Assembly (NCBI GenBank): GCA_964351405.1 | Contig: CAYGOE010000002.1 | Location: forward strand, 7,925 to 71,924 | DNA from: an uncultured Muribaculaceae bacterium | GTDB lineage: Bacteria > Bacteroidota > Bacteroidia > Bacteroidales > UBA932 | Length of the DNA: 64,000 nt | Direction: 5' to 3' | Part shown: piece after piece, positions 1 to 64,000 of the stretch | Position numbering within the stretch: the stretch's first letter is position 1 | Layout of the letters: each line of letters starts with the position of its first letter | Notes under the pieces: model-generated | Database searches by the model: none | Told to the model about the DNA's origin: nothing | Seen by the model: only the letters and a program-made list of their open reading frames with translations | Position numbers and translations under genes: made by a program

Positions 1-149
1 AGAGTTTTCAATCTTATTTTATCATCGTCAGAGATCTCTCTGTTTTGATTGGCAATATAGAACAGGTATGCCGAAAGAATCAGATAGATGAGCAACATCA
101 GAGATCCTACCCTTAAAAAGATCTCTCCAAAGATAAAAAAGTTATTCAT
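1..149 (-). CDS. Partial membrane protein (N-terminus; runs off the window edge)
   Basis: ATG at 149, open to the edge: MNNFFIFGEIFLRVGSLMLLIYLILSAYLFYIANQNREISDDDKNKIEK; one hydrophobic segment. Confidence 0.55.
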   Translation of the reverse strand, partial: MNNFFIFGEIFLRVGSLMLLIYLILSAYLFYIANQNREISDDDKIRLKT

Positions 150-273
150 AGTGATAGTTTTTGATTTAAGTACCAAATATATTCAAATTCGGCAAATATC
201 CAAAATTTAATCAACTATCAATTAACTATTTATCTAATCTTAGGTTTATTTTCTAAAATAAATAGTGTATTTT

Positions 274-1173
274 CTACCGCTTCATCTCATCAAACCCTTG
301 CCCATACACACCCATCACATTTCCAACGCTTAAGAATGCGTTTCGGTCAATTTCGCGCACAACCTTGTAAACATAGTTGCTCTCGGTGCGCCTCACAATA
401 ACCATAAGCACCTTCCCCTCCTGTTTGGTGTACCAACCCATTGCATTTATCACGGTAACTCCGCGCCCGATGGCTGCGATACGTTCTGCAATCTCTTCGT
501 GTCTTTTTGAGAAGATAAAGATCTGGATAGATTGCCTTGCACCCGAGAGTACAAGGTCAATAGTGTAGCCGGATACCCCAATGAGCACATAGCCGTAAAT
601 CACAACTGCCACCCTGCTCCCCAAAGAGCCATCTGTAGGTATCAACAGCGAGCTGGCAATAATTATTATGTCCATCATCAGGATAAGACGCCCCGGTGAT
701 ATATTCCTGTATTTGTTTATTATAAGGGCTATAATGTCGGTGCCGCCGGAACTGCCCCCCTGGGTAAATGTCAGGGCAATCCCTGCACCTGCACAGGCAC
801 CCCCAATTATAGCAGAGAGCAGTTTGCCGTTACCTATTGCAATATCCTCTATGAGCTCCGGCGGAATCACTCCGGGTAAAAATTTCAGGAAAAGAGATAC
901 CACAGCAACCGCATAAATAGTCTTTATTCCGAATCCTTTCCCTAAGATCTTTATTGCAAGTACCAGAAGTACAGTATTGATTATAAGATAGGAGTAGCTT
1001 ACCGGGAAGCCGCTCATATAAAAGATTATAGCAGACACTCCTGTAACTCCGCCCCCAACAAGCCCGTTGGGAATAAGAAAGACAACCCAACCCAGTGAGT
1101 AGATGAGTAGCCCCAGGGCAATAAGAGAGTACTCTTTTATCCCTGTAAAGATTGTTTTTGATCTGGTCTCCAT
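274..1173 (-). CDS. YitT family membrane protein (DUF161/DUF2179)
   Basis: GGGVTG and GGSSGGTDIIA motifs, multiple TM segments, C-terminal RGVT..GWY..D.NAF..V.GQGF domain. Confidence 0.9.
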   Translation of the reverse strand: METRSKTIFTGIKEYSLIALGLLIYSLGWVVFLIPNGLVGGGVTGVSAIIFYMSGFPVSYSYLIINTVLLVLAIKILGKGFGIKTIYAVAVVSLFLKFLPGVIPPELIEDIAIGNGKLLSAIIGGACAGAGIALTFTQGGSSGGTDIIALIINKYRNISPGRLILMMDIIIIASSLLIPTDGSLGSRVAVVIYGYVLIGVSGYTIDLVLSGARQSIQIFIFSKRHEEIAERIAAIGRGVTVINAMGWYTKQEGKVLMVIVRRTESNYVYKVVREIDRNAFLSVGNVMGVYGQGFDEMKR

Positions 1174-2042
1174 TTTAATTTCCCCCCTTTTATTTGATCA
1201 AACCCTTGCCCATACACGCTTGTAACTGCAGTTACAGACATAAATGCGTTGCGGTCTGTCTCTTTTATTATCTCCGTGATTTGTGGCAGCTGTGTCTTTC
1301 TCAATATTATAACCAGAACCTTACTCTCACTCTTGGAGTACCACCCCATAGATGTGAGAGCAGTTACCCCTCGGTTCATACCGCTGTTTACCCTTTGAGC
1401 TATTTCCTCATATTTGGAGGAGAAGACCATAACCTGCACCGACTGTTTGTTACCCGAGAGAATCATATCTATCACATAGGAGAAGGATACCATCACAATG
1501 TATCCGTAGATAACATCGGATAGCTCCTTTCCCGGGATAAAGAATACCGATCCTACAATTATCAAATCGCAATAGAGAAACACCCTGCCGGGAGATGTCT
1601 CTCTGTACTGCGCAATTATGAGTGCTATTATATCTGTCCCTCCTGTGCTCCCACCCTGCATAAATATCATCCCGATTCCAATACCGCTGAGGGTTCCACC
1701 TATTACGGCATTGATTAGCTTGTCCTCAATATCTGTAACCCAGGGAATGAGGGGCAGGAACTCAAACATAACTGCCGCAACCAAGATGCAGTAGATAGTC
1801 TTTATCCCGAATGCCTTACCCATCATAAGAACCCCAACCAACAGCAGAACTCCGTTAATAAGAATATAGGAGTATGCCACCCTGAAGCCGGTAGCGTAGT
1901 TTATAACCGAAGCCAGTCCGCTCACCCCGCCACCAGCTATCTGTTCCGGTATAAGGAAGGCAGTCCAGCTGAAGACAAATACAAAAAGCCCTATCGTCAT
2001 TATTGTATAGGACTTTATCGTTTTAAATATGAGATTATCCAT
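1137..2042 (-). CDS. YitT family membrane protein (tandem paralogue)
   Basis: GGGVSG, GGSTGGTDIIA, RGVTALTSMGWY; start moved to MDNLIFK (2042) to avoid overlap with the PhzF gene. Confidence 0.88.
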   Translation of the reverse strand: MDNLIFKTIKSYTIMTIGLFVFVFSWTAFLIPEQIAGGGVSGLASVINYATGFRVAYSYILINGVLLLVGVLMMGKAFGIKTIYCILVAAVMFEFLPLIPWVTDIEDKLINAVIGGTLSGIGIGMIFMQGGSTGGTDIIALIIAQYRETSPGRVFLYCDLIIVGSVFFIPGKELSDVIYGYIVMVSFSYVIDMILSGNKQSVQVMVFSSKYEEIAQRVNSGMNRGVTALTSMGWYSKSESKVLVIILRKTQLPQITEIIKETDRNAFMSVTAVTSVYGQGFDQIKGGKLKWRPDQKQSLQG

Positions 2043-2065
2043 TTCTGCAGTATTAATATGCTTTG

Positions 2066-2851
2066 CTAAATATTCAACTGAGAAACCGAGTAGGTAACGG
2101 CACTCCCCTTTATAAAAACCCTGTCCGGGGTAACGGTGCAAAAAATAGTTCCACCTCTGTTGGATATCTGTTTTGCGTAGAGCGAGGTTTTGCCGAGTCT
2201 TTTGCTCCAGTATGGGGCGAGGGTGCAGTGTGCAGATCCTGTAACAGGATCTTCAAATATTGTGGCCTGTGGCGTGAAGTAACGCGACACAAAATCACAA
2301 TCAACTCCCGGTGCAGTGATGATAACACCGCCGGGATTCATATTAATCTCGTCAAATACCGGTCGGTCTATCTCAATATGTTCAATATCTGCCCTCTTAT
2401 TATAGATCAGCATATAGTCCCTAGCTTTGTATACCTCTAATGGCTTTATACTCAAGCTGTCGTAGATTTCAATAGGGAGTGTTGCTCTCTCACCCTCCCT
2501 CTGAGGGAAGTCCATAGAGTACAACTCTCCCTCTCTCTTAACTATTAAATCTCCTGAGAGGGTGTTAAAAACTATCTCATCTCTGTCATACCCAAGCTCA
2601 GAGAAGAGAACGTGGGCAGATGCAAGGGTAGCGTGGCCGCAAAGGTCCATCTCAATATCGGGTGTAAACCACCTTAGGGAGAAGCTATCTCCCTGTGTAA
2701 GAATAAAAGCTGTCTCCGGAACAAAGCTCTCTCTGGCAATTTTCATCAGAGTGTTATCTGTAAGCCTCTCCTCGAGAATAACCACAACAGCCGGGTTTCC
2801 GGTAAAGACGCCCTCTGCAAATGCGTCAACCTGAAATGATTTTAGTTTCAT
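2066..2851 (-). CDS. PhzF family isomerase/epimerase
   Basis: QVDAF..GNPAVV, ETAF, RWFTP..E.DLCGHATLA, EDPVTGSA motifs. Confidence 0.92.
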   Translation of the reverse strand: MKLKSFQVDAFAEGVFTGNPAVVVILEERLTDNTLMKIARESFVPETAFILTQGDSFSLRWFTPDIEMDLCGHATLASAHVLFSELGYDRDEIVFNTLSGDLIVKREGELYSMDFPQREGERATLPIEIYDSLSIKPLEVYKARDYMLIYNKRADIEHIEIDRPVFDEINMNPGGVIITAPGVDCDFVSRYFTPQATIFEDPVTGSAHCTLAPYWSKRLGKTSLYAKQISNRGGTIFCTVTPDRVFIKGSAVTYSVSQLNI

Positions 2852-5613
2852 CAGAAAACTATGTTTATAATCTTTTTATGAACTACTATTACCTTTTTTA
2901 CAGAACCTCCCGATAGATACCGGGCTGTGTTTTCATCCTCTCTAACCGCTTTTTCAATCTCTGCAACAGTAAGTATGTTTGGTAGAGCCAGCTTAAACCT
3001 CATTTTACCGTTAAACGAAACCGGATACTCAAAAGCATCCTCTATTGTATATGAATCAACATATTCCGGAAATGTTGCAGATGCAATACTGCCGCTGTTT
3101 CCCAGGCGACTCCAAAGCTCCTCAGTGATGTGCGGGGCAAATGGCGATAAGAGAATGAGCATAGGCTCCAGAATCTCTCTCTTATTACAGTTGAGCTCCA
3201 TAAGCTCATTGATGGCAATCATAAATGCACTCACACTGGTGTTGAAGGAGAAGTTCTCTATATCCTCCTGCACCTTTTTTATTAACCTGTGCAGTACCTT
3301 TAGCTCTGCAGCAGAGGCACCCTCGTTAGAGACTCCAAACTCCCTCGAGACGAAGAACAATCTCCAGAATCTTTTCAGGAACCTGTGCACTCCGTCAATT
3401 CCGTTTGTATCCCACGGCTTGGATTGCTCCAGCGGACCCAGGAACATCTCGTACATCCTTAGAGTGTCTGCACCATAGTTATCACAGATAATATCCGGAT
3501 TAACCACATTAAACATAGATTTGCTCATCTTCTCGACAGCCCATCCACAAATATACTCCCCATTTTCAAGGATAAACTCTGCGTTGGCATAGTCCGGCAT
3601 CCATTGCTTGAAAGCATCGATATTAAGTTTGTCGTTATGGACAATATTTACATCTACGTGAAGTTCGGTTGTATCGTAGTTATCCTTTAGCCCCAGTGAT
3701 ACAAATTTATTTGTCCCCTTAACTCTGTAAACAAAGTTTGAGCGACCCTGTATCATACCTTGGTTTATAAGCTTTTTAAATGGTTCCTCTTCGCATACAT
3801 AACCCAGATCAAAGAGGAACTTGTTCCAGAAACGGGAGTAGATAAGGTGCCCCGTTGCGTGCTCTGTGCCTCCGATATAGAGATCTACATCTCTCCAGTA
3901 ACTGTTGCTCTCTTTTGAGACTAGTGCTGTGTCGTTGTTTGGGTCCATATACCTGAGATAGTAGGCACTGCTCCCTGCAAAACCGGGCATTGTGCTCTTC
4001 TCCAGAGGATAACCATTATAGTTCCAATTTGTTGCTCTTGCAAGTGGTGGCTCTCCGCTCTCGGTAGGCAGATACTTATCAACCTCGGGAAGCTCCAGTG
4101 GAAGATCATTAAAATCTACCGGAAAGGCCTCATCATCTTTGTAGAAAATCGGGAATGGTTCTCCCCAATATCTCTGACGGGAGAAGATTGCATCCCTGAG
4201 ACGGAAGTTAACCTTTCTCTTTCCAAGATCCCTCTTCTCAACCTCCTCTATTGCAGCAGGAATTGCCTCCTTAACTGTAAGACCGTTGAGGAATCCGGAG
4301 TTGCACATCATACCCTCCTTGGCATCAAAGCTCTCTTGTGAGATATCGCAGCCCTCAATAAGTGGAATAATTGGCAGGTTAAAGTGCTTTGCAAAAAGGT
4401 AGTCTCTACTGTCGTGTGCAGGAACCGCCATTATTGCACCTGTCCCATATCCTGATAGAACATAGTCTGCAATCCAAACCGGAATCTGTTCATTTGTAAA
4501 TGGATTGGTTGCGTAGCTGCCGCAGAATACACCGGTCACCTTTTTTGTCTCTGCCATTCTCTCTCTTTCGGTTTTGCGTTTTGTTGCAGCGAGATACTCC
4601 TGTACAGCCTCCTTGCAATCCTTTGTAGTGAGCTGTTCTACCCACTCGCTTTCGGGGGCCATCACCATAAAAGTTGCTCCAAAAACGGTATCTGCCCTTG
4701 TTGTAAATATCTCCAGATCGTACTCCTGTTCACCGTTTGATACTTTAAAAATCATCTCGGCCCCTTGTGAGCGCCCTATCCAGTTTCGCTGCATCTCCTT
4801 TAGAGAGTCTGTCCACTCAACTCTATCCAGGTCGCTTAGTAATCTTTGGGCATAGGCTGATACTCTCAGCTGCCACTGCCTCATCTTTCTCTGCTCTACG
4901 GAGTGCCCCCCTCTAAGTGAGAGCCCCTCTTTAACCTCGTCGTTGGCAAGGACAGTACCCAGTGCTGGACACCAGTTAACAGAGGTCTCTCCCAGATAGG
5001 CAATACGATAGTTCATCAAAATGGTGCTCTTTTGCTTATCTGTAAATGAACTCCAGCTCTCTGCCGTGAAGATCTCAACCTCCGAGTGAGCTGCATCTAC
5101 GTTGCTGTTACCCTCTTTCTCGAAAATCTTTATAAGAGTCTCTATCTTCTCTGCCTTATGAGTGGATCTGTTATACCAGTGGCCGAACATCTCCAGAAAA
5201 GCCCACTGTGTCCATTTATAATATTTTGGATCTGAGGTCCTCACCTCACGGGACCAGTCGTATGAAAAACCAATCCTATCCAGCTGTTTGCGATATCTTT
5301 CTATGTTTTTTTCTGTAGTTGCTGCCGGGTGCTGCCCTGTTTGAATAGCATACTGCTCTGCAGGGAGCCCGAAAGCGTCATAACCCATAGGGTGCAGAAC
5401 GTTAAACCCTTTTAATCTTTTATAGCGACTGAATATATCACTGGCTATATAACCCAGCGGATGCCCTACATGAAGTCCTGCTCCGGATGGATAGGGGAAC
5501 ATATCCAGAACATAGTATTTGGGCTTTGAATTGTCTGTGTCTACTTTAAAGGTCTTGTTTTTTGACCAGTACTCCTGCCAATGTCTCTCAATCTCAAGAA
5601 AATTATACTCCAT
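2851..5613 (-). CDS. leuS: Leucine--tRNA ligase
   Basis: [14 protein letters not shown] (HIGH), KMSKS, editing domain [12 protein letters not shown]. Confidence 0.98.
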
Positions 5614-5653
5614 TTTACTACTTTTAAAACAGCTGCAAAAGTAATAAAAAATG

Positions 5654-6955
5654 CTATCTCTTTAGCTTGAATTCTACAGGTATGGATATTTTAACTCTCA
5701 CAGGGTTTCCGGCAACTGAAGCTGCTCTCCATTTCGGAGATGCCTTTATTACACGAATTGCCTCTGCATCCAGCAGTTCATCAACAGACTTGGTCACTCT
5801 AACATTTGTAACCTCTCCATCTTTCTCAACAATAAATTCAGCTATTACCCTTCCCTGAACTCCCTGCTCGACAGCTGCCGGTGGGTACCTAAGGTAGTGG
5901 TGTACCCATTTGTGCAAAAATTTTCTCTCGTCAGACTTCTGGAAGGTTGCTCTTGTATCTACTTCGTTCTGAGAGTAGATCCTCTCTGCAGAACCTTCAG
6001 TTAATGATTCTGTTGTAAGCGCTGTTCTCTCAAGCATATTGTCTCTGTTAGCCACTGTCTTAATCAGGTTAAGGGCATACTGGGAGATATCCTCCATCGT
6101 ACGAAGGTTGAGTTTATCGGGAGTATCCTTTGGTGTGTGATAGTCGCTGTGCAGGGAGGTGGTAAATAGCACGACCGGAATTCCCAGTGTTGCAAAAATA
6201 CGGTGATCACTCGGGAAGTAGTCTGTGGTATGTATCTGTGGAGTAATCATTACCGGCATATCGGATACATCCTTTAGAAGAGTTACCAGCTGGGTGTTTG
6301 GCAAAACAGTATATAGTTTAAGATCGCTCCCCTGTGAGGCTCTCCCTACCATATCCAAATTCACCATTAGTGAGATGTTGTTTACCGGAGCAAACGCTCT
6401 GTTGGCAAAGTACCACGAACCTATCATACCCCGCTCCTCTGCTCCAAATGCAACAAAAAGCAGAGATCTTCTAAAGTTGAACGACTGTGCTTTTGCCAAT
6501 CTTGCAACTTCCATCATCACAGCTACCCCGGAGGCGTTATCGTCTGCTCCGCGATATATCTGCACCGTGTCTCTCCCCTTAAAGAACATATTGTTGTAAC
6601 CCAGATGGTCATAATGGGCTCCCACAACAATATACTGATCTTTGAGCTTAGAGTCCCACCCCTCAATTATTCCCACAATATTCTGGGATCTTAGGGTGTC
6701 ATTTCCATCCATTACCAAATAGAAATCCTGGCCCGGAGATGGATAGAGCAGAGTTATACCACTCTTGTCGAACAGACTCTCAATGTATCTGGCTGCCTTT
6801 TGCTCCCAGAGGCTTCCCGAGCCTCTTCCCATAAGAGAGTCTGCAGATAGAACTGCCACATCTCTCCTCATTCTATCTATTGCCTCTGTCTGAGAGAAAA
6901 GCCCTGCTACACATATCGTGAGCAGAGCTATTGTAAGTAAAAATCTTTTAATCAT
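5654..6955 (-). CDS. Secreted M28 metallopeptidase fused to a C-terminal TonB_C domain
   Basis: Signal peptide; [33 protein letters not shown]; C-terminal [16 protein letters not shown]...LDAEA.RV. Confidence 0.85.
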
Positions 6956-7332
6956 ATCTGTTTTTTGGGTGGCAAAACCTCGAGCCAGTAGCCGTCCGGG
7001 TCGTTTATGAAATATATCCCCATTTTGCTGTTTTCATAACAGATACAGCCCATCTGCAGATGCTTCTCGTGCGCCTGTTCAAAACTATCTGTCCTGAATG
7101 CAAGGTGAAACTCATTATCTCCAAGATTGTAGACTCTATCCCAATCTCTGAGCCAAGTAAGCTCCAGCTGGTGTTGTGACTCTCCATCTCCCAGATAGAC
7201 TATAATAAAAGAACCATCTTCGGGGGAAATTCTTCTAACCTCCTCAAGCCCCAGAGCCTCTTTGTAGAATGCTAGGCTCTTATCTAGATCCTTAACGTTA
7301 ATATTGTTGTGAACAAATCTGAATTTTGCCAT
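6952..7332 (-). CDS. VOC family protein / lactoylglutathione lyase
   Basis: HNNINV.DLDKSLAFY, LELT, HLAF, FINDPDGYWLE. Confidence 0.88.
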   Translation of the reverse strand: MAKFRFVHNNINVKDLDKSLAFYKEALGLEEVRRISPEDGSFIIVYLGDGESQHQLELTWLRDWDRVYNLGDNEFHLAFRTDSFEQAHEKHLQMGCICYENSKMGIYFINDPDGYWLEVLPPKKQI

Positions 7333-7344
7333 AAATCCTTCTTT

Positions 7345-7677
7345 TTATCTTATAAAGTGTGGCATCTGTTGAGGAATCTCAACGGAGAACTCAACCAACC
7401 CACAGATCTCTCCATTTTTATGCCAAGGTGTCTGATGAATCAGTTTTTTTACTCCATTTTTTTCAATTGTGTAGGAGTTAGAGCTTCCGCTCTTAAGCAT
7501 CTCCTCTATCATCTTCCACGATCTCTCTCCGTGACAATCTTTGAGGCTCTTGCCGATAAGATCTCCGTAAGAGTCAAATGTCTTTTTCGCCTTTAGGTTT
7601 TGATATAGGACAAACCCCTCACTGTCGCAAACAGTAACGGCACAAGAGAGCTCTGCCGCCCATTCAAAATTATCCAT
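7345..7677 (-). CDS. Stand-alone PAS domain protein
   Basis: AVTVCDSEG.VLYQN...LIGKSLKDCH...P....GEICGLVEFS PAS-like pattern. Confidence 0.75.
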   Translation of the reverse strand: MDNFEWAAELSCAVTVCDSEGFVLYQNLKAKKTFDSYGDLIGKSLKDCHGERSWKMIEEMLKSGSSNSYTIEKNGVKKLIHQTPWHKNGEICGLVEFSVEIPQQMPHFIR

Positions 7678-7685
7678 AACAGATA

Positions 7686-8792
7686 TTAAACTTTATAAAA
7701 CGGCACTTTTACCACAACTGCCTTTAGTAGCTTCTCTCTGATTTTGATGAATATCTCAGAGCCAACTTTTGAGAACTCGAGTGCAACGTATGCCATTCCA
7801 ATAGCTTTTTTGATTGCCGGACCCATCGTTCCCGAAGTTACAATCCCTATCTCACCCCCTTTTGAGTCGCAAATAGGGTAACCGTGTCTAGGAATTCCTC
7901 TCTCAATAAGCTCAAAACCAACCAGTCTCCTGGTGACTCCCTCATTTTTTTGCTTAAGAAGAAGACCCTTGTCTATAAAATCTCCCTTTGCTTCGCTGAA
8001 TTTGGTTATCCAACCCAGACCAGCCTCTATAGGGGAGGTAGTGTCATCTATATCATTTCCATAAAGACAGAAGCCCATCTCCAGACGAAGTGTATCCCTT
8101 GCTCCAAGGCCTATTGGCTTAATATCAAACTCTTTCCCGGCCTCAAAAACCGCATCCCATAATTTGTCGGCATCTTTGTTTGCAACATATATCTCGCATC
8201 CACCCGAACCTGTATAGCCTGTGGTAGAGAATATTGCATCCTTTATACCTGCAATAGTAAGCTTCTTAAATGTATAGTACTCCATATCCTCTACACTGGA
8301 GTCGCATATTTTTTGCATAGCTTTAAGCGCCAGGGGTCCCTGAACTGCAAGTTGACAAATCTCGTCCGATGCATTGTAGAGCTCTTTTCCCGGAGTGATG
8401 TTAAATTTTGGAGCTACCCTGCAGAGATGGTCGTAATCTTTCTCTACATTGGAGGCATTGACCACAAGCAGGTAGGTTAGACTATCAATACAATACACCA
8501 ACAGATCATCTACAACTCCACCCTTCCCGTTTGGAAAGCAAGAGTACTGAACCTTCCCCGGAGTGAGTACCGAAACATCATTGGAGGTTGAGTACTGTAA
8601 AAAAGCAAGAGCGTTAAGCCCCTTTACCCAAATCTCTCCCATATGGGAGACATCAAATACTCCAACCTTCTCTCTTACGTGATTGTGCTCTTCGCTAATT
8701 CCAAAATACTCTACAGGCATATTGTAACCTGCAAAGGGAACCATTTTTGCCCCCAGCTTGATGTGCTTATCGGTGAATGCTGTTGTCTTCAT
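7686..8792 (-). CDS. gcvT: Glycine cleavage system aminomethyltransferase T
   Basis: [40 protein letters not shown]. Confidence 0.97.
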
Positions 8793-8815
8793 TATTATAT
8801 TTTAATATCCATTAA

Positions 8816-9406
8816 TTAGTTATGCATATTTTGCCAAACATCATAAACCCAGATATCGTCCGGTCCAAAGCTCATGTCACGTAGCCTATACATCTCGTTA
8901 AAAGCCTCACCCAAAGTGTTGTAGGAGGCAGTTGAGACTACTCGGAAGCCATTTTTAAAATCCATAATTGTTGGAGTAAACCCTTTGCTCTTTAAATACT
9001 CCTCCATTTTTGCAGAGTTAGAATGATCCTTAAAGCTTCCAATGATTACAAAGTACCTATTGGTTAGTCTTGTCTTAGCAGGAGTAGATACTGCTGTTTG
9101 CTCCGGTTGGCTATTTTGTTGAGGTTGGTTAGTTGCCGCAACATTGCTCTCTTTTTTCTGTTCATTAAAAGCAGAGGTGTCCGTGATCATCATTTTTTTA
9201 CCCTCTGTTGTACTAATCTCACCGACGTTTCCGCTTATAGCGATAGAGTCGTTCATCAACCTCACAGAGTCGTCATATTGCCTCTCCTTTTTCATATTAG
9301 CAATATCTTCCGAAGTTGCCATACCTAGCTGTACTCTTATCCAGTCACACCCTGTAACTACCATAATTGCAGTCATCAGGATTAAAAAAAAATTCAGCGT
9401 TCTCAT
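8816..9406 (-). CDS. SPOR domain lipoprotein
   Basis: Lipobox VTGC; low-complexity linker; C-terminal YFVIIGSFK...NS..M SPOR pattern. Confidence 0.75.
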   Translation of the reverse strand: MRTLNFFLILMTAIMVVTGCDWIRVQLGMATSEDIANMKKERQYDDSVRLMNDSIAISGNVGEISTTEGKKMMITDTSAFNEQKKESNVAATNQPQQNSQPEQTAVSTPAKTRLTNRYFVIIGSFKDHSNSAKMEEYLKSKGFTPTIMDFKNGFRVVSTASYNTLGEAFNEMYRLRDMSFGPDDIWVYDVWQNMHN

Positions 9407-9512
9407 AATTGATTAGTGTTAAGGATTTTTCTCTATATACAAATGTAACATATTTAGCTAAAAGAGAAAAATAAATGTATATTTGAATTTAGAAGGATTA
9501 TTTAATAGAGAT

Positions 9513-10847
9513 ATGTCTTGGATTAAAGAGCAGTTTTATGCCATTGTAAACATCTCAGATCACGTAGATATCGAGAGTACTACAGAAAATATTAAAAAAA
9601 GTATTGTCTTTCGAGGGATCAATGTATGGATTCTCGCTTTCGCCGTAATAGTAGCTTCGGTAGGGCTAAATGTAAACTCAATCCCTGTTATAATCGGGGC
9701 AATGCTCATCTCTCCATTGATGGGCCCGATAATGGGGACAGGACTGGCTGTGGGGATAAACGATACACAACTCCTGAAGCGCTCACTCAAGAATTTTGCG
9801 GTTATGGTTATAATAAGTGTAGCCGCATCTACAACCTACTTTCTGATCTCACCTCTGGCACTTGCCGAACCTACCGAGCTCCTTGCTCGCACAAGGCCAA
9901 CAATCTACGATGTATTCATTGCGTTTTTCGGGGGAATGGCAGGAATAATAGAGAGTGCCCGCAAAGAAAAAGGGACCGTTTTTGCAGGTGTTGCCATAGC
10001 GACTGCACTTATGCCGCCATTATGTACCGCGGGTTATGGTATTGCAAATGGGAGTTTCTCCTTTTTTGGTGGGGCGATGTATCTATTTATAATAAATTCA
10101 CTCTTTATTGCTCTATCTACATTTTTTATAATAAGGTATTTAAAGTTTCCGCTTGTCCATTTTGCAGACCCTGCCAAAGAGAGAAGAGTGAGGCGATCTA
10201 TCAGCCTCTTTGCTCTGGTAATCATTATACCAAGTATATACAGTGGGTTTGTGGTTATACGTGAGAACAACTTTAATCAATCTGTAAAAAAGTTTATTTC
10301 TGAGAATAAAAATCTTGAAAACGGATATATCTACGATCATAAAATTGACCATTCAAAAAAAATCTCAACCCTGGAGTTCTCTATTGCCGGAGAGAGGTTA
10401 AGTGAAGCAAGAAAGGAGATTGTGTTTGAGAATCTTGAAAAATACGGTATCACAAGAAATCAGGTGGTAATTAAGGAGAGCACCGTCTTCAATGGCAAAT
10501 CTTCTGACGAAGCTGTACTAAAGAGCATTTTTGAAAGAAGCGATAAAGAGGTTGCGCAAAGAGAGGAGATAATCAAAACACTAAGCTCCCGTTTGGACTC
10601 AATAAAAAGTTTAGAGATTCCATACAAGCAGATTACAAAAGAGATTATGGCACAGCATCCTGGAGTAGTTACGATCTCCCTTGCTCGAGGCACCGAAATT
10701 TCCACATCTCCATATGCTGCAAATAATCAAATAGTTGCCGTAGTAAAATGGTCCGAACCACTCAAAGATACCGAGCTGCAAAAATTACAGGAGTGGCTCT
10801 CGGTGAGGCTAAACACGGCTAATATTAGAATCGTACAATCCAAATGA
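9513..10847 (+). CDS. DUF389/TIGR00341 family membrane protein
   Basis: ASVGLNVNS..VIIGAMLISPLMGPI and GVAIATALMPPLCTAG motifs; start may be TTG 9483. Confidence 0.88.
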   Translation: MSWIKEQFYAIVNISDHVDIESTTENIKKSIVFRGINVWILAFAVIVASVGLNVNSIPVIIGAMLISPLMGPIMGTGLAVGINDTQLLKRSLKNFAVMVIISVAASTTYFLISPLALAEPTELLARTRPTIYDVFIAFFGGMAGIIESARKEKGTVFAGVAIATALMPPLCTAGYGIANGSFSFFGGAMYLFIINSLFIALSTFFIIRYLKFPLVHFADPAKERRVRRSISLFALVIIIPSIYSGFVVIRENNFNQSVKKFISENKNLENGYIYDHKIDHSKKISTLEFSIAGERLSEARKEIVFENLEKYGITRNQVVIKESTVFNGKSSDEAVLKSIFERSDKEVAQREEIIKTLSSRLDSIKSLEIPYKQITKEIMAQHPGVVTISLARGTEISTSPYAANNQIVAVVKWSEPLKDTELQKLQEWLSVRLNTANIRIVQSK

Positions 10848-11926
10848 TAAAAGCACTCATCCTCTTTATCCTTTTTTCCGGAACTATGTCCGCACAACGA
10901 GCCGACACCCTAAGGATGCTCTTTCTGGGAGATATAATGCAACATAAAGAACAACTGGAAGCTGCCTTCAACCAGACGAGTACCCCCGGCAAGAAGAGCC
11001 CAGGCGAGCCCGCATCATATAACTACTCCTCATATTTCTCTCACCTCAAAAGCTACTTTGAGAAGGCACATATAGTGGGAGCAAATATGGAGACAACCTT
11101 TGCTCCGCCTCCGTTCGCCGGTTATCCTGCATTTCGCTCACCAAGCTCACTAGCTGCCGAATGCGTAAAGAGCGGAATAAATCTGATGTTCGCTGCAAAT
11201 AACCACTCTGCAGACGCAGGATCGGCAGGTTTAAGGGGGTCAATTGAAACCTATGAGAAGCTTGGAGTACCATATACCGGAATATACCGTTCCGGCGATG
11301 AAGAAGAGCTTTTAAATCCACTGATAATTGAAAAACAGGGGTTTAAAATTGCCTTCCTTAATTACACCTACGGAACCAACGGAATCCGAACACCGCTTCC
11401 ATTTATTATTAAAAGGCTTACAAATGAGCAAGTTGAGAAAGATTTAGCTTTGGCTAAAAGTAAATCTGTCGACCTGATTTGTGCCGCAGTTCACTGGGGT
11501 GAAGAGTATGTTACAGAGCCGGGTGAATATCAGCTAAAGTGGGAGAGAGAGCTCTTCTCAAAAGGGGTGGATATAATTATAGGTTCTCACCCGCACGTAC
11601 CACAGGATGTAGCAGTTTACAGAGATTCTGCCGGGAAAATATCTAAGATTACTGCCTACTCTCTGGGGAATGCGATATCCAATATGACAGCAAAAAATAC
11701 CAGAATAGGAGTGATGCTGGAGATTGCAGTTACCCGGGACAGCACAGGAAAGAGGGAGATTTGCGAACCGCAAAAACATCTTATTTGGACAGTAAGACCA
11801 ACTTTAAAGGGAGAGAACTACTCAATTCTTCCCATCAAAGATTATCTTAAGAACAGCCAAACAAAAGGCAAATTAAGAGAGCACGACTTAATTCTTAATT
11901 ATTATAAACAATTCTATAAGGAATGA
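10844..11926 (+). CDS. CapA (PGA_cap) family metallophosphoesterase-fold protein
   Basis: GDIMQH, ANNH..D, HWG.EY, IIGSHPHV, YSLGN. Confidence 0.9.
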   Translation: MIKALILFILFSGTMSAQRADTLRMLFLGDIMQHKEQLEAAFNQTSTPGKKSPGEPASYNYSSYFSHLKSYFEKAHIVGANMETTFAPPPFAGYPAFRSPSSLAAECVKSGINLMFAANNHSADAGSAGLRGSIETYEKLGVPYTGIYRSGDEEELLNPLIIEKQGFKIAFLNYTYGTNGIRTPLPFIIKRLTNEQVEKDLALAKSKSVDLICAAVHWGEEYVTEPGEYQLKWERELFSKGVDIIIGSHPHVPQDVAVYRDSAGKISKITAYSLGNAISNMTAKNTRIGVMLEIAVTRDSTGKREICEPQKHLIWTVRPTLKGENYSILPIKDYLKNSQTKGKLREHDLILNYYKQFYKE

Positions 11927-12876
11927 CAGAGAGGGTTATAGAGCTGGAAGCGATAGATCCTGTTGATATTTACGGGGTCAATAACCGAATTATTGACAGA
12001 CTGGCATATTTCTTCCCAAAACTAAAAATTGCAGCCAGAGGTTCGCAAATATTTCTCAAGGGGAGTGTTGCCGATATGAAAAAATTTGAAGAGAAGCTGA
12101 ATTCTTTGATTGAGATTAGGGGGAGAAAAAGGAGACTGAATGAAGATGATGTAAACACTCTTTTTGAGGATCGGAGAACAGAAACCTCAAGGTTGGTATC
12201 AGAAGATGATGGTGAGGTAATAGTCTACGGAACTGAGGGTAAAATAATTAGGGCCAGGACAAAGAACCAAAAATTATTGGTAGAGAGCTACTCAAAGAGC
12301 GACCTGCTCTTTGCACTGGGACCTGCCGGGACCGGAAAGACCTATACAGCAATAGCGCTTGCAGTAAGAGCTCTTAAGAATAAAGAGGTTAAAAAGCTTA
12401 TTCTCACAAGACCTGCAGTTGAGGCAGGAGAGAGGCTTGGATTCCTTCCAGGCGATATGAGAGAGAAGCTGGATCCATATCTGCAACCATTATATGACGC
12501 ACTTAAAGATATGATTCCTGCCAGAAGGCTCATTGAGCTTATGGAAGAGGGGATTATTCAGATTGCGCCGCTTGCTTTTATGAGGGGGAGAACACTCGAG
12601 GGTGCTTTTGTAATTCTGGATGAGGCCCAAAACACCACAATGGGGCAGCTTAAGATGTTTCTTACCCGTATGGGAAACAGTTCTAAGTTTATTGTAACCG
12701 GAGATGCTACCCAGATAGACCTGCCCAAAAAGAGCGACTCAGGTCTGTTGAGGGGAGTGGAGATGATTGAAAATCTAAAAGGGGTATCTGTAATCAATTT
12801 TGAAAAATGTGATATTGTCAGACACCCCCTCGTTTCTCAAATTGTTGAGGCTTTCGAGAAAAGCAAAGAGGATTAG
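11923..12876 (+). CDS. phoH: PhoH family ATPase
   Basis: GPAGTGKT, RPAVEAGERLGFLPGD, MRGRT, LDEAQN. Confidence 0.95.
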   Translation: MTERVIELEAIDPVDIYGVNNRIIDRLAYFFPKLKIAARGSQIFLKGSVADMKKFEEKLNSLIEIRGRKRRLNEDDVNTLFEDRRTETSRLVSEDDGEVIVYGTEGKIIRARTKNQKLLVESYSKSDLLFALGPAGTGKTYTAIALAVRALKNKEVKKLILTRPAVEAGERLGFLPGDMREKLDPYLQPLYDALKDMIPARRLIELMEEGIIQIAPLAFMRGRTLEGAFVILDEAQNTTMGQLKMFLTRMGNSSKFIVTGDATQIDLPKKSDSGLLRGVEMIENLKGVSVINFEKCDIVRHPLVSQIVEAFEKSKED

Positions 12877-14513
12877 ACACTCTCTCCCAATTTAACTATT
12901 CTGCCTCCCCTTTTGTTTAAAGGCTTTCCTGTGGAAAGTGTCCAAACCCCGTTAACAATCACCTCATTAACTCCTGTTGCAAACTGATGTGGACTGGCAT
13001 AAGTAGCTGTGTCTATAATTGTGGCAGGGTCAAATACCACAATATCTGCAAAATAGCCCGGAAGAATTGAACCTCTGTTCTTAAGTCCCAATCTTGATGC
13101 GGGAAGAGAGGTGCATTTTTTAACGGCAGTAGAGAGGTCCATCAAAGACTCCTCTCTGCAATATTTGCCCAGAAATCGCGGAAAAGTTCCGTAAGACCTC
13201 GGGTGTGGCATAATCTGTGATAATTTCCCCACAGGAGAGTAGACGCTACCGTCGGAAGCGGGCATTGCCAGAGGGTGAGAGAGAAACATCTTTACATTCT
13301 CCTCTGTCATCGCAAAGCCGATAATGCTCACAGATACATTCTCCTCGATTAGCAGGTCTCTGATAAAGGGCCACGTCTCTTTCCCGGTGAGCTGGCAGCA
13401 CTGCTCTACATTTTGCCCTATAAATCTCTTGTTTGAATCTACCCTGCAGGAGGTGACCACTACATTTGCGGGGCCGCCCAATCTTGCAATTCTGGATAGA
13501 GCATACTCCCCTATCTTTTTGGATTTTGATTCATCTTTGAGGCGGGCAATTATCTCCTCCTTAGAGCCGTCACGGTCACTCAGTGGTATAAAGCTGGACA
13601 TACCTGTAGAGAACGCAATGTAGGGATAACGATCAAATGCAATATCTACACCATCTGATGCTGCCCTATCTATCTGCTTAAGAAGAGCCGAGGCTTTATG
13701 CCAGTTAGCAGCATTCTGCGCCTTAAGGTGAGATATCTGGAGCCGGACTCCCGAGCTCTTTGCTATTTCAATAGCCTCGGCAACAGCCTCCTCCACTCTG
13801 TCATCTTCGTTTCTCATATGTATTGCAAAGAGCCCATTATAATCTGCCACAACTTTGCAGAGCTGAGCAATCTCCTCGTTGGAGGCGTATGAGCCCGGAG
13901 TGTACTCCAAACCACAAGAGATCCCCAAAGAGCCCTGTTCCATTTGTGTTGCAATAATACTCTTCATCCTCTCCATCTGCTCTTGGGTACATCTTATGTC
14001 TTTGTCACCGACAACATACTGCCGTAAATCTCCCTGACCGGTAAAAGAGCCATAATTTAACCCCGGCTTCTGTTGTGACAGGGCACCGTAAAAATCACCG
14101 ATACTCTCCCATTTGGTTGTTGGGAATGGGCTGGAGCCGCAGTTCCCTCCTATTTCTGTGGTTACACCCTGATATATCTTACTATCTCCCAGGGGTGATT
14201 CAAAAAGATTACCATCTGTATGGGTGTGAATATCCACAAACCCGGGTGAAACGGCCGCCCCTTTTGCATCAACTATAACATCTGCACTATCACCTAATGA
14301 GGAGGCAATTGCAGATATCTTCCCATCCTTAATCCCTATATCTCCGGGAAATGGTTTTCCACCCTCTCCGTTATAGATTACCCCCCCTTTGATGATTGTG
14401 TCAAAGCGGTTATTTGCCTTTAAGATGCTACTGCTTGCGTACCCCAAACCGAATGCTGCTCCGGTAAATAGCGAGCTTTGGATGAATTTTCGTCTGGAAA
14501 TTGTGCTGCTCAT
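12873..14513 (-). CDS. N-acyl-D-amino-acid deacylase family amidohydrolase with a Tat-like signal
   Basis: SRRKFI signal; PGFVDIHTH, GNCG, HPRSYGTFPR, ADIVVFD. Confidence 0.88.
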   Translation of the reverse strand: MSSTISRRKFIQSSLFTGAAFGLGYASSSILKANNRFDTIIKGGVIYNGEGGKPFPGDIGIKDGKISAIASSLGDSADVIVDAKGAAVSPGFVDIHTHTDGNLFESPLGDSKIYQGVTTEIGGNCGSSPFPTTKWESIGDFYGALSQQKPGLNYGSFTGQGDLRQYVVGDKDIRCTQEQMERMKSIIATQMEQGSLGISCGLEYTPGSYASNEEIAQLCKVVADYNGLFAIHMRNEDDRVEEAVAEAIEIAKSSGVRLQISHLKAQNAANWHKASALLKQIDRAASDGVDIAFDRYPYIAFSTGMSSFIPLSDRDGSKEEIIARLKDESKSKKIGEYALSRIARLGGPANVVVTSCRVDSNKRFIGQNVEQCCQLTGKETWPFIRDLLIEENVSVSIIGFAMTEENVKMFLSHPLAMPASDGSVYSPVGKLSQIMPHPRSYGTFPRFLGKYCREESLMDLSTAVKKCTSLPASRLGLKNRGSILPGYFADIVVFDPATIIDTATYASPHQFATGVNEVIVNGVWTLSTGKPLNKRGGRIVKLGESV

Positions 14514-14530
14514 AATTTCTCTTTTTTAGA

Positions 14531-15532
14531 TTATCTAATATTTATGCCGGTACTTTTATACACCTTAACTGCCTCTCCCTGTGAATAGACCAAGTATCCC
14601 TCAATTGTTGGGTCGTTCTCGATTATTTCAATTGCCTTCTCAACACCTGCTACCATAAACCAGGTTGCATAGGCATCTGCAGTCATTGCATCCGGGGCTG
14701 TCACTGTTGCGCTTAAAATGCTCTCTTTAGCCGGATATCCGGTAAGAGGATTGATAGTATGAGAGTACTTTTGGCCATCCTCCTCATAAAATTTTCTGTA
14801 GTTACCGGAGGTGGCAAGCCCTCCGCCGGAAAGTAGCAGAATATCCTGCAAGTCTTCTCCCTGAATCATATTGCCATCTACAGGTCTATCTATCCCAACA
14901 CTCCACTTCTTACCTTTTGGATTAACGCCTTTGCAAAATATCTCTCCTCCAACTTCAATCAGGTAATTTATTATTCCAAGTTTCTCAAATTCAGATGCAA
15001 TAACATCTGCAGTGTAGCCTTGGGCAATTGCGTTAAAGTTGAGAGTTACGTTGGGAATTGTTCTTATCACTTTGGATTCATCTATAGAGATTTTATCCAT
15101 CCCGGTGAGCTGCAACGCTGAGTCAACTCTCTCTTGGGTGATATTCATTTTATTTTTAAACCCAAACCCCCAGATGTTGAACAGTGGAGCTGCAGAGACA
15201 TCAAAAAGACCTCCGCTTAGTTTGTAAATCTCATACGATCTATTGAAAACATTCCGGAAAAGGGTATCAACCGAAAGATCCTCCCCGTTATTGATTTTTG
15301 TAATCAGAGATTCCTTATTGTAAACCGAGAGGGAGAGATCGATATTTTTGAGTATAGCCTCTACCAGAGAGTCAAGTGCAACCCCTTTATCGTCACTATA
15401 GGCAATATGATAGGTGGTCCCTTGTGTAAAACCGTCAATTATCCTGTATTCTGCTTTGTTACAGCCGGTAAATATTGTAACAGAAAGCAGTAGTAGTGCG
15501 CTGTTTAAAAATATAATTCTCCAATATTTCAT
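14531..15532 (-). CDS. apbE: FAD:protein FMN transferase (ApbE) lipoprotein
   Basis: Lipobox TGC; NAIAQGY..D, EVGGEI, ATSGNYR, HTINP.TG, ADAYAT. Confidence 0.93.
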   Translation of the reverse strand: MKYWRIIFLNSALLLLSVTIFTGCNKAEYRIIDGFTQGTTYHIAYSDDKGVALDSLVEAILKNIDLSLSVYNKESLITKINNGEDLSVDTLFRNVFNRSYEIYKLSGGLFDVSAAPLFNIWGFGFKNKMNITQERVDSALQLTGMDKISIDESKVIRTIPNVTLNFNAIAQGYTADVIASEFEKLGIINYLIEVGGEIFCKGVNPKGKKWSVGIDRPVDGNMIQGEDLQDILLLSGGGLATSGNYRKFYEEDGQKYSHTINPLTGYPAKESILSATVTAPDAMTADAYATWFMVAGVEKAIEIIENDPTIEGYLVYSQGEAVKVYKSTGINIR

Positions 15533-15606
15533 TAGGTGGTATAGTTTGGCACAAATTTAGAATAAAAATAATATCTTTGCTACTTAATTCGACCTCAGTA
15601 AATAAT

Positions 15607-16623
15607 ATGAGAAAGTATTCAATTTTTTTTCTGTCACTGCTATTTTTAACATCTCTCTCCTTTACATCCTGCAAGAAGGACGACGCCAAAGATGATGAAA
15701 CTCTATATATGGAAGGCACTCTTGTGTACACTCTTCCGGCATATTTAACAGCTCTTCAGGAGGTAGAACTCAAAGCTACCGGCATAACAACCCCTACAAC
15801 CGGCGCTACATATAAATGGCACACCTCCGGTTTTGGAGTTGACTCGATTGTTGGGGAGAGTGTGAAGATTATTGCTCCCGGAGGCTACGGAGACTACACC
15901 GTTATCCTTACTGTCTCACATCCGGATTACGCCTCAAAAACACTATCCAAGACCACAGTAGTAATAAATCCAAACGTTGAGGGGAGCTACTCGGGAACAA
16001 TTAAGGGGCCGGGAACCCTCACAGATACTCGTGACGGAAAGATTTACAACTTTAAACAATTTGACAAGCTATACTGGTTTACTTCGAATCTTCAATGGGA
16101 AGGTGCAGGAAAAGCCTACAATAATGAAAAGGCTCTAGCTCCAATCTATGGAGTTCTCTACACCTGGAATGAGGCAACGGCAAGAGAGAGTAAAAGTGGT
16201 CTTGGTAACGGCCCCAAAGGAGTCTGCCCGCAAGGGTGGAGCGTTCCAACCAAAGAGGATTGGGAAAATTTAGGCGGGGCACTCAAAGGCTCTCCTGTTA
16301 ACTTTGACTCCAATTGGACAGGCTTAGGAGAGATTGCCGCTGCGAATGCAAAGCTTAACGGCACATCTATCTGGAAATATAGCCCGAATAACCTTAAAAA
16401 CAACACACTCGGCTGGAATGCTCTTCCGGGAGGAAGCTCTTCCAACAACTTTAAGAGTTTTGCCAATATTTCACAATTTGGCTTCTGGTGGAGCTCTTCT
16501 CAAAAAGACTCAAACAACGGAGAGTACCGTTTTATCCATTTTGACACATCAGATTTTCCTTACAACTTTGCTGACAAAGGCTATATGGGAGCATCTGTCC
16601 GTTGCGTGAAACTTGTTCAGTAA
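15607..16623 (+). CDS. FISUMP (Fib_succ_major) domain lipoprotein
   Basis: Lipobox FTSC; D.RDG..Y, W...NL, YG.LY.W, CP.GW.VP...W, WWSS, SVRCVK. Confidence 0.88.
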   Translation: MRKYSIFFLSLLFLTSLSFTSCKKDDAKDDETLYMEGTLVYTLPAYLTALQEVELKATGITTPTTGATYKWHTSGFGVDSIVGESVKIIAPGGYGDYTVILTVSHPDYASKTLSKTTVVINPNVEGSYSGTIKGPGTLTDTRDGKIYNFKQFDKLYWFTSNLQWEGAGKAYNNEKALAPIYGVLYTWNEATARESKSGLGNGPKGVCPQGWSVPTKEDWENLGGALKGSPVNFDSNWTGLGEIAAANAKLNGTSIWKYSPNNLKNNTLGWNALPGGSSSNNFKSFANISQFGFWWSSSQKDSNNGEYRFIHFDTSDFPYNFADKGYMGASVRCVKLVQ

Positions 16624-16655
16624 ATCATATTATAAACTTTAAAAATTTCTAACAT

Positions 16656-17252
16656 ATGAAACTTTCAAAAGGCATCATTACACTGATTATTATTCTCGGT
16701 ATCCTGTTCTTAATATTTATGTGGGGAAAGAATGGCTACAATAAGATGGTCGGCCAGGAGGAGGGAGTTACCACTGCCTGGTCACAGGTAGAGAACGTCT
16801 ATCAGAGACGTGCAGATCTCATTCCTAACCTTGTTGCCACTGTTAAAGGCTACGCCTCACACGAAAGAGAGACTCTCGAAGGAGTTGTTAATGCAAGGGC
16901 AAAAGCAACACAGACTACAATAGATCCAACAAATATGACCCCGGAGAGTATGGCCAAGTTCCAGCAGGCTCAGGGCGAACTCTCACAGGCAATAGGCAGA
17001 TTGATGGTGGTTGTAGAGCAGTATCCGGATCTCAAAGCAAGTCAGAATTTTCTAGAATTACAGGCTCAGCTTGAGGGGACAGAAAACAGAATTACCGTTG
17101 AGAGACAAAAGTACAACGAAACAGCAAGGCTCTACAACACAACTATTCGTCTCTTCCCTAAGAATATTCTTGCCGGTATCTTCGGTTTTGATAAGAAAGA
17201 GTATTTTGAGGCTCAAGAGGGTGCAGAGAGTGCTCCTGTAGTGCAGTTCTAG
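16656..17252 (+). CDS. lemA: LemA family protein
   Basis: QRRADLIPNLV.TVKGY..HE, YPDLKA..NF..LQ..LEGTENRI. Confidence 0.95.
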   Translation: MKLSKGIITLIIILGILFLIFMWGKNGYNKMVGQEEGVTTAWSQVENVYQRRADLIPNLVATVKGYASHERETLEGVVNARAKATQTTIDPTNMTPESMAKFQQAQGELSQAIGRLMVVVEQYPDLKASQNFLELQAQLEGTENRITVERQKYNETARLYNTTIRLFPKNILAGIFGFDKKEYFEAQEGAESAPVVQF

Positions 17253-17254
17253 CC

Positions 17255-17692
17255 GTGGCCTATTCAAAATATCTCAGTAAAGACGAGCAGGAGCAGATTA
17301 TAAAAGCTATTAAATCTGCGGAGCTCAACACATCCGGAGAGATTCGGGTTCATCTCGAATCTCTTTGCAGTGATGATCCATATAAAAGGGCAGTCTACCT
17401 CTTCAATAAACTGAAGATGCATAAAACAAAAGATCGCAACGGCGTTCTTATCTATATTGCATTTGAATCCAAAAAGTTTGCAATTATCGGAGATTCCGGA
17501 ATAAATGCGAAGGTGCCGGAAAACTTCTGGGACCAAGAGAAAGAACTGCTGCTCTCTTTCCTTCACAAGGGAGAGATTGCAAACGGACTTATTTCGATTA
17601 TTGAAATTGCCGGAGACAGTCTAAAGAGTTACTTCCCATATCAAACCAACGACACTAATGAACAGAGCAATGAGATATCATTTGGTGAGTAG
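17255..17692 (+). CDS. TPM domain protein
   Basis: AE..TSGEIRVH, RNGVLIY...FAIIGD.GI; GTG start; typical LemA partner. Confidence 0.88.
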   Translation: MAYSKYLSKDEQEQIIKAIKSAELNTSGEIRVHLESLCSDDPYKRAVYLFNKLKMHKTKDRNGVLIYIAFESKKFAIIGDSGINAKVPENFWDQEKELLLSFLHKGEIANGLISIIEIAGDSLKSYFPYQTNDTNEQSNEISFGE

Positions 17693-18479
17693 GCTGGTGC
17701 TTATAGCATCTTTGCTGCTCCTGTTACCTGCAGCTATCTTATCTGCGGTTCCGCAGAAACCTGTACCCGCAGTTCTGGTTAACGATTTTGCCGGAGTTCT
17801 CTCTGCAAGCCAGAAGAGTGATTTGGAGAGCAGGCTGGTTGATTTCTCTAAAAACACATCAAACCAGGTTGTAGTAGTTATAGTTGCCTCCCTTGATGGT
17901 ATGGATAAAGCCCAAATGGCATACTCCATAGGTGAAACTTGGGGAGTGGGCGATGCCAAATTCAACAACGGTATTGTTATTCTTGTAAAGCCAAAAATTG
18001 GCAACGAGAGAGGAGAGGCTTTTATTGCAACCGGATATGGCCTCGAGGGGGCTCTACCCGATGCCGTATGTAAAAGAATCATTGAAAACGAGATGATCCC
18101 AAATTTTAAGCTGGATAATTACTTTGCCGGAATAGATGCCGCACTTGCGGTTATATTACCTATTGCTGCTGGCGAATACAGCTATCAGGAGTACAAGAAG
18201 GGCGAAGGGGGTGGTACTGCCGGAACTTTAGTAATACTCTTATTTGTTTTTCTTTTTGTTGTCCTTGCAATAGGCAAAAAAGGGGGTAATACTACTCACC
18301 TGGGGGGCGGAGGCCGTAGAGGACCAAGTGCTCTGGACCTTCTTCTACTGGGCTCTTTACTCTCCGGAGGAAGAGGCAGTTCAGGTGGATTTGGCGGCGG
18401 ATTCGGCGGCGGCGGAGGTGGTTTCGGGGGCTTCGGTGGCGGTGGCTTTGGCGGCGGCGGTGCCGGTGGAAGCTGGTAG
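17658..18479 (+). CDS. TPM domain protein with Gly-rich tail (YgcG-like)
   Basis: VNDFAGVLS, WGVG...NNG, TGYGLEG.LPD; TM followed by GGFGGG repeats ending GGAGGSW. Confidence 0.9.
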   Translation: MNRAMRYHLVSRLVLIASLLLLLPAAILSAVPQKPVPAVLVNDFAGVLSASQKSDLESRLVDFSKNTSNQVVVVIVASLDGMDKAQMAYSIGETWGVGDAKFNNGIVILVKPKIGNERGEAFIATGYGLEGALPDAVCKRIIENEMIPNFKLDNYFAGIDAALAVILPIAAGEYSYQEYKKGEGGGTAGTLVILLFVFLFVVLAIGKKGGNTTHLGGGGRRGPSALDLLLLGSLLSGGRGSSGGFGGGFGGGGGGFGGFGGGGFGGGGAGGSW

Positions 18480-18481
18480 CC

Positions 18482-19771
18482 TTAGAATGGTCCTATCCTC
18501 TCAATATTCCAAACCCCAACTGATGACTCCAGCATTACAAGAGCTTTAGACTTCTCGTAGATTGTAGAGTAAAAGGATAGTAGTATCTCATCGTAGCTTC
18601 TTTGCGCGTCCATAACCTCAATAAGATGAATATCTCCTTTGTAGTACTCCTCTCTTTTGGCTTCCAGAACCTCTTTTGCACTTTTAACCAGTCCGGAAGT
18701 AAAGAGTTTCATCTTTTTATCGGCAAACTGATATGCATTAAAAGCATTAACTACCTCACTCCTCACCTCCATCTGAGCCTGCCGGTATCTGATCTCTGCC
18801 TCCCTCTCCTTTGTACGGGCAGCTAATATTTCACCTTTGCCTCTGTTAAATAGTGGTATTGGGAAGGATATCCCAAACTCTATGCCGTTATGTTTTGGAG
18901 CAGGGGCTATCTCATTTTTAACCTCAGCGTTTGCTCCGTAACCTATAAAGAGGTCAAATTCAGGAATCCTTTCGTTTTTTGCTGCAATCAATGCATAATT
19001 AGATAGCTCTATCTCCTTTCTTGCAGCAACGATATCTATCCTGTTATTTATTGCAGTATTGATAATCTCGTTTAGATTGTAGCTTCTGTTATTCCAAATG
19101 TTTCTCCTTTCTGGAATATATATAGTATCATTCCCTCCTGCTCCACAGTAGTTGGAAATCTCCTGGTAAAGGGCATTAAGTTCGCTTTCAACATCCAGAA
19201 TCTCGCTATATAGGTTTCCGGTTTCTACTCTGTTTTGCAATGCATCCAGGTCACGTGTTTCCGCGTGTGCCAGTCTTATGGTGTCGGACTCCATCATCTT
19301 GATTTGATCATTAAAACTGCTTTTTCTAAGCTCGTACTGCTCTCTTAGTCGAACAGTCTCAAGCCAGGTAAGGGTTGCATCCTGCTGCAGGATTCTCATA
19401 AAATCTGCAAGAAGCATCGCTGCTATCTCCTTTGATATATGAGCTTGCTTCATTGCTGCAGATCTCCTTCCGGGAGAGATTGTCTGACTTATCTCTACAA
19501 TCCCGCCAAACCCCATCTGCATATTGTTAAGCTCACTATTGTAGTAACCAAATCCAACAGACGGATTATTCAATACAGAGGCCGATATAATCTCTGCATC
19601 GGCAATGTCAATTGAGAGTCTCTGAGCGGCATATTCCAGATTTCTCTTTCTTACAATCTCAAGATAATCGGACAATTTTAGCTCTTTATAGACTTGAGCG
19701 TTTGCAGATATTGATATTACAAGAAAAAGCAGTGACCCGGTAAAGAGCTTTCTTTTAAAAATTTGTTTCAT
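18482..19771 (-). CDS. TolC family outer-membrane efflux protein (CzcC-like)
   Basis: Signal peptide, NP.V.F motif, ISFPIPLFNRG.G, Y..G.I.L.E..DAQR. Confidence 0.82.
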   Translation of the reverse strand: MKQIFKRKLFTGSLLFLVISISANAQVYKELKLSDYLEIVRKRNLEYAAQRLSIDIADAEIISASVLNNPSVGFGYYNSELNNMQMGFGGIVEISQTISPGRRSAAMKQAHISKEIAAMLLADFMRILQQDATLTWLETVRLREQYELRKSSFNDQIKMMESDTIRLAHAETRDLDALQNRVETGNLYSEILDVESELNALYQEISNYCGAGGNDTIYIPERRNIWNNRSYNLNEIINTAINNRIDIVAARKEIELSNYALIAAKNERIPEFDLFIGYGANAEVKNEIAPAPKHNGIEFGISFPIPLFNRGKGEILAARTKEREAEIRYRQAQMEVRSEVVNAFNAYQFADKKMKLFTSGLVKSAKEVLEAKREEYYKGDIHLIEVMDAQRSYDEILLSFYSTIYEKSKALVMLESSVGVWNIERIGPF

Positions 19772-19841
19772 CTTTAAATCATCTTAGGTTGTTTAAACTT
19801 AATATTTGCCGAATAAATATAGATAATCTTACGTATAAATT

Positions 19842-20969
19842 TTAGTTTTTTACATCAATTACAACTATCTCAGATTTTGTCCCGATACGGAATTTTGGCC
19901 CCCATAGTCCAATACCCGAAGATACATAATAGTGGGTGTCTCCCTTCATCTTATATCCGTATGAGAGCTCATAGATCCACTTTACAATGAGGCTCCCCGG
20001 CCAGAACTGTCCATTATGGGTGTGACCGGAGAGCTGCAGGTCCACCCCCTCTTTTTGAGCCTGCTCAAGGTTAAAGGGTTGGTGATCCATAAGAATAATG
20101 GGTTTAGTTCTCTCAATATCTTTTAAAATCTCGCTCAAAGGAGCTCTTTTTGAGTTGGTTTTATCGTCTCGCCCAACAATTTGGATGCTATCTCCGGCTA
20201 TTGCAACAGAGTCAATTAACATTTTAACACCGGAAGATCTGAGATAGCTGTAGATCTTCTCTTTCTCTCCACCATAAAATTCGTGGTTACCGCTAATTGC
20301 ATAAGTTCCATATTTAGACTCGATTTTTGAGAGCCGCCCTGCAACATCCCATCTGATAAGGGGTTCAAGGCTCATATCTGCAATATCCCCAGCAATAAGT
20401 ACAATATCTGCCCTTTCACTGTTAATCATCTCCACAAACCTACTTAAATCCTCTCCGTTTATACTTGACCCAAGATGAAGGTCGCTTATCATCACTACTC
20501 TTACTCCATCTCCCGGAAGAGGTTTCTTTATTGATATCTCAAGTCTTGTGGTCTGAGGATTATTGAAGCTATAGTTTCCGTAGAGTAGTAAAAGCGAGAC
20601 TCCGGTTATTGAGACAATTGCAGAGATGGACTTGGCAGCGGCATAGTTCTCCCTTATAAATCGTGGGTAGATATCAAAAAAGTGGTTGACAACTCTTATA
20701 AGATCAAAACCCAGTGAGATCAATAAAAAGTAGATAACGGCCACCAACCAAGTAAATGCTACGGCAGAGAGGGCTACCATTGCTGTTTGAGAAAGCCTCT
20801 CTCCATAAAACATTCTCACAAAAAATGAGAGGGTAAGAGTCCAAAAAACAATAGAGTAAAAATACTTTATAAATGGAATTGAGGGGAGAATCGAGAGCCC
20901 GCGTATGAATACATAGAAGTTATAACCGATTACGAATGTGAGTATGACGAGAAAAAATGCAATCTTCAT
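19842..20969 (-). CDS. Membrane-anchored metallophosphoesterase (YkuE-like)
   Basis: SDLHLG, GDIAD, GNHE, DHQP, SGHTHNGQ; N-terminal TMs; start at MKIAFF avoids overlap with the divergent CDF gene. Confidence 0.9.
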   Translation of the reverse strand: MKIAFFLVILTFVIGYNFYVFIRGLSILPSIPFIKYFYSIVFWTLTLSFFVRMFYGERLSQTAMVALSAVAFTWLVAVIYFLLISLGFDLIRVVNHFFDIYPRFIRENYAAAKSISAIVSITGVSLLLLYGNYSFNNPQTTRLEISIKKPLPGDGVRVVMISDLHLGSSINGEDLSRFVEMINSERADIVLIAGDIADMSLEPLIRWDVAGRLSKIESKYGTYAISGNHEFYGGEKEKIYSYLRSSGVKMLIDSVAIAGDSIQIVGRDDKTNSKRAPLSEILKDIERTKPIILMDHQPFNLEQAQKEGVDLQLSGHTHNGQFWPGSLIVKWIYELSYGYKMKGDTHYYVSSGIGLWGPKFRIGTKSEIVVIDVKN

Positions 20970-21029
20970 ATAAAAGTTTAGAATTAAAACACCTATATTT
21001 GTCTTTTGTTTATAAAAGCACATTAAGTT

Positions 21030-21914
21030 ATGAACGAAAGGACTAAGATAGCAAAAAGAGTAACTTGGATTGGTTTCTTCATTAATTTGATTCTTACCTT
21101 GGCAAAACTTTTTGCCGGAATAATAGGCAAAAGTGCTGCTATGACTGCAGATGCTATTCACTCCCTTTCCGATTTTTTAACCGATATCGTGGTTATCGCT
21201 TTTGTAAATATTTCCGAAAAGGAGTCAGACGAAAATCACCGCTACGGACACGGGAAATTTGAAACTTTTGCAACCCTTATAATTGCTCTGGTGCTGTTTG
21301 GAGTAGGTGCCGGAATTCTTATAACCGGAGCTGAAAAGATTATCTCATCAATTGGAGGTGCCAAAATTGAGCAGCCTGGAATGATTGCATTTTGGGCTGC
21401 CATTATATCAATTATTTCAAAGGAGATACTCTTCCGCTACACTCTTAAAATAGGCAAAGAGATAAAGAACAATGCAGTAATTGCTAATGGTTGGCATCAT
21501 CGTTCCGATGCCTTCTCCTCAATAGGAACAGCACTCGGTATATCCGGAGCAATCTTTTTGGGCGAAAATTGGAGGATACTTGATCCAATTGCAGGAGTAA
21601 TTGTGAGTTTCTTTATTATGAAAATTGCCGTTGAGCTATCTGTTCCTAGTATTAAAGAGCTTCTAGAATCCTCTCTTTCAGATGAGGTTACAACTGAAAT
21701 AGAGACCATAATCGCCTCCCATCCCGAGATCATTAGGTACCACCATCTTAGAACCAGAAAGATTGGCAGTATTTATGCGATAGATGTTCACATTAAAATT
21801 GATAAAGAGACAACCTTTGTAAGGTCGCACGACATAGCCTCAGAACTTGAAACCAAACTTCGTAACCGTTTCGGTAAAGGAACCCAAACAAGCATTCACA
21901 CCGAGCCGGTTTAA
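21030..21914 (+). CDS. Cation diffusion facilitator family transporter
   Basis: ADAIHSLSD, H.YGHGKFE, WHHRSDA, LRTR..G, HTEP. Confidence 0.93.
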   Translation: MNERTKIAKRVTWIGFFINLILTLAKLFAGIIGKSAAMTADAIHSLSDFLTDIVVIAFVNISEKESDENHRYGHGKFETFATLIIALVLFGVGAGILITGAEKIISSIGGAKIEQPGMIAFWAAIISIISKEILFRYTLKIGKEIKNNAVIANGWHHRSDAFSSIGTALGISGAIFLGENWRILDPIAGVIVSFFIMKIAVELSVPSIKELLESSLSDEVTTEIETIIASHPEIIRYHHLRTRKIGSIYAIDVHIKIDKETTFVRSHDIASELETKLRNRFGKGTQTSIHTEPV

Positions 21915-21946
21915 TAATCTTTCCCGGCAAAGTATCTCCGGCAAAG

Positions 21947-23287
21947 CTACAGTAATCCGGCAAAAAAGTCGTTGCCTGTGTCGTCCACCAATAAAAATGC
22001 AGGGAAGTTTTCGACCTCGATTCTCCAAATCGCCTCCATCTCTAGTTCTCGGTACTCAAGCATCTCAACCATTTTTATGCTCTCCTGGGCAAGAATTGCA
22101 GCCGGGCCGCCGATGCTGCCCAGATAGAATCCGCCAAATTGCTAACAGGCATCTGCAACCTGTTTGCTCCTGTTTCCTTTAGCTATCATAATCATACTGC
22201 CACCGTGGCTCTGCAAGAGACTTACGTAGGAGTCCATCCTTCCGGCCGTTGTGGGGCCGAATGAGCCGCTTGCAAATCCCTGCGGCTTTTTGGCGGGGCC
22301 GGCATAATAAATCGGGTGATCTTTAAGATACTGCGGCAATCCCAACCCGGAATCTATCCTCTCTTTCAGTTTTGCGTGGGCAATATCCCTTGCAACTATA
22401 TTGTCCCGTTAAGAAGCAGGAATGTAGATACCGGATATTGAGACAAATTGGCAAGTATCTCTTTCATAGGGCGGTTAAGGTCTATCTTTACGGCTCCTGT
22501 GTGAGTTGCCTCTACATTTCTCAATTTTCCGGAATTAGTCTGGCAGGATTTGAGTCCAGAGTCTCCAGCCATATACCCTCTTTGTTGATTTTGGCCTTAA
22601 TGTTTCTATCGGCACTGCAGGAGACACCCATCCCAACGGGGCAGGAGGCACCGTGTCTGGGCAGGCGTATAACCCTTATGTCGTGTGCATAGTATTTTCC
22701 TCCGAACTGGGCACCTATCCCCAGAGAGTTGGCAGCCTTGAGCAGCTTTGCCTCCAGCTCAAGATCCCGGAAAGCGTGACCCTCCTTGACCCTATTTTAG
22801 GGAGTTCATCCAGATATTTTGCCGATGCAAGCTTCACTGTTTTCATACACTGCTCGGCAGAGGTCCCGCTAATCACAAAAGCAATATGGTATGGAGGACA
22901 GGCAGATGTTCCGAATAGTTTCATCTTCTCTGCCAGATACTTTTCAAGGGTTGCTGGATTCAGAAGAGCTTTGGTATCCTGGCAAAAGGGAAGAACACCT
23001 TTGGATGAGATATCTGCGTTAAGAAGCATTATTAGGGCAACTACTCTGTCGTTCACGCTTGCCTGAGGATCACTAAGTATTCTAGATACCTGTTCATTGT
23101 GTTCGGGGCGTAACATAAATGCTATGTCGTGCATCGCCTGCCCGGAAAGCATTCTCAAACCCTCTTTATCAACTTTTAGTATCTCCTCTCCCTCAAATAG
23201 TGATGTTAATACGTATTTATCTGTAAGCAGGTGATATTCTGTTTTGTCGGTTCCCAATGGGAACATCTCATTGAATTTAAACTCCAT
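21947..23287 (-). pseudogene. Class I (Fe-S) fumarate hydratase pseudogene
   Basis: Fragments [63 protein letters not shown]. Broken by an in-frame deletion (~22975), about three frameshifts and an in-frame TAG at 22142-22144. Confidence 0.9.
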
Positions 23288-23361
23288 ATCTCTCAATTAA
23301 TACTTGTTGTCCGATACATAAACTACAAACAAACTGCAGGGTAAATTGTGCGCCCATCGCG

Positions 23362-24454
23362 CTAATTTGCGCTTGAATTCTGCATTAAAAACTCCCTCAT
23401 AAACTCATTTAGGCCACCATCCAGTACCTGATTAGTATCGGATGTCTCGTAATCTGTCCGCAAATCTTTAACCATCTTATAGGGGTGAAGCACATAGCTT
23501 CGAATTTGAGAACCCCACTCTATCTTCAACTTCTTCCCCTCCAACTCTGCCTCCCTCTCCCTCTTCTTCTTAAGCTCCAGTTCATAGAGATGAGACTTTA
23601 ATATTCTCAGAGCATTCTGCCTGTTGTCCAGCTGAGAGCGGGACTCGGTATTCTCTACCGTAATTCCGGTAGGGAGGTGTCTTACTCTGACTCCTGTCTC
23701 AACCTTATTCACATTCTGCCCGCCGGCCCCCCCGGAGCGAAAGGTGTCCCACTCAATATCCCCCGCACTTATCTCAATGCTAATAGTGTCGTCAACTGCG
23801 GGGTAGACAAATACAGATGAGAATGTGGTCTGTCTCTTACCCTGAGCATTGAAGGGAGATATTCTTACAAGACGGTGTACTCCATTCTCTCCCTTAAGGT
23901 AGCCATAGGCATACTCTCCCTCAAACTCTATTGTAACAGATTTAATTCCAGCCTCCTCACCATCTATTATGTCGTAGATATGGACTTTATACCCGTTTCT
24001 CTCACCCCATCTAACGTACATCCTCATTAACATTGAACTCCAGTCATTACTCTCGGTACCACCGGCACCTGAGTTTATCTTAAGAATTGCTCCCAGATTA
24101 TCTCCCTCATATCCCAGCATACTCCTCATCTCAAGAGCCTCAACCTTAGTTAAGAGATAATTGTAGTGCCCCGTTATCTCACCCTCAAGTGTGAGATCCT
24201 CCTTAAGAAAATCAACCAGAACACCCATATCCTCCATAAGTGTCTCTACTTCGGAATAACTCTTGACCCAATAATTTACTGCTGATGTTTTTTTAAGAAA
24301 GAGCTCTGCCTCCGACGGGTTTTTCCAGAAGTTGGGATCAAGTGTCCTCTGTTCGCTCTGTTGTAACTCTACTCTTTTGTTTTCGATGTCAAAGAGACCT
24401 CCCCAGCGCCAGAATCCGCTGACGGATCTCTTTGTACTGATCCGTTGTAAACAT
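23362..24454 (-). CDS. prfB: Peptide chain release factor 2 (programmed +1 frameshift)
   Basis: [21 protein letters not shown] then CTT-TGA-C, +1 frame continues DIENKRVEL...; SPF and GGQ motifs. Confidence 0.97.
24388..24403 (-). other. prfB programmed frameshift signal
   Basis: Minus strand GGGAGG-TCT-CTT-TGA-C: internal SD, slippery site and UGA. Confidence 0.95.
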
Positions 24455-24479
24455 AACTTTATCTATTTGGTAAATCAAT

Positions 24480-24950
24480 CTATTTGGTAAAGTTAGCCAA
24501 TAATGTGTTAACTGCACATAAAACCTTTTCGTACTCAAAGCCACGTGAGAGAGCAAACCGAATAAGTTTTGCTTTTATCTTCTCCCTATCCTCATTTTTT
24601 AATGCGTGCAGCTTCTTCTCAAGAATGGAGTTGAGTTTATCCTCCCTCTGTTGAGGAGCTATAGTTAACATAGCACTCTCTATTATCTCATCAACTATCG
24701 CCTTGCTCCTGAGCGCCCATCTTATCTTTGCCGGCCCCCACCCGCTCAAAGAGCTCTTGTCTCTCACAAATGATTGAGCATATCTGCTTTGGTCAAAAAA
24801 TTTATCGTTTGAGAGCGACTCTATTATCTCCTCTATCTCCTCATCGGTAAGGGAATACTTCTTTAGCTTATTCAATATCTCGCTCCTGCAGCACTCCCGT
24901 ACCGAACATATCCTCTGCATCGCTGCAAGAGCATTGGAGCCTCTTTCCAT
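24480..24950 (-). CDS. recX: Regulatory protein RecX
   Basis: CS.RE.C..E, F.D..RYA..FVRDK...WG..KI, KL.RFALSRGF. Confidence 0.88.
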   Translation of the reverse strand: MERGSNALAAMQRICSVRECCRSEILNKLKKYSLTDEEIEEIIESLSNDKFFDQSRYAQSFVRDKSSLSGWGPAKIRWALRSKAIVDEIIESAMLTIAPQQREDKLNSILEKKLHALKNEDREKIKAKLIRFALSRGFEYEKVLCAVNTLLANFTK

Positions 24951-24951
24951 C

Positions 24952-27783
24952 TTAAACAGATATCCTTTTAAAAAATCTTACTACCTCACCTATCCAGAGC
25001 ACTACTGAGGTGCCTGCAATCACTATCATCCAGTCACGGAATGAAAGCGAAACTGTTCTAAAGAGCTCTCCTCCAAACTCCACAATCATAAGCTGACCAA
25101 TAATAATAGTACTGGCCACAAGTATAAATGCAGGGCTTGAAAAGATCCCTTTAAATGCAGATTTCCCGGTTAAAAATGCCTTTGCATTGAAGAGATTCCA
25201 GAACTGCAGCATCACAAATATTGTAAAGAAGAGAGAGATGTTATACTCAGATATCTCATTGTTGGCGTCACCCAAATACCAAAGTATCGTTAGAAGTCCA
25301 ACAATAAAGAGGAGAGCGGTAATAAAAATATTGCTCCTCATAGATGGGGTTACAATGAATGCTCCTGGGCTTCTTGGACTGTTTTTGAGAATTCTGATAT
25401 CCGGGGGCAGAGAGGCGAGGGCACCGGCTGCAAATGTGTCCATTATAAGATTTACCCATAGCATTTGAGTTATAGTGAGAGGTATCTCTTTTCCGAAGAT
25501 CGAGCCAAGCAGTACAACCACAAGGGCAGTTAAATTTATTGTCAGCTGAAAAATAAGGAATCTCTGAATATTACTGTAGAGCGACCTTCCCCATAGGACT
25601 GCTGTTACAATTGAGCTGAAAGAGTCGTCCAAAAGGGTTATGTCGCTGGCCTCTTTGGCGACAGATGTGCCAGATCCCATTGAAAGACCCACGTGGGCAT
25701 GGTTAAGGGCCGGAGCATCATTTGTACCATCCCCCGTTACGGCAACCACCTCACCCAGCCTCTGAAGCAGCCTCACCATTCTCTCTTTATCTGCAGGCCT
25801 TGCTCTGCACATTACTTTAATCCCGGGGAGCCTCTCCATCGCCTCGTTATCTGAGAGTGCATCAAAATCGGAACCCGAAATAATTCCGCTCACCAACTCA
25901 TCCTCTCCAAGAATGCCTATCCGACGGGCAATCTCTCCTGCAGTTCCCGGAGTATCCCCGGTTATCATCTTCACCTTTATCCCCGCGCCTACACACCTTG
26001 CTACAGCTTCTGCAACATCCTCCCGCAAAGGATCTGAAATTGCAACAACTCCCAGATATGTAAGCCCCCCCTCTTTAACAAGGCTCTCCACGTCTTCTGA
26101 AGCCATTTCGGGAGAAATCTCACGATAACCGAAACCCAGAGTTCTCATTGCCCTGGCCTGGTATCCAACAAGTATTGAAGAGACCTCTGTAGGATAATCA
26201 ATTGTATATGAGGCAACAATCTCCGGCGCCCCTTTTACATAGAGAAGATATTTCCCCGATTCAGTCGAGTAGGCAACTGTTGCCATATATTTTCTTTCGG
26301 TAGAGAAAGTGAGCTGGTTCACAATTTTTGAACTCTCCCTTATTTTTAGATAATCTTTGCCGTTTTCGCTGAGCCAGATAAGCAGGGCAGCCTCAGTGGG
26401 GTTACCAAGAGTACGGATTTTGCCCTCAACAGATCTGTCCAGGTGGGCTGTAGAGTTTAGGGCAATGCTCCCGTCAATGATCTCCGGATTATCGACGAAG
26501 AGTTCATGGCTGACCCGCATCTGATTTTGGGTTAGGGTGCCTGTTTTATCTGTGCAGATCACTGTTGCTGCCCCCATCGTTTCGGTTGCGTGCATCTTTC
26601 TTACCAGATTGTTACTGGTAAGCATCTTTCTCATACTAAGAGCTAGAGAGAGAGTAACTGCCATCGGTAGTCCCTCAGGAACAGAAACAACTATTAAAGT
26701 TACAGAGACCATAAAGTATTTAAGAATTCTCACAGCCATATCTCCATCTATCCAGGATGAGGACTCCAGCGGGTTATAACCAATAAGGTATCCGATAAGA
26801 AAAAACATAAGAGCAAGTGCGATAGCTAAAAGGGCAGAGACTCCCCAGCTCAGTTTGGAGAGAGAGGTGTGTTTAACACCCGGCTTTAACAGCTCTGCCC
26901 CCTCCATAATAATCGGAATCCAAACTTTTGCAACAGCAACAAATCCTGCAGCTATTACTGTAAAAAGGGTCCATAATGGTGCAGCTCCGTAATGTGCATC
27001 ACCTAAGAAGATATCTTTAACAAAGAGAGCTGCAAATGTTGCCACGGCAAGTATAAAACCTGCAAACCCGATAAATCTGGCCAAACCCTCAAGCTGTCTG
27101 TTTAAAGGGGTTGGCTCGTTGCTTATCTCGGTCGAGAGCCTGGCAACCTTTCCATATTCGGTGTTGTCTCCAACAGATGTTACCCTGCACAGGCAATATC
27201 CCTCCAAGACTGTAGTGCTTTTATATATCTGATTGACAGGATAGGTGGCATCATTAGAGATCTCATTTGGAGTTACCATCTTTCTTGCCAAAGGCTCTCC
27301 TGTAAGCGCAGATTCGTTTACAGAGAGCGAAACTGCCTCCAGTAGCTCTCCGTCTGCCGGAATCTCCTCTCCCGCATCCAGGATTACTATATCTCCCACA
27401 ACTATATCTCTCTTGGGAATCTCAGTTATAGAGCCATCCCGAATCACTTTAACTGGGTTCTCCTCGTTAACCTTGTTTAATAGGTTAAATTTCTTTCCGG
27501 CATCTGCCTCAAACCAGAAGGAGATTCCGGTTGCAAGCAAAATGGCAAAGATTATTCCAATAGTCTCGTAAATCTCTCCGCTTCGAATGGATATTAACAG
27601 CGAGAGAAGTGCTGCAATCAACAAAATACGGATTATCGGGTCATTGAATTTACCCAGGAACAAACGCCACAACGGCTCTCTCGGCGGTGGGGTGAGTATA
27701 TTCTCTCCATTGACTCTGCGGCTCTCATCTGCTTGCTCTTTAGTTAAACCTTTGTAATCAGATACGTTAGAATTCCTGTTCAT
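24952..27783 (-). CDS. Calcium-translocating P-type ATPase, PMCA-type
   Basis: LTGE, VPEGLP, DKTGTLT, KGAPE, TGDGTNDAPAL, QMLWVNLIMDT. Confidence 0.93.
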   Translation of the reverse strand: MNRNSNVSDYKGLTKEQADESRRVNGENILTPPPREPLWRLFLGKFNDPIIRILLIAALLSLLISIRSGEIYETIGIIFAILLATGISFWFEADAGKKFNLLNKVNEENPVKVIRDGSITEIPKRDIVVGDIVILDAGEEIPADGELLEAVSLSVNESALTGEPLARKMVTPNEISNDATYPVNQIYKSTTVLEGYCLCRVTSVGDNTEYGKVARLSTEISNEPTPLNRQLEGLARFIGFAGFILAVATFAALFVKDIFLGDAHYGAAPLWTLFTVIAAGFVAVAKVWIPIIMEGAELLKPGVKHTSLSKLSWGVSALLAIALALMFFLIGYLIGYNPLESSSWIDGDMAVRILKYFMVSVTLIVVSVPEGLPMAVTLSLALSMRKMLTSNNLVRKMHATETMGAATVICTDKTGTLTQNQMRVSHELFVDNPEIIDGSIALNSTAHLDRSVEGKIRTLGNPTEAALLIWLSENGKDYLKIRESSKIVNQLTFSTERKYMATVAYSTESGKYLLYVKGAPEIVASYTIDYPTEVSSILVGYQARAMRTLGFGYREISPEMASEDVESLVKEGGLTYLGVVAISDPLREDVAEAVARCVGAGIKVKMITGDTPGTAGEIARRIGILGEDELVSGIISGSDFDALSDNEAMERLPGIKVMCRARPADKERMVRLLQRLGEVVAVTGDGTNDAPALNHAHVGLSMGSGTSVAKEASDITLLDDSFSSIVTAVLWGRSLYSNIQRFLIFQLTINLTALVVVLLGSIFGKEIPLTITQMLWVNLIMDTFAAGALASLPPDIRILKNSPRSPGAFIVTPSMRSNIFITALLFIVGLLTILWYLGDANNEISEYNISLFFTIFVMLQFWNLFNAKAFLTGKSAFKGIFSSPAFILVASTIIIGQLMIVEFGGELFRTVSLSFRDWMIVIAGTSVVLWIGEVVRFFKRISV

Positions 27784-28807
27784 TATAATCCATTTTTAAA
27801 TTGTTCCCACTCAACATACCGCACGCAGCCAGAATATCCTCCCCACGTGAGGCTCTTATGGTAGATATTACTCCCGCTCTGTTAAGTCTATCTCTGAAAT
27901 TTTCTATGATAAGATCCGGAGAGCTTTTATACTCAAAGTCCGGAATCTGGTGAAATCGAATAAGGTTTACACGGCACTCGAGCCCTTTGAGCATTCGTGA
28001 AAGGGCATCTGCGTGTCTCTTTGTGTCGTTCCATCCCGAGAACATTACATACTCAAAACTGACCCTACGCTGCCCGGTAAAGTCATACTCCTTAATTAAC
28101 GATACTATCTCATCTATCGGCCACACCTTCTGCATCGGCATCATCTCTGCACGCTCCCGTTCAAAAGGGTTGTGAAGCGAAACTGCCAGGTGACACTTTG
28201 ACTCATCCAGGAATCTTCTTAATGTACTCCCTACCCCTATCGTAGATATTGTAACTCTTTTTGGACTCCACCCGAAACCCCACTCAGATGTGAGGATTTG
28301 AGTACTCCTTAGAACCTGCTCGTAGTTGTCCAGCGGATCACCCATCCCCATATATACCACATTGGTGAGTCTGTCGCTCTCCTTTACATTTATGATTTGT
28401 GAAATAATCTCGCCTGCTGTGAGGTGCCCCTTAAAGCCCATCCTCCCTGTCATACAAAAGTGACAACCCATTTTACACCCGGCCTGTGACGAGATGCACA
28501 GAGTGGCCCTCTCTTCGTCCGGTATCATAACAGACTCAATGGGAGTTCCGGTTAGAGAGGAGAAAAGGTATTTTTTTGTACCGTCAGAAGATGTTATCTC
28601 CTCAAGCGGAGTATACCCTCCAACCTCATAATGCTCGGCGAGCCTCTCTCTTGAGGTTACAGAGAGGTTGCTCATCTGCGCTATATCTTTTACCTTTTTT
28701 TTGTAAAGCCAGTCCAAAATCTGTTTTGCCGTAAATGCCGAAAGTGACAGATTATCTGTTATTTCCCTAAGTTCTGGCAAAGTCGCTCCAAGTAACCATT
28801 TTTTCAT
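27767..28807 (-). CDS. rlmN: 23S rRNA (adenine(2503)-C2)-methyltransferase
   Basis: CISSQAGCKMGCHFC, MGMG, SLH, RG.DI.AACG; MGMGDP instead of the usual MGMGEP. Confidence 0.93.
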   Translation of the reverse strand: MKKWLLGATLPELREITDNLSLSAFTAKQILDWLYKKKVKDIAQMSNLSVTSRERLAEHYEVGGYTPLEEITSSDGTKKYLFSSLTGTPIESVMIPDEERATLCISSQAGCKMGCHFCMTGRMGFKGHLTAGEIISQIINVKESDRLTNVVYMGMGDPLDNYEQVLRSTQILTSEWGFGWSPKRVTISTIGVGSTLRRFLDESKCHLAVSLHNPFERERAEMMPMQKVWPIDEIVSLIKEYDFTGQRRVSFEYVMFSGWNDTKRHADALSRMLKGLECRVNLIRFHQIPDFEYKSSPDLIIENFRDRLNRAGVISTIRASRGEDILAACGMLSGNNLKMDYNEQEF

Positions 28808-28872
28808 CCTGCAAATATAGATAAATTTGAAAATCATTTGTTATTTTTGCAGGAATTTAAAACACAAACATT

Positions 28873-29907
28873 ATGGCAAAGGAGAAGGAAGAAGTTAACA
28901 GAGGTGCCGGGATTAACCCCGAGAAGCTGAAGGCCCTGCAGGCCACGTTGGACAAGATTGAGAAGGATTACGGGAAGGGCACCGTTATGAAGTTGGGAGA
29001 GCAGCCAAAATGGGAGGTCTCTACTATTCCGTCAGGATCTATATCCCTGGACTTTGCTTTGGGAATTGGCGGATACCCAAGGGGGAGAGTGGTTGAGATC
29101 TATGGGCCCGAGTCCAGCGGTAAGACAACTCTTGCAATACACGCTATTGCAGAGGCTCAAAAAGTGGGTGGAATTGCTGCAATCATTGATGCAGAGCACG
29201 CTTTTGACAGAACATACGCAAAAAAATTGGGTGTAGATGTAGATACTCTCCTAATATCCCAGCCGGATAACGGAGAGCAGGCGCTTGAGATAACAGACCA
29301 CCTTATTCGCAGCGGTGCAATTGATGTAATTGTGATTGACTCCGTTGCAGCCCTTACCCCTAAAGCAGAGATTGAGGGAGAGATGGGAGACTCCAAAATG
29401 GGGCTTCAGGCAAGGCTTATGAGCCAGGCTTTAAGAAAACTCACGGCAAACATCAGTAAAACAAACACCTGCTGCATATTCATTAACCAACTCCGAGATA
29501 AAATTGGTGTTATGTTCGGCAATCCGGAGACAACAACCGGTGGAAACGCTCTTAAGTTTTACTCATCTGTTAGGGTGGATGTCCGTAGGATTACCCAGCT
29601 GAAAGATGGCGAAGAGGCTACCGGAAACAGGGTTAGAGCAAAAATCGTAAAAAACAAGCTTGCTCCACCTTTCAGAAAAGCTGAGTTCGATATCGTATTT
29701 GGAGAGGGGATTTCAAAAATAGGAGAGATAATAGACCTTGGAGTCGATTTTGATATCGTTAAAAAAAGCGGCTCGTGGTTTAGCTACGGTGATACCAAAC
29801 TAGGTCAGGGGAGAGACACAGTTAAGCAGATAATTCTGGACAACCCTGCTCTGATGGATGAGATAGAACAGAAAATACGACTTATGCTGCAGGAAAGCAA
29901 AGACTAA
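28873..29907 (+). CDS. recA: Recombinase RecA
   Basis: [23 protein letters not shown]. Confidence 0.99.
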
Positions 29908-29922
29908 AGAGGTCAAAAACAG

Positions 29923-30927
29923 ATGGAAATTGTATTAAGCGGAATCCGGTCTACAGGACATCTGCACCTCGGGAATTATTATGGTGCACTAAGGAACTAT
30001 ATTAAGATGCAGGAGAACTATAACTGCTTCTTCTTTATTGCAGACCTGCATTCATTAACCACTCACCCTCACCCGGATGATTTTCACGCCGGTGTAAGAA
30101 CAATCCTTGCAGAGTATCTGGCCTGTGGTTTGGATCCCGAAAAATCTGCAATTTTTGTACAGAGTGACCTGCCTGAAATACTGGAGCTCTATATTCTGTT
30201 AAATATGATCTCATATAAAGGGGAGCTGGAGCGGACAACATCATTTAAGGACAAGGTGAGGCAGCAGCCGGACAATATCAACGCCGGGCTGCTCACCTAT
30301 CCTGTGCTTATGGCTTCAGATATTTTGGTTCACAGGGCAAATCTTGTGCCTGTAGGAAAAGATCAGGAGCAGCACCTTGAGATGGCACGAGTGCTTGCAA
30401 GAAGGTTCAACACTTTCTACAACTCACCTGTCTTTCCGGAGCCCAAAGCTTTCAACTTCGGAGAAGATCTGATTAAGGTGCCCGGGTTGGATGGAAGTGG
30501 TAAGATGGGCAAAAGTGAGGGTAACGGAGTCTACCTCTGTGACGACGAAAACACCATCCGCAAAAAGGTGATGAAAGCGGTGACCGATAGCGGGCCCACA
30601 GAGCCAAACAGCCCAATGCCGGACTCTGTTGCAAATCTGTTTACACTTCTGGATATTGTCTCCGGAAAAGAGACTGTCAGCCACTTTATGCAGAGCTACA
30701 ATAACTGCACAATTCGCTACGGAGATCTTAAAAAGCAGCTTGCAGAGGATATCTGCAGACAGACCCTACCGATAAAAGCGAAAATTGAGGAGATCTATAA
30801 AGATGAGGAGTATCTGCGTAAAGTGGTAAAAAGAGGAACAGAGCTGGCCAGAGAGAGTGCGAAAGCAACACTTAAAGAGGTTAGAAAAGCGGTTGGCTTC
30901 AGGAGCTTCCTTTACTGTGATGATTAG
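29923..30927 (+). CDS. trpS: Tryptophan--tRNA ligase
   Basis: SGIRSTG.LHLGN, YPVLMA.DI, VPVGKDQ.QH, KMGKS. Confidence 0.97.
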   Translation: MEIVLSGIRSTGHLHLGNYYGALRNYIKMQENYNCFFFIADLHSLTTHPHPDDFHAGVRTILAEYLACGLDPEKSAIFVQSDLPEILELYILLNMISYKGELERTTSFKDKVRQQPDNINAGLLTYPVLMASDILVHRANLVPVGKDQEQHLEMARVLARRFNTFYNSPVFPEPKAFNFGEDLIKVPGLDGSGKMGKSEGNGVYLCDDENTIRKKVMKAVTDSGPTEPNSPMPDSVANLFTLLDIVSGKETVSHFMQSYNNCTIRYGDLKKQLAEDICRQTLPIKAKIEEIYKDEEYLRKVVKRGTELARESAKATLKEVRKAVGFRSFLYCDD

Positions 30928-32878
30928 TAAAGAGACTATAGAGAAAATACTGGATGCAGCACAAATTGTTGATGTAGTCGGCGATTTTGTTGCCTTGCGA
31001 AGAAGGGGGGCAAACTATATGGCTTGCTGTCCTTTTCATCACGAAAAAACACCCTCCTTCTCAGTCTCTCCCTCCAAGGGGATATTCAAATGCTTCGGTT
31101 GCGGGAAAGCTGGCAACTCGGTCAATTTCGTTATGGAGCACGAACAGCTGGGTTATGTAGATGCTCTTAGGTTTCTCGGAAGAAAATACTCAATCGAGAT
31201 AGCAGACAGGGAGGAGACAGAGCAGGATGCCCAGAACAGATTAAGGTCGGAATCTCTGTTAGCGGTTACCCAGTTTGCTCAGGAGTTCTACACAAACTCG
31301 CTCTGGAATACAGACCAGGGGGTGGCTGTTGGTCTTAGTTACTTTAAGGAGAGGGGTTTTGACGAAGCTCTAATTAAGAAATTTATGCTTGGCTGGGCCC
31401 CCTCAGGTAGGGATTCGCTCAGTAAAGCAGCTCTAAAGGCCGGTTACAAAAAGGAGTTTCTTATTGCCGCAGGGCTCTCCATTGAGCGGGACTCAGATAA
31501 AGAGTTAATAGACCGTTTTTACGACAGAGTTATTTTTCCTGTCCACTCAATCTCCGGAAGGGCAATTGCCTTTGGAGGCAGAACTCTTCGGGCAGATAAA
31601 ACAGTCGCAAAATATATTAACTCCCCCGAGACCGAGATATATGTCAAGAGTAGAACTCTCTACGGAATTTTCTTTGCAAAGAGCTCTATCACCAAGTTGC
31701 AGAAATGCTATCTGGTAGAGGGATATACAGATGTTCTTGCATTTCATAAGTCGGGTGTAGATAATGTTGTGGCATCAAGCGGCACATCCCTTACGACAGA
31801 GCAAATTCGGCTCATAAAGCGATTTGCCCCGGAGGTTGTAGTTCTTTACGACGGAGACGCGGCAGGGATAAAAGCATCATTAAGGGGAATAGATATGCTT
31901 CTGGAGGAGGGTCTCCGCATTAAGGTGGTTCTCTTCCCCGATGGAGAGGACCCTGACTCCTTTGCAAGAAAAAACAGCCCGGAGGTTCTTAAACAATTTC
32001 TGGAGGAGTCCCAGGAAGATTTTATAGCATTTAAAACTCGTGTGCTATCTGCCGAAACAAAAAAGGACCCGATCAAGAGAGCACAGCTTATTCAGGAGGT
32101 AGTTTCAAGTATCGCAGTAATCCCGGATGCTATCAGCAGGGCCGTCTACATAGAGGAGTGTTCTACAAGGTTAAATATCTCGGAGGATATTCTTTCGACT
32201 GAGGTTAAGGTGTTACGTAAAAAGAGGCTGTACGGAACCTACTCATCTGAGTTTGCACCTGCCCCTGAACCCGGAGTTCCACTCTACTTCCCTACTCTGG
32301 AGACAGGAGAGAGGCTGCCGGAGTTCATCACCAACACCTATTGTGAACCTGCAGAGAAAGAGCTTCTCTACTATCTTATTAAATTTGGAGAGCACCCACT
32401 CTATGGAGCAGACGAAGAGAATCCGGGGTCGGTTACAGTCTCTCAGTTTATCCTTACAGAGCTCTCTAATGACGATTTGGAACTTCAGAATCTTATCTAC
32501 AAAAACATCTTCGACGAGTACTATCTTGTTAAAGAGATTGGTCAGCAAGAGATTCAAAAACACTTTATTAACCACAGAAATCAGGACTTTGTAAATGTTG
32601 TGCTGGATCTTCTGCACCAAGAGCATAACCTCACAATTAAACAATTTGTTGCAGAGATACCTCCGGAGGAGCATCTGCTCTCCACTATGGTTCCAAAATC
32701 TATCCTTATTTACAAAGCCAAGATAACTGCAATTGCCTATCAAAATCTATGTAAAGATCTCTCTCTGGCAGAAAAAGATAAAGACAGCATTCGGCAGAAT
32801 GAGCTGATGGAGCAGCTTCAGATACTGATGCATATCCGCAACTCCTTCTCCAAGGAGCTTAAGAGATTGACCATTTAA
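30920..32878 (+). CDS. dnaG: DNA primase
   Basis: CPFHHEKTPSF...CFGC zinc finger, KYINSPET, EGYTDV, YDGD.AG; start ATG 30920. Confidence 0.97.
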   Translation: MISKETIEKILDAAQIVDVVGDFVALRRRGANYMACCPFHHEKTPSFSVSPSKGIFKCFGCGKAGNSVNFVMEHEQLGYVDALRFLGRKYSIEIADREETEQDAQNRLRSESLLAVTQFAQEFYTNSLWNTDQGVAVGLSYFKERGFDEALIKKFMLGWAPSGRDSLSKAALKAGYKKEFLIAAGLSIERDSDKELIDRFYDRVIFPVHSISGRAIAFGGRTLRADKTVAKYINSPETEIYVKSRTLYGIFFAKSSITKLQKCYLVEGYTDVLAFHKSGVDNVVASSGTSLTTEQIRLIKRFAPEVVVLYDGDAAGIKASLRGIDMLLEEGLRIKVVLFPDGEDPDSFARKNSPEVLKQFLEESQEDFIAFKTRVLSAETKKDPIKRAQLIQEVVSSIAVIPDAISRAVYIEECSTRLNISEDILSTEVKVLRKKRLYGTYSSEFAPAPEPGVPLYFPTLETGERLPEFITNTYCEPAEKELLYYLIKFGEHPLYGADEENPGSVTVSQFILTELSNDDLELQNLIYKNIFDEYYLVKEIGQQEIQKHFINHRNQDFVNVVLDLLHQEHNLTIKQFVAEIPPEEHLLSTMVPKSILIYKAKITAIAYQNLCKDLSLAEKDKDSIRQNELMEQLQILMHIRNSFSKELKRLTI

Positions 32879-32915
32879 GATTTTTCTTAACTTTGACGCC
32901 TAAATTTTCCAACCG

Positions 32916-34982
32916 ATGAACAGCAACTTTAAACGTCACCTAATCACCGCAGCTCTGCCCTATGCAAACGGAGCAGTACATATTGGTCATCTTGCAGGGG
33001 TATATATTCCTGCCGACATCTATGCAAGATACCTGCGAATGCGCGGTGAGGATGTGCGCTTTATATGCGGTTCGGACGAGCACGGTGTTCCAATCACCAT
33101 CAAGGCAAAGCAGAACAACTGCACTCCACAGGAGATAGTGGACAAATATCACCTTATCATTAAGGACTCATTTGAAAGACTTGGAATCAGTTTTGACATC
33201 TACTCCCGGACAAGCTCTGCAATACACCATAAAACAGCATCTGAGTTCTTTAAAAAGCTATATACAGAGGGAAAGTTCATTGAGAGGGAGAGTGAACAGT
33301 ATTATGATGAGCAGGCAAAGCAGTTTCTTGCAGACAGATATATCTGCGGGACCTGTCCTAAATGTATGGCAGAGGGGGCATACGGCGACCAGTGCGAGAA
33401 GTGTGGAAGTACCCTTAGCCCTACCGAACTTATCAATCCAAAATCTACCCTTAGCGGCAACATTCCTGTTATGAAGAGCACCTCTCACTGGTATCTCCCT
33501 CTTGACCAGTACGAATCCTGGCTCAAGGAGTGGATTCTGGAGGGGCATAAAGAGTGGAAGGTGAATGTTTACGGGCAGTGTAAATCGTGGCTGGACGGAG
33601 GTCTTCAGCCAAGGGCTGTGAGTCGTGACTTGGACTGGGGAGTTCCGGTTCCGGTGGATGGTGCAGACGGAAAGGTTCTCTACGTTTGGTTTGATGCTCC
33701 CATAGGGTATATCTCCAACACTATAGAGCTTATGCCAAATGATTGGGAGAGATGGTGGAAGAGTGAAGATACCAAGCTTGTACACTTTATCGGTAAAGAC
33801 AATATTGTTTTCCACTGTATTGTTTTTCCCGCTATGCTCAAAGCACACGGCGACGGTTACATCCTTCCGGAAAATGTGCCTGCAAATGAGTTCCTCAACC
33901 TTGAGAGCAATAAAATATCCACCTCCCGTAACTGGGCAGTGTGGCTCCACGAATATCTGGACGAGTTCCCGGGAAAGGAGGATGTCTTGAGATATGTACT
34001 CTGTGCAAATGCTCCAGAGACAAAGGATAACGACTTCACCTGGAGAGATTTTCAGACCAGAAACAATAGCGAGCTGGTAGGAATTTTTGGGAATTTCGTA
34101 AACCGGGCTGTCGTTCTCACCCACAAATATTTTGAAGGGGAGACACCTGCATCACTAAATAGTTTAGCCATCGATGAAGAAGTTCTGGCTCAGATTCCTA
34201 TCCTAAAAAAGAGCATTGAGGAGAATCTTGAAACCTACAAGTTTCGCGAAGCTCTTCGCGAGGCTATGAATCTGGCTCGTCTTGGTAACAAATATCTTAC
34301 AGATACAGAGCCCTGGAAGGTTGCCAAAACAGATACTGAGAGGGTTGCAACCATTCTCAATATCTCACTGCAGATATGTGCCAACCTTGCAATAGCATTT
34401 GAACCGATACTTCCGCATACGACCAAGAAGCTGCGCTATATACTCAATATGAAAACCAGCCGTTGGGAAGAGTTCGGGAATATCTCTATTCTTCATCCCG
34501 GTCATAAACTCAATGAGGCAACTCTGCTTTTTGAAAAGATTGAAGATAGCGAAATAGAGTTTCAGGTGGCAAAACTACAGGCGACCAAAAGTTCAAACGA
34601 TACTCGGCAGGCAGACTCTTCTCCTATCACCACACTATATGCCGAACCACTAAAAACGGAGTGCACATATGACCAGTTTTCGCAGATGGATATCCGTACT
34701 GCAACCGTTCTTAAGGCAGAGAGGGTGCCAAAAACCGATAAGCTTCTTAAACTGACGATAGATACCGGTCTTGATATTCGCACCATAGTTTCAGGAATAG
34801 CAGAGTACTACTCTCCGGAGGTGATGGCAGGTAAACAGATCTGCATTCTAGCAAACCTGGCTCCAAGAAAGATTAAAGGAATCGAATCCAAAGGTATGAT
34901 TCTTATGGCCAAAGAGGAGAACGGCAAAATGAAAGTTGTAAGCCCCGAAGAGAGGTTGGAGAACGGTTCTACAATCAGCTGA
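32916..34982 (+). CDS. metG: Methionine--tRNA ligase
   Basis: ALPYANG..HIGH, zinc knuckle, KISTS, C-terminal tRNA-binding domain. Confidence 0.98.
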
Positions 34983-35970
34983 GTTTGAGTATCTCTCTCT
35001 CCTCTTTTGAGTAGAGTATCCACTCAAGTATCGGGCGGAGATCATCCTTGAATACTATCAAAAGTGCAATAACTGCAATAAGCAGGAGTACCACTACCAT
35101 AATGGCTATAACCCTCTTCACAAACTTGCTGCCCCCTTTTTTTACAGGCTCTACGGCTACCTCTCTATTCGACACCGTACGTGGGGTTGGTGCAGGTGTA
35201 ATTGCGGGCTTTTGAACAGGCTTCGGCTGTGGTACTGGAGTTATAATCGGAACAGGTTGTGGTTTAGGAGCAGCAACAGGCTCAGGTGCTGGAGTTGCAT
35301 CTTCATCTATTGAGATTAGGTCATCAAGACCTATTTTGCTATTATCCGAAGAGTGCTCCGATGTAGAGAGCTCTTCAATTTGTGATTCTAATATCTCCTC
35401 AGGATCAAACTCCAGTGAGCCTGCCTCCTCTATAATACTCTCAATATCTGTTCCCATTGCGGACAATCCCAAAAGATCATTAGGTATCCCTTTGAAGAAC
35501 CTCTCAACAGGTTTACCTGTAAGCTTCTCTACCTCCCCTTTTTTGGAAAGTATTTTGATATTAATAGGGGCAAGACCGAAACCCTCCACGTAATTAAAAA
35601 GATCTTTATCTGCAACAAAGAAATAGTCATTCTGCTCGGTGGCTCTCATAGTGCCGAACCCGGTGATCTTATAGGTTTTGTTAGTGCTTAGATCTACCTT
35701 AAGCCTTTTAACAAACTCGGAGATCTCGTGCTTTGCAATCTCCTCAGCTACTCCCCTCTCCTTTGCATATCTGTTTTCTAAAAGACCATCATTCCAGCTC
35801 TCACTGGAACGAAACAGTATTCTCCTGAATGGGGGGTGAATAACCAATGCTCTGTCGGAAAAGACAGATGGCGCCATCTCTGCAATAAAACTTCCCATAC
35901 CCGGAAGCGATACTCTTTCATTTTCGAGTATAAGCTCCTTGAGAATATTTGAGAAAAGGGTAATATCCAT
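34975..35970 (-). CDS. HU-like (HU-CCDC81) domain protein with Pro-rich linker and C-terminal TM
   Basis: V.LPGMGSF and GFGT HU-like repeats, acidic and Pro-rich linker, C-terminal hydrophobic helix. Confidence 0.65.
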
Positions 35971-36052
35971 ATTTGGTTGCTATTGTGCAAAGTTAAAAAA
36001 AATGTAACTAAAATGATGATATTTTAAAAATCTCAAAAATTGTGATAAAAGA

Positions 36053-36084
36053 TTTGCAGTTTTATAAAATTCCGTTTACATTTG
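36053..36084 (+). promoter_or_regulatory. Bacteroidetes sigma-A promoter of tRNA-Asn
   Basis: TTTG (36053-36056) and TACATTTG (36077-36084), 20-nt spacing. Confidence 0.75.
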
Positions 36085-36109
36085 CAGTCCCAAAAAGGGA
36101 AAGACAAAT

Positions 36110-36183
36110 TCCTCGTTAGCTCAGTTGGTTAGAGCACCTGACTGTTAATCAGGGGGTCCTAGGTTCAAGTCCTAGACGAGGAG
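36110..36183 (+). tRNA. tRNA-Asn (GTT)
   Basis: TCCTCGT/ACGAGGA acceptor stem, AGCTCAGTTGGTTAGAGC D-arm, CTGTTAA anticodon loop, GGTTCAAGTCC T-arm. Confidence 0.97.
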
Positions 36184-36184
36184 C

Positions 36185-36225
36185 AAAAAAGGGTTACAAA
36201 GATATAATTTTGTAACTCTTTTTTT
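36185..36225 (+). terminator. Intrinsic terminator after tRNA-Asn
   Basis: AAAAAAGGGTTACAAA...TTTGTAACTCTTTTTTT hairpin with U-tract. Confidence 0.85.
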
Positions 36226-36309
36226 AGACATTACGCAAGAGTGTCAAGTGATGAAGTCAAAACGGTTTTATAACTCTTTCCCCAAAAATTATCCTATCGC
36301 AATTTTCAC

Positions 36310-36359
36310 TATATTTGAGAAGTAGAAATGATAAACTAACCCTTACATATTTAGTTTAT
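36310..36359 (+). promoter_or_regulatory. Putative purK promoter (-7 box) followed by an inverted repeat
   Basis: TATATTTG at 36310-36317; ATAAACTAA-N11-TTAGTTTAT at 36331-36359. Confidence 0.5.
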
Positions 36360-36422
36360 TTAATTGAAAACCATATCGTTACCAAATATAATTAAAGAAA
36401 CCGCCATATCAAGAAAATTACG

Positions 36423-37592
36423 ATGGAGAGATTAGTAACATCAAATTTGAAACTAGGAATTATTGCAGGTGGACAACTTGGTAAAATGCTTATTCAGGAA
36501 GCAAGCAAGTGGGACATAAAAACTTATGTTCTGGACAACGATGAGAATTGCCCTGCAGGGAGTATAGCCTCCTGTTTTATTAAGGGTAGTAGTTTGGATT
36601 TTGAATCTGTTTATCAATTTGGAAAATTGGTAGATGTATTAACCTTTGAAATTGAAAATGTGAATATTGAAGCACTAAATAAACTTAAAGCAGAAGGCCA
36701 TAGAGTTGTACCTGATCCTAAAGTTTTAGAATTAATTCAGGATAAAGGGTTGCAAAAAAAATTTTATGAAAAGAATGGAATTCCAACATCTGCCTATAAA
36801 ATTTATGATTCCAAAACAGCAATTTTGAATGGTCTCGAAAAAGGGGAAATTAATTTCCCTTTTGTGCAAAAATTAAGGAGGGGAGGATATGACGGACGTG
36901 GAGTAGCAGTTATAAACGACAGAGGCAATTTGATAAGATTACTTTCAGGAGCATCAGTAATTGAAGAGAAAGTAGAGATAGTAAAGGAGATCTCAGCAAT
37001 TGTAGCTCGCAATAGAAACGGTGAAATTAAATGCTATCCTATTGTTGAAATGCTTTTTGACCCCATTGCAAATCTTGTTGACAAATTAATTTGCCCTTCT
37101 TCTATATCAGTTGAACAATCGGAAAAAGCGGTTATTTTTGCAAGTGAAATTATTGAATTGCTGGAAATGGAAGGACTGCTTGCTGTTGAGTTCTTTATAG
37201 ACTCAAAAGGCGATGTTATTGTCAACGAAGTTGCTCCCCGTGTGCATAATAGCGGCCATCACACTATTGAAAGCGTAATTACATCACAGTTTGAGCAACA
37301 TCTGCGTGCAATATTAAATTTGCCATTGGGAAGTACAAAACTTAAACTTCCCTCTGTGATGATAAATATTTTAGGAGAAGAGGGCTACGAAGGAGCAGTT
37401 ATATATGAAGGATTGACCGAGAGTATGGCAATTGATGGAGTAAAGATCCATTTATACGGAAAAAAAATTACTAAACCCTACCGAAAAATGGGACACGTAA
37501 CTATTCTTTCGTCATCTCTGGAGTGTGCACAAAAAAAGGCAGATCAAGTGAAACAATTAATAAGGGTAAAATCATGGAAAGAGAATCTGTAG
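36423..37592 (+). CDS. purK: N5-carboxyaminoimidazole ribonucleotide synthase
   Basis: GGQLGKM, TFEIE, IQDK, GYDGRG, NEVAPRVHNSGH, LYGK...P.RKMGHV. Confidence 0.96.
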   Translation: MERLVTSNLKLGIIAGGQLGKMLIQEASKWDIKTYVLDNDENCPAGSIASCFIKGSSLDFESVYQFGKLVDVLTFEIENVNIEALNKLKAEGHRVVPDPKVLELIQDKGLQKKFYEKNGIPTSAYKIYDSKTAILNGLEKGEINFPFVQKLRRGGYDGRGVAVINDRGNLIRLLSGASVIEEKVEIVKEISAIVARNRNGEIKCYPIVEMLFDPIANLVDKLICPSSISVEQSEKAVIFASEIIELLEMEGLLAVEFFIDSKGDVIVNEVAPRVHNSGHHTIESVITSQFEQHLRAILNLPLGSTKLKLPSVMINILGEEGYEGAVIYEGLTESMAIDGVKIHLYGKKITKPYRKMGHVTILSSSLECAQKKADQVKQLIRVKSWKENL

Positions 37593-38248
37593 GCACAGTA
37601 ACAGAATGGACAGTTAATTGTGCAACCTCCTCCAAAATCGTTTCTGGAGAGGGTAGTAAGAGCATCTTCACAGAAAAATATTTATTTTTCTTAACTCTGT
37701 TAATTCTATTTAACACCCACGGATTTTCCCAATCAAAATATGAAAAAGAGTTTCGCATTAAGGAGTCAGATGTACCATTAAGTGCTCTCTCATTTGTTGA
37801 CTCTATGAACTTTGATGTTAAAGTTAAATGGTATAAGGAAGTCGGGTTAAACCATATAACAATTGAGGCTAAAGCAATTACAAAAAAAGAGAGGTATAGC
37901 ATAGAGTTTTGTGAGAATGGAATATTCCAGGATATCGAAATTGAAGTAGATCCAAGTAAAATATCTTATAGCATCTATTCAAAAATAACAGGGATTTTAA
38001 CTCTACGGCATAAAAAATATAAAATTGAGAAAATTCAATTGCAGTATAACGGAGACAGAGGTGCAACTCTGAAGTTTTTGAGAGAAAAAAGAAGGAATTC
38101 AGAGGGTATAACAATGAGCTACGAGGTTGTTATCTCTACAAAAATGGAGGGGAATTTTCTGATGCTCGAATATTTGTTTTCAGAAAAAGGCGAATTTGTA
38201 CAAAGCAACCAAATAGTTTCAAAAAGAAAAGATACGATTGATCACTAA
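37574..38248 (+). CDS. Hypothetical secreted protein, possibly PepSY-like; N-terminus uncertain
   Basis: Signal-like KYLFFLTLLILFNTHGFS-Q begins about 35 aa after the ATG; repeated W..E / YSIEF...G / EYLF...G pattern. Confidence 0.55.
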   Translation: MERESVGTVTEWTVNCATSSKIVSGEGSKSIFTEKYLFFLTLLILFNTHGFSQSKYEKEFRIKESDVPLSALSFVDSMNFDVKVKWYKEVGLNHITIEAKAITKKERYSIEFCENGIFQDIEIEVDPSKISYSIYSKITGILTLRHKKYKIEKIQLQYNGDRGATLKFLREKRRNSEGITMSYEVVISTKMEGNFLMLEYLFSEKGEFVQSNQIVSKRKDTIDH

Positions 38249-38250
38249 AT

Positions 38251-38913
38251 ATGAAAAGAATCCCTATTATTCTCATTCTTTTTGCAATGTCGGCTATTTG
38301 CAATGCACAAACCAGCAATCAATACGGAATTATACCGTCAATAAATTTACTTAAGCAATTCCCTAAAAACTGGACAACAAATTTTAAAGTTGAATCAAGA
38401 CAATCTTTTTATAACCAAACGCTGAAATATGACTATTTACTAACAGAGGTCTCCTTGGTAATAACAAAACGGATTGCGACAAATATCACAGTAGGCACCG
38501 GTTATTTGATAAGAGCAGAAGGTGATGAATTAAAAAACAGAGCGATACAACAGATTAGTTTTGGCAAAAAATATCCTGGCTTTCGAATAGCACACAGGAT
38601 AATGACAGATCAAACTTTTGGAAGGAATAACGACACGGAACTTAGATTACGTTACCGTATATCATCTGAAATCCCCCTGGAAGGAGAGGCAATTGATGTA
38701 AAAGAGTTTTATCTTAAAATCAATAATGAATATCTTAATTCCTGGCAAAAAAATGATTACGATCTGGAAATCAGATGTGGAGCTTTATTTGGTTATTCTA
38801 TCTCATCAATAAATGATTTGGAAATTGGCATAGACTATAGGTTAGATTCATTTATCATTGGAAATACAAGAAACAGAATCTGGCTAAACATAAACTTCTT
38901 TCATTCGTTATGA
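38251..38913 (+). CDS. DUF2490-like outer-membrane beta-barrel protein
   Basis: Signal peptide; alternating aromatic strands; G.GY, HR..DQ, RLRYR, NNE.L, E.G.DYR. Confidence 0.65.
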   Translation: MKRIPIILILFAMSAICNAQTSNQYGIIPSINLLKQFPKNWTTNFKVESRQSFYNQTLKYDYLLTEVSLVITKRIATNITVGTGYLIRAEGDELKNRAIQQISFGKKYPGFRIAHRIMTDQTFGRNNDTELRLRYRISSEIPLEGEAIDVKEFYLKINNEYLNSWQKNDYDLEIRCGALFGYSISSINDLEIGIDYRLDSFIIGNTRNRIWLNINFFHSL

Positions 38914-38972
38914 AATAACTAGAAATAAATACTTAAAAACTTAAATCAGTATTAACCTAAACTAAATGAATT

Positions 38973-39254
38973 ATGGTAAAAGTTTTACGAATTATCCTCT
39001 TGGTTGCTGTGTCAACTTGTGTTTTTTACTCTTGTGGAGATTTGAATCGAAAAGTTGATGAACAATTTGATAAACTAATAAAAAAAACCGAAACTTTAGA
39101 CTCATTGATTAACAAAGAATTTGGCAAGGCTTTACAGCTTGATTCTCTTATTGACACCGGAAGTGAAAAGGCAAAAAAGCTGGACTCCCTAATTGATAAA
39201 TCAACGTCAAAATTGGATTCGTTGGTAAAAAAGAGGGTGAATTCCAATAAATAG
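38973..39254 (+). CDS. Small helical-repeat lipoprotein
   Basis: Lipobox FYSC; four LDSL(I/V) repeats. Confidence 0.7.
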   Translation: MVKVLRIILLVAVSTCVFYSCGDLNRKVDEQFDKLIKKTETLDSLINKEFGKALQLDSLIDTGSEKAKKLDSLIDKSTSKLDSLVKKRVNSNK

Positions 39255-39281
39255 TATTTAATAATTTAATTTTTAATTGAT

Positions 39282-39530
39282 ATGAAATGTCCTAATTGTA
39301 ACGTAAATCTTGTTATGACAGACCGAAGTGGTATTGAAATTGATTACTGTCCTGATTGCAGAGGTGTTTGGCTCGACCGGGGTGAGCTTGATAAAATTAT
39401 TGAGCGCTCTTCGAACAATGTTAGGAGTAGCTCGGATGCAAATTTTACCGGGAATAATTATCATTCCAAGGAGAGCGATTATCGCATCAAAAAAAAGAGA
39501 GGTATATTAGGTGAAATATTTGATTTTTAG
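39282..39530 (+). CDS. zf-TFIIB zinc-ribbon protein
   Basis: MKCPNC...EIDYCPDCRGVWLDRGELDKII...KKR..L.E.FDF. Confidence 0.9.
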   Translation: MKCPNCNVNLVMTDRSGIEIDYCPDCRGVWLDRGELDKIIERSSNNVRSSSDANFTGNNYHSKESDYRIKKKRGILGEIFDF

Positions 39531-39578
39531 ATCTCTAAGATAATTAAAATTTGAAACCAAATTATAAAAAACACAATA

Positions 39579-40070
39579 GTGAATAGAGTAATAGTAAGCA
39601 TAGTGATGGGGTCTGCCTCCGATTTACCCATAATGGAACAAGCTGCCGAAATGCTTGATAAATTTGGTATCGGATATGAAATTGATATAGTTTCGGCACA
39701 TCGAACACCGGAAAAATTATATGAATTTGCATCGAATGCGCATAGTCGGGGAATTGCTGCAATAATTGCCGGAGCAGGCGGTGCAGCCCATCTGCCAGGT
39801 ATGGTGGCTGCCATTTCTCCACTGCCTGTAATAGGTGTTCCAATAAAGTCGAGTAATTCCATAGATGGTTGGGATTCCATTCTTTCCATTCTGCAAATGC
39901 CTGTTGGAGTGCCTGTTGCAACGGTCGCGCTGAACGGCGCAAAAAACGCAGGTATTTTTGCGGCTCAGATTTTGTCGGTAATGGATAATTCATTACAGGA
40001 TAAAATTTTACAATATAAACAAGAATTAAAAGAACAGGTAATCTTGAAGTCAAAGAGTCTTAAAGCATAG
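39579..40070 (+). CDS. purE: N5-carboxyaminoimidazole ribonucleotide mutase
   Basis: MGS.SD, VSAHRTP, AGAGGAAHLPGM, QMP.GVPVATV; GTG start. Confidence 0.97.
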   Translation: MNRVIVSIVMGSASDLPIMEQAAEMLDKFGIGYEIDIVSAHRTPEKLYEFASNAHSRGIAAIIAGAGGAAHLPGMVAAISPLPVIGVPIKSSNSIDGWDSILSILQMPVGVPVATVALNGAKNAGIFAAQILSVMDNSLQDKILQYKQELKEQVILKSKSLKA

Positions 40071-40119
40071 TTTTTGGGTATTTTGTGATGACTACAACCC
40101 TTGAAACAGGAAGAGCTAT

Positions 40120-41274
40120 ATGAGGAAAATTTTAACAGTATTAGCTTCATTTATTATTATGCTTTGTATAGGCAGCGTATATGCCTGGAGCATAATTGCC
40201 GCAGAACTAATTGACAAATATGAGTTTACTCTCTCTCAGTCTCAGTTAATCTTTGGAACTCTAATTGCAGTATTTCCTGTAACAATGATTTTTGTTGGTC
40301 AATTAGGAAGAGAGCTGAAGCATAGATTTGTCGGCTATATATCGAGCTTACTGTTCTTTTTAGGATATTTTATAGCCAGTAGTTCTGAAGGAAATTTTAT
40401 AATAATTTTTATAGGCATTGGCGTTCTTGCCGGAGTTGCCACAGGTTTCGGTTATTGGATTGCTCTTACTTTGCCTGTTCAATGGTTTCCGGAAAGAAAA
40501 GGTCTTATCGCAGGCATAGCAGCAGCAGGTTTTGGTTTGGGAGCAGTATTTATGTCGGAAATATCAGAAATATTGCTGGATAGTGGCTATAATCTGCTGC
40601 AATTGTTTAGGATTATCGGCATATCATATGGTTTGATAATTTTTATATCATCAAATCTAATTTTCCAAATTCAAACCAAATCCGGCAATAGTAAAGAATT
40701 CGCTAAAGCAAGAGATTTTATAAATTCAAAAAAATTCAGAATACTTTTTCTCGGTATATTCCTCGGAACTTTTGCCGGGTTGCTTATTATTGGGAGCTTA
40801 AACATTATTGGCAGTAAATATAATATCTCTAATCACAACCTGGTTCTTGGAGTTGCACTTTTTGCCATTGCAAACTTTGCCGGCAGGCTTATATGGGGGG
40901 TTTTAAGTGACCATATAGGAGCAAACTTAAGTATATTTTTGGCTCTTTTATTTCAATCAATCTCAATTATTTCATTGAATATTTTTACCTTATCAGATAT
41001 TTCGTATATAATTCTTGCCTTTTTTATTGGTTTTGGATTTGGTGGTAACTTCGTTCTTTTTGCCAAAGAGACGGCTCAGGTTTATGGGGTTAAAAATTTA
41101 GGTGTAATTTATCCTTACGTATTTATAGGATATGCAATAGCAGGTATTGCAGGGCCCATAAGCAGTGGATTTTTGTACGATCTTTCCGGCTCTTTCTACT
41201 ATGCAATTATTCTGGCAAGTTTAATGAGTCTTGTTGGAAGCCTTCTGTTTTTGAAGCAATTTTTGAAATACTAA
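40120..41274 (+). CDS. MFS transporter, OFA (oxalate/formate antiporter)-like
   Basis: GSVYAWS, WFPERKGL..G....GFG.G, N..GRL.WG.LSD.IG. Confidence 0.82.
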   Translation: MRKILTVLASFIIMLCIGSVYAWSIIAAELIDKYEFTLSQSQLIFGTLIAVFPVTMIFVGQLGRELKHRFVGYISSLLFFLGYFIASSSEGNFIIIFIGIGVLAGVATGFGYWIALTLPVQWFPERKGLIAGIAAAGFGLGAVFMSEISEILLDSGYNLLQLFRIIGISYGLIIFISSNLIFQIQTKSGNSKEFAKARDFINSKKFRILFLGIFLGTFAGLLIIGSLNIIGSKYNISNHNLVLGVALFAIANFAGRLIWGVLSDHIGANLSIFLALLFQSISIISLNIFTLSDISYIILAFFIGFGFGGNFVLFAKETAQVYGVKNLGVIYPYVFIGYAIAGIAGPISSGFLYDLSGSFYYAIILASLMSLVGSLLFLKQFLKY

Positions 41275-41340
41275 TTCCCCGATATATTTCTCAAATCTAT
41301 TTAAACCTTTAGAGAATAATTTGTACATTTATCACATAAC

Positions 41341-42564
41341 TTGAATAATGTGAAACAAAGAGTAGTTCTAAAGTCAACAATGTCGGGGAGAGAGTACCCG
41401 ATAGAGATGCTAGAGGAGTTTTCACCCGATGGTGAATCGCTCGAGGTAGTTCAAAAAAACTCTACGCCACCAGTGCTTATGAGAGGGAGAACACTTTACG
41501 AGCGGTTTGCCCAATTTCTACCATTTGAAACAGATCTTGGCACTATATCATTAGGCGAGGGTAACACTCCTCTTATTGAAGCAGATGATAAACTTAAAAA
41601 GTATACCGGCATCTCCAATCTGCTCTTGAAAAACGAGACTCAAAACCCCACCTGGAGTTTTAAAGACAGGGGGTCTCTGGCTTGTATTGCGATGGCAGCA
41701 GAGATGGGAGAGATGGTTACTGCAACAATCTCCACCGGGAATATGGGTAACTCAATTGCCGCATATGGTGCAAAATCTGGTGTAAAAGTGGTGGTTTTTG
41801 TTCCTCACTACACACCGGTAGAGAAGGTGAAGGCTATGGGGATACACGGTGCTAAAGTGATAAAGGTTTCTGCGCCGGACTATTCTCAGATGAAGAGAAA
41901 AGTTCTCTCTCTGGCAGGTAAACTGAACCTAAGAATCGTATCGGGTAACGGCCCAATAAGGGTTGAGGGGTATAAATTAACTGCATTTGAACTTTTTGAT
42001 CAGATGGGAGCTGAGTTCAACTCGGTTCCGGATTATATTGCGGTTCCAACATCTGCTTGTGGCCATATCAGGGGTATTTTCAAAGGTTACCGTGAGTTGA
42101 TGGGTGCGGGTATTATTGGTAAGTTGCCTAAAATGATTATTGTTCAGGCTGCAAATAACAGTCCTATTGTATCTGCAATTGAGCAAGGGCTTAAAGAAAT
42201 TGTCCCTTTTTCCGGATTTCATACTGTTGCCGAAGCTATAACATCCGGGAATCCGCAAGGTGGAGATGAGATTATAGATAAAGCATACAGGTACGGCTGG
42301 CTGGCAGAGAGTGTAACCGAGGAGGAGATAATTGAGTCGCAGAGGAGAGTTGCAGAGAGTGGCTATTTTGTGGAACCGGCATCTGCTACTTCGCTTTGTG
42401 CAGTAAAAAAACTTAGAGATAGGGGCTTAATAGAAAAAGATGCAAAGGTCATTATTGTTCTTACAGGGTCCGGGCTAAAAGATACAGATGCGTTCCGTTA
42501 CCACAAAACTGACGAAACAGATATTGACATTGATGATTTGGAAAAACTCACAGGATTTAACTAA
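41341..42564 (+). CDS. Threonine synthase-like PLP-dependent enzyme (fold type II)
   Basis: LGEGNTPL, NPTWSFKDRG (PLP Lys), STGN, VEPASA, LTGSGLK; start TTG 41341 or GTG 41350. Confidence 0.85.
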   Translation: MNNVKQRVVLKSTMSGREYPIEMLEEFSPDGESLEVVQKNSTPPVLMRGRTLYERFAQFLPFETDLGTISLGEGNTPLIEADDKLKKYTGISNLLLKNETQNPTWSFKDRGSLACIAMAAEMGEMVTATISTGNMGNSIAAYGAKSGVKVVVFVPHYTPVEKVKAMGIHGAKVIKVSAPDYSQMKRKVLSLAGKLNLRIVSGNGPIRVEGYKLTAFELFDQMGAEFNSVPDYIAVPTSACGHIRGIFKGYRELMGAGIIGKLPKMIIVQAANNSPIVSAIEQGLKEIVPFSGFHTVAEAITSGNPQGGDEIIDKAYRYGWLAESVTEEEIIESQRRVAESGYFVEPASATSLCAVKKLRDRGLIEKDAKVIIVLTGSGLKDTDAFRYHKTDETDIDIDDLEKLTGFN

Positions 42565-43653
42565 GATCTTTGTCCACCAATTTTGAGACTGCTATTGTTT
42601 ATAAAAAGCGTTAACACAAAACCTACAGCAAGTAGCAGGGAGCCTATTGAAAATGCATAATTAGCTGCGTTTTGGGGGAAGTTGTCCTTCATAAAACCGA
42701 CTATCTGCGGGCCAACCACTCCACCGGTCGACCAGGCTGTGAGAATGGTTCCATAGACGACGGGCATCAGCCTCTCAGAAAAAACCTCTCGTTTGTAGGC
42801 CGGAATAGTTCCGAACCCCCTCCGTAACAGAGCAAAACATAGCACACAAGCAGTGCAAACTCCCGATCTGTAGCGGCTCCACAGATCCTGCATCATTGGA
42901 GACTGGAAGCTAATAAACATTATACCCGCAGTAATATTGACAAAGAAGACCACCCAAATCATTGCGAACTTGGATGTAAAAACTGCCTGTTTTGCGGTGA
43001 TCTTCACGGATCTGTTATTATCTTACAGATGTTTTAAAAGCAGGTGTATAGCCATTAGGCAAATAGCCGGACGAGGGTTGTTTTATAAAGAGGCCAGCGA
43101 AAAATCCAACTATCAGAATAGTTACACCAATCATAAAGAAAGAGAAGACAAGGTTACCATCTGCAATCTTCAAACCCTCAGGGGCGATAATCTTTGACAT
43201 TACCAGAGCTCCAAAGCCAAACCCCATAACCACCATTCCGGTAACAAAACCCTGTTTTTCGGGAAACCACTTCGAGGCAGAGTTAACCGGAGTAACATAG
43301 CTCATTCCGATTCCCCATCCACCAACAACTCCAAAACCGAGAATCAAGAGTGGAAGGCTCTGTAGACGAAGGGCCAAACTGGCTAGCATATAACCTAAGC
43401 CATACATTATTGCTCCAATTACAGCTAGTTTAGTGGGTCCATATTTAGGGAGATTTATCCCGCTCCAGGCAGCTGAGAGTCCCAGATGAATGTTTGTATT
43501 GAAGACCCAGGCCACACCCGAATTTGTTCATCCGAAAGTGTCAACGATTGGTTTCTGAAAGAAGCTCCAAGAATATACAGTTCCGAGAACAATCATCAAA
43601 ATTGATCCCATCAGAGCCACCAACCACCTGCCTTCTTCTCTAGTTTCGCCCAT
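42561..43653 (-). pseudogene. OFA-family MFS transporter pseudogene
   Basis: GTVYSWSFFQKP, KWFPEKQGFVTGMVVMGFGFG, YG.ILTAWS..GVVGP; in-frame TGA at 43528-43530, stops/frameshift near 43010-43020, C-terminal half shortened. Confidence 0.85.
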
Positions 43654-43738
43654 TATTTATAAATTTTCATCTTAATTTAACCTCAAGTGTAAGTTTAATT
43701 TAATTATTAAAATTATTATATTTGATAAAACTAACCTA

Positions 43739-44314
43739 ATGAAAAACTTCATCATTTTCGGCCCTCCTGGAGCGGGTAAGGGTAGTCAGGCAGTAATCCT
43801 GTCAAAAAAATATAACCTTAAACACATCTCAACAGGTGATATTCTAAGGGAGGAGATTAAAAACGGGACAAAACTCGGTCTTAAGGTTAAGTCGCTAATG
43901 GACCAAGGTGCTCTTGTTAGTGACGACATAATCCTTGAAATCATTAAAAATATAATCCTTAATTCAAAAGGTTACTCAGGATTCCTCTATGACGGATTTC
44001 CGAGGACAATTTATCAGTTCCAAGTTTTAGATGAATTTCTTCAAAAGAATGGTTATAAGATAGATGCTGTTATTTCATTGGTAGTAAAGGAGGAGGTCCT
44101 CATTAAAAGGATGCTTCGAAGAGCACAGATTGAGAGAAGAGCAGATGATGCAGATATTGAAGTAGTTAAAAAGAGAATAGTTACATACCGCGAACTGACA
44201 GAGCCTCTTGTAGATATCTTTGAAAAACGGGGCAACTTCTACCCTTTGGAGGGTGATACAACTATCGAACATAGCTTCTATGAAATCTGCGCGATAATTG
44301 ATACTCTTTATTAA
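43739..44314 (+). CDS. adk: Adenylate kinase (short LID)
   Basis: GPPGAGKGSQ, HISTGD.LR, DGFPRT, R.DD. Confidence 0.92.
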   Translation: MKNFIIFGPPGAGKGSQAVILSKKYNLKHISTGDILREEIKNGTKLGLKVKSLMDQGALVSDDIILEIIKNIILNSKGYSGFLYDGFPRTIYQFQVLDEFLQKNGYKIDAVISLVVKEEVLIKRMLRRAQIERRADDADIEVVKKRIVTYRELTEPLVDIFEKRGNFYPLEGDTTIEHSFYEICAIIDTLY

Positions 44315-44403
44315 TTAAATAGCCTTTCTAAGGTTTTACTTTCTCATATTAATTGCTTAAATTTATATCAATATTTTATGGGGAAATATTTAACCGTTAG
44401 TTT

Positions 44404-47400
44404 ATGAGGCCGAGTAATCTGAATCCGGAGAACACCCGAGATAGTCTTGCGTTTTTATCAGGCACCGCAGTAAAGTTTACCTCTTCCGATGTTGGCAGTT
44501 CAATTTATCAAATAATAGCGGAGTCTCTCCAAGAGTTGAATCCAAATGCAATAATAGTTGTAAACTCAGTTGACAAAGAGCAGGAGATTAGCCGGACCGA
44601 AGCGTTTATTTCATCTCCAAATTTACTGGAGAACATTATTTCCATACTTGGATTCAAGCCGGTGGGTAAAGTATACAAAATTGACTCATCTATTCTGGAG
44701 CTCAAATCGGGCTACATTAAAAAATTTGAAAAGGGTTTGCACGAACTCTCTTTTAGAACCATTCCAAAGATAATCTCCAAGTCTCTTGAACGACTCGTAA
44801 ATCTAGGTGAGATATACGGTATTGCATTTATGGTTGAAGAGAAGATGTATGCAAACGCCGCATTGATTTTTAAAAAAGGTGATACACTTGCCCACCGAGA
44901 GACAATTGAGACATTTGTCAAACAGGCATCAGTAACCCTTAAAAGAATAGAGGCAGAGAGAAGCGAGGAGAAGTTCCGATCACTATTTGAGCATATGACC
45001 CAGGGAGCTTTTAATCTGCGTTCTGATGGAAAGATGACCGATGTCAATAACGCTGCCCTTGAGCTCCTTGGAGTGGACAAAGTAGATTTTATGAGTAGGA
45101 AAAACAGTGTGGAGGATTGGGATTTAATTGACGAAAACCACAAATCAATTCCTACAAAAGAGTTTCCGGCAACTGTTGCATTAATGAAAGGAGAACCTGT
45201 TTACGAGAAGATTATCGGGGTGTTTAATCCTGTAAAAAAGGATTATGTGTGGCTACTTATAAATGCAATCCCTCAATTCACAACAGGGGAGAGAGCACCA
45301 ACATCGGTTTTTGTAACTTTTCAGGATATTACCACAATAAGGAGATCTGTTCACAGGGTAATGGATTCCGAGGCAAACGCTAGAGCAATTATGGAGTCTA
45401 CCGATGATGGTATTATCCTGCTTGACGCAGATGGAGTGGTTATCGACTGCAATGAAGCTCACGCAAATAGACTGAACATTGAGAGGGAGAATTTAATCGG
45501 AAAGAATATTTTTGATTTGCTCCCTCAGGATGAAGGAAGAATGAGAAAAGAGGCTATTAAAGAGGTAATTCAAAACGGCAAACCTGTTTGTGGAGAGGAT
45601 TTCAGAGCAGGATACTGGAATGAGTACTCAATTCACCCAATAATTTCTCATAGGAGTAAAGTTGAGAGTGTCGCTATCTTCTCCAAAGATATCACTGCGA
45701 GAAAAATGGCAGAGGAGAATATCAGAAACAATTACTCACTACTGAGAATTGCGGGAGAGACAGCTAAATTTGGAGGTTGGATAGTTGATCTTGACAATAA
45801 TATTGTGGTTTGGTCAGATGTCGTCGCAAAAATTCACGATATTGAACCCGGCTTCTCTCCTTCAATAGAAGAGGGGTTAAGTTTTTATGCTCCTGAATGG
45901 CAAGAGAAGATAAAGGAGGTCTTTTCCCGTTGTGTCACAAATGGTACACCCTATGACGAAGAGATGGAGATAATTACAAAAAAGGGGAAGAGGGTGTGGG
46001 TCAGAACCACCGGAGAGGCAGTTAGGGATTATAACGGGAAGATAGTAAAGATACACGGAGCTTTTCAGGACATCAGCGAGTACAAAAAGATATCGGATGC
46101 ACTCATTACCTACGAACGGCAATTTAAGAGCTCTATAGATAGTCTTCTGGATGCGTTTGGAATGTATACGGCAATCAGGGATAATAACAATCAGATAGTT
46201 GATTTTAGAATAGATTATGTAAATCCAAAGGCCTGTGATCTCAATAAAATGAGCAAAGAGGAGCAGATTGGCAAAGGGTTATGCGAAATTCTTCCCTCTC
46301 ACCGTTCATCTGGTCTGTTCAATGAGTATATAGATTTAGTGGAAAAAGGCAATGTTATAGAAAAAGAGGCTGTTACGTATCAGGACACATACGATGGGGA
46401 GGTTACAAAAAGAACTTTTGAGATAAAAGCATCAAAATTCTCGGATGGGTTTATTGCAACCTGGCGGGACATCTCTGTTAGAAAACAGACCGAGGAGAAG
46501 CTCCTTGAGAGCGAACGGGAGAAGGCCTCGTTAATTGATAATCTACCGGGTTTTGTCTATAAATGCGCTTTTGATTCTAACTGGACAATGTTTTACATAA
46601 GTGAAGAGTGTTATAAGATAACAGGATACCGTCCGGAGGATTTTATCTTTAATAATAAAATATCCTACAACGAAATCATTCATACCAATTTCAGGGAGTC
46701 TGTATGGAATAAGTTGCAGAATGTAATATCTTCGGGAACACCCTTTAGAGAGGAGTACCAAATAGTAACTGCAGATAATCATATAAGATGGGTGTGGGAG
46801 CAGGGTCGAGGTGTCTATTCTAAAGAGGGATTGCTTACTCATCTTGAAGGATTTATAACAGACATAACTGAGAGAAAAGAGATGGAGGAGGCCCTCAAGG
46901 AGAGCGAGGCGAGGCTTGTTGAGCTAAATGCAACTAAAGATAAGTTTTTCTCAATTATTGCACACGACCTCAAGAGCCCCTTTAATAGTATTATTGGCAT
47001 TGGAGAGCTTCTTATAGAGCAGATTAAGAAAAAAGAACTAGAAGATATTGAAGAGTATGCCGCCATTATGAAGGACTCTTCTCATAAAGCTATGAACCTG
47101 CTAACGAATCTGCTTGAGTGGTCCCGTTCACAAACAGGCAGGATAGATTTCATCCCTGAGTTTTTACGTCTCTCGCAACTTACAGATGAGGTGGTTGACA
47201 TCTTACATTTTACAGCAAACCAAAAATCCATTACAATCAACTCGCAAATTTCAAAGAGCGCTGTCTGCTACGCAGATAAAGCGATGATTGGTTCTGTTCT
47301 GCGCAATCTTGTCTCCAACGCAATTAAATTCACCTGCAAAGGTGGAGAGATTGTTATTTCGGCAAAGATGACTGAGGATAAATATATTGTTACTGTATCT

Positions 47401-47616
47401 GATAACGGAATGGGAATGTCAAAAGCAGAAGTAGAGAATCTATTTAGAATTGACAAATTATACTCTACCCGAGGGACCGACAACGAGGGGGGAACCGGCT
47501 TAGGTCTAATTCTTTGTAAAGAGTTTGTTACCCGTCACGGCTGTGAAATATGGGCAGAAAGTAAAAAGAGCGAGGGGAGCCGTTTCTCATTTACCCTGTC
47601 AAGGGATTCTCGGTAA
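44404..47616 (+). CDS. Cytoplasmic multi-PAS sensor histidine kinase
   Basis: About five PAS/PAC repeats (DIT/DIS.RK ends), HisKA IAHDLKSP, HATPase NAIKF, DNG.G, GTGLGL; no TM, no receiver domain. Confidence 0.92.
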   Translation: MRPSNLNPENTRDSLAFLSGTAVKFTSSDVGSSIYQIIAESLQELNPNAIIVVNSVDKEQEISRTEAFISSPNLLENIISILGFKPVGKVYKIDSSILELKSGYIKKFEKGLHELSFRTIPKIISKSLERLVNLGEIYGIAFMVEEKMYANAALIFKKGDTLAHRETIETFVKQASVTLKRIEAERSEEKFRSLFEHMTQGAFNLRSDGKMTDVNNAALELLGVDKVDFMSRKNSVEDWDLIDENHKSIPTKEFPATVALMKGEPVYEKIIGVFNPVKKDYVWLLINAIPQFTTGERAPTSVFVTFQDITTIRRSVHRVMDSEANARAIMESTDDGIILLDADGVVIDCNEAHANRLNIERENLIGKNIFDLLPQDEGRMRKEAIKEVIQNGKPVCGEDFRAGYWNEYSIHPIISHRSKVESVAIFSKDITARKMAEENIRNNYSLLRIAGETAKFGGWIVDLDNNIVVWSDVVAKIHDIEPGFSPSIEEGLSFYAPEWQEKIKEVFSRCVTNGTPYDEEMEIITKKGKRVWVRTTGEAVRDYNGKIVKIHGAFQDISEYKKISDALITYERQFKSSIDSLLDAFGMYTAIRDNNNQIVDFRIDYVNPKACDLNKMSKEEQIGKGLCEILPSHRSSGLFNEYIDLVEKGNVIEKEAVTYQDTYDGEVTKRTFEIKASKFSDGFIATWRDISVRKQTEEKLLESEREKASLIDNLPGFVYKCAFDSNWTMFYISEECYKITGYRPEDFIFNNKISYNEIIHTNFRESVWNKLQNVISSGTPFREEYQIVTADNHIRWVWEQGRGVYSKEGLLTHLEGFITDITERKEMEEALKESEARLVELNATKDKFFSIIAHDLKSPFNSIIGIGELLIEQIKKKELEDIEEYAAIMKDSSHKAMNLLTNLLEWSRSQTGRIDFIPEFLRLSQLTDEVVDILHFTANQKSITINSQISKSAVCYADKAMIGSVLRNLVSNAIKFTCKGGEIVISAKMTEDKYIVTVSDNGMGMSKAEVENLFRIDKLYSTRGTDNEGGTGLGLILCKEFVTRHGCEIWAESKKSEGSRFSFTLSRDSR

Positions 47617-47845
47617 ATAATAGAGCTGTAGGTAGGGTATATGTTTTTTTCTTATATTTACACTTGTAAATTTCGAACTACACATTTTGTATTAGAAATA
47701 GTCTGCTCTCAAAAGGAGAGTTATGTTTGAATTGATTTAAACCTTGAAAGCCTTCATCTGCAAACTTCTCAAAAGGGAGTTTGTTGTAATCTAAAGACCC
47801 TTAAGTGGGTTTCTCAAAATTACTATCCACCAAAATTTCTTTTGG

Positions 47846-48337
47846 ATGAAACCAATCATTGAGCTCATTAAAGAGCTTGCAGACAAGCACGGTCGCAACA
47901 GGCACAGCCTGCTTCCGATTCTACAAGGTGTCGTTGAACAGGAGAGGTATCTCTCCGAATATTCAATGATAGAGATAGCCAGGGAGCTGGATATCCCTGC
48001 GACTGAAGTCTATGGAACCGCAACCTTCTATACTTTTCTGGACTACAAAAAGATGGGGAAAAACATCATTCGTGTATGTAAAACCATCACCTGTTCTATG
48101 AAAGGAGAAAAGCAGATTCTGCTTGCCATAGAAGATATGTTAAAGATTAAAATCGGGGAGACAACCCAGGACGGGCTCTTCTCCTTACTTCAGACCAACT
48201 GTCTGGGGCTTTGCCACAAAGCACCTGCAATGCTCATCAACAACGAGGTCTACACAGATCTTACTCCTGAGAAGATTCGTGAAATTCTTACTATGTATAT
48301 GAACAGAAAAGATGAGGGAGAGAACAATGTCAACTAA
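47846..48337 (+). CDS. [FeFe]-hydrogenase gamma subunit (HydC/NuoE-like, 2Fe-2S)
   Basis: ATFY, CKTITC...CLGLC..AP. Confidence 0.92.
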   Translation: MKPIIELIKELADKHGRNRHSLLPILQGVVEQERYLSEYSMIEIARELDIPATEVYGTATFYTFLDYKKMGKNIIRVCKTITCSMKGEKQILLAIEDMLKIKIGETTQDGLFSLLQTNCLGLCHKAPAMLINNEVYTDLTPEKIREILTMYMNRKDEGENNVN

Positions 48338-49511
48338 TTATCAACTAAAACGGGCCGACTTCATTTTCAAAAATGAGAATGATTGGGAAGAGGTGCTGAG
48401 CAAAAGTATCAGCCGTCCACCACAAGAGCTGATAAATGAGTTGATCAGCTCCGAACTTAAAGGTAGAGGGGGAGCAGGATTTCCTACGGGACTAAAATGG
48501 AAAGTCTCGTCCGAGATGAAGAGTGATGTTAAATATGTGATCTGCAATGCTGACGAAGGTGAACCCGGCACCTTCAAAGACAGGGAAATTTTGTCTATGG
48601 TACCTTTTAAAGTTTTGACAGCAATTGCGATATGCGGGTATGTTATCGGTGCTAAAGAGGGTTTCATATACCTTCGAGGGGAGTATAACTTCCTTAAGCC
48701 CGAGCTTTTAAAAGCAATTAATGAATTTGAGTATTACTGTAAAGAGATTAAGTTAGATTTCTCAATAAAGATATTTATGGGAAGCGGCGCTTATATCTGC
48801 GGGGAGGAGACTGCACTTTTCGAATCTATGGAGGGTAAGAGAGGCGAACCGAGGAACAAACCACCCTACCCTACTTATTCCGGATATATGGGTAAGCCAA
48901 CAGTCATCAATAATGTGGAGACTCTTGCACACACCTATACAATATTCAAGTACGGCTCCAAAAGATTTTACGACCTGGGGGTTCAGTACTCGAGAGGTTC
49001 CAAACTCTTTTCGGTTTCAGGAGACACACCTAAACCCGGAATTTACGAACTGGAGCTGGGTATGAGTCTTGCTGACTTCGTGGAGGAGTTCGGTGACGAT
49101 GATACAAAGGCCGTTCAAGTTGGCGGAGCATCGGGATTTCTTGTACCAAGAAAGAGGTTTTCTGAGACCAATATCGGCTTTCAAGGCAAACTGGTTGGAA
49201 TTTCACTCCCTACCGGGGGCTCAATGATGCTTTTCAACAGTTCAAGATCTATGTACAATGTACTGGACAACTATCTTAACTTCTTTGCCGAAGAGTCTTG
49301 CGGGCAGTGTACACCTTGCCGTGTTGGTTGCCAACAGCTCCTAAGGGGTATAAAAGCCGTTAAAAGGGGTGAGAAGAATGCTCAGTATCTGGATAAAATG
49401 CTAAAACTTGCCGAGACAATGCAGGTCACTGCTAAATGTGGTCTGGGTCAATCGGTAGGTAATTCGTTTTCATCTATTGTTGAGAACTTCAGAGAGGAGA
49501 TGATTTACTAA
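48327..49511 (+). CDS. [FeFe]-hydrogenase beta subunit (short HydB/NuoF-like, FMN/NADH)
   Basis: GRGGAGFPTG, NADEGEPGTFKDR, YICGEETAL, ESCGQCTPCR..C; lacks accessory Fe-S domains. Confidence 0.92.
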   Translation: MSTNYQLKRADFIFKNENDWEEVLSKSISRPPQELINELISSELKGRGGAGFPTGLKWKVSSEMKSDVKYVICNADEGEPGTFKDREILSMVPFKVLTAIAICGYVIGAKEGFIYLRGEYNFLKPELLKAINEFEYYCKEIKLDFSIKIFMGSGAYICGEETALFESMEGKRGEPRNKPPYPTYSGYMGKPTVINNVETLAHTYTIFKYGSKRFYDLGVQYSRGSKLFSVSGDTPKPGIYELELGMSLADFVEEFGDDDTKAVQVGGASGFLVPRKRFSETNIGFQGKLVGISLPTGGSMMLFNSSRSMYNVLDNYLNFFAEESCGQCTPCRVGCQQLLRGIKAVKRGEKNAQYLDKMLKLAETMQVTAKCGLGQSVGNSFSSIVENFREEMIY

Positions 49512-49530
49512 TGCCAAAAAATTTATTTTT

Positions 49531-51321
49531 ATGGGAAAAAATCTGAAAATAACTATAAACGGAGCAACCGTAGAGGTTGAGAAAGGTGCCTCCATTCTTG
49601 AAGCAGCCCGCCAGGCAGGAGTAATCATACCCACTCTTTGTTACCACAAAGATCTTTGTGTTTCGGGAAACTGCAGGGTTTGTGTTGTGGAGTTGGTTGG
49701 TCAAAAAAGGCTCTCTCCTGCTTGCGCTACCCCTTGCGAAGAGGGTATGGAGGTGCTTACCAACTCTCTAAAAGTGAGAAACTCCAGAAAACACATAATT
49801 GAGTTGCTCCTCTCTGAGCACAATGCAGACTGTACCAGCTGTTACAAGAATGGCAAGTGTGAGCTTCAAAGTCTGGCATCGGAGTATAAGATTATGAATC
49901 AGGATTTCATCAATCTTATACCTTACCACAACTACACAATTGATATGTTCTCTCCGTCCATCATTAAGGACGACAGCAAATGTATCCGTTGCCAGAGATG
50001 CGTCCGTACCTGTGCAGAACTTCAGGGGGTAAATGCTCTCACAATGTCTTATAAAGGTGAGCACGCCCAAATAACCACCTTCTTTGAGAAAGCAATGAAC
50101 GATGTGGTTTGTACAAACTGCGGTCAGTGTATTAACCACTGCCCGACAGGGGCTCTGGTTGAGAAAAATTATATAGAGGAGGTTTGGAGTGCAATTGCAG
50201 ATAAAACAAAACACGTGGTTGTTCAGACTGCTCCTTCTGTTCGCGTTGGATTGGGCGAAGAGCTTGGTTTTGACCCTGGTGTAAGGGTTACAGGAAAGAT
50301 GGTTTCTGCGCTTAAACGACTTGGTTTTGACGCAGTAATGGATACCGATTTCACTGCAGACCTTACCATTATGGAGGAGGGTACAGAGCTTCTTACCCGA
50401 CTTAAAAAGGCTTTGGTAGACAAAGATCCCAATATTAAGCTCCCAATGACCACCTCTTGCTCTCCCGGCTGGATTAAGTTTATAGAGCATATGTACCCTG
50501 AGTATTTGGGCAACCTATCCAGCTGCAAATCACCACAGCAGATGTTTGGAGCTCTGGTAAAGACATACTATGCAAAAGCTCGTAATCTGAATCCTGCAAA
50601 CATAATCTCGGTATCTATAATGCCTTGTACCGCCAAGAAATTTGAGGCTAACCGTCCTGAGATGCACGACAGCGGTTATAGGGATGTAGACTTTGTTCTT
50701 ACTACCCGGGAACTCGCTATTATGATTAAACAGGCCGGTATAGATTTCCTTAAGCTTGAAGACTCACACTACGACAGGCTGATGGGAGAGTCGACCGGAG
50801 CAGGTGTTATCTTCGGTGCTACCGGAGGGGTAATGGAGGCAGCATTGAGAACTGCATACGAACTGGTTACAGGACGTGAAGTTCCGTTTGAGAACCTTAA
50901 CATCAACCCTGTCCGCGGTATAGAAGGCATTAGAGAGGCCTCCATTAAGATAGAAAATACACTCAAAGAGTGGAGTTTCCTTGAAGGGGTAGAGCTTAAA
51001 TGTGCCATCGCTCACGGTCTTGCAAATGCTAAAATAGTAATGGATGGGATAAAGAGCGGGAAGGCGAATTATCACTTCATTGAGTTTATGGCTTGTCCCG
51101 GCGGATGTCTCGGTGGTGGAGGACAACCAATTCCAACCAGTCCTGAGATTCGCGCAAAACGTTCAAAAGCCATCTACGCAGAAGATGCAGGAATGCCTTT
51201 GAGGAAATCTCACCTGAACCCGGAAATTGTTAAGATTTACAAAGACTTCCTTGTAGCACCTTGCGGAGAGATGTCACATAAACTGCTTCATACCAAATAC
51301 ACGCCACGCAAACGACGGTAA
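49531..51321 (+). CDS. Group A [FeFe]-hydrogenase catalytic subunit HydA (copy 1)
   Basis: H-cluster motifs TSCSPGW, MPCTAKKFE, EFMACPGGC.GGGGQP; N-terminal 2Fe-2S, His-4Fe-4S and 2x4Fe-4S. Confidence 0.96.
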   Translation: MGKNLKITINGATVEVEKGASILEAARQAGVIIPTLCYHKDLCVSGNCRVCVVELVGQKRLSPACATPCEEGMEVLTNSLKVRNSRKHIIELLLSEHNADCTSCYKNGKCELQSLASEYKIMNQDFINLIPYHNYTIDMFSPSIIKDDSKCIRCQRCVRTCAELQGVNALTMSYKGEHAQITTFFEKAMNDVVCTNCGQCINHCPTGALVEKNYIEEVWSAIADKTKHVVVQTAPSVRVGLGEELGFDPGVRVTGKMVSALKRLGFDAVMDTDFTADLTIMEEGTELLTRLKKALVDKDPNIKLPMTTSCSPGWIKFIEHMYPEYLGNLSSCKSPQQMFGALVKTYYAKARNLNPANIISVSIMPCTAKKFEANRPEMHDSGYRDVDFVLTTRELAIMIKQAGIDFLKLEDSHYDRLMGESTGAGVIFGATGGVMEAALRTAYELVTGREVPFENLNINPVRGIEGIREASIKIENTLKEWSFLEGVELKCAIAHGLANAKIVMDGIKSGKANYHFIEFMACPGGCLGGGGQPIPTSPEIRAKRSKAIYAEDAGMPLRKSHLNPEIVKIYKDFLVAPCGEMSHKLLHTKYTPRKRR

Positions 51322-51349
51322 CCTTGCCAAGGATTGCGTTATGTAAATG

Positions 51350-51387
51350 AAAATCGCAGTTTCCTAAGTTTTGGAAACTGCGATTTT
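51350..51387. terminator. Bidirectional intrinsic terminator
   Basis: Perfect 15-bp inverted repeat AAAATCGCAGTTTCC/GGAAACTGCGATTTT between convergent genes. Confidence 0.85.
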
Positions 51388-51395
51388 TAGTTTTG

Positions 51396-51764
51396 CTAAA
51401 ACAGGGTTTTGCAATCTTTACACTTAAATCTTGATTTGATATTCCCGACTGGGCTAAATGAGAGCACAGCAATCAATATAAGAAACATCTTTTTAATCTT
51501 GTTGTTACCAATACCTAATTGAACATTTTTTGATGCGCAGTTTGGGCAGATAATCTCAGTAGCTGTTTCGTCTGAGATTATAGCTTTTGCCCTATCCATA
51601 TCCTTCTCATTGATCATTACGTCTATACCCCCCGGCATAAAAGGGTATAGAGTGCTAAAATTTTCGTTTGTGATAAAACACTCAATATCTTCACTTTCAA
51701 GTTTGCTTTTGATGATATTGGCATCGAAAGCTGTATTACAGGATATAAGTCTTACTATTTCCAT
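51396..51764 (-). CDS. DUF2007 (PII-like) protein with zinc ribbon and TM segment
   Basis: A.IIKSKLESE.I.CF..NEN, CPNC.S ... C..C. Confidence 0.75.
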   Translation of the reverse strand: MEIVRLISCNTAFDANIIKSKLESEDIECFITNENFSTLYPFMPGGIDVMINEKDMDRAKAIISDETATEIICPNCASKNVQLGIGNNKIKKMFLILIAVLSFSPVGNIKSRFKCKDCKTLF

Positions 51765-51864
51765 AGCCTTGGATTTGTTAGTTTGCAATTAAAATCGGGA
51801 TTGATATGAATTCAGCTCAAAATTAATAAGATAATAACAAATATCCAATTAAATTAAAAGAGAA

Positions 51865-51900
51865 AAGAGGGTGAACCAAGTTTTTATGGATCACCCTCTT
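51865..51900 (-). terminator. Terminator of the minus-strand hydrogenase operon
   Basis: AAGAGGGTGA...TCACCCTCTT stem followed by a U-rich tract on the minus strand. Confidence 0.75.
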
Positions 51901-51923
51901 AAATCTAAACAGTGGCTACGCTG

Positions 51924-53696
51924 CTAAAAGATTCCTCTCTCTACATAGCTGGTATGAAGCAGTTCGTGAGAGTGGTGGCCAAGCGGCTCTTTGAGAAACT
52001 CGCTGTAAATTGCTTTAATAGCGGGATTATCGTGAGATTTCCGGATAGCGTGCATTGAGTCCTCCTTATAGATTGAGTCTGCTCTCTTTTGCCTGATTGC
52101 CCAGGTTGTAGGGATAGCCTGTCCTCCGCCTCCAAGGCAACCTCCGGGGCAGGTCATAACCTCTATAAATGCGTAAGGAGATTTACCCTCTTCAATCTGC
52201 TCAAGGAGTGTACGGGCATTTTTGAGTGAGTGAGCTACGGCAACCTTAATCTTGGTTCCGTCAAGATCCAGCTCAGCCTCTTTTATCCCTTCAAACCCTC
52301 GAACGACATTCAGATCAATCTTAGGGAGCGGTTTTCCTGTGACAACCTCATATGCTGTTCTAACAGCTGCCTCCATAACCCCTCCTGTCGCTCCGAAAAT
52401 CACTCCGGCTCCGGTTGATATTCCGAGTGGATGGTCGAACTCCTCCTCAGGAAGAGAGCTAAAGTCTATCCCTGTCTTTTTGAACATCTTGGCAAGCTCC
52501 CTTGTAGTGAGAACATAGTCTACATCGTAGAAGTTCTCTTTATCTGCAAGATTGAGTTTATCTTTCCAGAAGTGGAAAGCAGAGTTCATCTCCGGTCTTT
52601 TGCACTCAAACTTCTTGGCTGTACAAGGCATTATTGAGACAACCACCAGTTTACGAGGATCAATGTTGAGCTTCTGGGCATAGTATGTCTTTGCTACAGC
52701 CCCAAACATCTGTTGAGGAGATTTGCAGGTAGAGAGGTGTTTCAACGATTTAGGGAAGAAGTGCTCAATGAATTTTATCCAGCCCGGTGAGCAGGATGTA
52801 ACCATCGGAAGGGTGCCTCCGCTTTTGATACGGCTTATTAGTTCAAAGCCCTCCTCCATAATGGTGAGGTCGGCAGTAAATTGAGTGTCAAAAACCTTAT
52901 CAAAGCCCAGTTTCCTTAGGGATGAAACCATCTTGCCGGTAACCAGAGCACCTTCGCTCATACCCATCGCCTCCCCGATACCTACGCGAATTGCAGGGGC
53001 AGTTTGTACAACAACAATCTTGTCGCTATTGTAGATATCTGCAAAGACAGCTTCGGTGTCGTCCTTCTCTACAATTGCTGCAGTAGGGCATACCAAAGCA
53101 CACTGCCCGCAATTTGTACAAGCAACATTCCCAAGACCTCGGTTCTGATAGGTAGCAACCTTGCTCCTAAGCCCCCTCCCTGCAAAATCAATTGCATATA
53201 CCGTCTGAACATCTGCACAAACAGCAATACATCGGCCACAAAGAATACATTTATCCGGTTTTCTTACCAATGAAAGTGATGTATCGTCCGGTTTTTCTGA
53301 TGGTTTAGTCTTAGGAAAAGACGTCTCACTCATTCCAAGATCTGCCGATAGCTCCTGAAGTTCGCAATTGCGGTTTCTCTCGCAGATTAGACAATCTTTA
53401 GGGTGGTTTGCAAGAATCAGCTCCAGATTTGTTTTCCTGGCCTGGTTAATTGCAGTAGAGTGAGTTGTAATCTCCATCCCCTCATTTATATTTGTAACGC
53501 AGGATCTTACCAAAGATTTTGCACCCTTGACCTCTACAACACAAATGGCACAAGAGGCGTTATGAGATACATCTTTAAGATAACATAGAGAGGGAACTTT
53601 TATACCGGTCTCAAGGCAGGCCTCAAGAATGGTCTTCCCTTCGGTAACTTGATGGTCATTGCCATCTATTTTAATATTTATCAATATATTTTCCAT
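51924..53696 (-). CDS. Group A [FeFe]-hydrogenase catalytic subunit HydA (copy 2)
   Basis: TSCSPGW, MPCTAKKFE, EVMTCPGGC.GGGGQ; same N-terminal Fe-S complement as copy 1. Confidence 0.96.
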   Translation of the reverse strand: MENILINIKIDGNDHQVTEGKTILEACLETGIKVPSLCYLKDVSHNASCAICVVEVKGAKSLVRSCVTNINEGMEITTHSTAINQARKTNLELILANHPKDCLICERNRNCELQELSADLGMSETSFPKTKPSEKPDDTSLSLVRKPDKCILCGRCIAVCADVQTVYAIDFAGRGLRSKVATYQNRGLGNVACTNCGQCALVCPTAAIVEKDDTEAVFADIYNSDKIVVVQTAPAIRVGIGEAMGMSEGALVTGKMVSSLRKLGFDKVFDTQFTADLTIMEEGFELISRIKSGGTLPMVTSCSPGWIKFIEHFFPKSLKHLSTCKSPQQMFGAVAKTYYAQKLNIDPRKLVVVSIMPCTAKKFECKRPEMNSAFHFWKDKLNLADKENFYDVDYVLTTRELAKMFKKTGIDFSSLPEEEFDHPLGISTGAGVIFGATGGVMEAAVRTAYEVVTGKPLPKIDLNVVRGFEGIKEAELDLDGTKIKVAVAHSLKNARTLLEQIEEGKSPYAFIEVMTCPGGCLGGGGQAIPTTWAIRQKRADSIYKEDSMHAIRKSHDNPAIKAIYSEFLKEPLGHHSHELLHTSYVERGIF

Positions 53697-53698
53697 AT

Positions 53699-56600
53699 TT
53701 ATTCCTCCTCATTATTAACGGATACCCTCACATCGCAGCGCAGACACCTTGAAGCCTCTGCATAGGCCTGCTCTCTTGAATACCCAAGATTGATCTCTTT
53801 GAAATTCCCTATCCTCTCTTCAAGTGGTCTCTTGATTGAGTAGTGTCTGTTACCACCTTCCGGTTTTAAAGGAACATCGTCGCTATAATCAAATCCTCTG
53901 AATAATTTATGGAAACGTCTCTTGTTCATTAGTTTGTAATCTATAATCTCTGCCGCTTTTTTAGCAATTCCCATTGCCTCTGCAGCTGTTGCCGGCCCTG
54001 TAATTGCATCTCCAATAGCGTAGATCTTAGGGTGGTTTGTCTCAAAAGTAAAGTGGTCTGCATATACATTACCGTCGGAGAGAGTTTTTAACCCGAACTC
54101 TTTAAGGAATGGTGCTTCAACCTCCTCACCGATAGCCATAATTACGGTATCGCATCCAATAATGAACGACTCTCCGGTGGAGACAGGTTTACGTCTGTTA
54201 GAGAGGTCAATATCTCCGCAATTCATTTTGCTGAGCTCTATGCCTCTAACCCTGTCGTTAACATCTGCAAGAATCTCCTTAGGGTTGCTAAGGAAGAGGT
54301 AGTTAACCCCCTCTATCTCGGCCTCCTTAATCTCATCCTTATTTGCAGGCATATCTGACTTGAGTCTCCTGTAAACAACAGTCACCTCTGCACCAAATCT
54401 GTGAGCGGTTCTTGCTGCATCTATGGCAACATTGCCAGCTCCAATCACAACTACATTCTTACCAATATTTGGCACCTCTCCTTTGGATACATCCTTTAGG
54501 AAATCCATACCTGATATTACCCCCTCGAGATGGTTACCCTCAATGTTGAGCATTATATCCTTATGGGCACCGATAGCAATAATAACTTTGTTGAAGTCTC
54601 TCTCGAGCTCCTCCATTGAGATATCCTTGCCAACAGTTGTATTAAAGACAAAATGTACTCCCAAATCCTTGATAAACTGAATTTCGTAGTCAAGAGTCTC
54701 TAATGGTAACCTGTATTTAGGAATTCCCCAGCGTAAAATTCCTCCTGCTGCACTTTCAGATTCAAACACAGTTACATCGTGTCCAAGGCGAACAAGATAG
54801 AATGCTGCTGTCAACCCTGCAGGTCCTCCACCTATGATTGCGATTTTCTTGTAGGTCGGAGGTAGTTTCTCCTTGATAAGTCTGTTATAGATTCTCTGTG
54901 ATTTGCCCTCTTTGTAAACGGCATCCGAAATATACCTATGAATATCTCCCTGTGAAACGGGAGCATCAATAGTTTCACGAAGGCACTTCATCTGACAGTG
55001 GAAGTGGCAGATACGCCCTACGGTAGAAGGTAGCGGATTATCTCTCAGTGTAGATTCAAATGCATCTTCAAGTTTATCCTCTTTAAGCAGGGTGAGGTAT
55101 CGTGGAATATTCATATGCAGAGGACAGCTGTTTACACAAAGTGCTGTAAAGAGTGAGTGGCATATACCCGGCTCACACTTCTTCTCTATCATATGGTGGT
55201 CATATTCATCCCGAAAATATCTTAAAGTTGTAAGTACAGGGTTAGGTGCTGTCTGACCCAGCCCGCAAAGAGATGTGCTTTTTATAACCTGACCCAGCTT
55301 TACCAAAGTATCAAGATCCTCTGATGTTGCCTTACCCTCTGTAACTCTGTTTAAAATATGGAGTGTCTGAGCAAGTCCTTCACGACAAGGGGTGCATTTC
55401 CCGCAAGACTCACCATTTGAGAACTCTGTAAAATATCTGGCAACGTCAACCATACAGTTGTCTTCATCCATCACCACCATCCCTCCGGAGCCCATAATGG
55501 TTCCTAAAGCGTTGAGAGACTCATAATCTACAGGAGTACTTAGGTATTCAACAGGAATACATCCACCCGAAGGGCCACCCGACTGAACAGCCTTTACTCT
55601 TTTGTGGGTTCCTGTTCCCTCTCCTATTTTAAATACAATGGTCTCAAGGGTAGATCCCAATGGGAGCTCTACAAGACCGGTGTTCTTTACCTTTCCAACC
55701 AGAGAGAAGACCTTTGTTCCGGAGCTCTTTTCGGTTCCGGTACCTGTAAGCCACTCTCCCCCTTTGGAGATAATTACCGGAATGTTGCACCAGGTCTCAA
55801 CATTGTTGATATTGGTCGGTTTTCCGTAAAGACCTTTTTCTGCAGGATAGGGAGGCCGAGGTGTCGGACGACCGGACCTGCCTTCAATACTGTGGATTAA
55901 AGCAGTCTCCTCTCCACAAACAAATGCTCCGGCTCCTTCTACTATGTCAATATCAAAGTTGAACCCGGAGTTCAAAATATCATCTCCCAATAAGCCACGC
56001 TCTTTTGCCTGGTTGATTGCACCTTTTAACCTCTGAACTGCTAATGGATACTCAGCTCTTATATAGACAACCCCTTTTGAAGCTCCCATTGCATAGGCAC
56101 CTATGGTCATCCCCTCTATGAGCATAAACGGATCACTCTCAATCTCGTTTCTGTTCATAAACGCACCCGGGTCACCCTCATCTGCATTACAAATTACGTA
56201 CTTCTGGTCTGCCTCAACTTTAGCCATCAGCTCCCATTTAACACCTGTCGGGAATCCGGCACCGCCTCGTCCTCTCAACTTTGAACTCTTCACTTCGTCA
56301 ATTATTCCAACAGGGGTAAGATCGTGAAGAGCCTTGTAAAGAGGGAAGAAGCCACCTACTGCTATATACTCCTCAATATCATCAGGTACAATAAGTCCAC
56401 AATTACGCAGGACAATCTTCTTTTGCCATTTGAAGAAAGGAACCTCGTTCCAAAGAGGGTACTCGGTAAGGCCCTCCCCGAATTTGAATTTTCCGGTGAT
56501 AAAGTCCCACTCCTCAATCCTGCACATAATATTTCTGTATGGCATTATTCCTTTCTCAATCCCGATAACGATAGGGACAACATCGTTTTCCGAAACCCGG

Positions 56601-56863
56601 TGCATTATTATTAGTGGTTTTCCGGGAATGTAAATGTTAATAAGCGGCTCTTCGGCACAAAATCCGAAACAGCCGGTTCTCTTTAAAATAATGTTCAGTT
56701 TGCGCTCTTTGATTGTTCTCTCAAAGCTGTCAAACAGCACTTCTGCACCACGGCCTATACCGCAGGTTCCCATACCTATAGCAACGTAAGGCTTGTCAGG
56801 AAGGATCTTCTTTGCAGCAATCTCTTTTAGCTCTATAAGCTTAGCAAAGTCTGATATTCTCAT
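53699..56863 (-). CDS. HydB/NuoF-like beta subunit fused to a GltD/NfnB-like FAD/NADP(H) oxidoreductase
   Basis: Thioredoxin-like N-terminus (TC...GCFGFC), NADEGDPGAFM, GGPSGG, ESCGKCTPCRE; then C...CP, NP....GRIC...C...C, GGGPAG, GAGNVAID..R, YRR, C-terminal EASRCLRC. Confidence 0.92.
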   Translation of the reverse strand: MRISDFAKLIELKEIAAKKILPDKPYVAIGMGTCGIGRGAEVLFDSFERTIKERKLNIILKRTGCFGFCAEEPLINIYIPGKPLIIMHRVSENDVVPIVIGIEKGIMPYRNIMCRIEEWDFITGKFKFGEGLTEYPLWNEVPFFKWQKKIVLRNCGLIVPDDIEEYIAVGGFFPLYKALHDLTPVGIIDEVKSSKLRGRGGAGFPTGVKWELMAKVEADQKYVICNADEGDPGAFMNRNEIESDPFMLIEGMTIGAYAMGASKGVVYIRAEYPLAVQRLKGAINQAKERGLLGDDILNSGFNFDIDIVEGAGAFVCGEETALIHSIEGRSGRPTPRPPYPAEKGLYGKPTNINNVETWCNIPVIISKGGEWLTGTGTEKSSGTKVFSLVGKVKNTGLVELPLGSTLETIVFKIGEGTGTHKRVKAVQSGGPSGGCIPVEYLSTPVDYESLNALGTIMGSGGMVVMDEDNCMVDVARYFTEFSNGESCGKCTPCREGLAQTLHILNRVTEGKATSEDLDTLVKLGQVIKSTSLCGLGQTAPNPVLTTLRYFRDEYDHHMIEKKCEPGICHSLFTALCVNSCPLHMNIPRYLTLLKEDKLEDAFESTLRDNPLPSTVGRICHFHCQMKCLRETIDAPVSQGDIHRYISDAVYKEGKSQRIYNRLIKEKLPPTYKKIAIIGGGPAGLTAAFYLVRLGHDVTVFESESAAGGILRWGIPKYRLPLETLDYEIQFIKDLGVHFVFNTTVGKDISMEELERDFNKVIIAIGAHKDIMLNIEGNHLEGVISGMDFLKDVSKGEVPNIGKNVVVIGAGNVAIDAARTAHRFGAEVTVVYRRLKSDMPANKDEIKEAEIEGVNYLFLSNPKEILADVNDRVRGIELSKMNCGDIDLSNRRKPVSTGESFIIGCDTVIMAIGEEVEAPFLKEFGLKTLSDGNVYADHFTFETNHPKIYAIGDAITGPATAAEAMGIAKKAAEIIDYKLMNKRRFHKLFRGFDYSDDVPLKPEGGNRHYSIKRPLEERIGNFKEINLGYSREQAYAEASRCLRCDVRVSVNNEEE

Positions 56864-57377
56864 CTTTATTATCCTCCTGTAAGTTTTGTAATATTTTTTT
56901 GATTTGTTCCGAAGTTACATTGCTGTAGATGACACCATCAACTGCAACGACAGGCGCCAGGGCACATTGGCCAAAGCACGCAACTGTCTTGACCGTTATA
57001 AGTCTATCTTCGGTAGTAAAGCTGGTTTCACCCGCCTCAAGTGCCTCTTTGCATCCCGGCATAGTTGAAAGATCATCCAGAAGCACCTTTGACCCTTTAG
57101 TATGGCAGGCAGTTCCTCGGCATACTATAATGGTGTGCTTACCTTGTGGTTTTAGGTTGAAAAATGAGTAAAAGGTCGCAACGCTGTAGATCTGGGAAAG
57201 CGGGATCTTTGTCTGAGATGAGAGATAGTCCATACTCTGCATATCCAGGTACTTGTACTCGCTTGCCTCCTGGATCTCCTCCATTGTGGTGAGCAACTCG
57301 CCCGGTTTGCCCTTGTGCTTGGAGATAATCTCGTCGACCGCAGATTTGCCGACGTAGTTCTCTTCGTGTGTGTTCAT
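56841..57377 (-). CDS. [FeFe]-hydrogenase gamma subunit (HydC/NuoE-like)
   Basis: VATFYSFF, CRGTAC...CFGQC..AP. Confidence 0.92.
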   Translation of the reverse strand: MNTHEENYVGKSAVDEIISKHKGKPGELLTTMEEIQEASEYKYLDMQSMDYLSSQTKIPLSQIYSVATFYSFFNLKPQGKHTIIVCRGTACHTKGSKVLLDDLSTMPGCKEALEAGETSFTTEDRLITVKTVACFGQCALAPVVAVDGVIYSNVTSEQIKKILQNLQEDNKDENIRLC

Positions 57378-57700
57378 AGGCTCTTTAAAAGTTTTGGTTT
57401 GTATTTGTTTTTGATCAAAATTCCGGATTATCAGGGCACTTCATAGATCAAACTTAACCTTTCCAAACATTATAATTACAATCTTCCCGGTTTAAGTTGC
57501 GATTTTATCAAATCGGTATCAAATATAGCGAATATATGTAACATATCTAATCATTTTTGGGCACAAATTGACTAAGCAGGCTATCTATTTGTTAGGTAAT
57601 CTATTTATTCTCTGGTGAAAATTATGTACCCTTCAGATGTTAAATTGAGAGTGGGTTTTAAGAATGGTTTTGCTAACTTTGTATTGCTAACTGAGAACTT

Positions 57701-58867
57701 ATGATAGAATTTGTAGTCTTTACCCTTCCAATGTTTGTCTCCCTATTCTGGTCAGTTGCCCTTTTTGCATCTGCAAAAAGGGATGACAAGCCAAGAGTTC
57801 TGCTTGCGGTTTTTATGTTGTTTGCCACTATCCTATATGCATCTCACGCTCTCTATTTTTCCGAAAATTATGACATCTACATAATAATGGATCCTCTATA
57901 CACCCTGGCATCTCTCTCTGTCTTCCCTCTCTTCTACCTGTACATAAAGACGATTGCAAAAGATAGCAACCCAGGTCCAAGAGATTTATGGATACTTTTA
58001 CCTGGTCTGTTTTTCGGTATTACTTCTGCTATCTTTTTTATTATACTCTCACCCGACGAACTCTTTGCTTTTATCCGGAATATGGTTTACAAAGAGAAGA
58101 CAGATTTTATATTCTCTGCATCAGCAAAAATTCAGGTTATACTATATAAGGCAGGAAGAGTTGTATTTGCGATCCAACTTGTACCGTCTGTTTACTTCAG
58201 CTGGAAACTTATTAGAGCATACGACAAAAAGATAAAAGAGTTTTACTCATCTACAGAGGAGAGGACGATCAACTGGGCCGGGAAAATGATGATTGCAATG
58301 GTCTGCGCTGCAGTCTTCTCCCTAATTTTAAACACTCTTGGAAAAGCCTTCTTTATTCACGACTCTATGTTACTGCTTTTTCCTTCACTGGCATTCAGCA
58401 TTATACTGTATGCAATAGGGTTTATGGGCTTTAAACAACGTTACTCAATTCAAGCACATCAGGGTGACCTCCTCAAAGATAATTACATTAACCACAAGCA
58501 CTCAACAGAGGAGACAAGGCACAAACTACACGACCAGCTGCTTGTGCTTCTCAATGAAAAAGAGATTTTCCGTAATACAAATCTGAGAATAACAGATATC
58601 TCAGAACTACTCGGAACAAACAGATCTTATGTATCCAATATCGTAAACAATGAGTTTAAATCTAACTTCTCCGATCTTATTAACCACTATAGGGTTGAGT
58701 ATGCAAAAAAGCTGCTTCTTGACGAGAAGTTATATATACTGGAGTACATCTCCGAAGAGTCCGGCTTCGCATCAGTAAATTCATTTCTGAGGGCATTTAA
58801 AAAAGAGACCGGAACAACTCCGGGTAACTACAGAAAGGAGATTAACAAAAAAAATAAAAACCAATAA
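57701..58867 (+). CDS. Membrane-anchored AraC family regulator
   Basis: About seven N-terminal TMs; C-terminal HTH ..LGTNRSYVS..N...F...IN.YR, SGF.S..SF.RAFKK.TG.TP. Confidence 0.92.
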   Translation: MIEFVVFTLPMFVSLFWSVALFASAKRDDKPRVLLAVFMLFATILYASHALYFSENYDIYIIMDPLYTLASLSVFPLFYLYIKTIAKDSNPGPRDLWILLPGLFFGITSAIFFIILSPDELFAFIRNMVYKEKTDFIFSASAKIQVILYKAGRVVFAIQLVPSVYFSWKLIRAYDKKIKEFYSSTEERTINWAGKMMIAMVCAAVFSLILNTLGKAFFIHDSMLLLFPSLAFSIILYAIGFMGFKQRYSIQAHQGDLLKDNYINHKHSTEETRHKLHDQLLVLLNEKEIFRNTNLRITDISELLGTNRSYVSNIVNNEFKSNFSDLINHYRVEYAKKLLLDEKLYILEYISEESGFASVNSFLRAFKKETGTTPGNYRKEINKKNKNQ

Positions 58868-58872
58868 TTTAT

Positions 58873-59577
58873 ATGATGAAAAGGATCGTTTTTATTTTCG
58901 CACTTCTACTGACAGCTTATAATATGAGCTCTCAGGAAAAAAACTTCATTGACCAAAACTACATCGAAGTTGCAGGCAGAGCAGAGAGGGAGTTCGCTCC
59001 CGACCAAATCTACCTGGAGGTGACAATAACCGAGAAAGATAACAAAGGAAAGATATCCATTGAAAAACAGGAGAAGGATCTTTTTAAAAAACTTGTTACT
59101 ATTGGTATCGATATCCCAAAACACGTGCAAATCAAGGATATCAGCACATCTTTGGAGAAATATTTTCTTAAAAAAAGCTCCGTTTTAATGACAAAAACCT
59201 ATATAATAATGGTAAACAGTACCCCACAGCTTGTTGCTCTTTTTGAACAACTGGAGCTTGCAGGGGTAACAGATGTTAACATTACACGGGCAGAGCTCTC
59301 CAATATTGAGGAGGCCGGACGGGAGGTGATGGCACAGGCGGCTCAAAATGCAAAAAAGAGTGCAGATGTGGTTGCACTTGCTCTGGGAAGAATTGTGGGA
59401 AAGGCAATCTATATCCAAAGCTACGCAAGCTTCCCCAGAACTTTATATGTCAACACTACATTTAAAAGGGCATCTCAGGAATCTGCCCTTATGTTATCTG
59501 AAGATATGAACTCTCAGCCGGATTTTCAGAAGATAAAGCTGGAGCATCAGGTGACAGTAAGATTTTCTCTGGAGTAA
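58873..59577 (+). CDS. SIMPL (DUF541) domain protein
   Basis: Signal peptide; IEV.G.AE.E..PD, A..NAK..A, V.V.F C-terminus. Confidence 0.85.
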   Translation: MMKRIVFIFALLLTAYNMSSQEKNFIDQNYIEVAGRAEREFAPDQIYLEVTITEKDNKGKISIEKQEKDLFKKLVTIGIDIPKHVQIKDISTSLEKYFLKKSSVLMTKTYIIMVNSTPQLVALFEQLELAGVTDVNITRAELSNIEEAGREVMAQAAQNAKKSADVVALALGRIVGKAIYIQSYASFPRTLYVNTTFKRASQESALMLSEDMNSQPDFQKIKLEHQVTVRFSLE

Positions 59578-59606
59578 AATCAATAAATAAATTAGCTGCT
59601 TAAAAG

Positions 59607-60926
59607 ATGAAGAAGAGGTCAGTAAAAAAGGGTCGGGGAAGGTATCTTATACCAGCGGCCATTCTATTGTTACTTATCTTCTTTTTATTCGGGTTCAACA
59701 AAAATGTCTCTCTGTCAAATCTTGGCATTTCTTTAGACGAAGAGTTGCCTGTCGCTCTCAATCATCTTCTTAGTAATGAGATGTCAAATCTCGAAGAGAC
59801 CAAAAAAATGGATGATCAGATTGAGAACTTTATGCGCAGATGGGAGATAAAGGGTGCATCTCTGGCCATAATGAAAAACGAGCGCCTGATATATGCCAAA
59901 GGTTACGGATGGGCAGACAAAGAGGCAGGGGATAGTGCTGAGGTGAGACATATCTTTCGAATAGCCTCTGTTTCCAAATTAATTACGGCTGCTGCAATAA
60001 TGAAACTTTGGGAGGATGGCGAGCTCTCGCTCTCAGATAGGATCTTCTCAGATAAAGGGGTTTTGAATCTTCCTCAGTTTTCTGAAATAAGAGATAATCG
60101 AGTAAAGGATATAACTATAGAGCAACTGCTCCGACATAAGGGTGGGTTCTCCAACAGAGCCGGAGACCCTATGTTCAATCTTTCGGATATCTCAAAAAAG
60201 CTAAATTTGGGAAGAGCGGCAACAACAGATGAGGTGATATCCTATGCACTATCCCAGAGGTTGGGCAACCAGCCCGGCACCGGAACAAGATACTCCAATG
60301 TGGGGTACCTTATTCTATCGAGGGTAGTAGAGGCTGTTTCGGGAGAGAGTTATCAGGAGTACGTGAAGAAGAGTGTTCTCTACCCGGCTGGAGTTTATGA
60401 TATGCATATCGCCGGTAATCTTTATAGTGATAAGTACCCCAACGAAGTAAAATATTACGGGGCTCACGATGAAGATGTGGTGGAGTCATATGACGGAAGT
60501 GGCAGATTGATGCCCAGATGGTATGGTGGAAACAACATAGAGGCCCTGCTTGGCGCAGGTGGTTGGGTAGCATCTCCTTCGGAACTTCTTATGCTTGTGG
60601 CTGCTTTAGATGGAAGGGATAACATTAAGGATATTCTCTCAAAGGAGAGCATAGAGATAATGACCTCATCCGGCTCTTCAACTCTTCCGATAGGGTGGGC
60701 AAAATGCAACCCAAGCGGAGATTGGTCCCGGACAGGTACACTATCCGGAACCAGTGCTATGGTTAAATACAACCGGGATGGTTACTCCTGGGTGTTTGTG
60801 ACAAATACCAGCTCCTGGAAAGGTGCCCGTTTCCCGGGCTATATTGATGCCTTTTTCCGGGGAGCAATTCAAAAGGTGGTAGAGTGGCCACAAAGAGACC
60901 TTTTAGAGTTTAAAATTGAACAGTAA
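59607..60926 (+). CDS. Serine hydrolase (beta-lactamase/class C-like family)
   Basis: FRIASVSK (SxxK), LL.H..G, YSN.GY..L. Confidence 0.88.
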   Translation: MKKRSVKKGRGRYLIPAAILLLLIFFLFGFNKNVSLSNLGISLDEELPVALNHLLSNEMSNLEETKKMDDQIENFMRRWEIKGASLAIMKNERLIYAKGYGWADKEAGDSAEVRHIFRIASVSKLITAAAIMKLWEDGELSLSDRIFSDKGVLNLPQFSEIRDNRVKDITIEQLLRHKGGFSNRAGDPMFNLSDISKKLNLGRAATTDEVISYALSQRLGNQPGTGTRYSNVGYLILSRVVEAVSGESYQEYVKKSVLYPAGVYDMHIAGNLYSDKYPNEVKYYGAHDEDVVESYDGSGRLMPRWYGGNNIEALLGAGGWVASPSELLMLVAALDGRDNIKDILSKESIEIMTSSGSSTLPIGWAKCNPSGDWSRTGTLSGTSAMVKYNRDGYSWVFVTNTSSWKGARFPGYIDAFFRGAIQKVVEWPQRDLLEFKIEQ

Positions 60927-63330
60927 TTCCTATTGAAGGCAATATCGTTCCGTTTTCAATTTGAATTCTCTTCATAATATACCTCTGCTGCGGGTAAGGA
61001 TCCTGAGGGTTCTCAATAACTCCTGTGCTTAATAGTATATCTTCGTTCTTATACTTCTTATTGAGTGCATTCTGGATGTCCAGATATAGTTTAAGAGAGA
61101 ATCTTTCAAAATAGAACTCTTTATCTACTCTTATGTCCAACTGGTTGAACTGTTTAAGATATTCTGAATTATATTTGGAGTTGTCCGGATATGACCTTCC
61201 GGATGCGTCCCAGGCAGCAACATAGGAGGATCTCAACTCATCCAGAGGGGTATATGGATTTCCTCCGGAGTATCTGAACTTCGCTCCAATAATGTAGTTT
61301 CTAGGCAATTTGTACCCGCCTGAGAGAGTCATAAGTCGTCTATTATCCCAACTATTTGGTATCCATTTGTTTTCTGCATTTTTAAACTGACTCCTGAAAA
61401 TTGTAATTGAACTTATTAGATTGAGTTTATCTGAGACAAACCATCTGAATGAGAACTCTGCACCAAACGCTTTGCTATCCAGCTGCGAAGATATCTCCTC
61501 GTTCCCCACAACTCCGTAACTGGTACCTTTTCCCTCTACAGGAATTGAATCCGCTACAGAGTACATTCCGTTAAAGTGTAGTTTGTGAAAGAACTCGACT
61601 CCAAACTGGAATCCCTCTCCGCTGCGATAATCCAGCCCGATTGCAGCTTGATAAGATCCCAGATATTTCATACCCTTATTAACATAATCTCCGTTTGCAT
61701 CTTTAAATCCCAGGGCTGTAAGTGGAGGAAGTTGATAATACTTGCCGATTGCTCCGTTTATGTATAAATTTTTTGCAAATTCGTATGAGAGAGATGCCCT
61801 TGGAGAGAATTGATTCAATGGGTTGGACATATGGCTCGAATAGCTGTTGGCATCTGCCCTGGCCCCAATATTTGCAGAGAATTTTTTATTGGGAGATGTG
61901 TAATTTGCATTCGCAAAAATCGAATACTTAACAAAAGAGAGATCAGTATTATAATTAACAGTTACTGGCTGTGCAAGAAAGATTTTCTGATATGTGTCGT
62001 TGCCATATTGAGGAAGGTCTACTCCAAAACCTGCAGTTATTCGAAAATCAGATAACCTTGTGACATTCTCCAGCCGAAACTTTGTCTCCTGCTCTACAGA
62101 ACGGTATTTAAGGGTAAGATTATCCGGTGAAGATTCATCGTTCCCTCTGTATTTTGTATTCCTGTTGTTGAGATAGCTGTGGCTTAAGAAGAGATTCAGG
62201 GTGTTTCTCCCGTAGAAATAGCGGTATGCAGCACCCAGAGTGAAGACCTCTTGTTGAATAACAGGCAGATATGCAAGAATATACTCTCTTGACTCCTCTC
62301 CATTGGTGTTATTATTGAGAGTCATATCATCGAAACCTGCCAGACCTATAAATGTCAACTCGTTTCGATTATCAAACCTGGTTTCAATTTTAAACTGAAC
62401 ATCTGAGAATGACGGAAGAAAAGGGAGTCCGATAGCTTTAAAGAGGAGCTGAAGATACGAGGTTCGTGCAGATACTAGATAGTTGGTTCTCTTACTCAAG
62501 TGGCCGTTTGAGCTTAACCCTGCCTCGGAAGCACCTACTGTAAATTTGTAGCTGTTACGGATAGGATCTCCGTCCTTAAGTTTGATATCCAGTACAGAGC
62601 TTAATGCACCACCCTTGTTGACAGGGAAGGTTCCTGCATAAAAATCTACCTCTCTTATAAAGTCTGCGTCAATTATTCCGGCAGGACCTCCCGAAGAGCC
62701 TTGTGTGCTAAAGTGGTTTATTGTCGGTATTTCAATCCCGTCCAGAAAAAATCTATTCTCCGAGGGGCCGCCCCCTCTAACAAGCAGGTCATTTCTGTAC
62801 CCTCCTGCATTTACTGCACCCACTCCGGGAAGTGAAGCAATTACTCTTGAGATATCTCTGTTCGCTCCCGGATTTCTCTCTATCTCCTGAACTCCGATGC
62901 TTCTTTGTGAGAGAGGACTCTCGGGGAAACGCCTGAATGGATCTGCTTTGGGTTTAACTGTAATCTGATTGAGTAACCTGCTCTCCTGCTCTATCTCTGC
63001 TCTGATAAAGTAGCCTGAGGAGGAGACCATAAACTCTTCTGATATATATTGGTTGTATCCAAGCAGATCTACCTGAATCCTGTATGCTCCGGCGGGAAGG
63101 TTATCAATCTTAAACCTTCCTAACGAGTCCGAAATTGCGAACTTAGTCCCTTTCCAGATTGATACCGTTGCAAAAGCAACCGGTTCCCGGTTCTCTTTAT
63201 CGATAATTACTCCGTTAAGGGTATAATTTTTTGGGGCCTCCTCATCTGAGGCATATAATAATGTTGTGCCGGAGACAATTAGCACCGAAACTAAGAGCCT
63301 GAAAATATATAATTTAAAATCTTTTCTCAT
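60910..63330 (-). CDS. TonB-dependent receptor
   Basis: Carboxypeptidase-regulatory-like N-terminus, plug (LPGV, VRGG...EN...LDG), beta-barrel ending in F. Confidence 0.92.
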   Translation of the reverse strand: MRKDFKLYIFRLLVSVLIVSGTTLLYASDEEAPKNYTLNGVIIDKENREPVAFATVSIWKGTKFAISDSLGRFKIDNLPAGAYRIQVDLLGYNQYISEEFMVSSSGYFIRAEIEQESRLLNQITVKPKADPFRRFPESPLSQRSIGVQEIERNPGANRDISRVIASLPGVGAVNAGGYRNDLLVRGGGPSENRFFLDGIEIPTINHFSTQGSSGGPAGIIDADFIREVDFYAGTFPVNKGGALSSVLDIKLKDGDPIRNSYKFTVGASEAGLSSNGHLSKRTNYLVSARTSYLQLLFKAIGLPFLPSFSDVQFKIETRFDNRNELTFIGLAGFDDMTLNNNTNGEESREYILAYLPVIQQEVFTLGAAYRYFYGRNTLNLFLSHSYLNNRNTKYRGNDESSPDNLTLKYRSVEQETKFRLENVTRLSDFRITAGFGVDLPQYGNDTYQKIFLAQPVTVNYNTDLSFVKYSIFANANYTSPNKKFSANIGARADANSYSSHMSNPLNQFSPRASLSYEFAKNLYINGAIGKYYQLPPLTALGFKDANGDYVNKGMKYLGSYQAAIGLDYRSGEGFQFGVEFFHKLHFNGMYSVADSIPVEGKGTSYGVVGNEEISSQLDSKAFGAEFSFRWFVSDKLNLISSITIFRSQFKNAENKWIPNSWDNRRLMTLSGGYKLPRNYIIGAKFRYSGGNPYTPLDELRSSYVAAWDASGRSYPDNSKYNSEYLKQFNQLDIRVDKEFYFERFSLKLYLDIQNALNKKYKNEDILLSTGVIENPQDPYPQQRYIMKRIQIENGTILPSIGITVQF

Positions 63331-63386
63331 AACTTAAAAATTGATTGTTATAAGAACAGATTTTTAACCAAATTGTTCAAATAATT

Positions 63387-64000
63387 TTACCTCTCTTTGA
63401 ACAACTCTCCTGCCATAAGTTGAAGGGTAATCTCTGAGACTTTAGTTTGATATAGAGCCCTTAACATTCTATCCGATGCATCAAGGTATGAGAGTTGGTA
63501 ATCTCTGAATTCTATCCCGGATAGAGAGCCTAGTCGGTACATCTCCATCGCAGCTTCCAGGTTCAGAAATGCGCTCTCCCTGCTCTCCTGCTCAAACTCG
63601 ATCAGTCTTAAACTGTTGTTATATAGGTTATAGAGCTGTCTCAATTCGCTCTCCAGATTCTGCTCCTCCATCAATATGTTAATCCTGCTACTCTCTTCAT
63701 TTATTCGCGCATTTTTTATTCTTCTGTTTATCTCGTTCCCGTCAAATATGGGGATGGAAAGAGAGAGCCCCCAGTTGAGTCCGTTGGACTCATTAAATTT
63801 GGACGGGAATAGTTGGCTTCGGTTTATGTTATAGTTATAACCTGCAGATAGATCTAAAGTTGGATATCTGGAAGATATTGCAATCTTTGTATCAAGCCGA
63901 GCAACTCTCTCTCCGGCTCTTAATGAGTTAAGAGATGTATTGGAGCGTAGAGCCCTCTTTAAAAGCTCATTAAGATTAAGCTGTATATCCGGAATTATTG
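63387..64000 (-). CDS. TolC family protein (C-terminal part; runs off the window)
   Basis: Frame open to the edge: YPTLDLSAGYNY, GLSLSIPIFDG, Y.LG..S..E.R..Q. Confidence 0.85.
   Translation of the reverse strand, partial: IIPDIQLNLNELLKRALRSNTSLNSLRAGERVARLDTKIAISSRYPTLDLSAGYNYNINRSQLFPSKFNESNGLNWGLSLSIPIFDGNEINRRIKNARINEESSRINILMEEQNLESELRQLYNLYNNSLRLIEFEQESRESAFLNLEAAMEMYRLGSLSGIEFRDYQLSYLDASDRMLRALYQTKVSEITLQLMAGELFKER

What the first reader, a model, noticed from the sequence alone, without database searches (positions are those of the whole stretch)
53699..56863. HydB with bifurcation signatures whose ferredoxin domain is replaced by a circularly permuted GltD/NfnB-like NADP(H) module
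Seen: after the HydB core (..HHMIEKKCEPGIC) there is no 2x[4Fe-4S] ferredoxin domain. Instead there is a Fer4_20-type Cys cluster, an FAD fold (GGGPAG) and a second Rossmann fold (GAGNVAID..R, YRR) typical of NADP binding. The segment NFKEINLGYSREQAYAEASRCLRC, normally at the N-terminus of GltD/NfnB, sits at the extreme C-terminus. Inference: one chain with two flavin sites could couple H2, NAD(H) and NADP(H) without soluble ferredoxin, acting as a hydrogenase-transhydrogenase. NuoF-GltD fusions are known, but I do not know of a characterised one on a Bacteroidetes hydrogenase.
Basis: partly seen in the sequence, partly recalled or inferred. Interest (0 to 1): 0.7.

Follow-up and report, generated by a model that had tools for sequence, protein, structure and literature searches.

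The report
Iron hydrogenase with built-in NADPH module
This is a real three-gene iron-iron hydrogenase in which the part that normally docks ferredoxin is replaced by an NADPH-binding flavin module; the design was described from genomes in 2024 and is widespread, and I found no report of a laboratory test.

Summary
On the minus strand, hydC (56841-57377), hydB (53699-56863) and hydA (51924-53696) form a tightly packed [FeFe]-hydrogenase operon. The 1054-aa HydB keeps the N-terminal [2Fe-2S] domain, the FMN/NADH core and the His/Cys zinc linker. It has no 2x[4Fe-4S] ferredoxin-like domain. A GltD/NfnB-like module (two [4Fe-4S] clusters, FAD, NADPH-type YRR Rossmann fold) sits there instead.

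The circular permutation relative to NfnB/GltD is real. It is also the native order of the NADPH module in the solved Stn/NfnABC transhydrogenases (8oh5, 9bov, 9n5u; Z 43-44).

The architecture is published as 'sub-type I BfuABC' (Zheng & Huang 2024, PMC11406978). I found no biochemical test of it. It occurs in more than 20 phyla and pairs with [FeFe], [NiFe], formate-dehydrogenase-like and GltB-like partners. This scan has already noted it on other DNA (117 notes, at least 111 genomes).

Most likely function, by inference only: H2 is coupled to both NAD(H) and NADP(H), with NADP(H) taking ferredoxin's place.

The same small genome also has a canonical HydABC, a minimal-HydB HydABC and NfnAB.

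Verdict: new member of a known, uncharacterised kind; modest interest.

The parts
56841..57377 (-). hydC: NuoE-like thioredoxin-type [2Fe-2S] subunit, 178 aa (the mobile C1-cluster subunit in Bfu enzymes). Its end overlaps the start of hydB by 23 nt.
   Evidence: Pfam 2Fe-2S_thioredx, E 1.2e-39; translation.
53699..56863 (-). hydB::gltD fusion, 1054 aa: the flavoprotein subunit with an FMN/NADH site and an added FAD/NADPH module.
56384..56863 (-). HydB N-terminal thioredoxin-like [2Fe-2S] domain (aa 1-160). C34, C65, C69 and C114 are invariant.
   Evidence: Alignment to 9n5u_B, 9bov_B and 8oh5_B; invariant columns.
55193..56380 (-). NuoF-like core (aa 162-557): FMN/NADH site (GRGGAGFP at 198-205) and the B1 [4Fe-4S] cluster (C487, C490, C493, C533).
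   Evidence: Pfam Complex1_51K and NADH_4Fe-4S; TIGR01959 at 470.8 bits, below that model's 558.65-bit whole-protein cut-off; PDB HydB, NfnB and StnB chains at E 1e-165 to 1e-190.
55160..55195 (-). His/Cys linker (H557, C563, C568). It corresponds to the Zn2+-stabilised linker that precedes the ferredoxin-like domain in HydB and StnB.
   Evidence: Aligned to DEY..H....C....C in 7t2r_B, 7q4v_B and 8oh5_B. Zn linker described in PMC10482914. Residues invariant.
54908..55162 (-). Main part of the GltD-type Fe-S subdomain (aa 568-652): C576, C580, C619, C623, C627 and H642.
   Evidence: Pfam Fer4_20 profile positions 24-111; site table.
53969..54847 (-). FAD fold (GGGPAG at 678-683) and NADPH-type Rossmann fold (GAGNVAID at 808-815; Y831-R832-R833).
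   Evidence: Pfam Pyr_redox_2, E 1.1e-37. Aligned to the equivalent segments of Nfn-Bfu NfnA (9bov_A), whose Stn counterpart 8oh5_C has NADPH bound, and of NADP(H)-bound NfnI-L. YRR kept in 42 of 44 modules.
53720..53815 (-). Permuted C-terminal peptide (aa 1017-1048) carrying C1040-x2-C1043. It supplies the first two cysteines of the GltD Fe-S domain.
   Evidence: Fer4_20 profile positions 1-32; BLASTP to own NfnB residues 16-44; collinear with 9bov_A and 8oh5_C to residues 572-573; pLDDT 77-84.
51924..53696 (-). hydA: [FeFe]-hydrogenase catalytic subunit, 590 aa, M3-type, with H-cluster motifs TSCSPGW, MPCTAKKFE and EVMTCPGGC.
   Evidence: NCBIfam FeFe_hydrog_A6, 863.6 bits against a cut-off of 765; Pfam Fe_hyd_lg_C, E 2e-99; A. 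woodii HydA1 (7q4v_A), E 2e-180.
51396..51788 (-). DUF2007 gene, 130 aa, possibly the last gene of the operon. No terminator lies between it and hydA.
   Evidence: Pfam DUF2007, E 1.7e-11; terminator scan.
51348..51389 (.). Hairpin with a 17-bp stem, shared by the two convergent hydrogenase units; terminator-like.

Best explanation
This is a HydABC-type (Bfu family, group A3, 'sub-type I') [FeFe]-hydrogenase.

Shown:
- HydA is a complete H-cluster subunit.
- HydC and the HydB core keep the cofactor sites that form the Bfu bifurcation site (FMN, the B1 [4Fe-4S] cluster, the HydC [2Fe-2S] cluster), plus the N-terminal [2Fe-2S] domain and the zinc linker.
- The ferredoxin-like domain with clusters B3 and B4 is absent. 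In Bfu enzymes that domain receives the low-potential electrons and docks ferredoxin.
- In exactly that place sits a Stn/NfnA-type GltD module with two [4Fe-4S] clusters, FAD and an NADPH-type nucleotide fold.

Inferred:
- The two GltD clusters take over the role of B3 and B4.
- The pair of electrons that would go to ferredoxin goes to FAD and then as a hydride to NADP+.
- The enzyme would therefore catalyse 2 H2 + NAD+ + NADP+ <-> NADH + NADPH + 2 H+ without soluble ferredoxin.
- In a fermenter it would run towards H2, using NADPH (about -380 mV in cells) to help NADH (about -280 mV). That would allow a higher H2 pressure than an NADH-only enzyme, but a lower one than the ferredoxin-coupled form.
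For: Domain composition and motifs.

The HydB half is most similar to Bfu B subunits (7t2r_B, 9n5u_B, 9bov_B, 7q4v_B, 8oh5_B; E 1e-172 to 1e-191), and the H-x5-C-x4-C linker aligns.

The model of residues 552-1054 matches NfnA/StnC at Z 43-44, rmsd 2.3-2.5 A, over 441-452 residues. These matches run collinearly through the C-terminal peptide. NfnB, NfnI-L and GltD score Z 32-37.5 and their alignments stop near model residues 429-434.

The seven cysteines and YRR are conserved.

The position of StnC K170, the non-Cys ligand of the proximal cluster (PMC10482914), is Lys in most fused proteins, His642 in this subclade and Glu in the genome's own NfnB. That places the module with the non-bifurcating, NADPH-binding Stn type.

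Only seven residues separate the linker cysteine C568 from the first module cysteine C576. In the canonical HydB the B3/B4 motif begins 13 residues after the equivalent cysteine.

Ferredoxin binds at the B3/B4 domain in NfnABC (PMC12018979).

The genome also holds a canonical ferredoxin-type HydABC, a minimal HydB form and NfnAB, so the fused form is an extra enzyme and not a replacement.

The fused B subunit also pairs with [NiFe], formate-dehydrogenase-like and GltB-like partners. H2 and formate both lie near -420 mV, consistent with the fused subunit being a general NAD+/NADP+ output module.
Against: There is no biochemical datum for any member.

NAD and NADP couples differ by only about 100 mV in vivo, so a bifurcating core seems more than such a reaction needs.

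The relative position of the GltD clusters and the HydC cluster could not be measured. No coordinates were returned, and the Fe-S loops have pLDDT below 50.

NADPH specificity is inferred from the YRR motif and from homology to NADPH-binding relatives; some GltD-family members use NADH.

Ferredoxin might still dock on the distal GltD cluster, as it does in NfnB.

The authors who described the type suggested the FAD might be a second bifurcation site.
Confidence: 0.5

Rival explanations
1. Four-substrate enzyme. Ferredoxin is still used and docks between the HydC C-terminal domain and the distal GltD cluster. NADP(H) is an additional entry or exit, so the complex would merge a bifurcating hydrogenase with an Stn-like transhydrogenase. 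It would link H2, NAD, NADP and ferredoxin, possibly with the FAD as a second bifurcation centre.
For: In NfnB/NfnSL the distal [4Fe-4S] cluster of this fold is the ferredoxin site. The Bfu core is fully retained. The genome has two 2-oxoacid:ferredoxin oxidoreductase-type genes, so reduced ferredoxin is made. Zheng & Huang raise a second FAD bifurcation centre.
Against: The residue at the proximal cluster is His here and Lys in relatives, not the Glu of bifurcating NfnB. The Stn-type FAD was shown experimentally not to bifurcate (PMC10482914). The genome already has a canonical ferredoxin-type HydABC and NfnAB for these reactions.
Confidence: 0.2
2. Uncoupled dual-specificity hydrogenase. The FMN site and the FAD site are two independent doors for NADH and NADPH into one Fe-S chain leading to the H-cluster. 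There would be no energetic coupling between them, that is, a non-bifurcating NAD(P)H:H+ oxidoreductase.
For: Both pyridine nucleotides are more positive than H2, so coupling is not needed for H2 uptake. Loss of B3 and B4 is a hallmark of non-bifurcating relatives (PMC7311640; PMC11406978).
Against: The N-terminal [2Fe-2S] domain, the zinc linker and the HydC cluster are strictly conserved, although the minimal non-bifurcating HydB next door has shed the N-terminal [2Fe-2S] domain and the C-terminal linker and ferredoxin-like domain. By homology, the C-terminal position is reached only through the mobile HydC cluster.
Confidence: 0.2
3. The GltD module is not an NADP(H) site in vivo. Instead it passes electrons to another partner, as the small subunit does in glutamate synthase, or it uses NADH.
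For: In Loki-archaeal, Aminicenantes and Acidobacteriota loci the fused B subunit sits next to a 525-aa protein with a Glu_synthase (PF01645) domain and, in one locus, a glutamate dehydrogenase. The family includes NADH-using members.
Against: This genome has no credible GltB (best hit 21 bits; the genome is 87% complete). The operon here contains HydA, not a GltB-like gene. The YRR signature and the whole second Rossmann fold match NADPH-binding structures.
Confidence: 0.07

Closest known systems
'Sub-type I BfuABC' group A3 [FeFe]-hydrogenase (Zheng & Huang 2024, mSystems, PMC11406978)
   Same: Same architecture. The B3/B4 domain of BfuB is replaced by a DPD_II (Fer4_20) Fe-S domain plus a C-terminal FAD/NAD(P) domain. 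HydA is M3a-type and has Ser at the fifth position of the P1 motif. This type co-occurs with a sub-type II form that lacks B3, B4 and B5.
   Different: That description comes from Hydrogenedentota and reference genomes, from sequence only, and has no biochemistry. Many of those clusters carry a BfuD gene, which is absent here. I did not find the permuted C-terminal CxxC or the K/H/E ligand position in the passages of that paper that I read.
StnABC / NfnABC (Nfn-Bfu) electron-bifurcating transhydrogenases (PDB 8oh5, 9bov, 9n5u)
   Same: Same BfuBC-type core. The same permuted GltD module is the best structural match (Z 43-44, 35-40% identity), with FAD and an NADPH site.
   Different: In those enzymes the module is inserted in the HydA-like A subunit and feeds the mid-potential chain. 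The A subunit has no catalytic site, and the B subunit keeps its B3/B4 ferredoxin-binding domain. Here the module is on B in place of B3/B4, and A is a true hydrogenase. The ligand position is Lys in StnC and His642 here.
Electron-bifurcating HydABC of A. woodii, T. kivui and T. maritima (PDB 7q4v, 8a6t, 7p5h)
   Same: Same three subunits and gene order. HydA is about 55% identical to A. woodii HydA1, including the TSCSPGW motif. The HydB core, N-terminal domain and zinc linker align.
   Different: Those HydB proteins end in a 2x[4Fe-4S] ferredoxin-like domain and use ferredoxin. This one lacks that domain and adds about 480 residues carrying FAD and an NADPH site.
NfnAB / NfnSL (PDB 4ylf, 5jca) and the glutamate synthase small subunit GltD
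   Same: Same fold for the Fe-S, FAD and NADPH module (Z 32-37.5); YRR motif; seven Cys.
   Different: These have the canonical order (the CxxC peptide is at the N-terminus), a Glu ligand, and a partner NfnA or GltB. The genome has its own canonical NfnAB elsewhere (L090).
HydDB group A2 ('glutamate-synthase-linked') [FeFe]-hydrogenases
   Same: A hydrogenase associated with a GltD-like NADPH flavoprotein.
   Different: Group A2 is defined by a GltD-like neighbour without a NuoF domain (10.1101/061994). Here NuoF and GltD are one chain, so the rule files it under A3.

Membership tests
Bfu-type HydABC [FeFe]-hydrogenase (group A3) | HydA with H-cluster domain and motifs | tested here: met
   NCBIfam FeFe_hydrog_A6, 863.6 bits against a cut-off of 765. 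Pfam Fe_hyd_lg_C and Fe_hyd_SSU. Motifs aligned to 7q4v_A.
Bfu-type HydABC [FeFe]-hydrogenase (group A3) | NuoF-like B subunit with FMN/NADH site and B1 cluster, plus NuoE-like C subunit with [2Fe-2S] | tested here: met
   Cysteines invariant.
Bfu-type HydABC [FeFe]-hydrogenase (group A3) | N-terminal [2Fe-2S] domain and His/Cys zinc linker in B | tested here: met
   Alignment to solved B subunits. C34, C65, C69, C114, H557, C563 and C568 invariant. Metal content itself is not testable here.
Bfu-type HydABC [FeFe]-hydrogenase (group A3) | C-terminal 2x[4Fe-4S] ferredoxin-like domain (B3/B4) in B | tested here: not met
   No Fer4-family hit in P0001, whereas the genome's canonical HydB has one at 542-592. 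The region is occupied by Fer4_20 and Pyr_redox_2.
Bfu-type HydABC [FeFe]-hydrogenase (group A3) | NADH- and ferredoxin-coupled (bifurcating) H2 turnover | not testable with these tools
   Needs enzyme assays.
Sub-type I BfuABC (PMC11406978) | B3/B4 domain of BfuB replaced by DPD_II Fe-S domain plus C-terminal FAD/NAD(P) domain, next to BfuA and BfuC | tested here: met
   Definition read.
Stn / NfnABC (Nfn-Bfu) transhydrogenase | Permuted GltD-like FAD/NADPH module | tested here: met
   Z 43-44, collinear to the C-terminal CxxC; sequence alignments.
Stn / NfnABC (Nfn-Bfu) transhydrogenase | Module inserted in the A subunit, which lacks a catalytic centre; B keeps B3/B4 | tested here: not met
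   The module is at the C-terminus of B. A has an H-cluster domain. B3/B4 are absent.
Stn / NfnABC (Nfn-Bfu) transhydrogenase | Lys ligand (StnC K170) at the proximal cluster | tested here: not met
   His642 here, invariant in the subclade. Lys in 36 of the 43 modules taken from other genomes.
NfnAB / NfnSL | Canonical N-terminal CxxC order, Glu ligand, NfnA (PyrK-like) partner in the operon | tested here: not met
   Permuted order. His in place of Glu. No NfnA-like gene in the operon; the genome's NfnAB is on another contig.
HydDB group A2 [FeFe]-hydrogenase | Adjacent GltD-like protein without a NuoF domain | tested here: not met
   The adjacent protein carries NuoF domains. Rule read.

The most novel reading that the evidence does not exclude
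The fused FAD is a second, working bifurcation or gating centre. One complex would then exchange electrons among H2, NAD(H), NADP(H) and ferredoxin, or would drive NADPH formation from low-pressure H2 at the expense of NAD+ reduction. That would be a coupling mode not yet described for any hydrogenase. The invariant His642 on the proximal cluster of this subclade would tune it.
Probability: 0.12. Interest if true: 0.7.

Novelty: new member of a known kind. Interest (0 to 1): 0.3.

Why it matters
If NADP(H) really replaces ferredoxin, this large and phylogenetically broad class of hydrogenases, together with its [NiFe] and formate-dehydrogenase counterparts, would link H2 and formate directly to the anabolic NADPH pool. 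Current surveys count these enzymes as ordinary NADH-plus-ferredoxin 'group A3' enzymes, so H2 budgets and redox models for guts, digesters and sediments would be misassigned for them.

This small genome is a convenient natural test set. It carries the canonical, the minimal and the GltD-fused trimeric hydrogenases, plus NfnAB.

The finding adds little that is new in kind.

Tried and rejected
- **Literature search for a characterised example**. None was found. Welsh et al. 2025 treat the Bacteroides group A3 enzyme as NADH-plus-ferredoxin confurcating and do not mention NADPH. I could not establish whether the B. thetaiotaomicron HydB is of the fused type.
- **Inactive HydA because of TSCSPGW.** Rejected. 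The active A. woodii HydA1 has the identical motif, and Ser at this position is reported as common.
- **GltD module serving a glutamate synthase in this genome.** Rejected. There is no credible GltB.
- **Single origin of the fusion.** Not supported. The HydB-core tree needs at least 5 changes across well-supported branches. Caveats: the sample was picked by similarity to a fused query, the tree came from a quick search, and the outgroup branch is long.
- **Cysteine geometry of the first cluster.** It could not be measured. No coordinates are returned, and the Fe-S loops are modelled at pLDDT below 50. The claim that CLRC completes the cluster rests on homology to solved StnC/NfnA and on conservation.
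- **Sigma-70 promoter scan.** No enrichment (14 sites against 12.6 expected). It is also the wrong consensus for Bacteroidota.
- **Complex prediction.** Not used. The full HydB exceeds the size limit, and a truncated construct would not answer the wiring question.
Full report
**Observation**

On the minus strand, three tightly packed ORFs encode a NuoE-like HydC (56841-57377, 178 aa), a 1054-aa HydB (53699-56863) and a 590-aa HydA (51924-53696). The end of hydC overlaps the start of hydB by 23 nt. Two nucleotides separate hydB from hydA.

Pfam places four domains on HydB: Complex1_51K (191-362), NADH_4Fe-4S (473-557), Fer4_20 (568-652, profile positions 24-111 only) and Pyr_redox_2 (673-965). 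It finds no Fer4 dicluster domain.

HydA passes NCBIfam's FeFe_hydrog_A6 model (863.6 bits, cut-off 765). It is most similar to A. woodii HydA1 (E 2e-180).

**The permutation**

- Residues 1000-1054, scanned alone, match Fer4_20 profile positions 1-32 (E 2.2e-6, above the cut-off). This is the part missing from the hit at 568-652.
- The same genome has a canonical NfnAB on another contig (L090 4897-7174).
- BLASTP of the module against that NfnB gives two pieces: module residues 554-981 against NfnB 27-461 (36% identity), and 1015-1043 against NfnB 16-44 (52% identity, E 6e-7).

The order is therefore truly permuted relative to NfnB/GltD. It is not unique, however. In the solved Nfn-Bfu/Stn enzymes the same peptide ('NF.E....EA..EASRCL.C') also follows the module.

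An AlphaFold model of residues 552-1054 (pLDDT 77.6; the C-terminal peptide at 77-84; the Fe-S loops below 50) was compared with solved structures:

| Match | Z | rmsd (A) | Aligned residues | Extent |
|---|---|---|---|---|
| 9bov_A | 44.0 | 2.4 | 452 | model 24-499 against chain 102-573 |
| 9n5v_A | 43.6 | 2.3 | 441 | through the C-terminal peptide |
| 8oh5_C | 43.2 | 2.5 | 452 | through the C-terminal peptide |
| NfnI-L, NfnB, GltD | 32-37.5 | | | stops near model residues 429-434 |

**What is kept and what is replaced**

The HydB half aligns best to B subunits of Bfu enzymes (7t2r_B, 9n5u_B, 9bov_B, 7q4v_B, 8oh5_B). In 15 fused homologues the following are invariant:

- C34, C65, C69, C114 (N-terminal [2Fe-2S] domain)
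- C487, C490, C493, C533 (B1 cluster)
- H557, C563, C568 (the zinc linker described for StnB)
- C576, C580, C619, C623, C627, C1040, C1043 (module cysteines)
- Y831, R832, R833

The genome's canonical HydB (P0124, contig C15) continues after the equivalent linker with CTGCTACIRACP...CIRCGAC, the B3/B4 motif. In the fused protein, CVNSCP follows after only seven residues, and the two 'missing' cysteines arrive from the C-terminus.

Cryo-EM work on NfnABC places ferredoxin between the C subunit's mobile domain and the B3/B4 domain. It describes the low-potential path as C1 to B3/B4 to ferredoxin (PMC12018979). The fused module therefore stands where the low-potential exit normally is.

**Type of module**

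In StnC the proximal cluster is ligated by K170, which is strictly conserved in StnC. NfnB has Glu there, and the Stn FAD was shown not to bifurcate (PMC10482914).

I aligned 43 modules from other genomes, this protein's module and the genome's own NfnB. The result at that position:

- Lys in 36 of the 43 modules from other genomes
- His in the other 7 and in this protein (H642); all eight belong to this protein's subclade
- Glu in the own NfnB

All seven cysteines are conserved in all 44 modules. YRR is conserved in 42.

The module is thus of the Stn/NfnA kind. NADPH binding is inferred from this homology and from the YRR motif.

**Distribution and partners**

The 120 best clusters in the protein database all have the fused architecture at 1016-1063 aa, apart from one 971-aa entry. 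They come from Bacteroidales, Rikenellaceae, Paludibacter, Ignavibacteriae and Omnitrophota.

Species-representative genomes give full-length fusions in more than 20 phyla, including a Loki archaeon.

Among 46 fused loci, counting this one, the gene downstream is:

| Downstream partner | Loci |
|---|---|
| True HydA | 15 |
| HoxU-like plus [NiFe] subunits | 5 |
| Molybdopterin formate-dehydrogenase-like subunit | 6 |
| HoxU-like plus a 525-aa Glu_synthase-domain protein | 6 |
| Not visible in the locus | 14 |

In a sample of 201 genomes of the same order, about 12 carry the fused form, and most of the rest have a 600-650-aa HydB.

A tree of the HydB core does not make the fused forms one clade (at least 5 forced changes). 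It places this protein with two other [FeFe] examples and five [NiFe]-type ones. The caveats are sampling bias and a quick search.

**Genome context**

The window also holds a convergent second operon (47846-51321, plus strand): NuoE-like, a 399-aa minimal NuoF-like HydB without the N- and C-terminal cluster domains, and a 596-aa HydA.

Contig C15 holds a canonical HydB and HydA preceded by a HydS-like sensory hydrogenase, a PHP-domain gene and kinase-type ATPase genes.

The genome is a 2.3-Mb, 87%-complete MAG. It has two POR-type genes and no credible GltB.

**Literature**

Zheng & Huang (2024, PMC11406978) describe exactly this design as 'sub-type I BfuABC': the B3/B4 domain is replaced by DPD_II plus a C-terminal FAD/NAD(P) domain. 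They speculate about a second FAD bifurcation centre and say that studies are needed. They also note that Ser at the fifth P1 position is common, and that sub-type II lacks B3, B4 and B5 and co-occurs with other types.

The HydDB rule ('GltD but not NuoF' gives A2; NuoF gives A3) files such enzymes silently under A3.

The Bfu family survey (PMC9304861) states that the BfuBC cofactors are conserved in all Bfu enzymes, and my term searches in it found no mention of the fusion.

I found no biochemical study of the fused type.

This scan has noted the same architecture on other DNA many times (117 notes in at least 111 genomes). One of those notes pointed me to the 2024 paper, which I then read myself.

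**Mechanism**

Preferred reading (inference, confidence about 0.5): the two GltD clusters act as B3 and B4, collect the two low-potential electrons of the four-electron Bfu cycle, and pass them via FAD to NADP+. This gives 2 H2 + NAD+ + NADP+ <-> NADH + NADPH + 2 H+ without ferredoxin.

Using the physiological potentials tabulated in PMC9304861 (NADH -280 mV, NADPH -380 mV, H2 -414 mV at 1 bar), the mean donor potential of about -330 mV would sustain roughly 1e-3 bar of H2. That estimate is my own calculation.

Rivals:
- A four-substrate enzyme that still uses ferredoxin (0.2).
- Two uncoupled NAD(P)H doors (0.2).
- A module that serves another partner or uses NADH (0.07).

**Verdict**

The thing itself is a further member of a published, widespread and biochemically uncharacterised hydrogenase type.

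Noticed in passing
window 47846-51321 (+): A second, convergent trimeric [FeFe]-hydrogenase operon: NuoE-like (163 aa), a minimal 399-aa NuoF-like HydB lacking both the N-terminal [2Fe-2S] and the C-terminal cluster domains ('sub-type II', the non-bifurcating type), and HydA (596 aa). A PAS histidine kinase (44404-47616) lies upstream.
   Followed up: partly
L086 (G000 contig C15, 28000-38491), ORFs 3832-5175, 5552-6259, 6256-6804, 7398-9191, 9201-10490: A third, canonical HydABC-type cluster in the same genome. HydB is 597 aa with a Fer4 dicluster tail, and HydA is cut by the contig end. It is preceded by a HydS-like sensory hydrogenase (447 aa), a PHP-domain gene and kinase-type ATPase genes.
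   Followed up: partly
L090 4897-7174 (G000 contig C10): Canonical NfnAB: a 286-aa PyrK-like NfnA and a 461-aa NfnB with an unpermuted Fer4_20 domain and Glu at the proximal-cluster ligand position.
   Followed up: yes
window 51924-53696 (-), HydA residues about 299-305: The H-cluster L1/P1 motif reads TSCSPGW, with Ser where CpI has the second Cys. A. woodii HydA1 (7q4v_A), an active enzyme, has the identical motif. PMC11406978 reports Ser as common at this position.
   Followed up: yes
window 54938-54940 (-), HydB residue H642: The position of the StnC K170 / NfnB Glu ligand of the proximal [4Fe-4S] cluster is an invariant His in this subclade (this protein, L006-L011, L047). It is Lys in most other fused proteins. 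The effect on cluster potential is unknown.
   Followed up: partly
L010 7135-10830; L024 7132-9470; L041 7081-9444: In a Loki archaeon, an Aminicenantales MAG and an Acidobacteriota MAG, the fused NuoF::GltD subunit is followed by a HoxU-like Fe-S protein and a 525-aa protein with a Glu_synthase (PF01645) domain. In L010 a glutamate dehydrogenase follows as well. This may be an undescribed Bfu-type complex.
   Followed up: partly
G187:C110:3705-5336, G142:C83:76586-78202, G066:C18:5755-7362 and others: In several genomes of the same order, HydB-like matches lie inside open frames of 1826-1865 aa. This suggests single-chain fusions of hydrogenase subunits.
   Followed up: no
G178:C1:1122950-1126082: In one relative the fused gene is interrupted (2 TAG and 2 TAA inside the match, which is split into two frames). 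It is probably a pseudogene.
   Followed up: no
window 51348-51389 and 51396-51788 (-): A hairpin with a 17-bp stem lies between the two convergent hydrogenase units. A DUF2007 gene sits between hydA and this hairpin and may be co-transcribed. An AraC-family regulator (57701-58867, +) is divergent from hydC, and TATATTTG (about 57521-57528, minus strand) resembles a Bacteroidota -7 promoter element.
   Followed up: no
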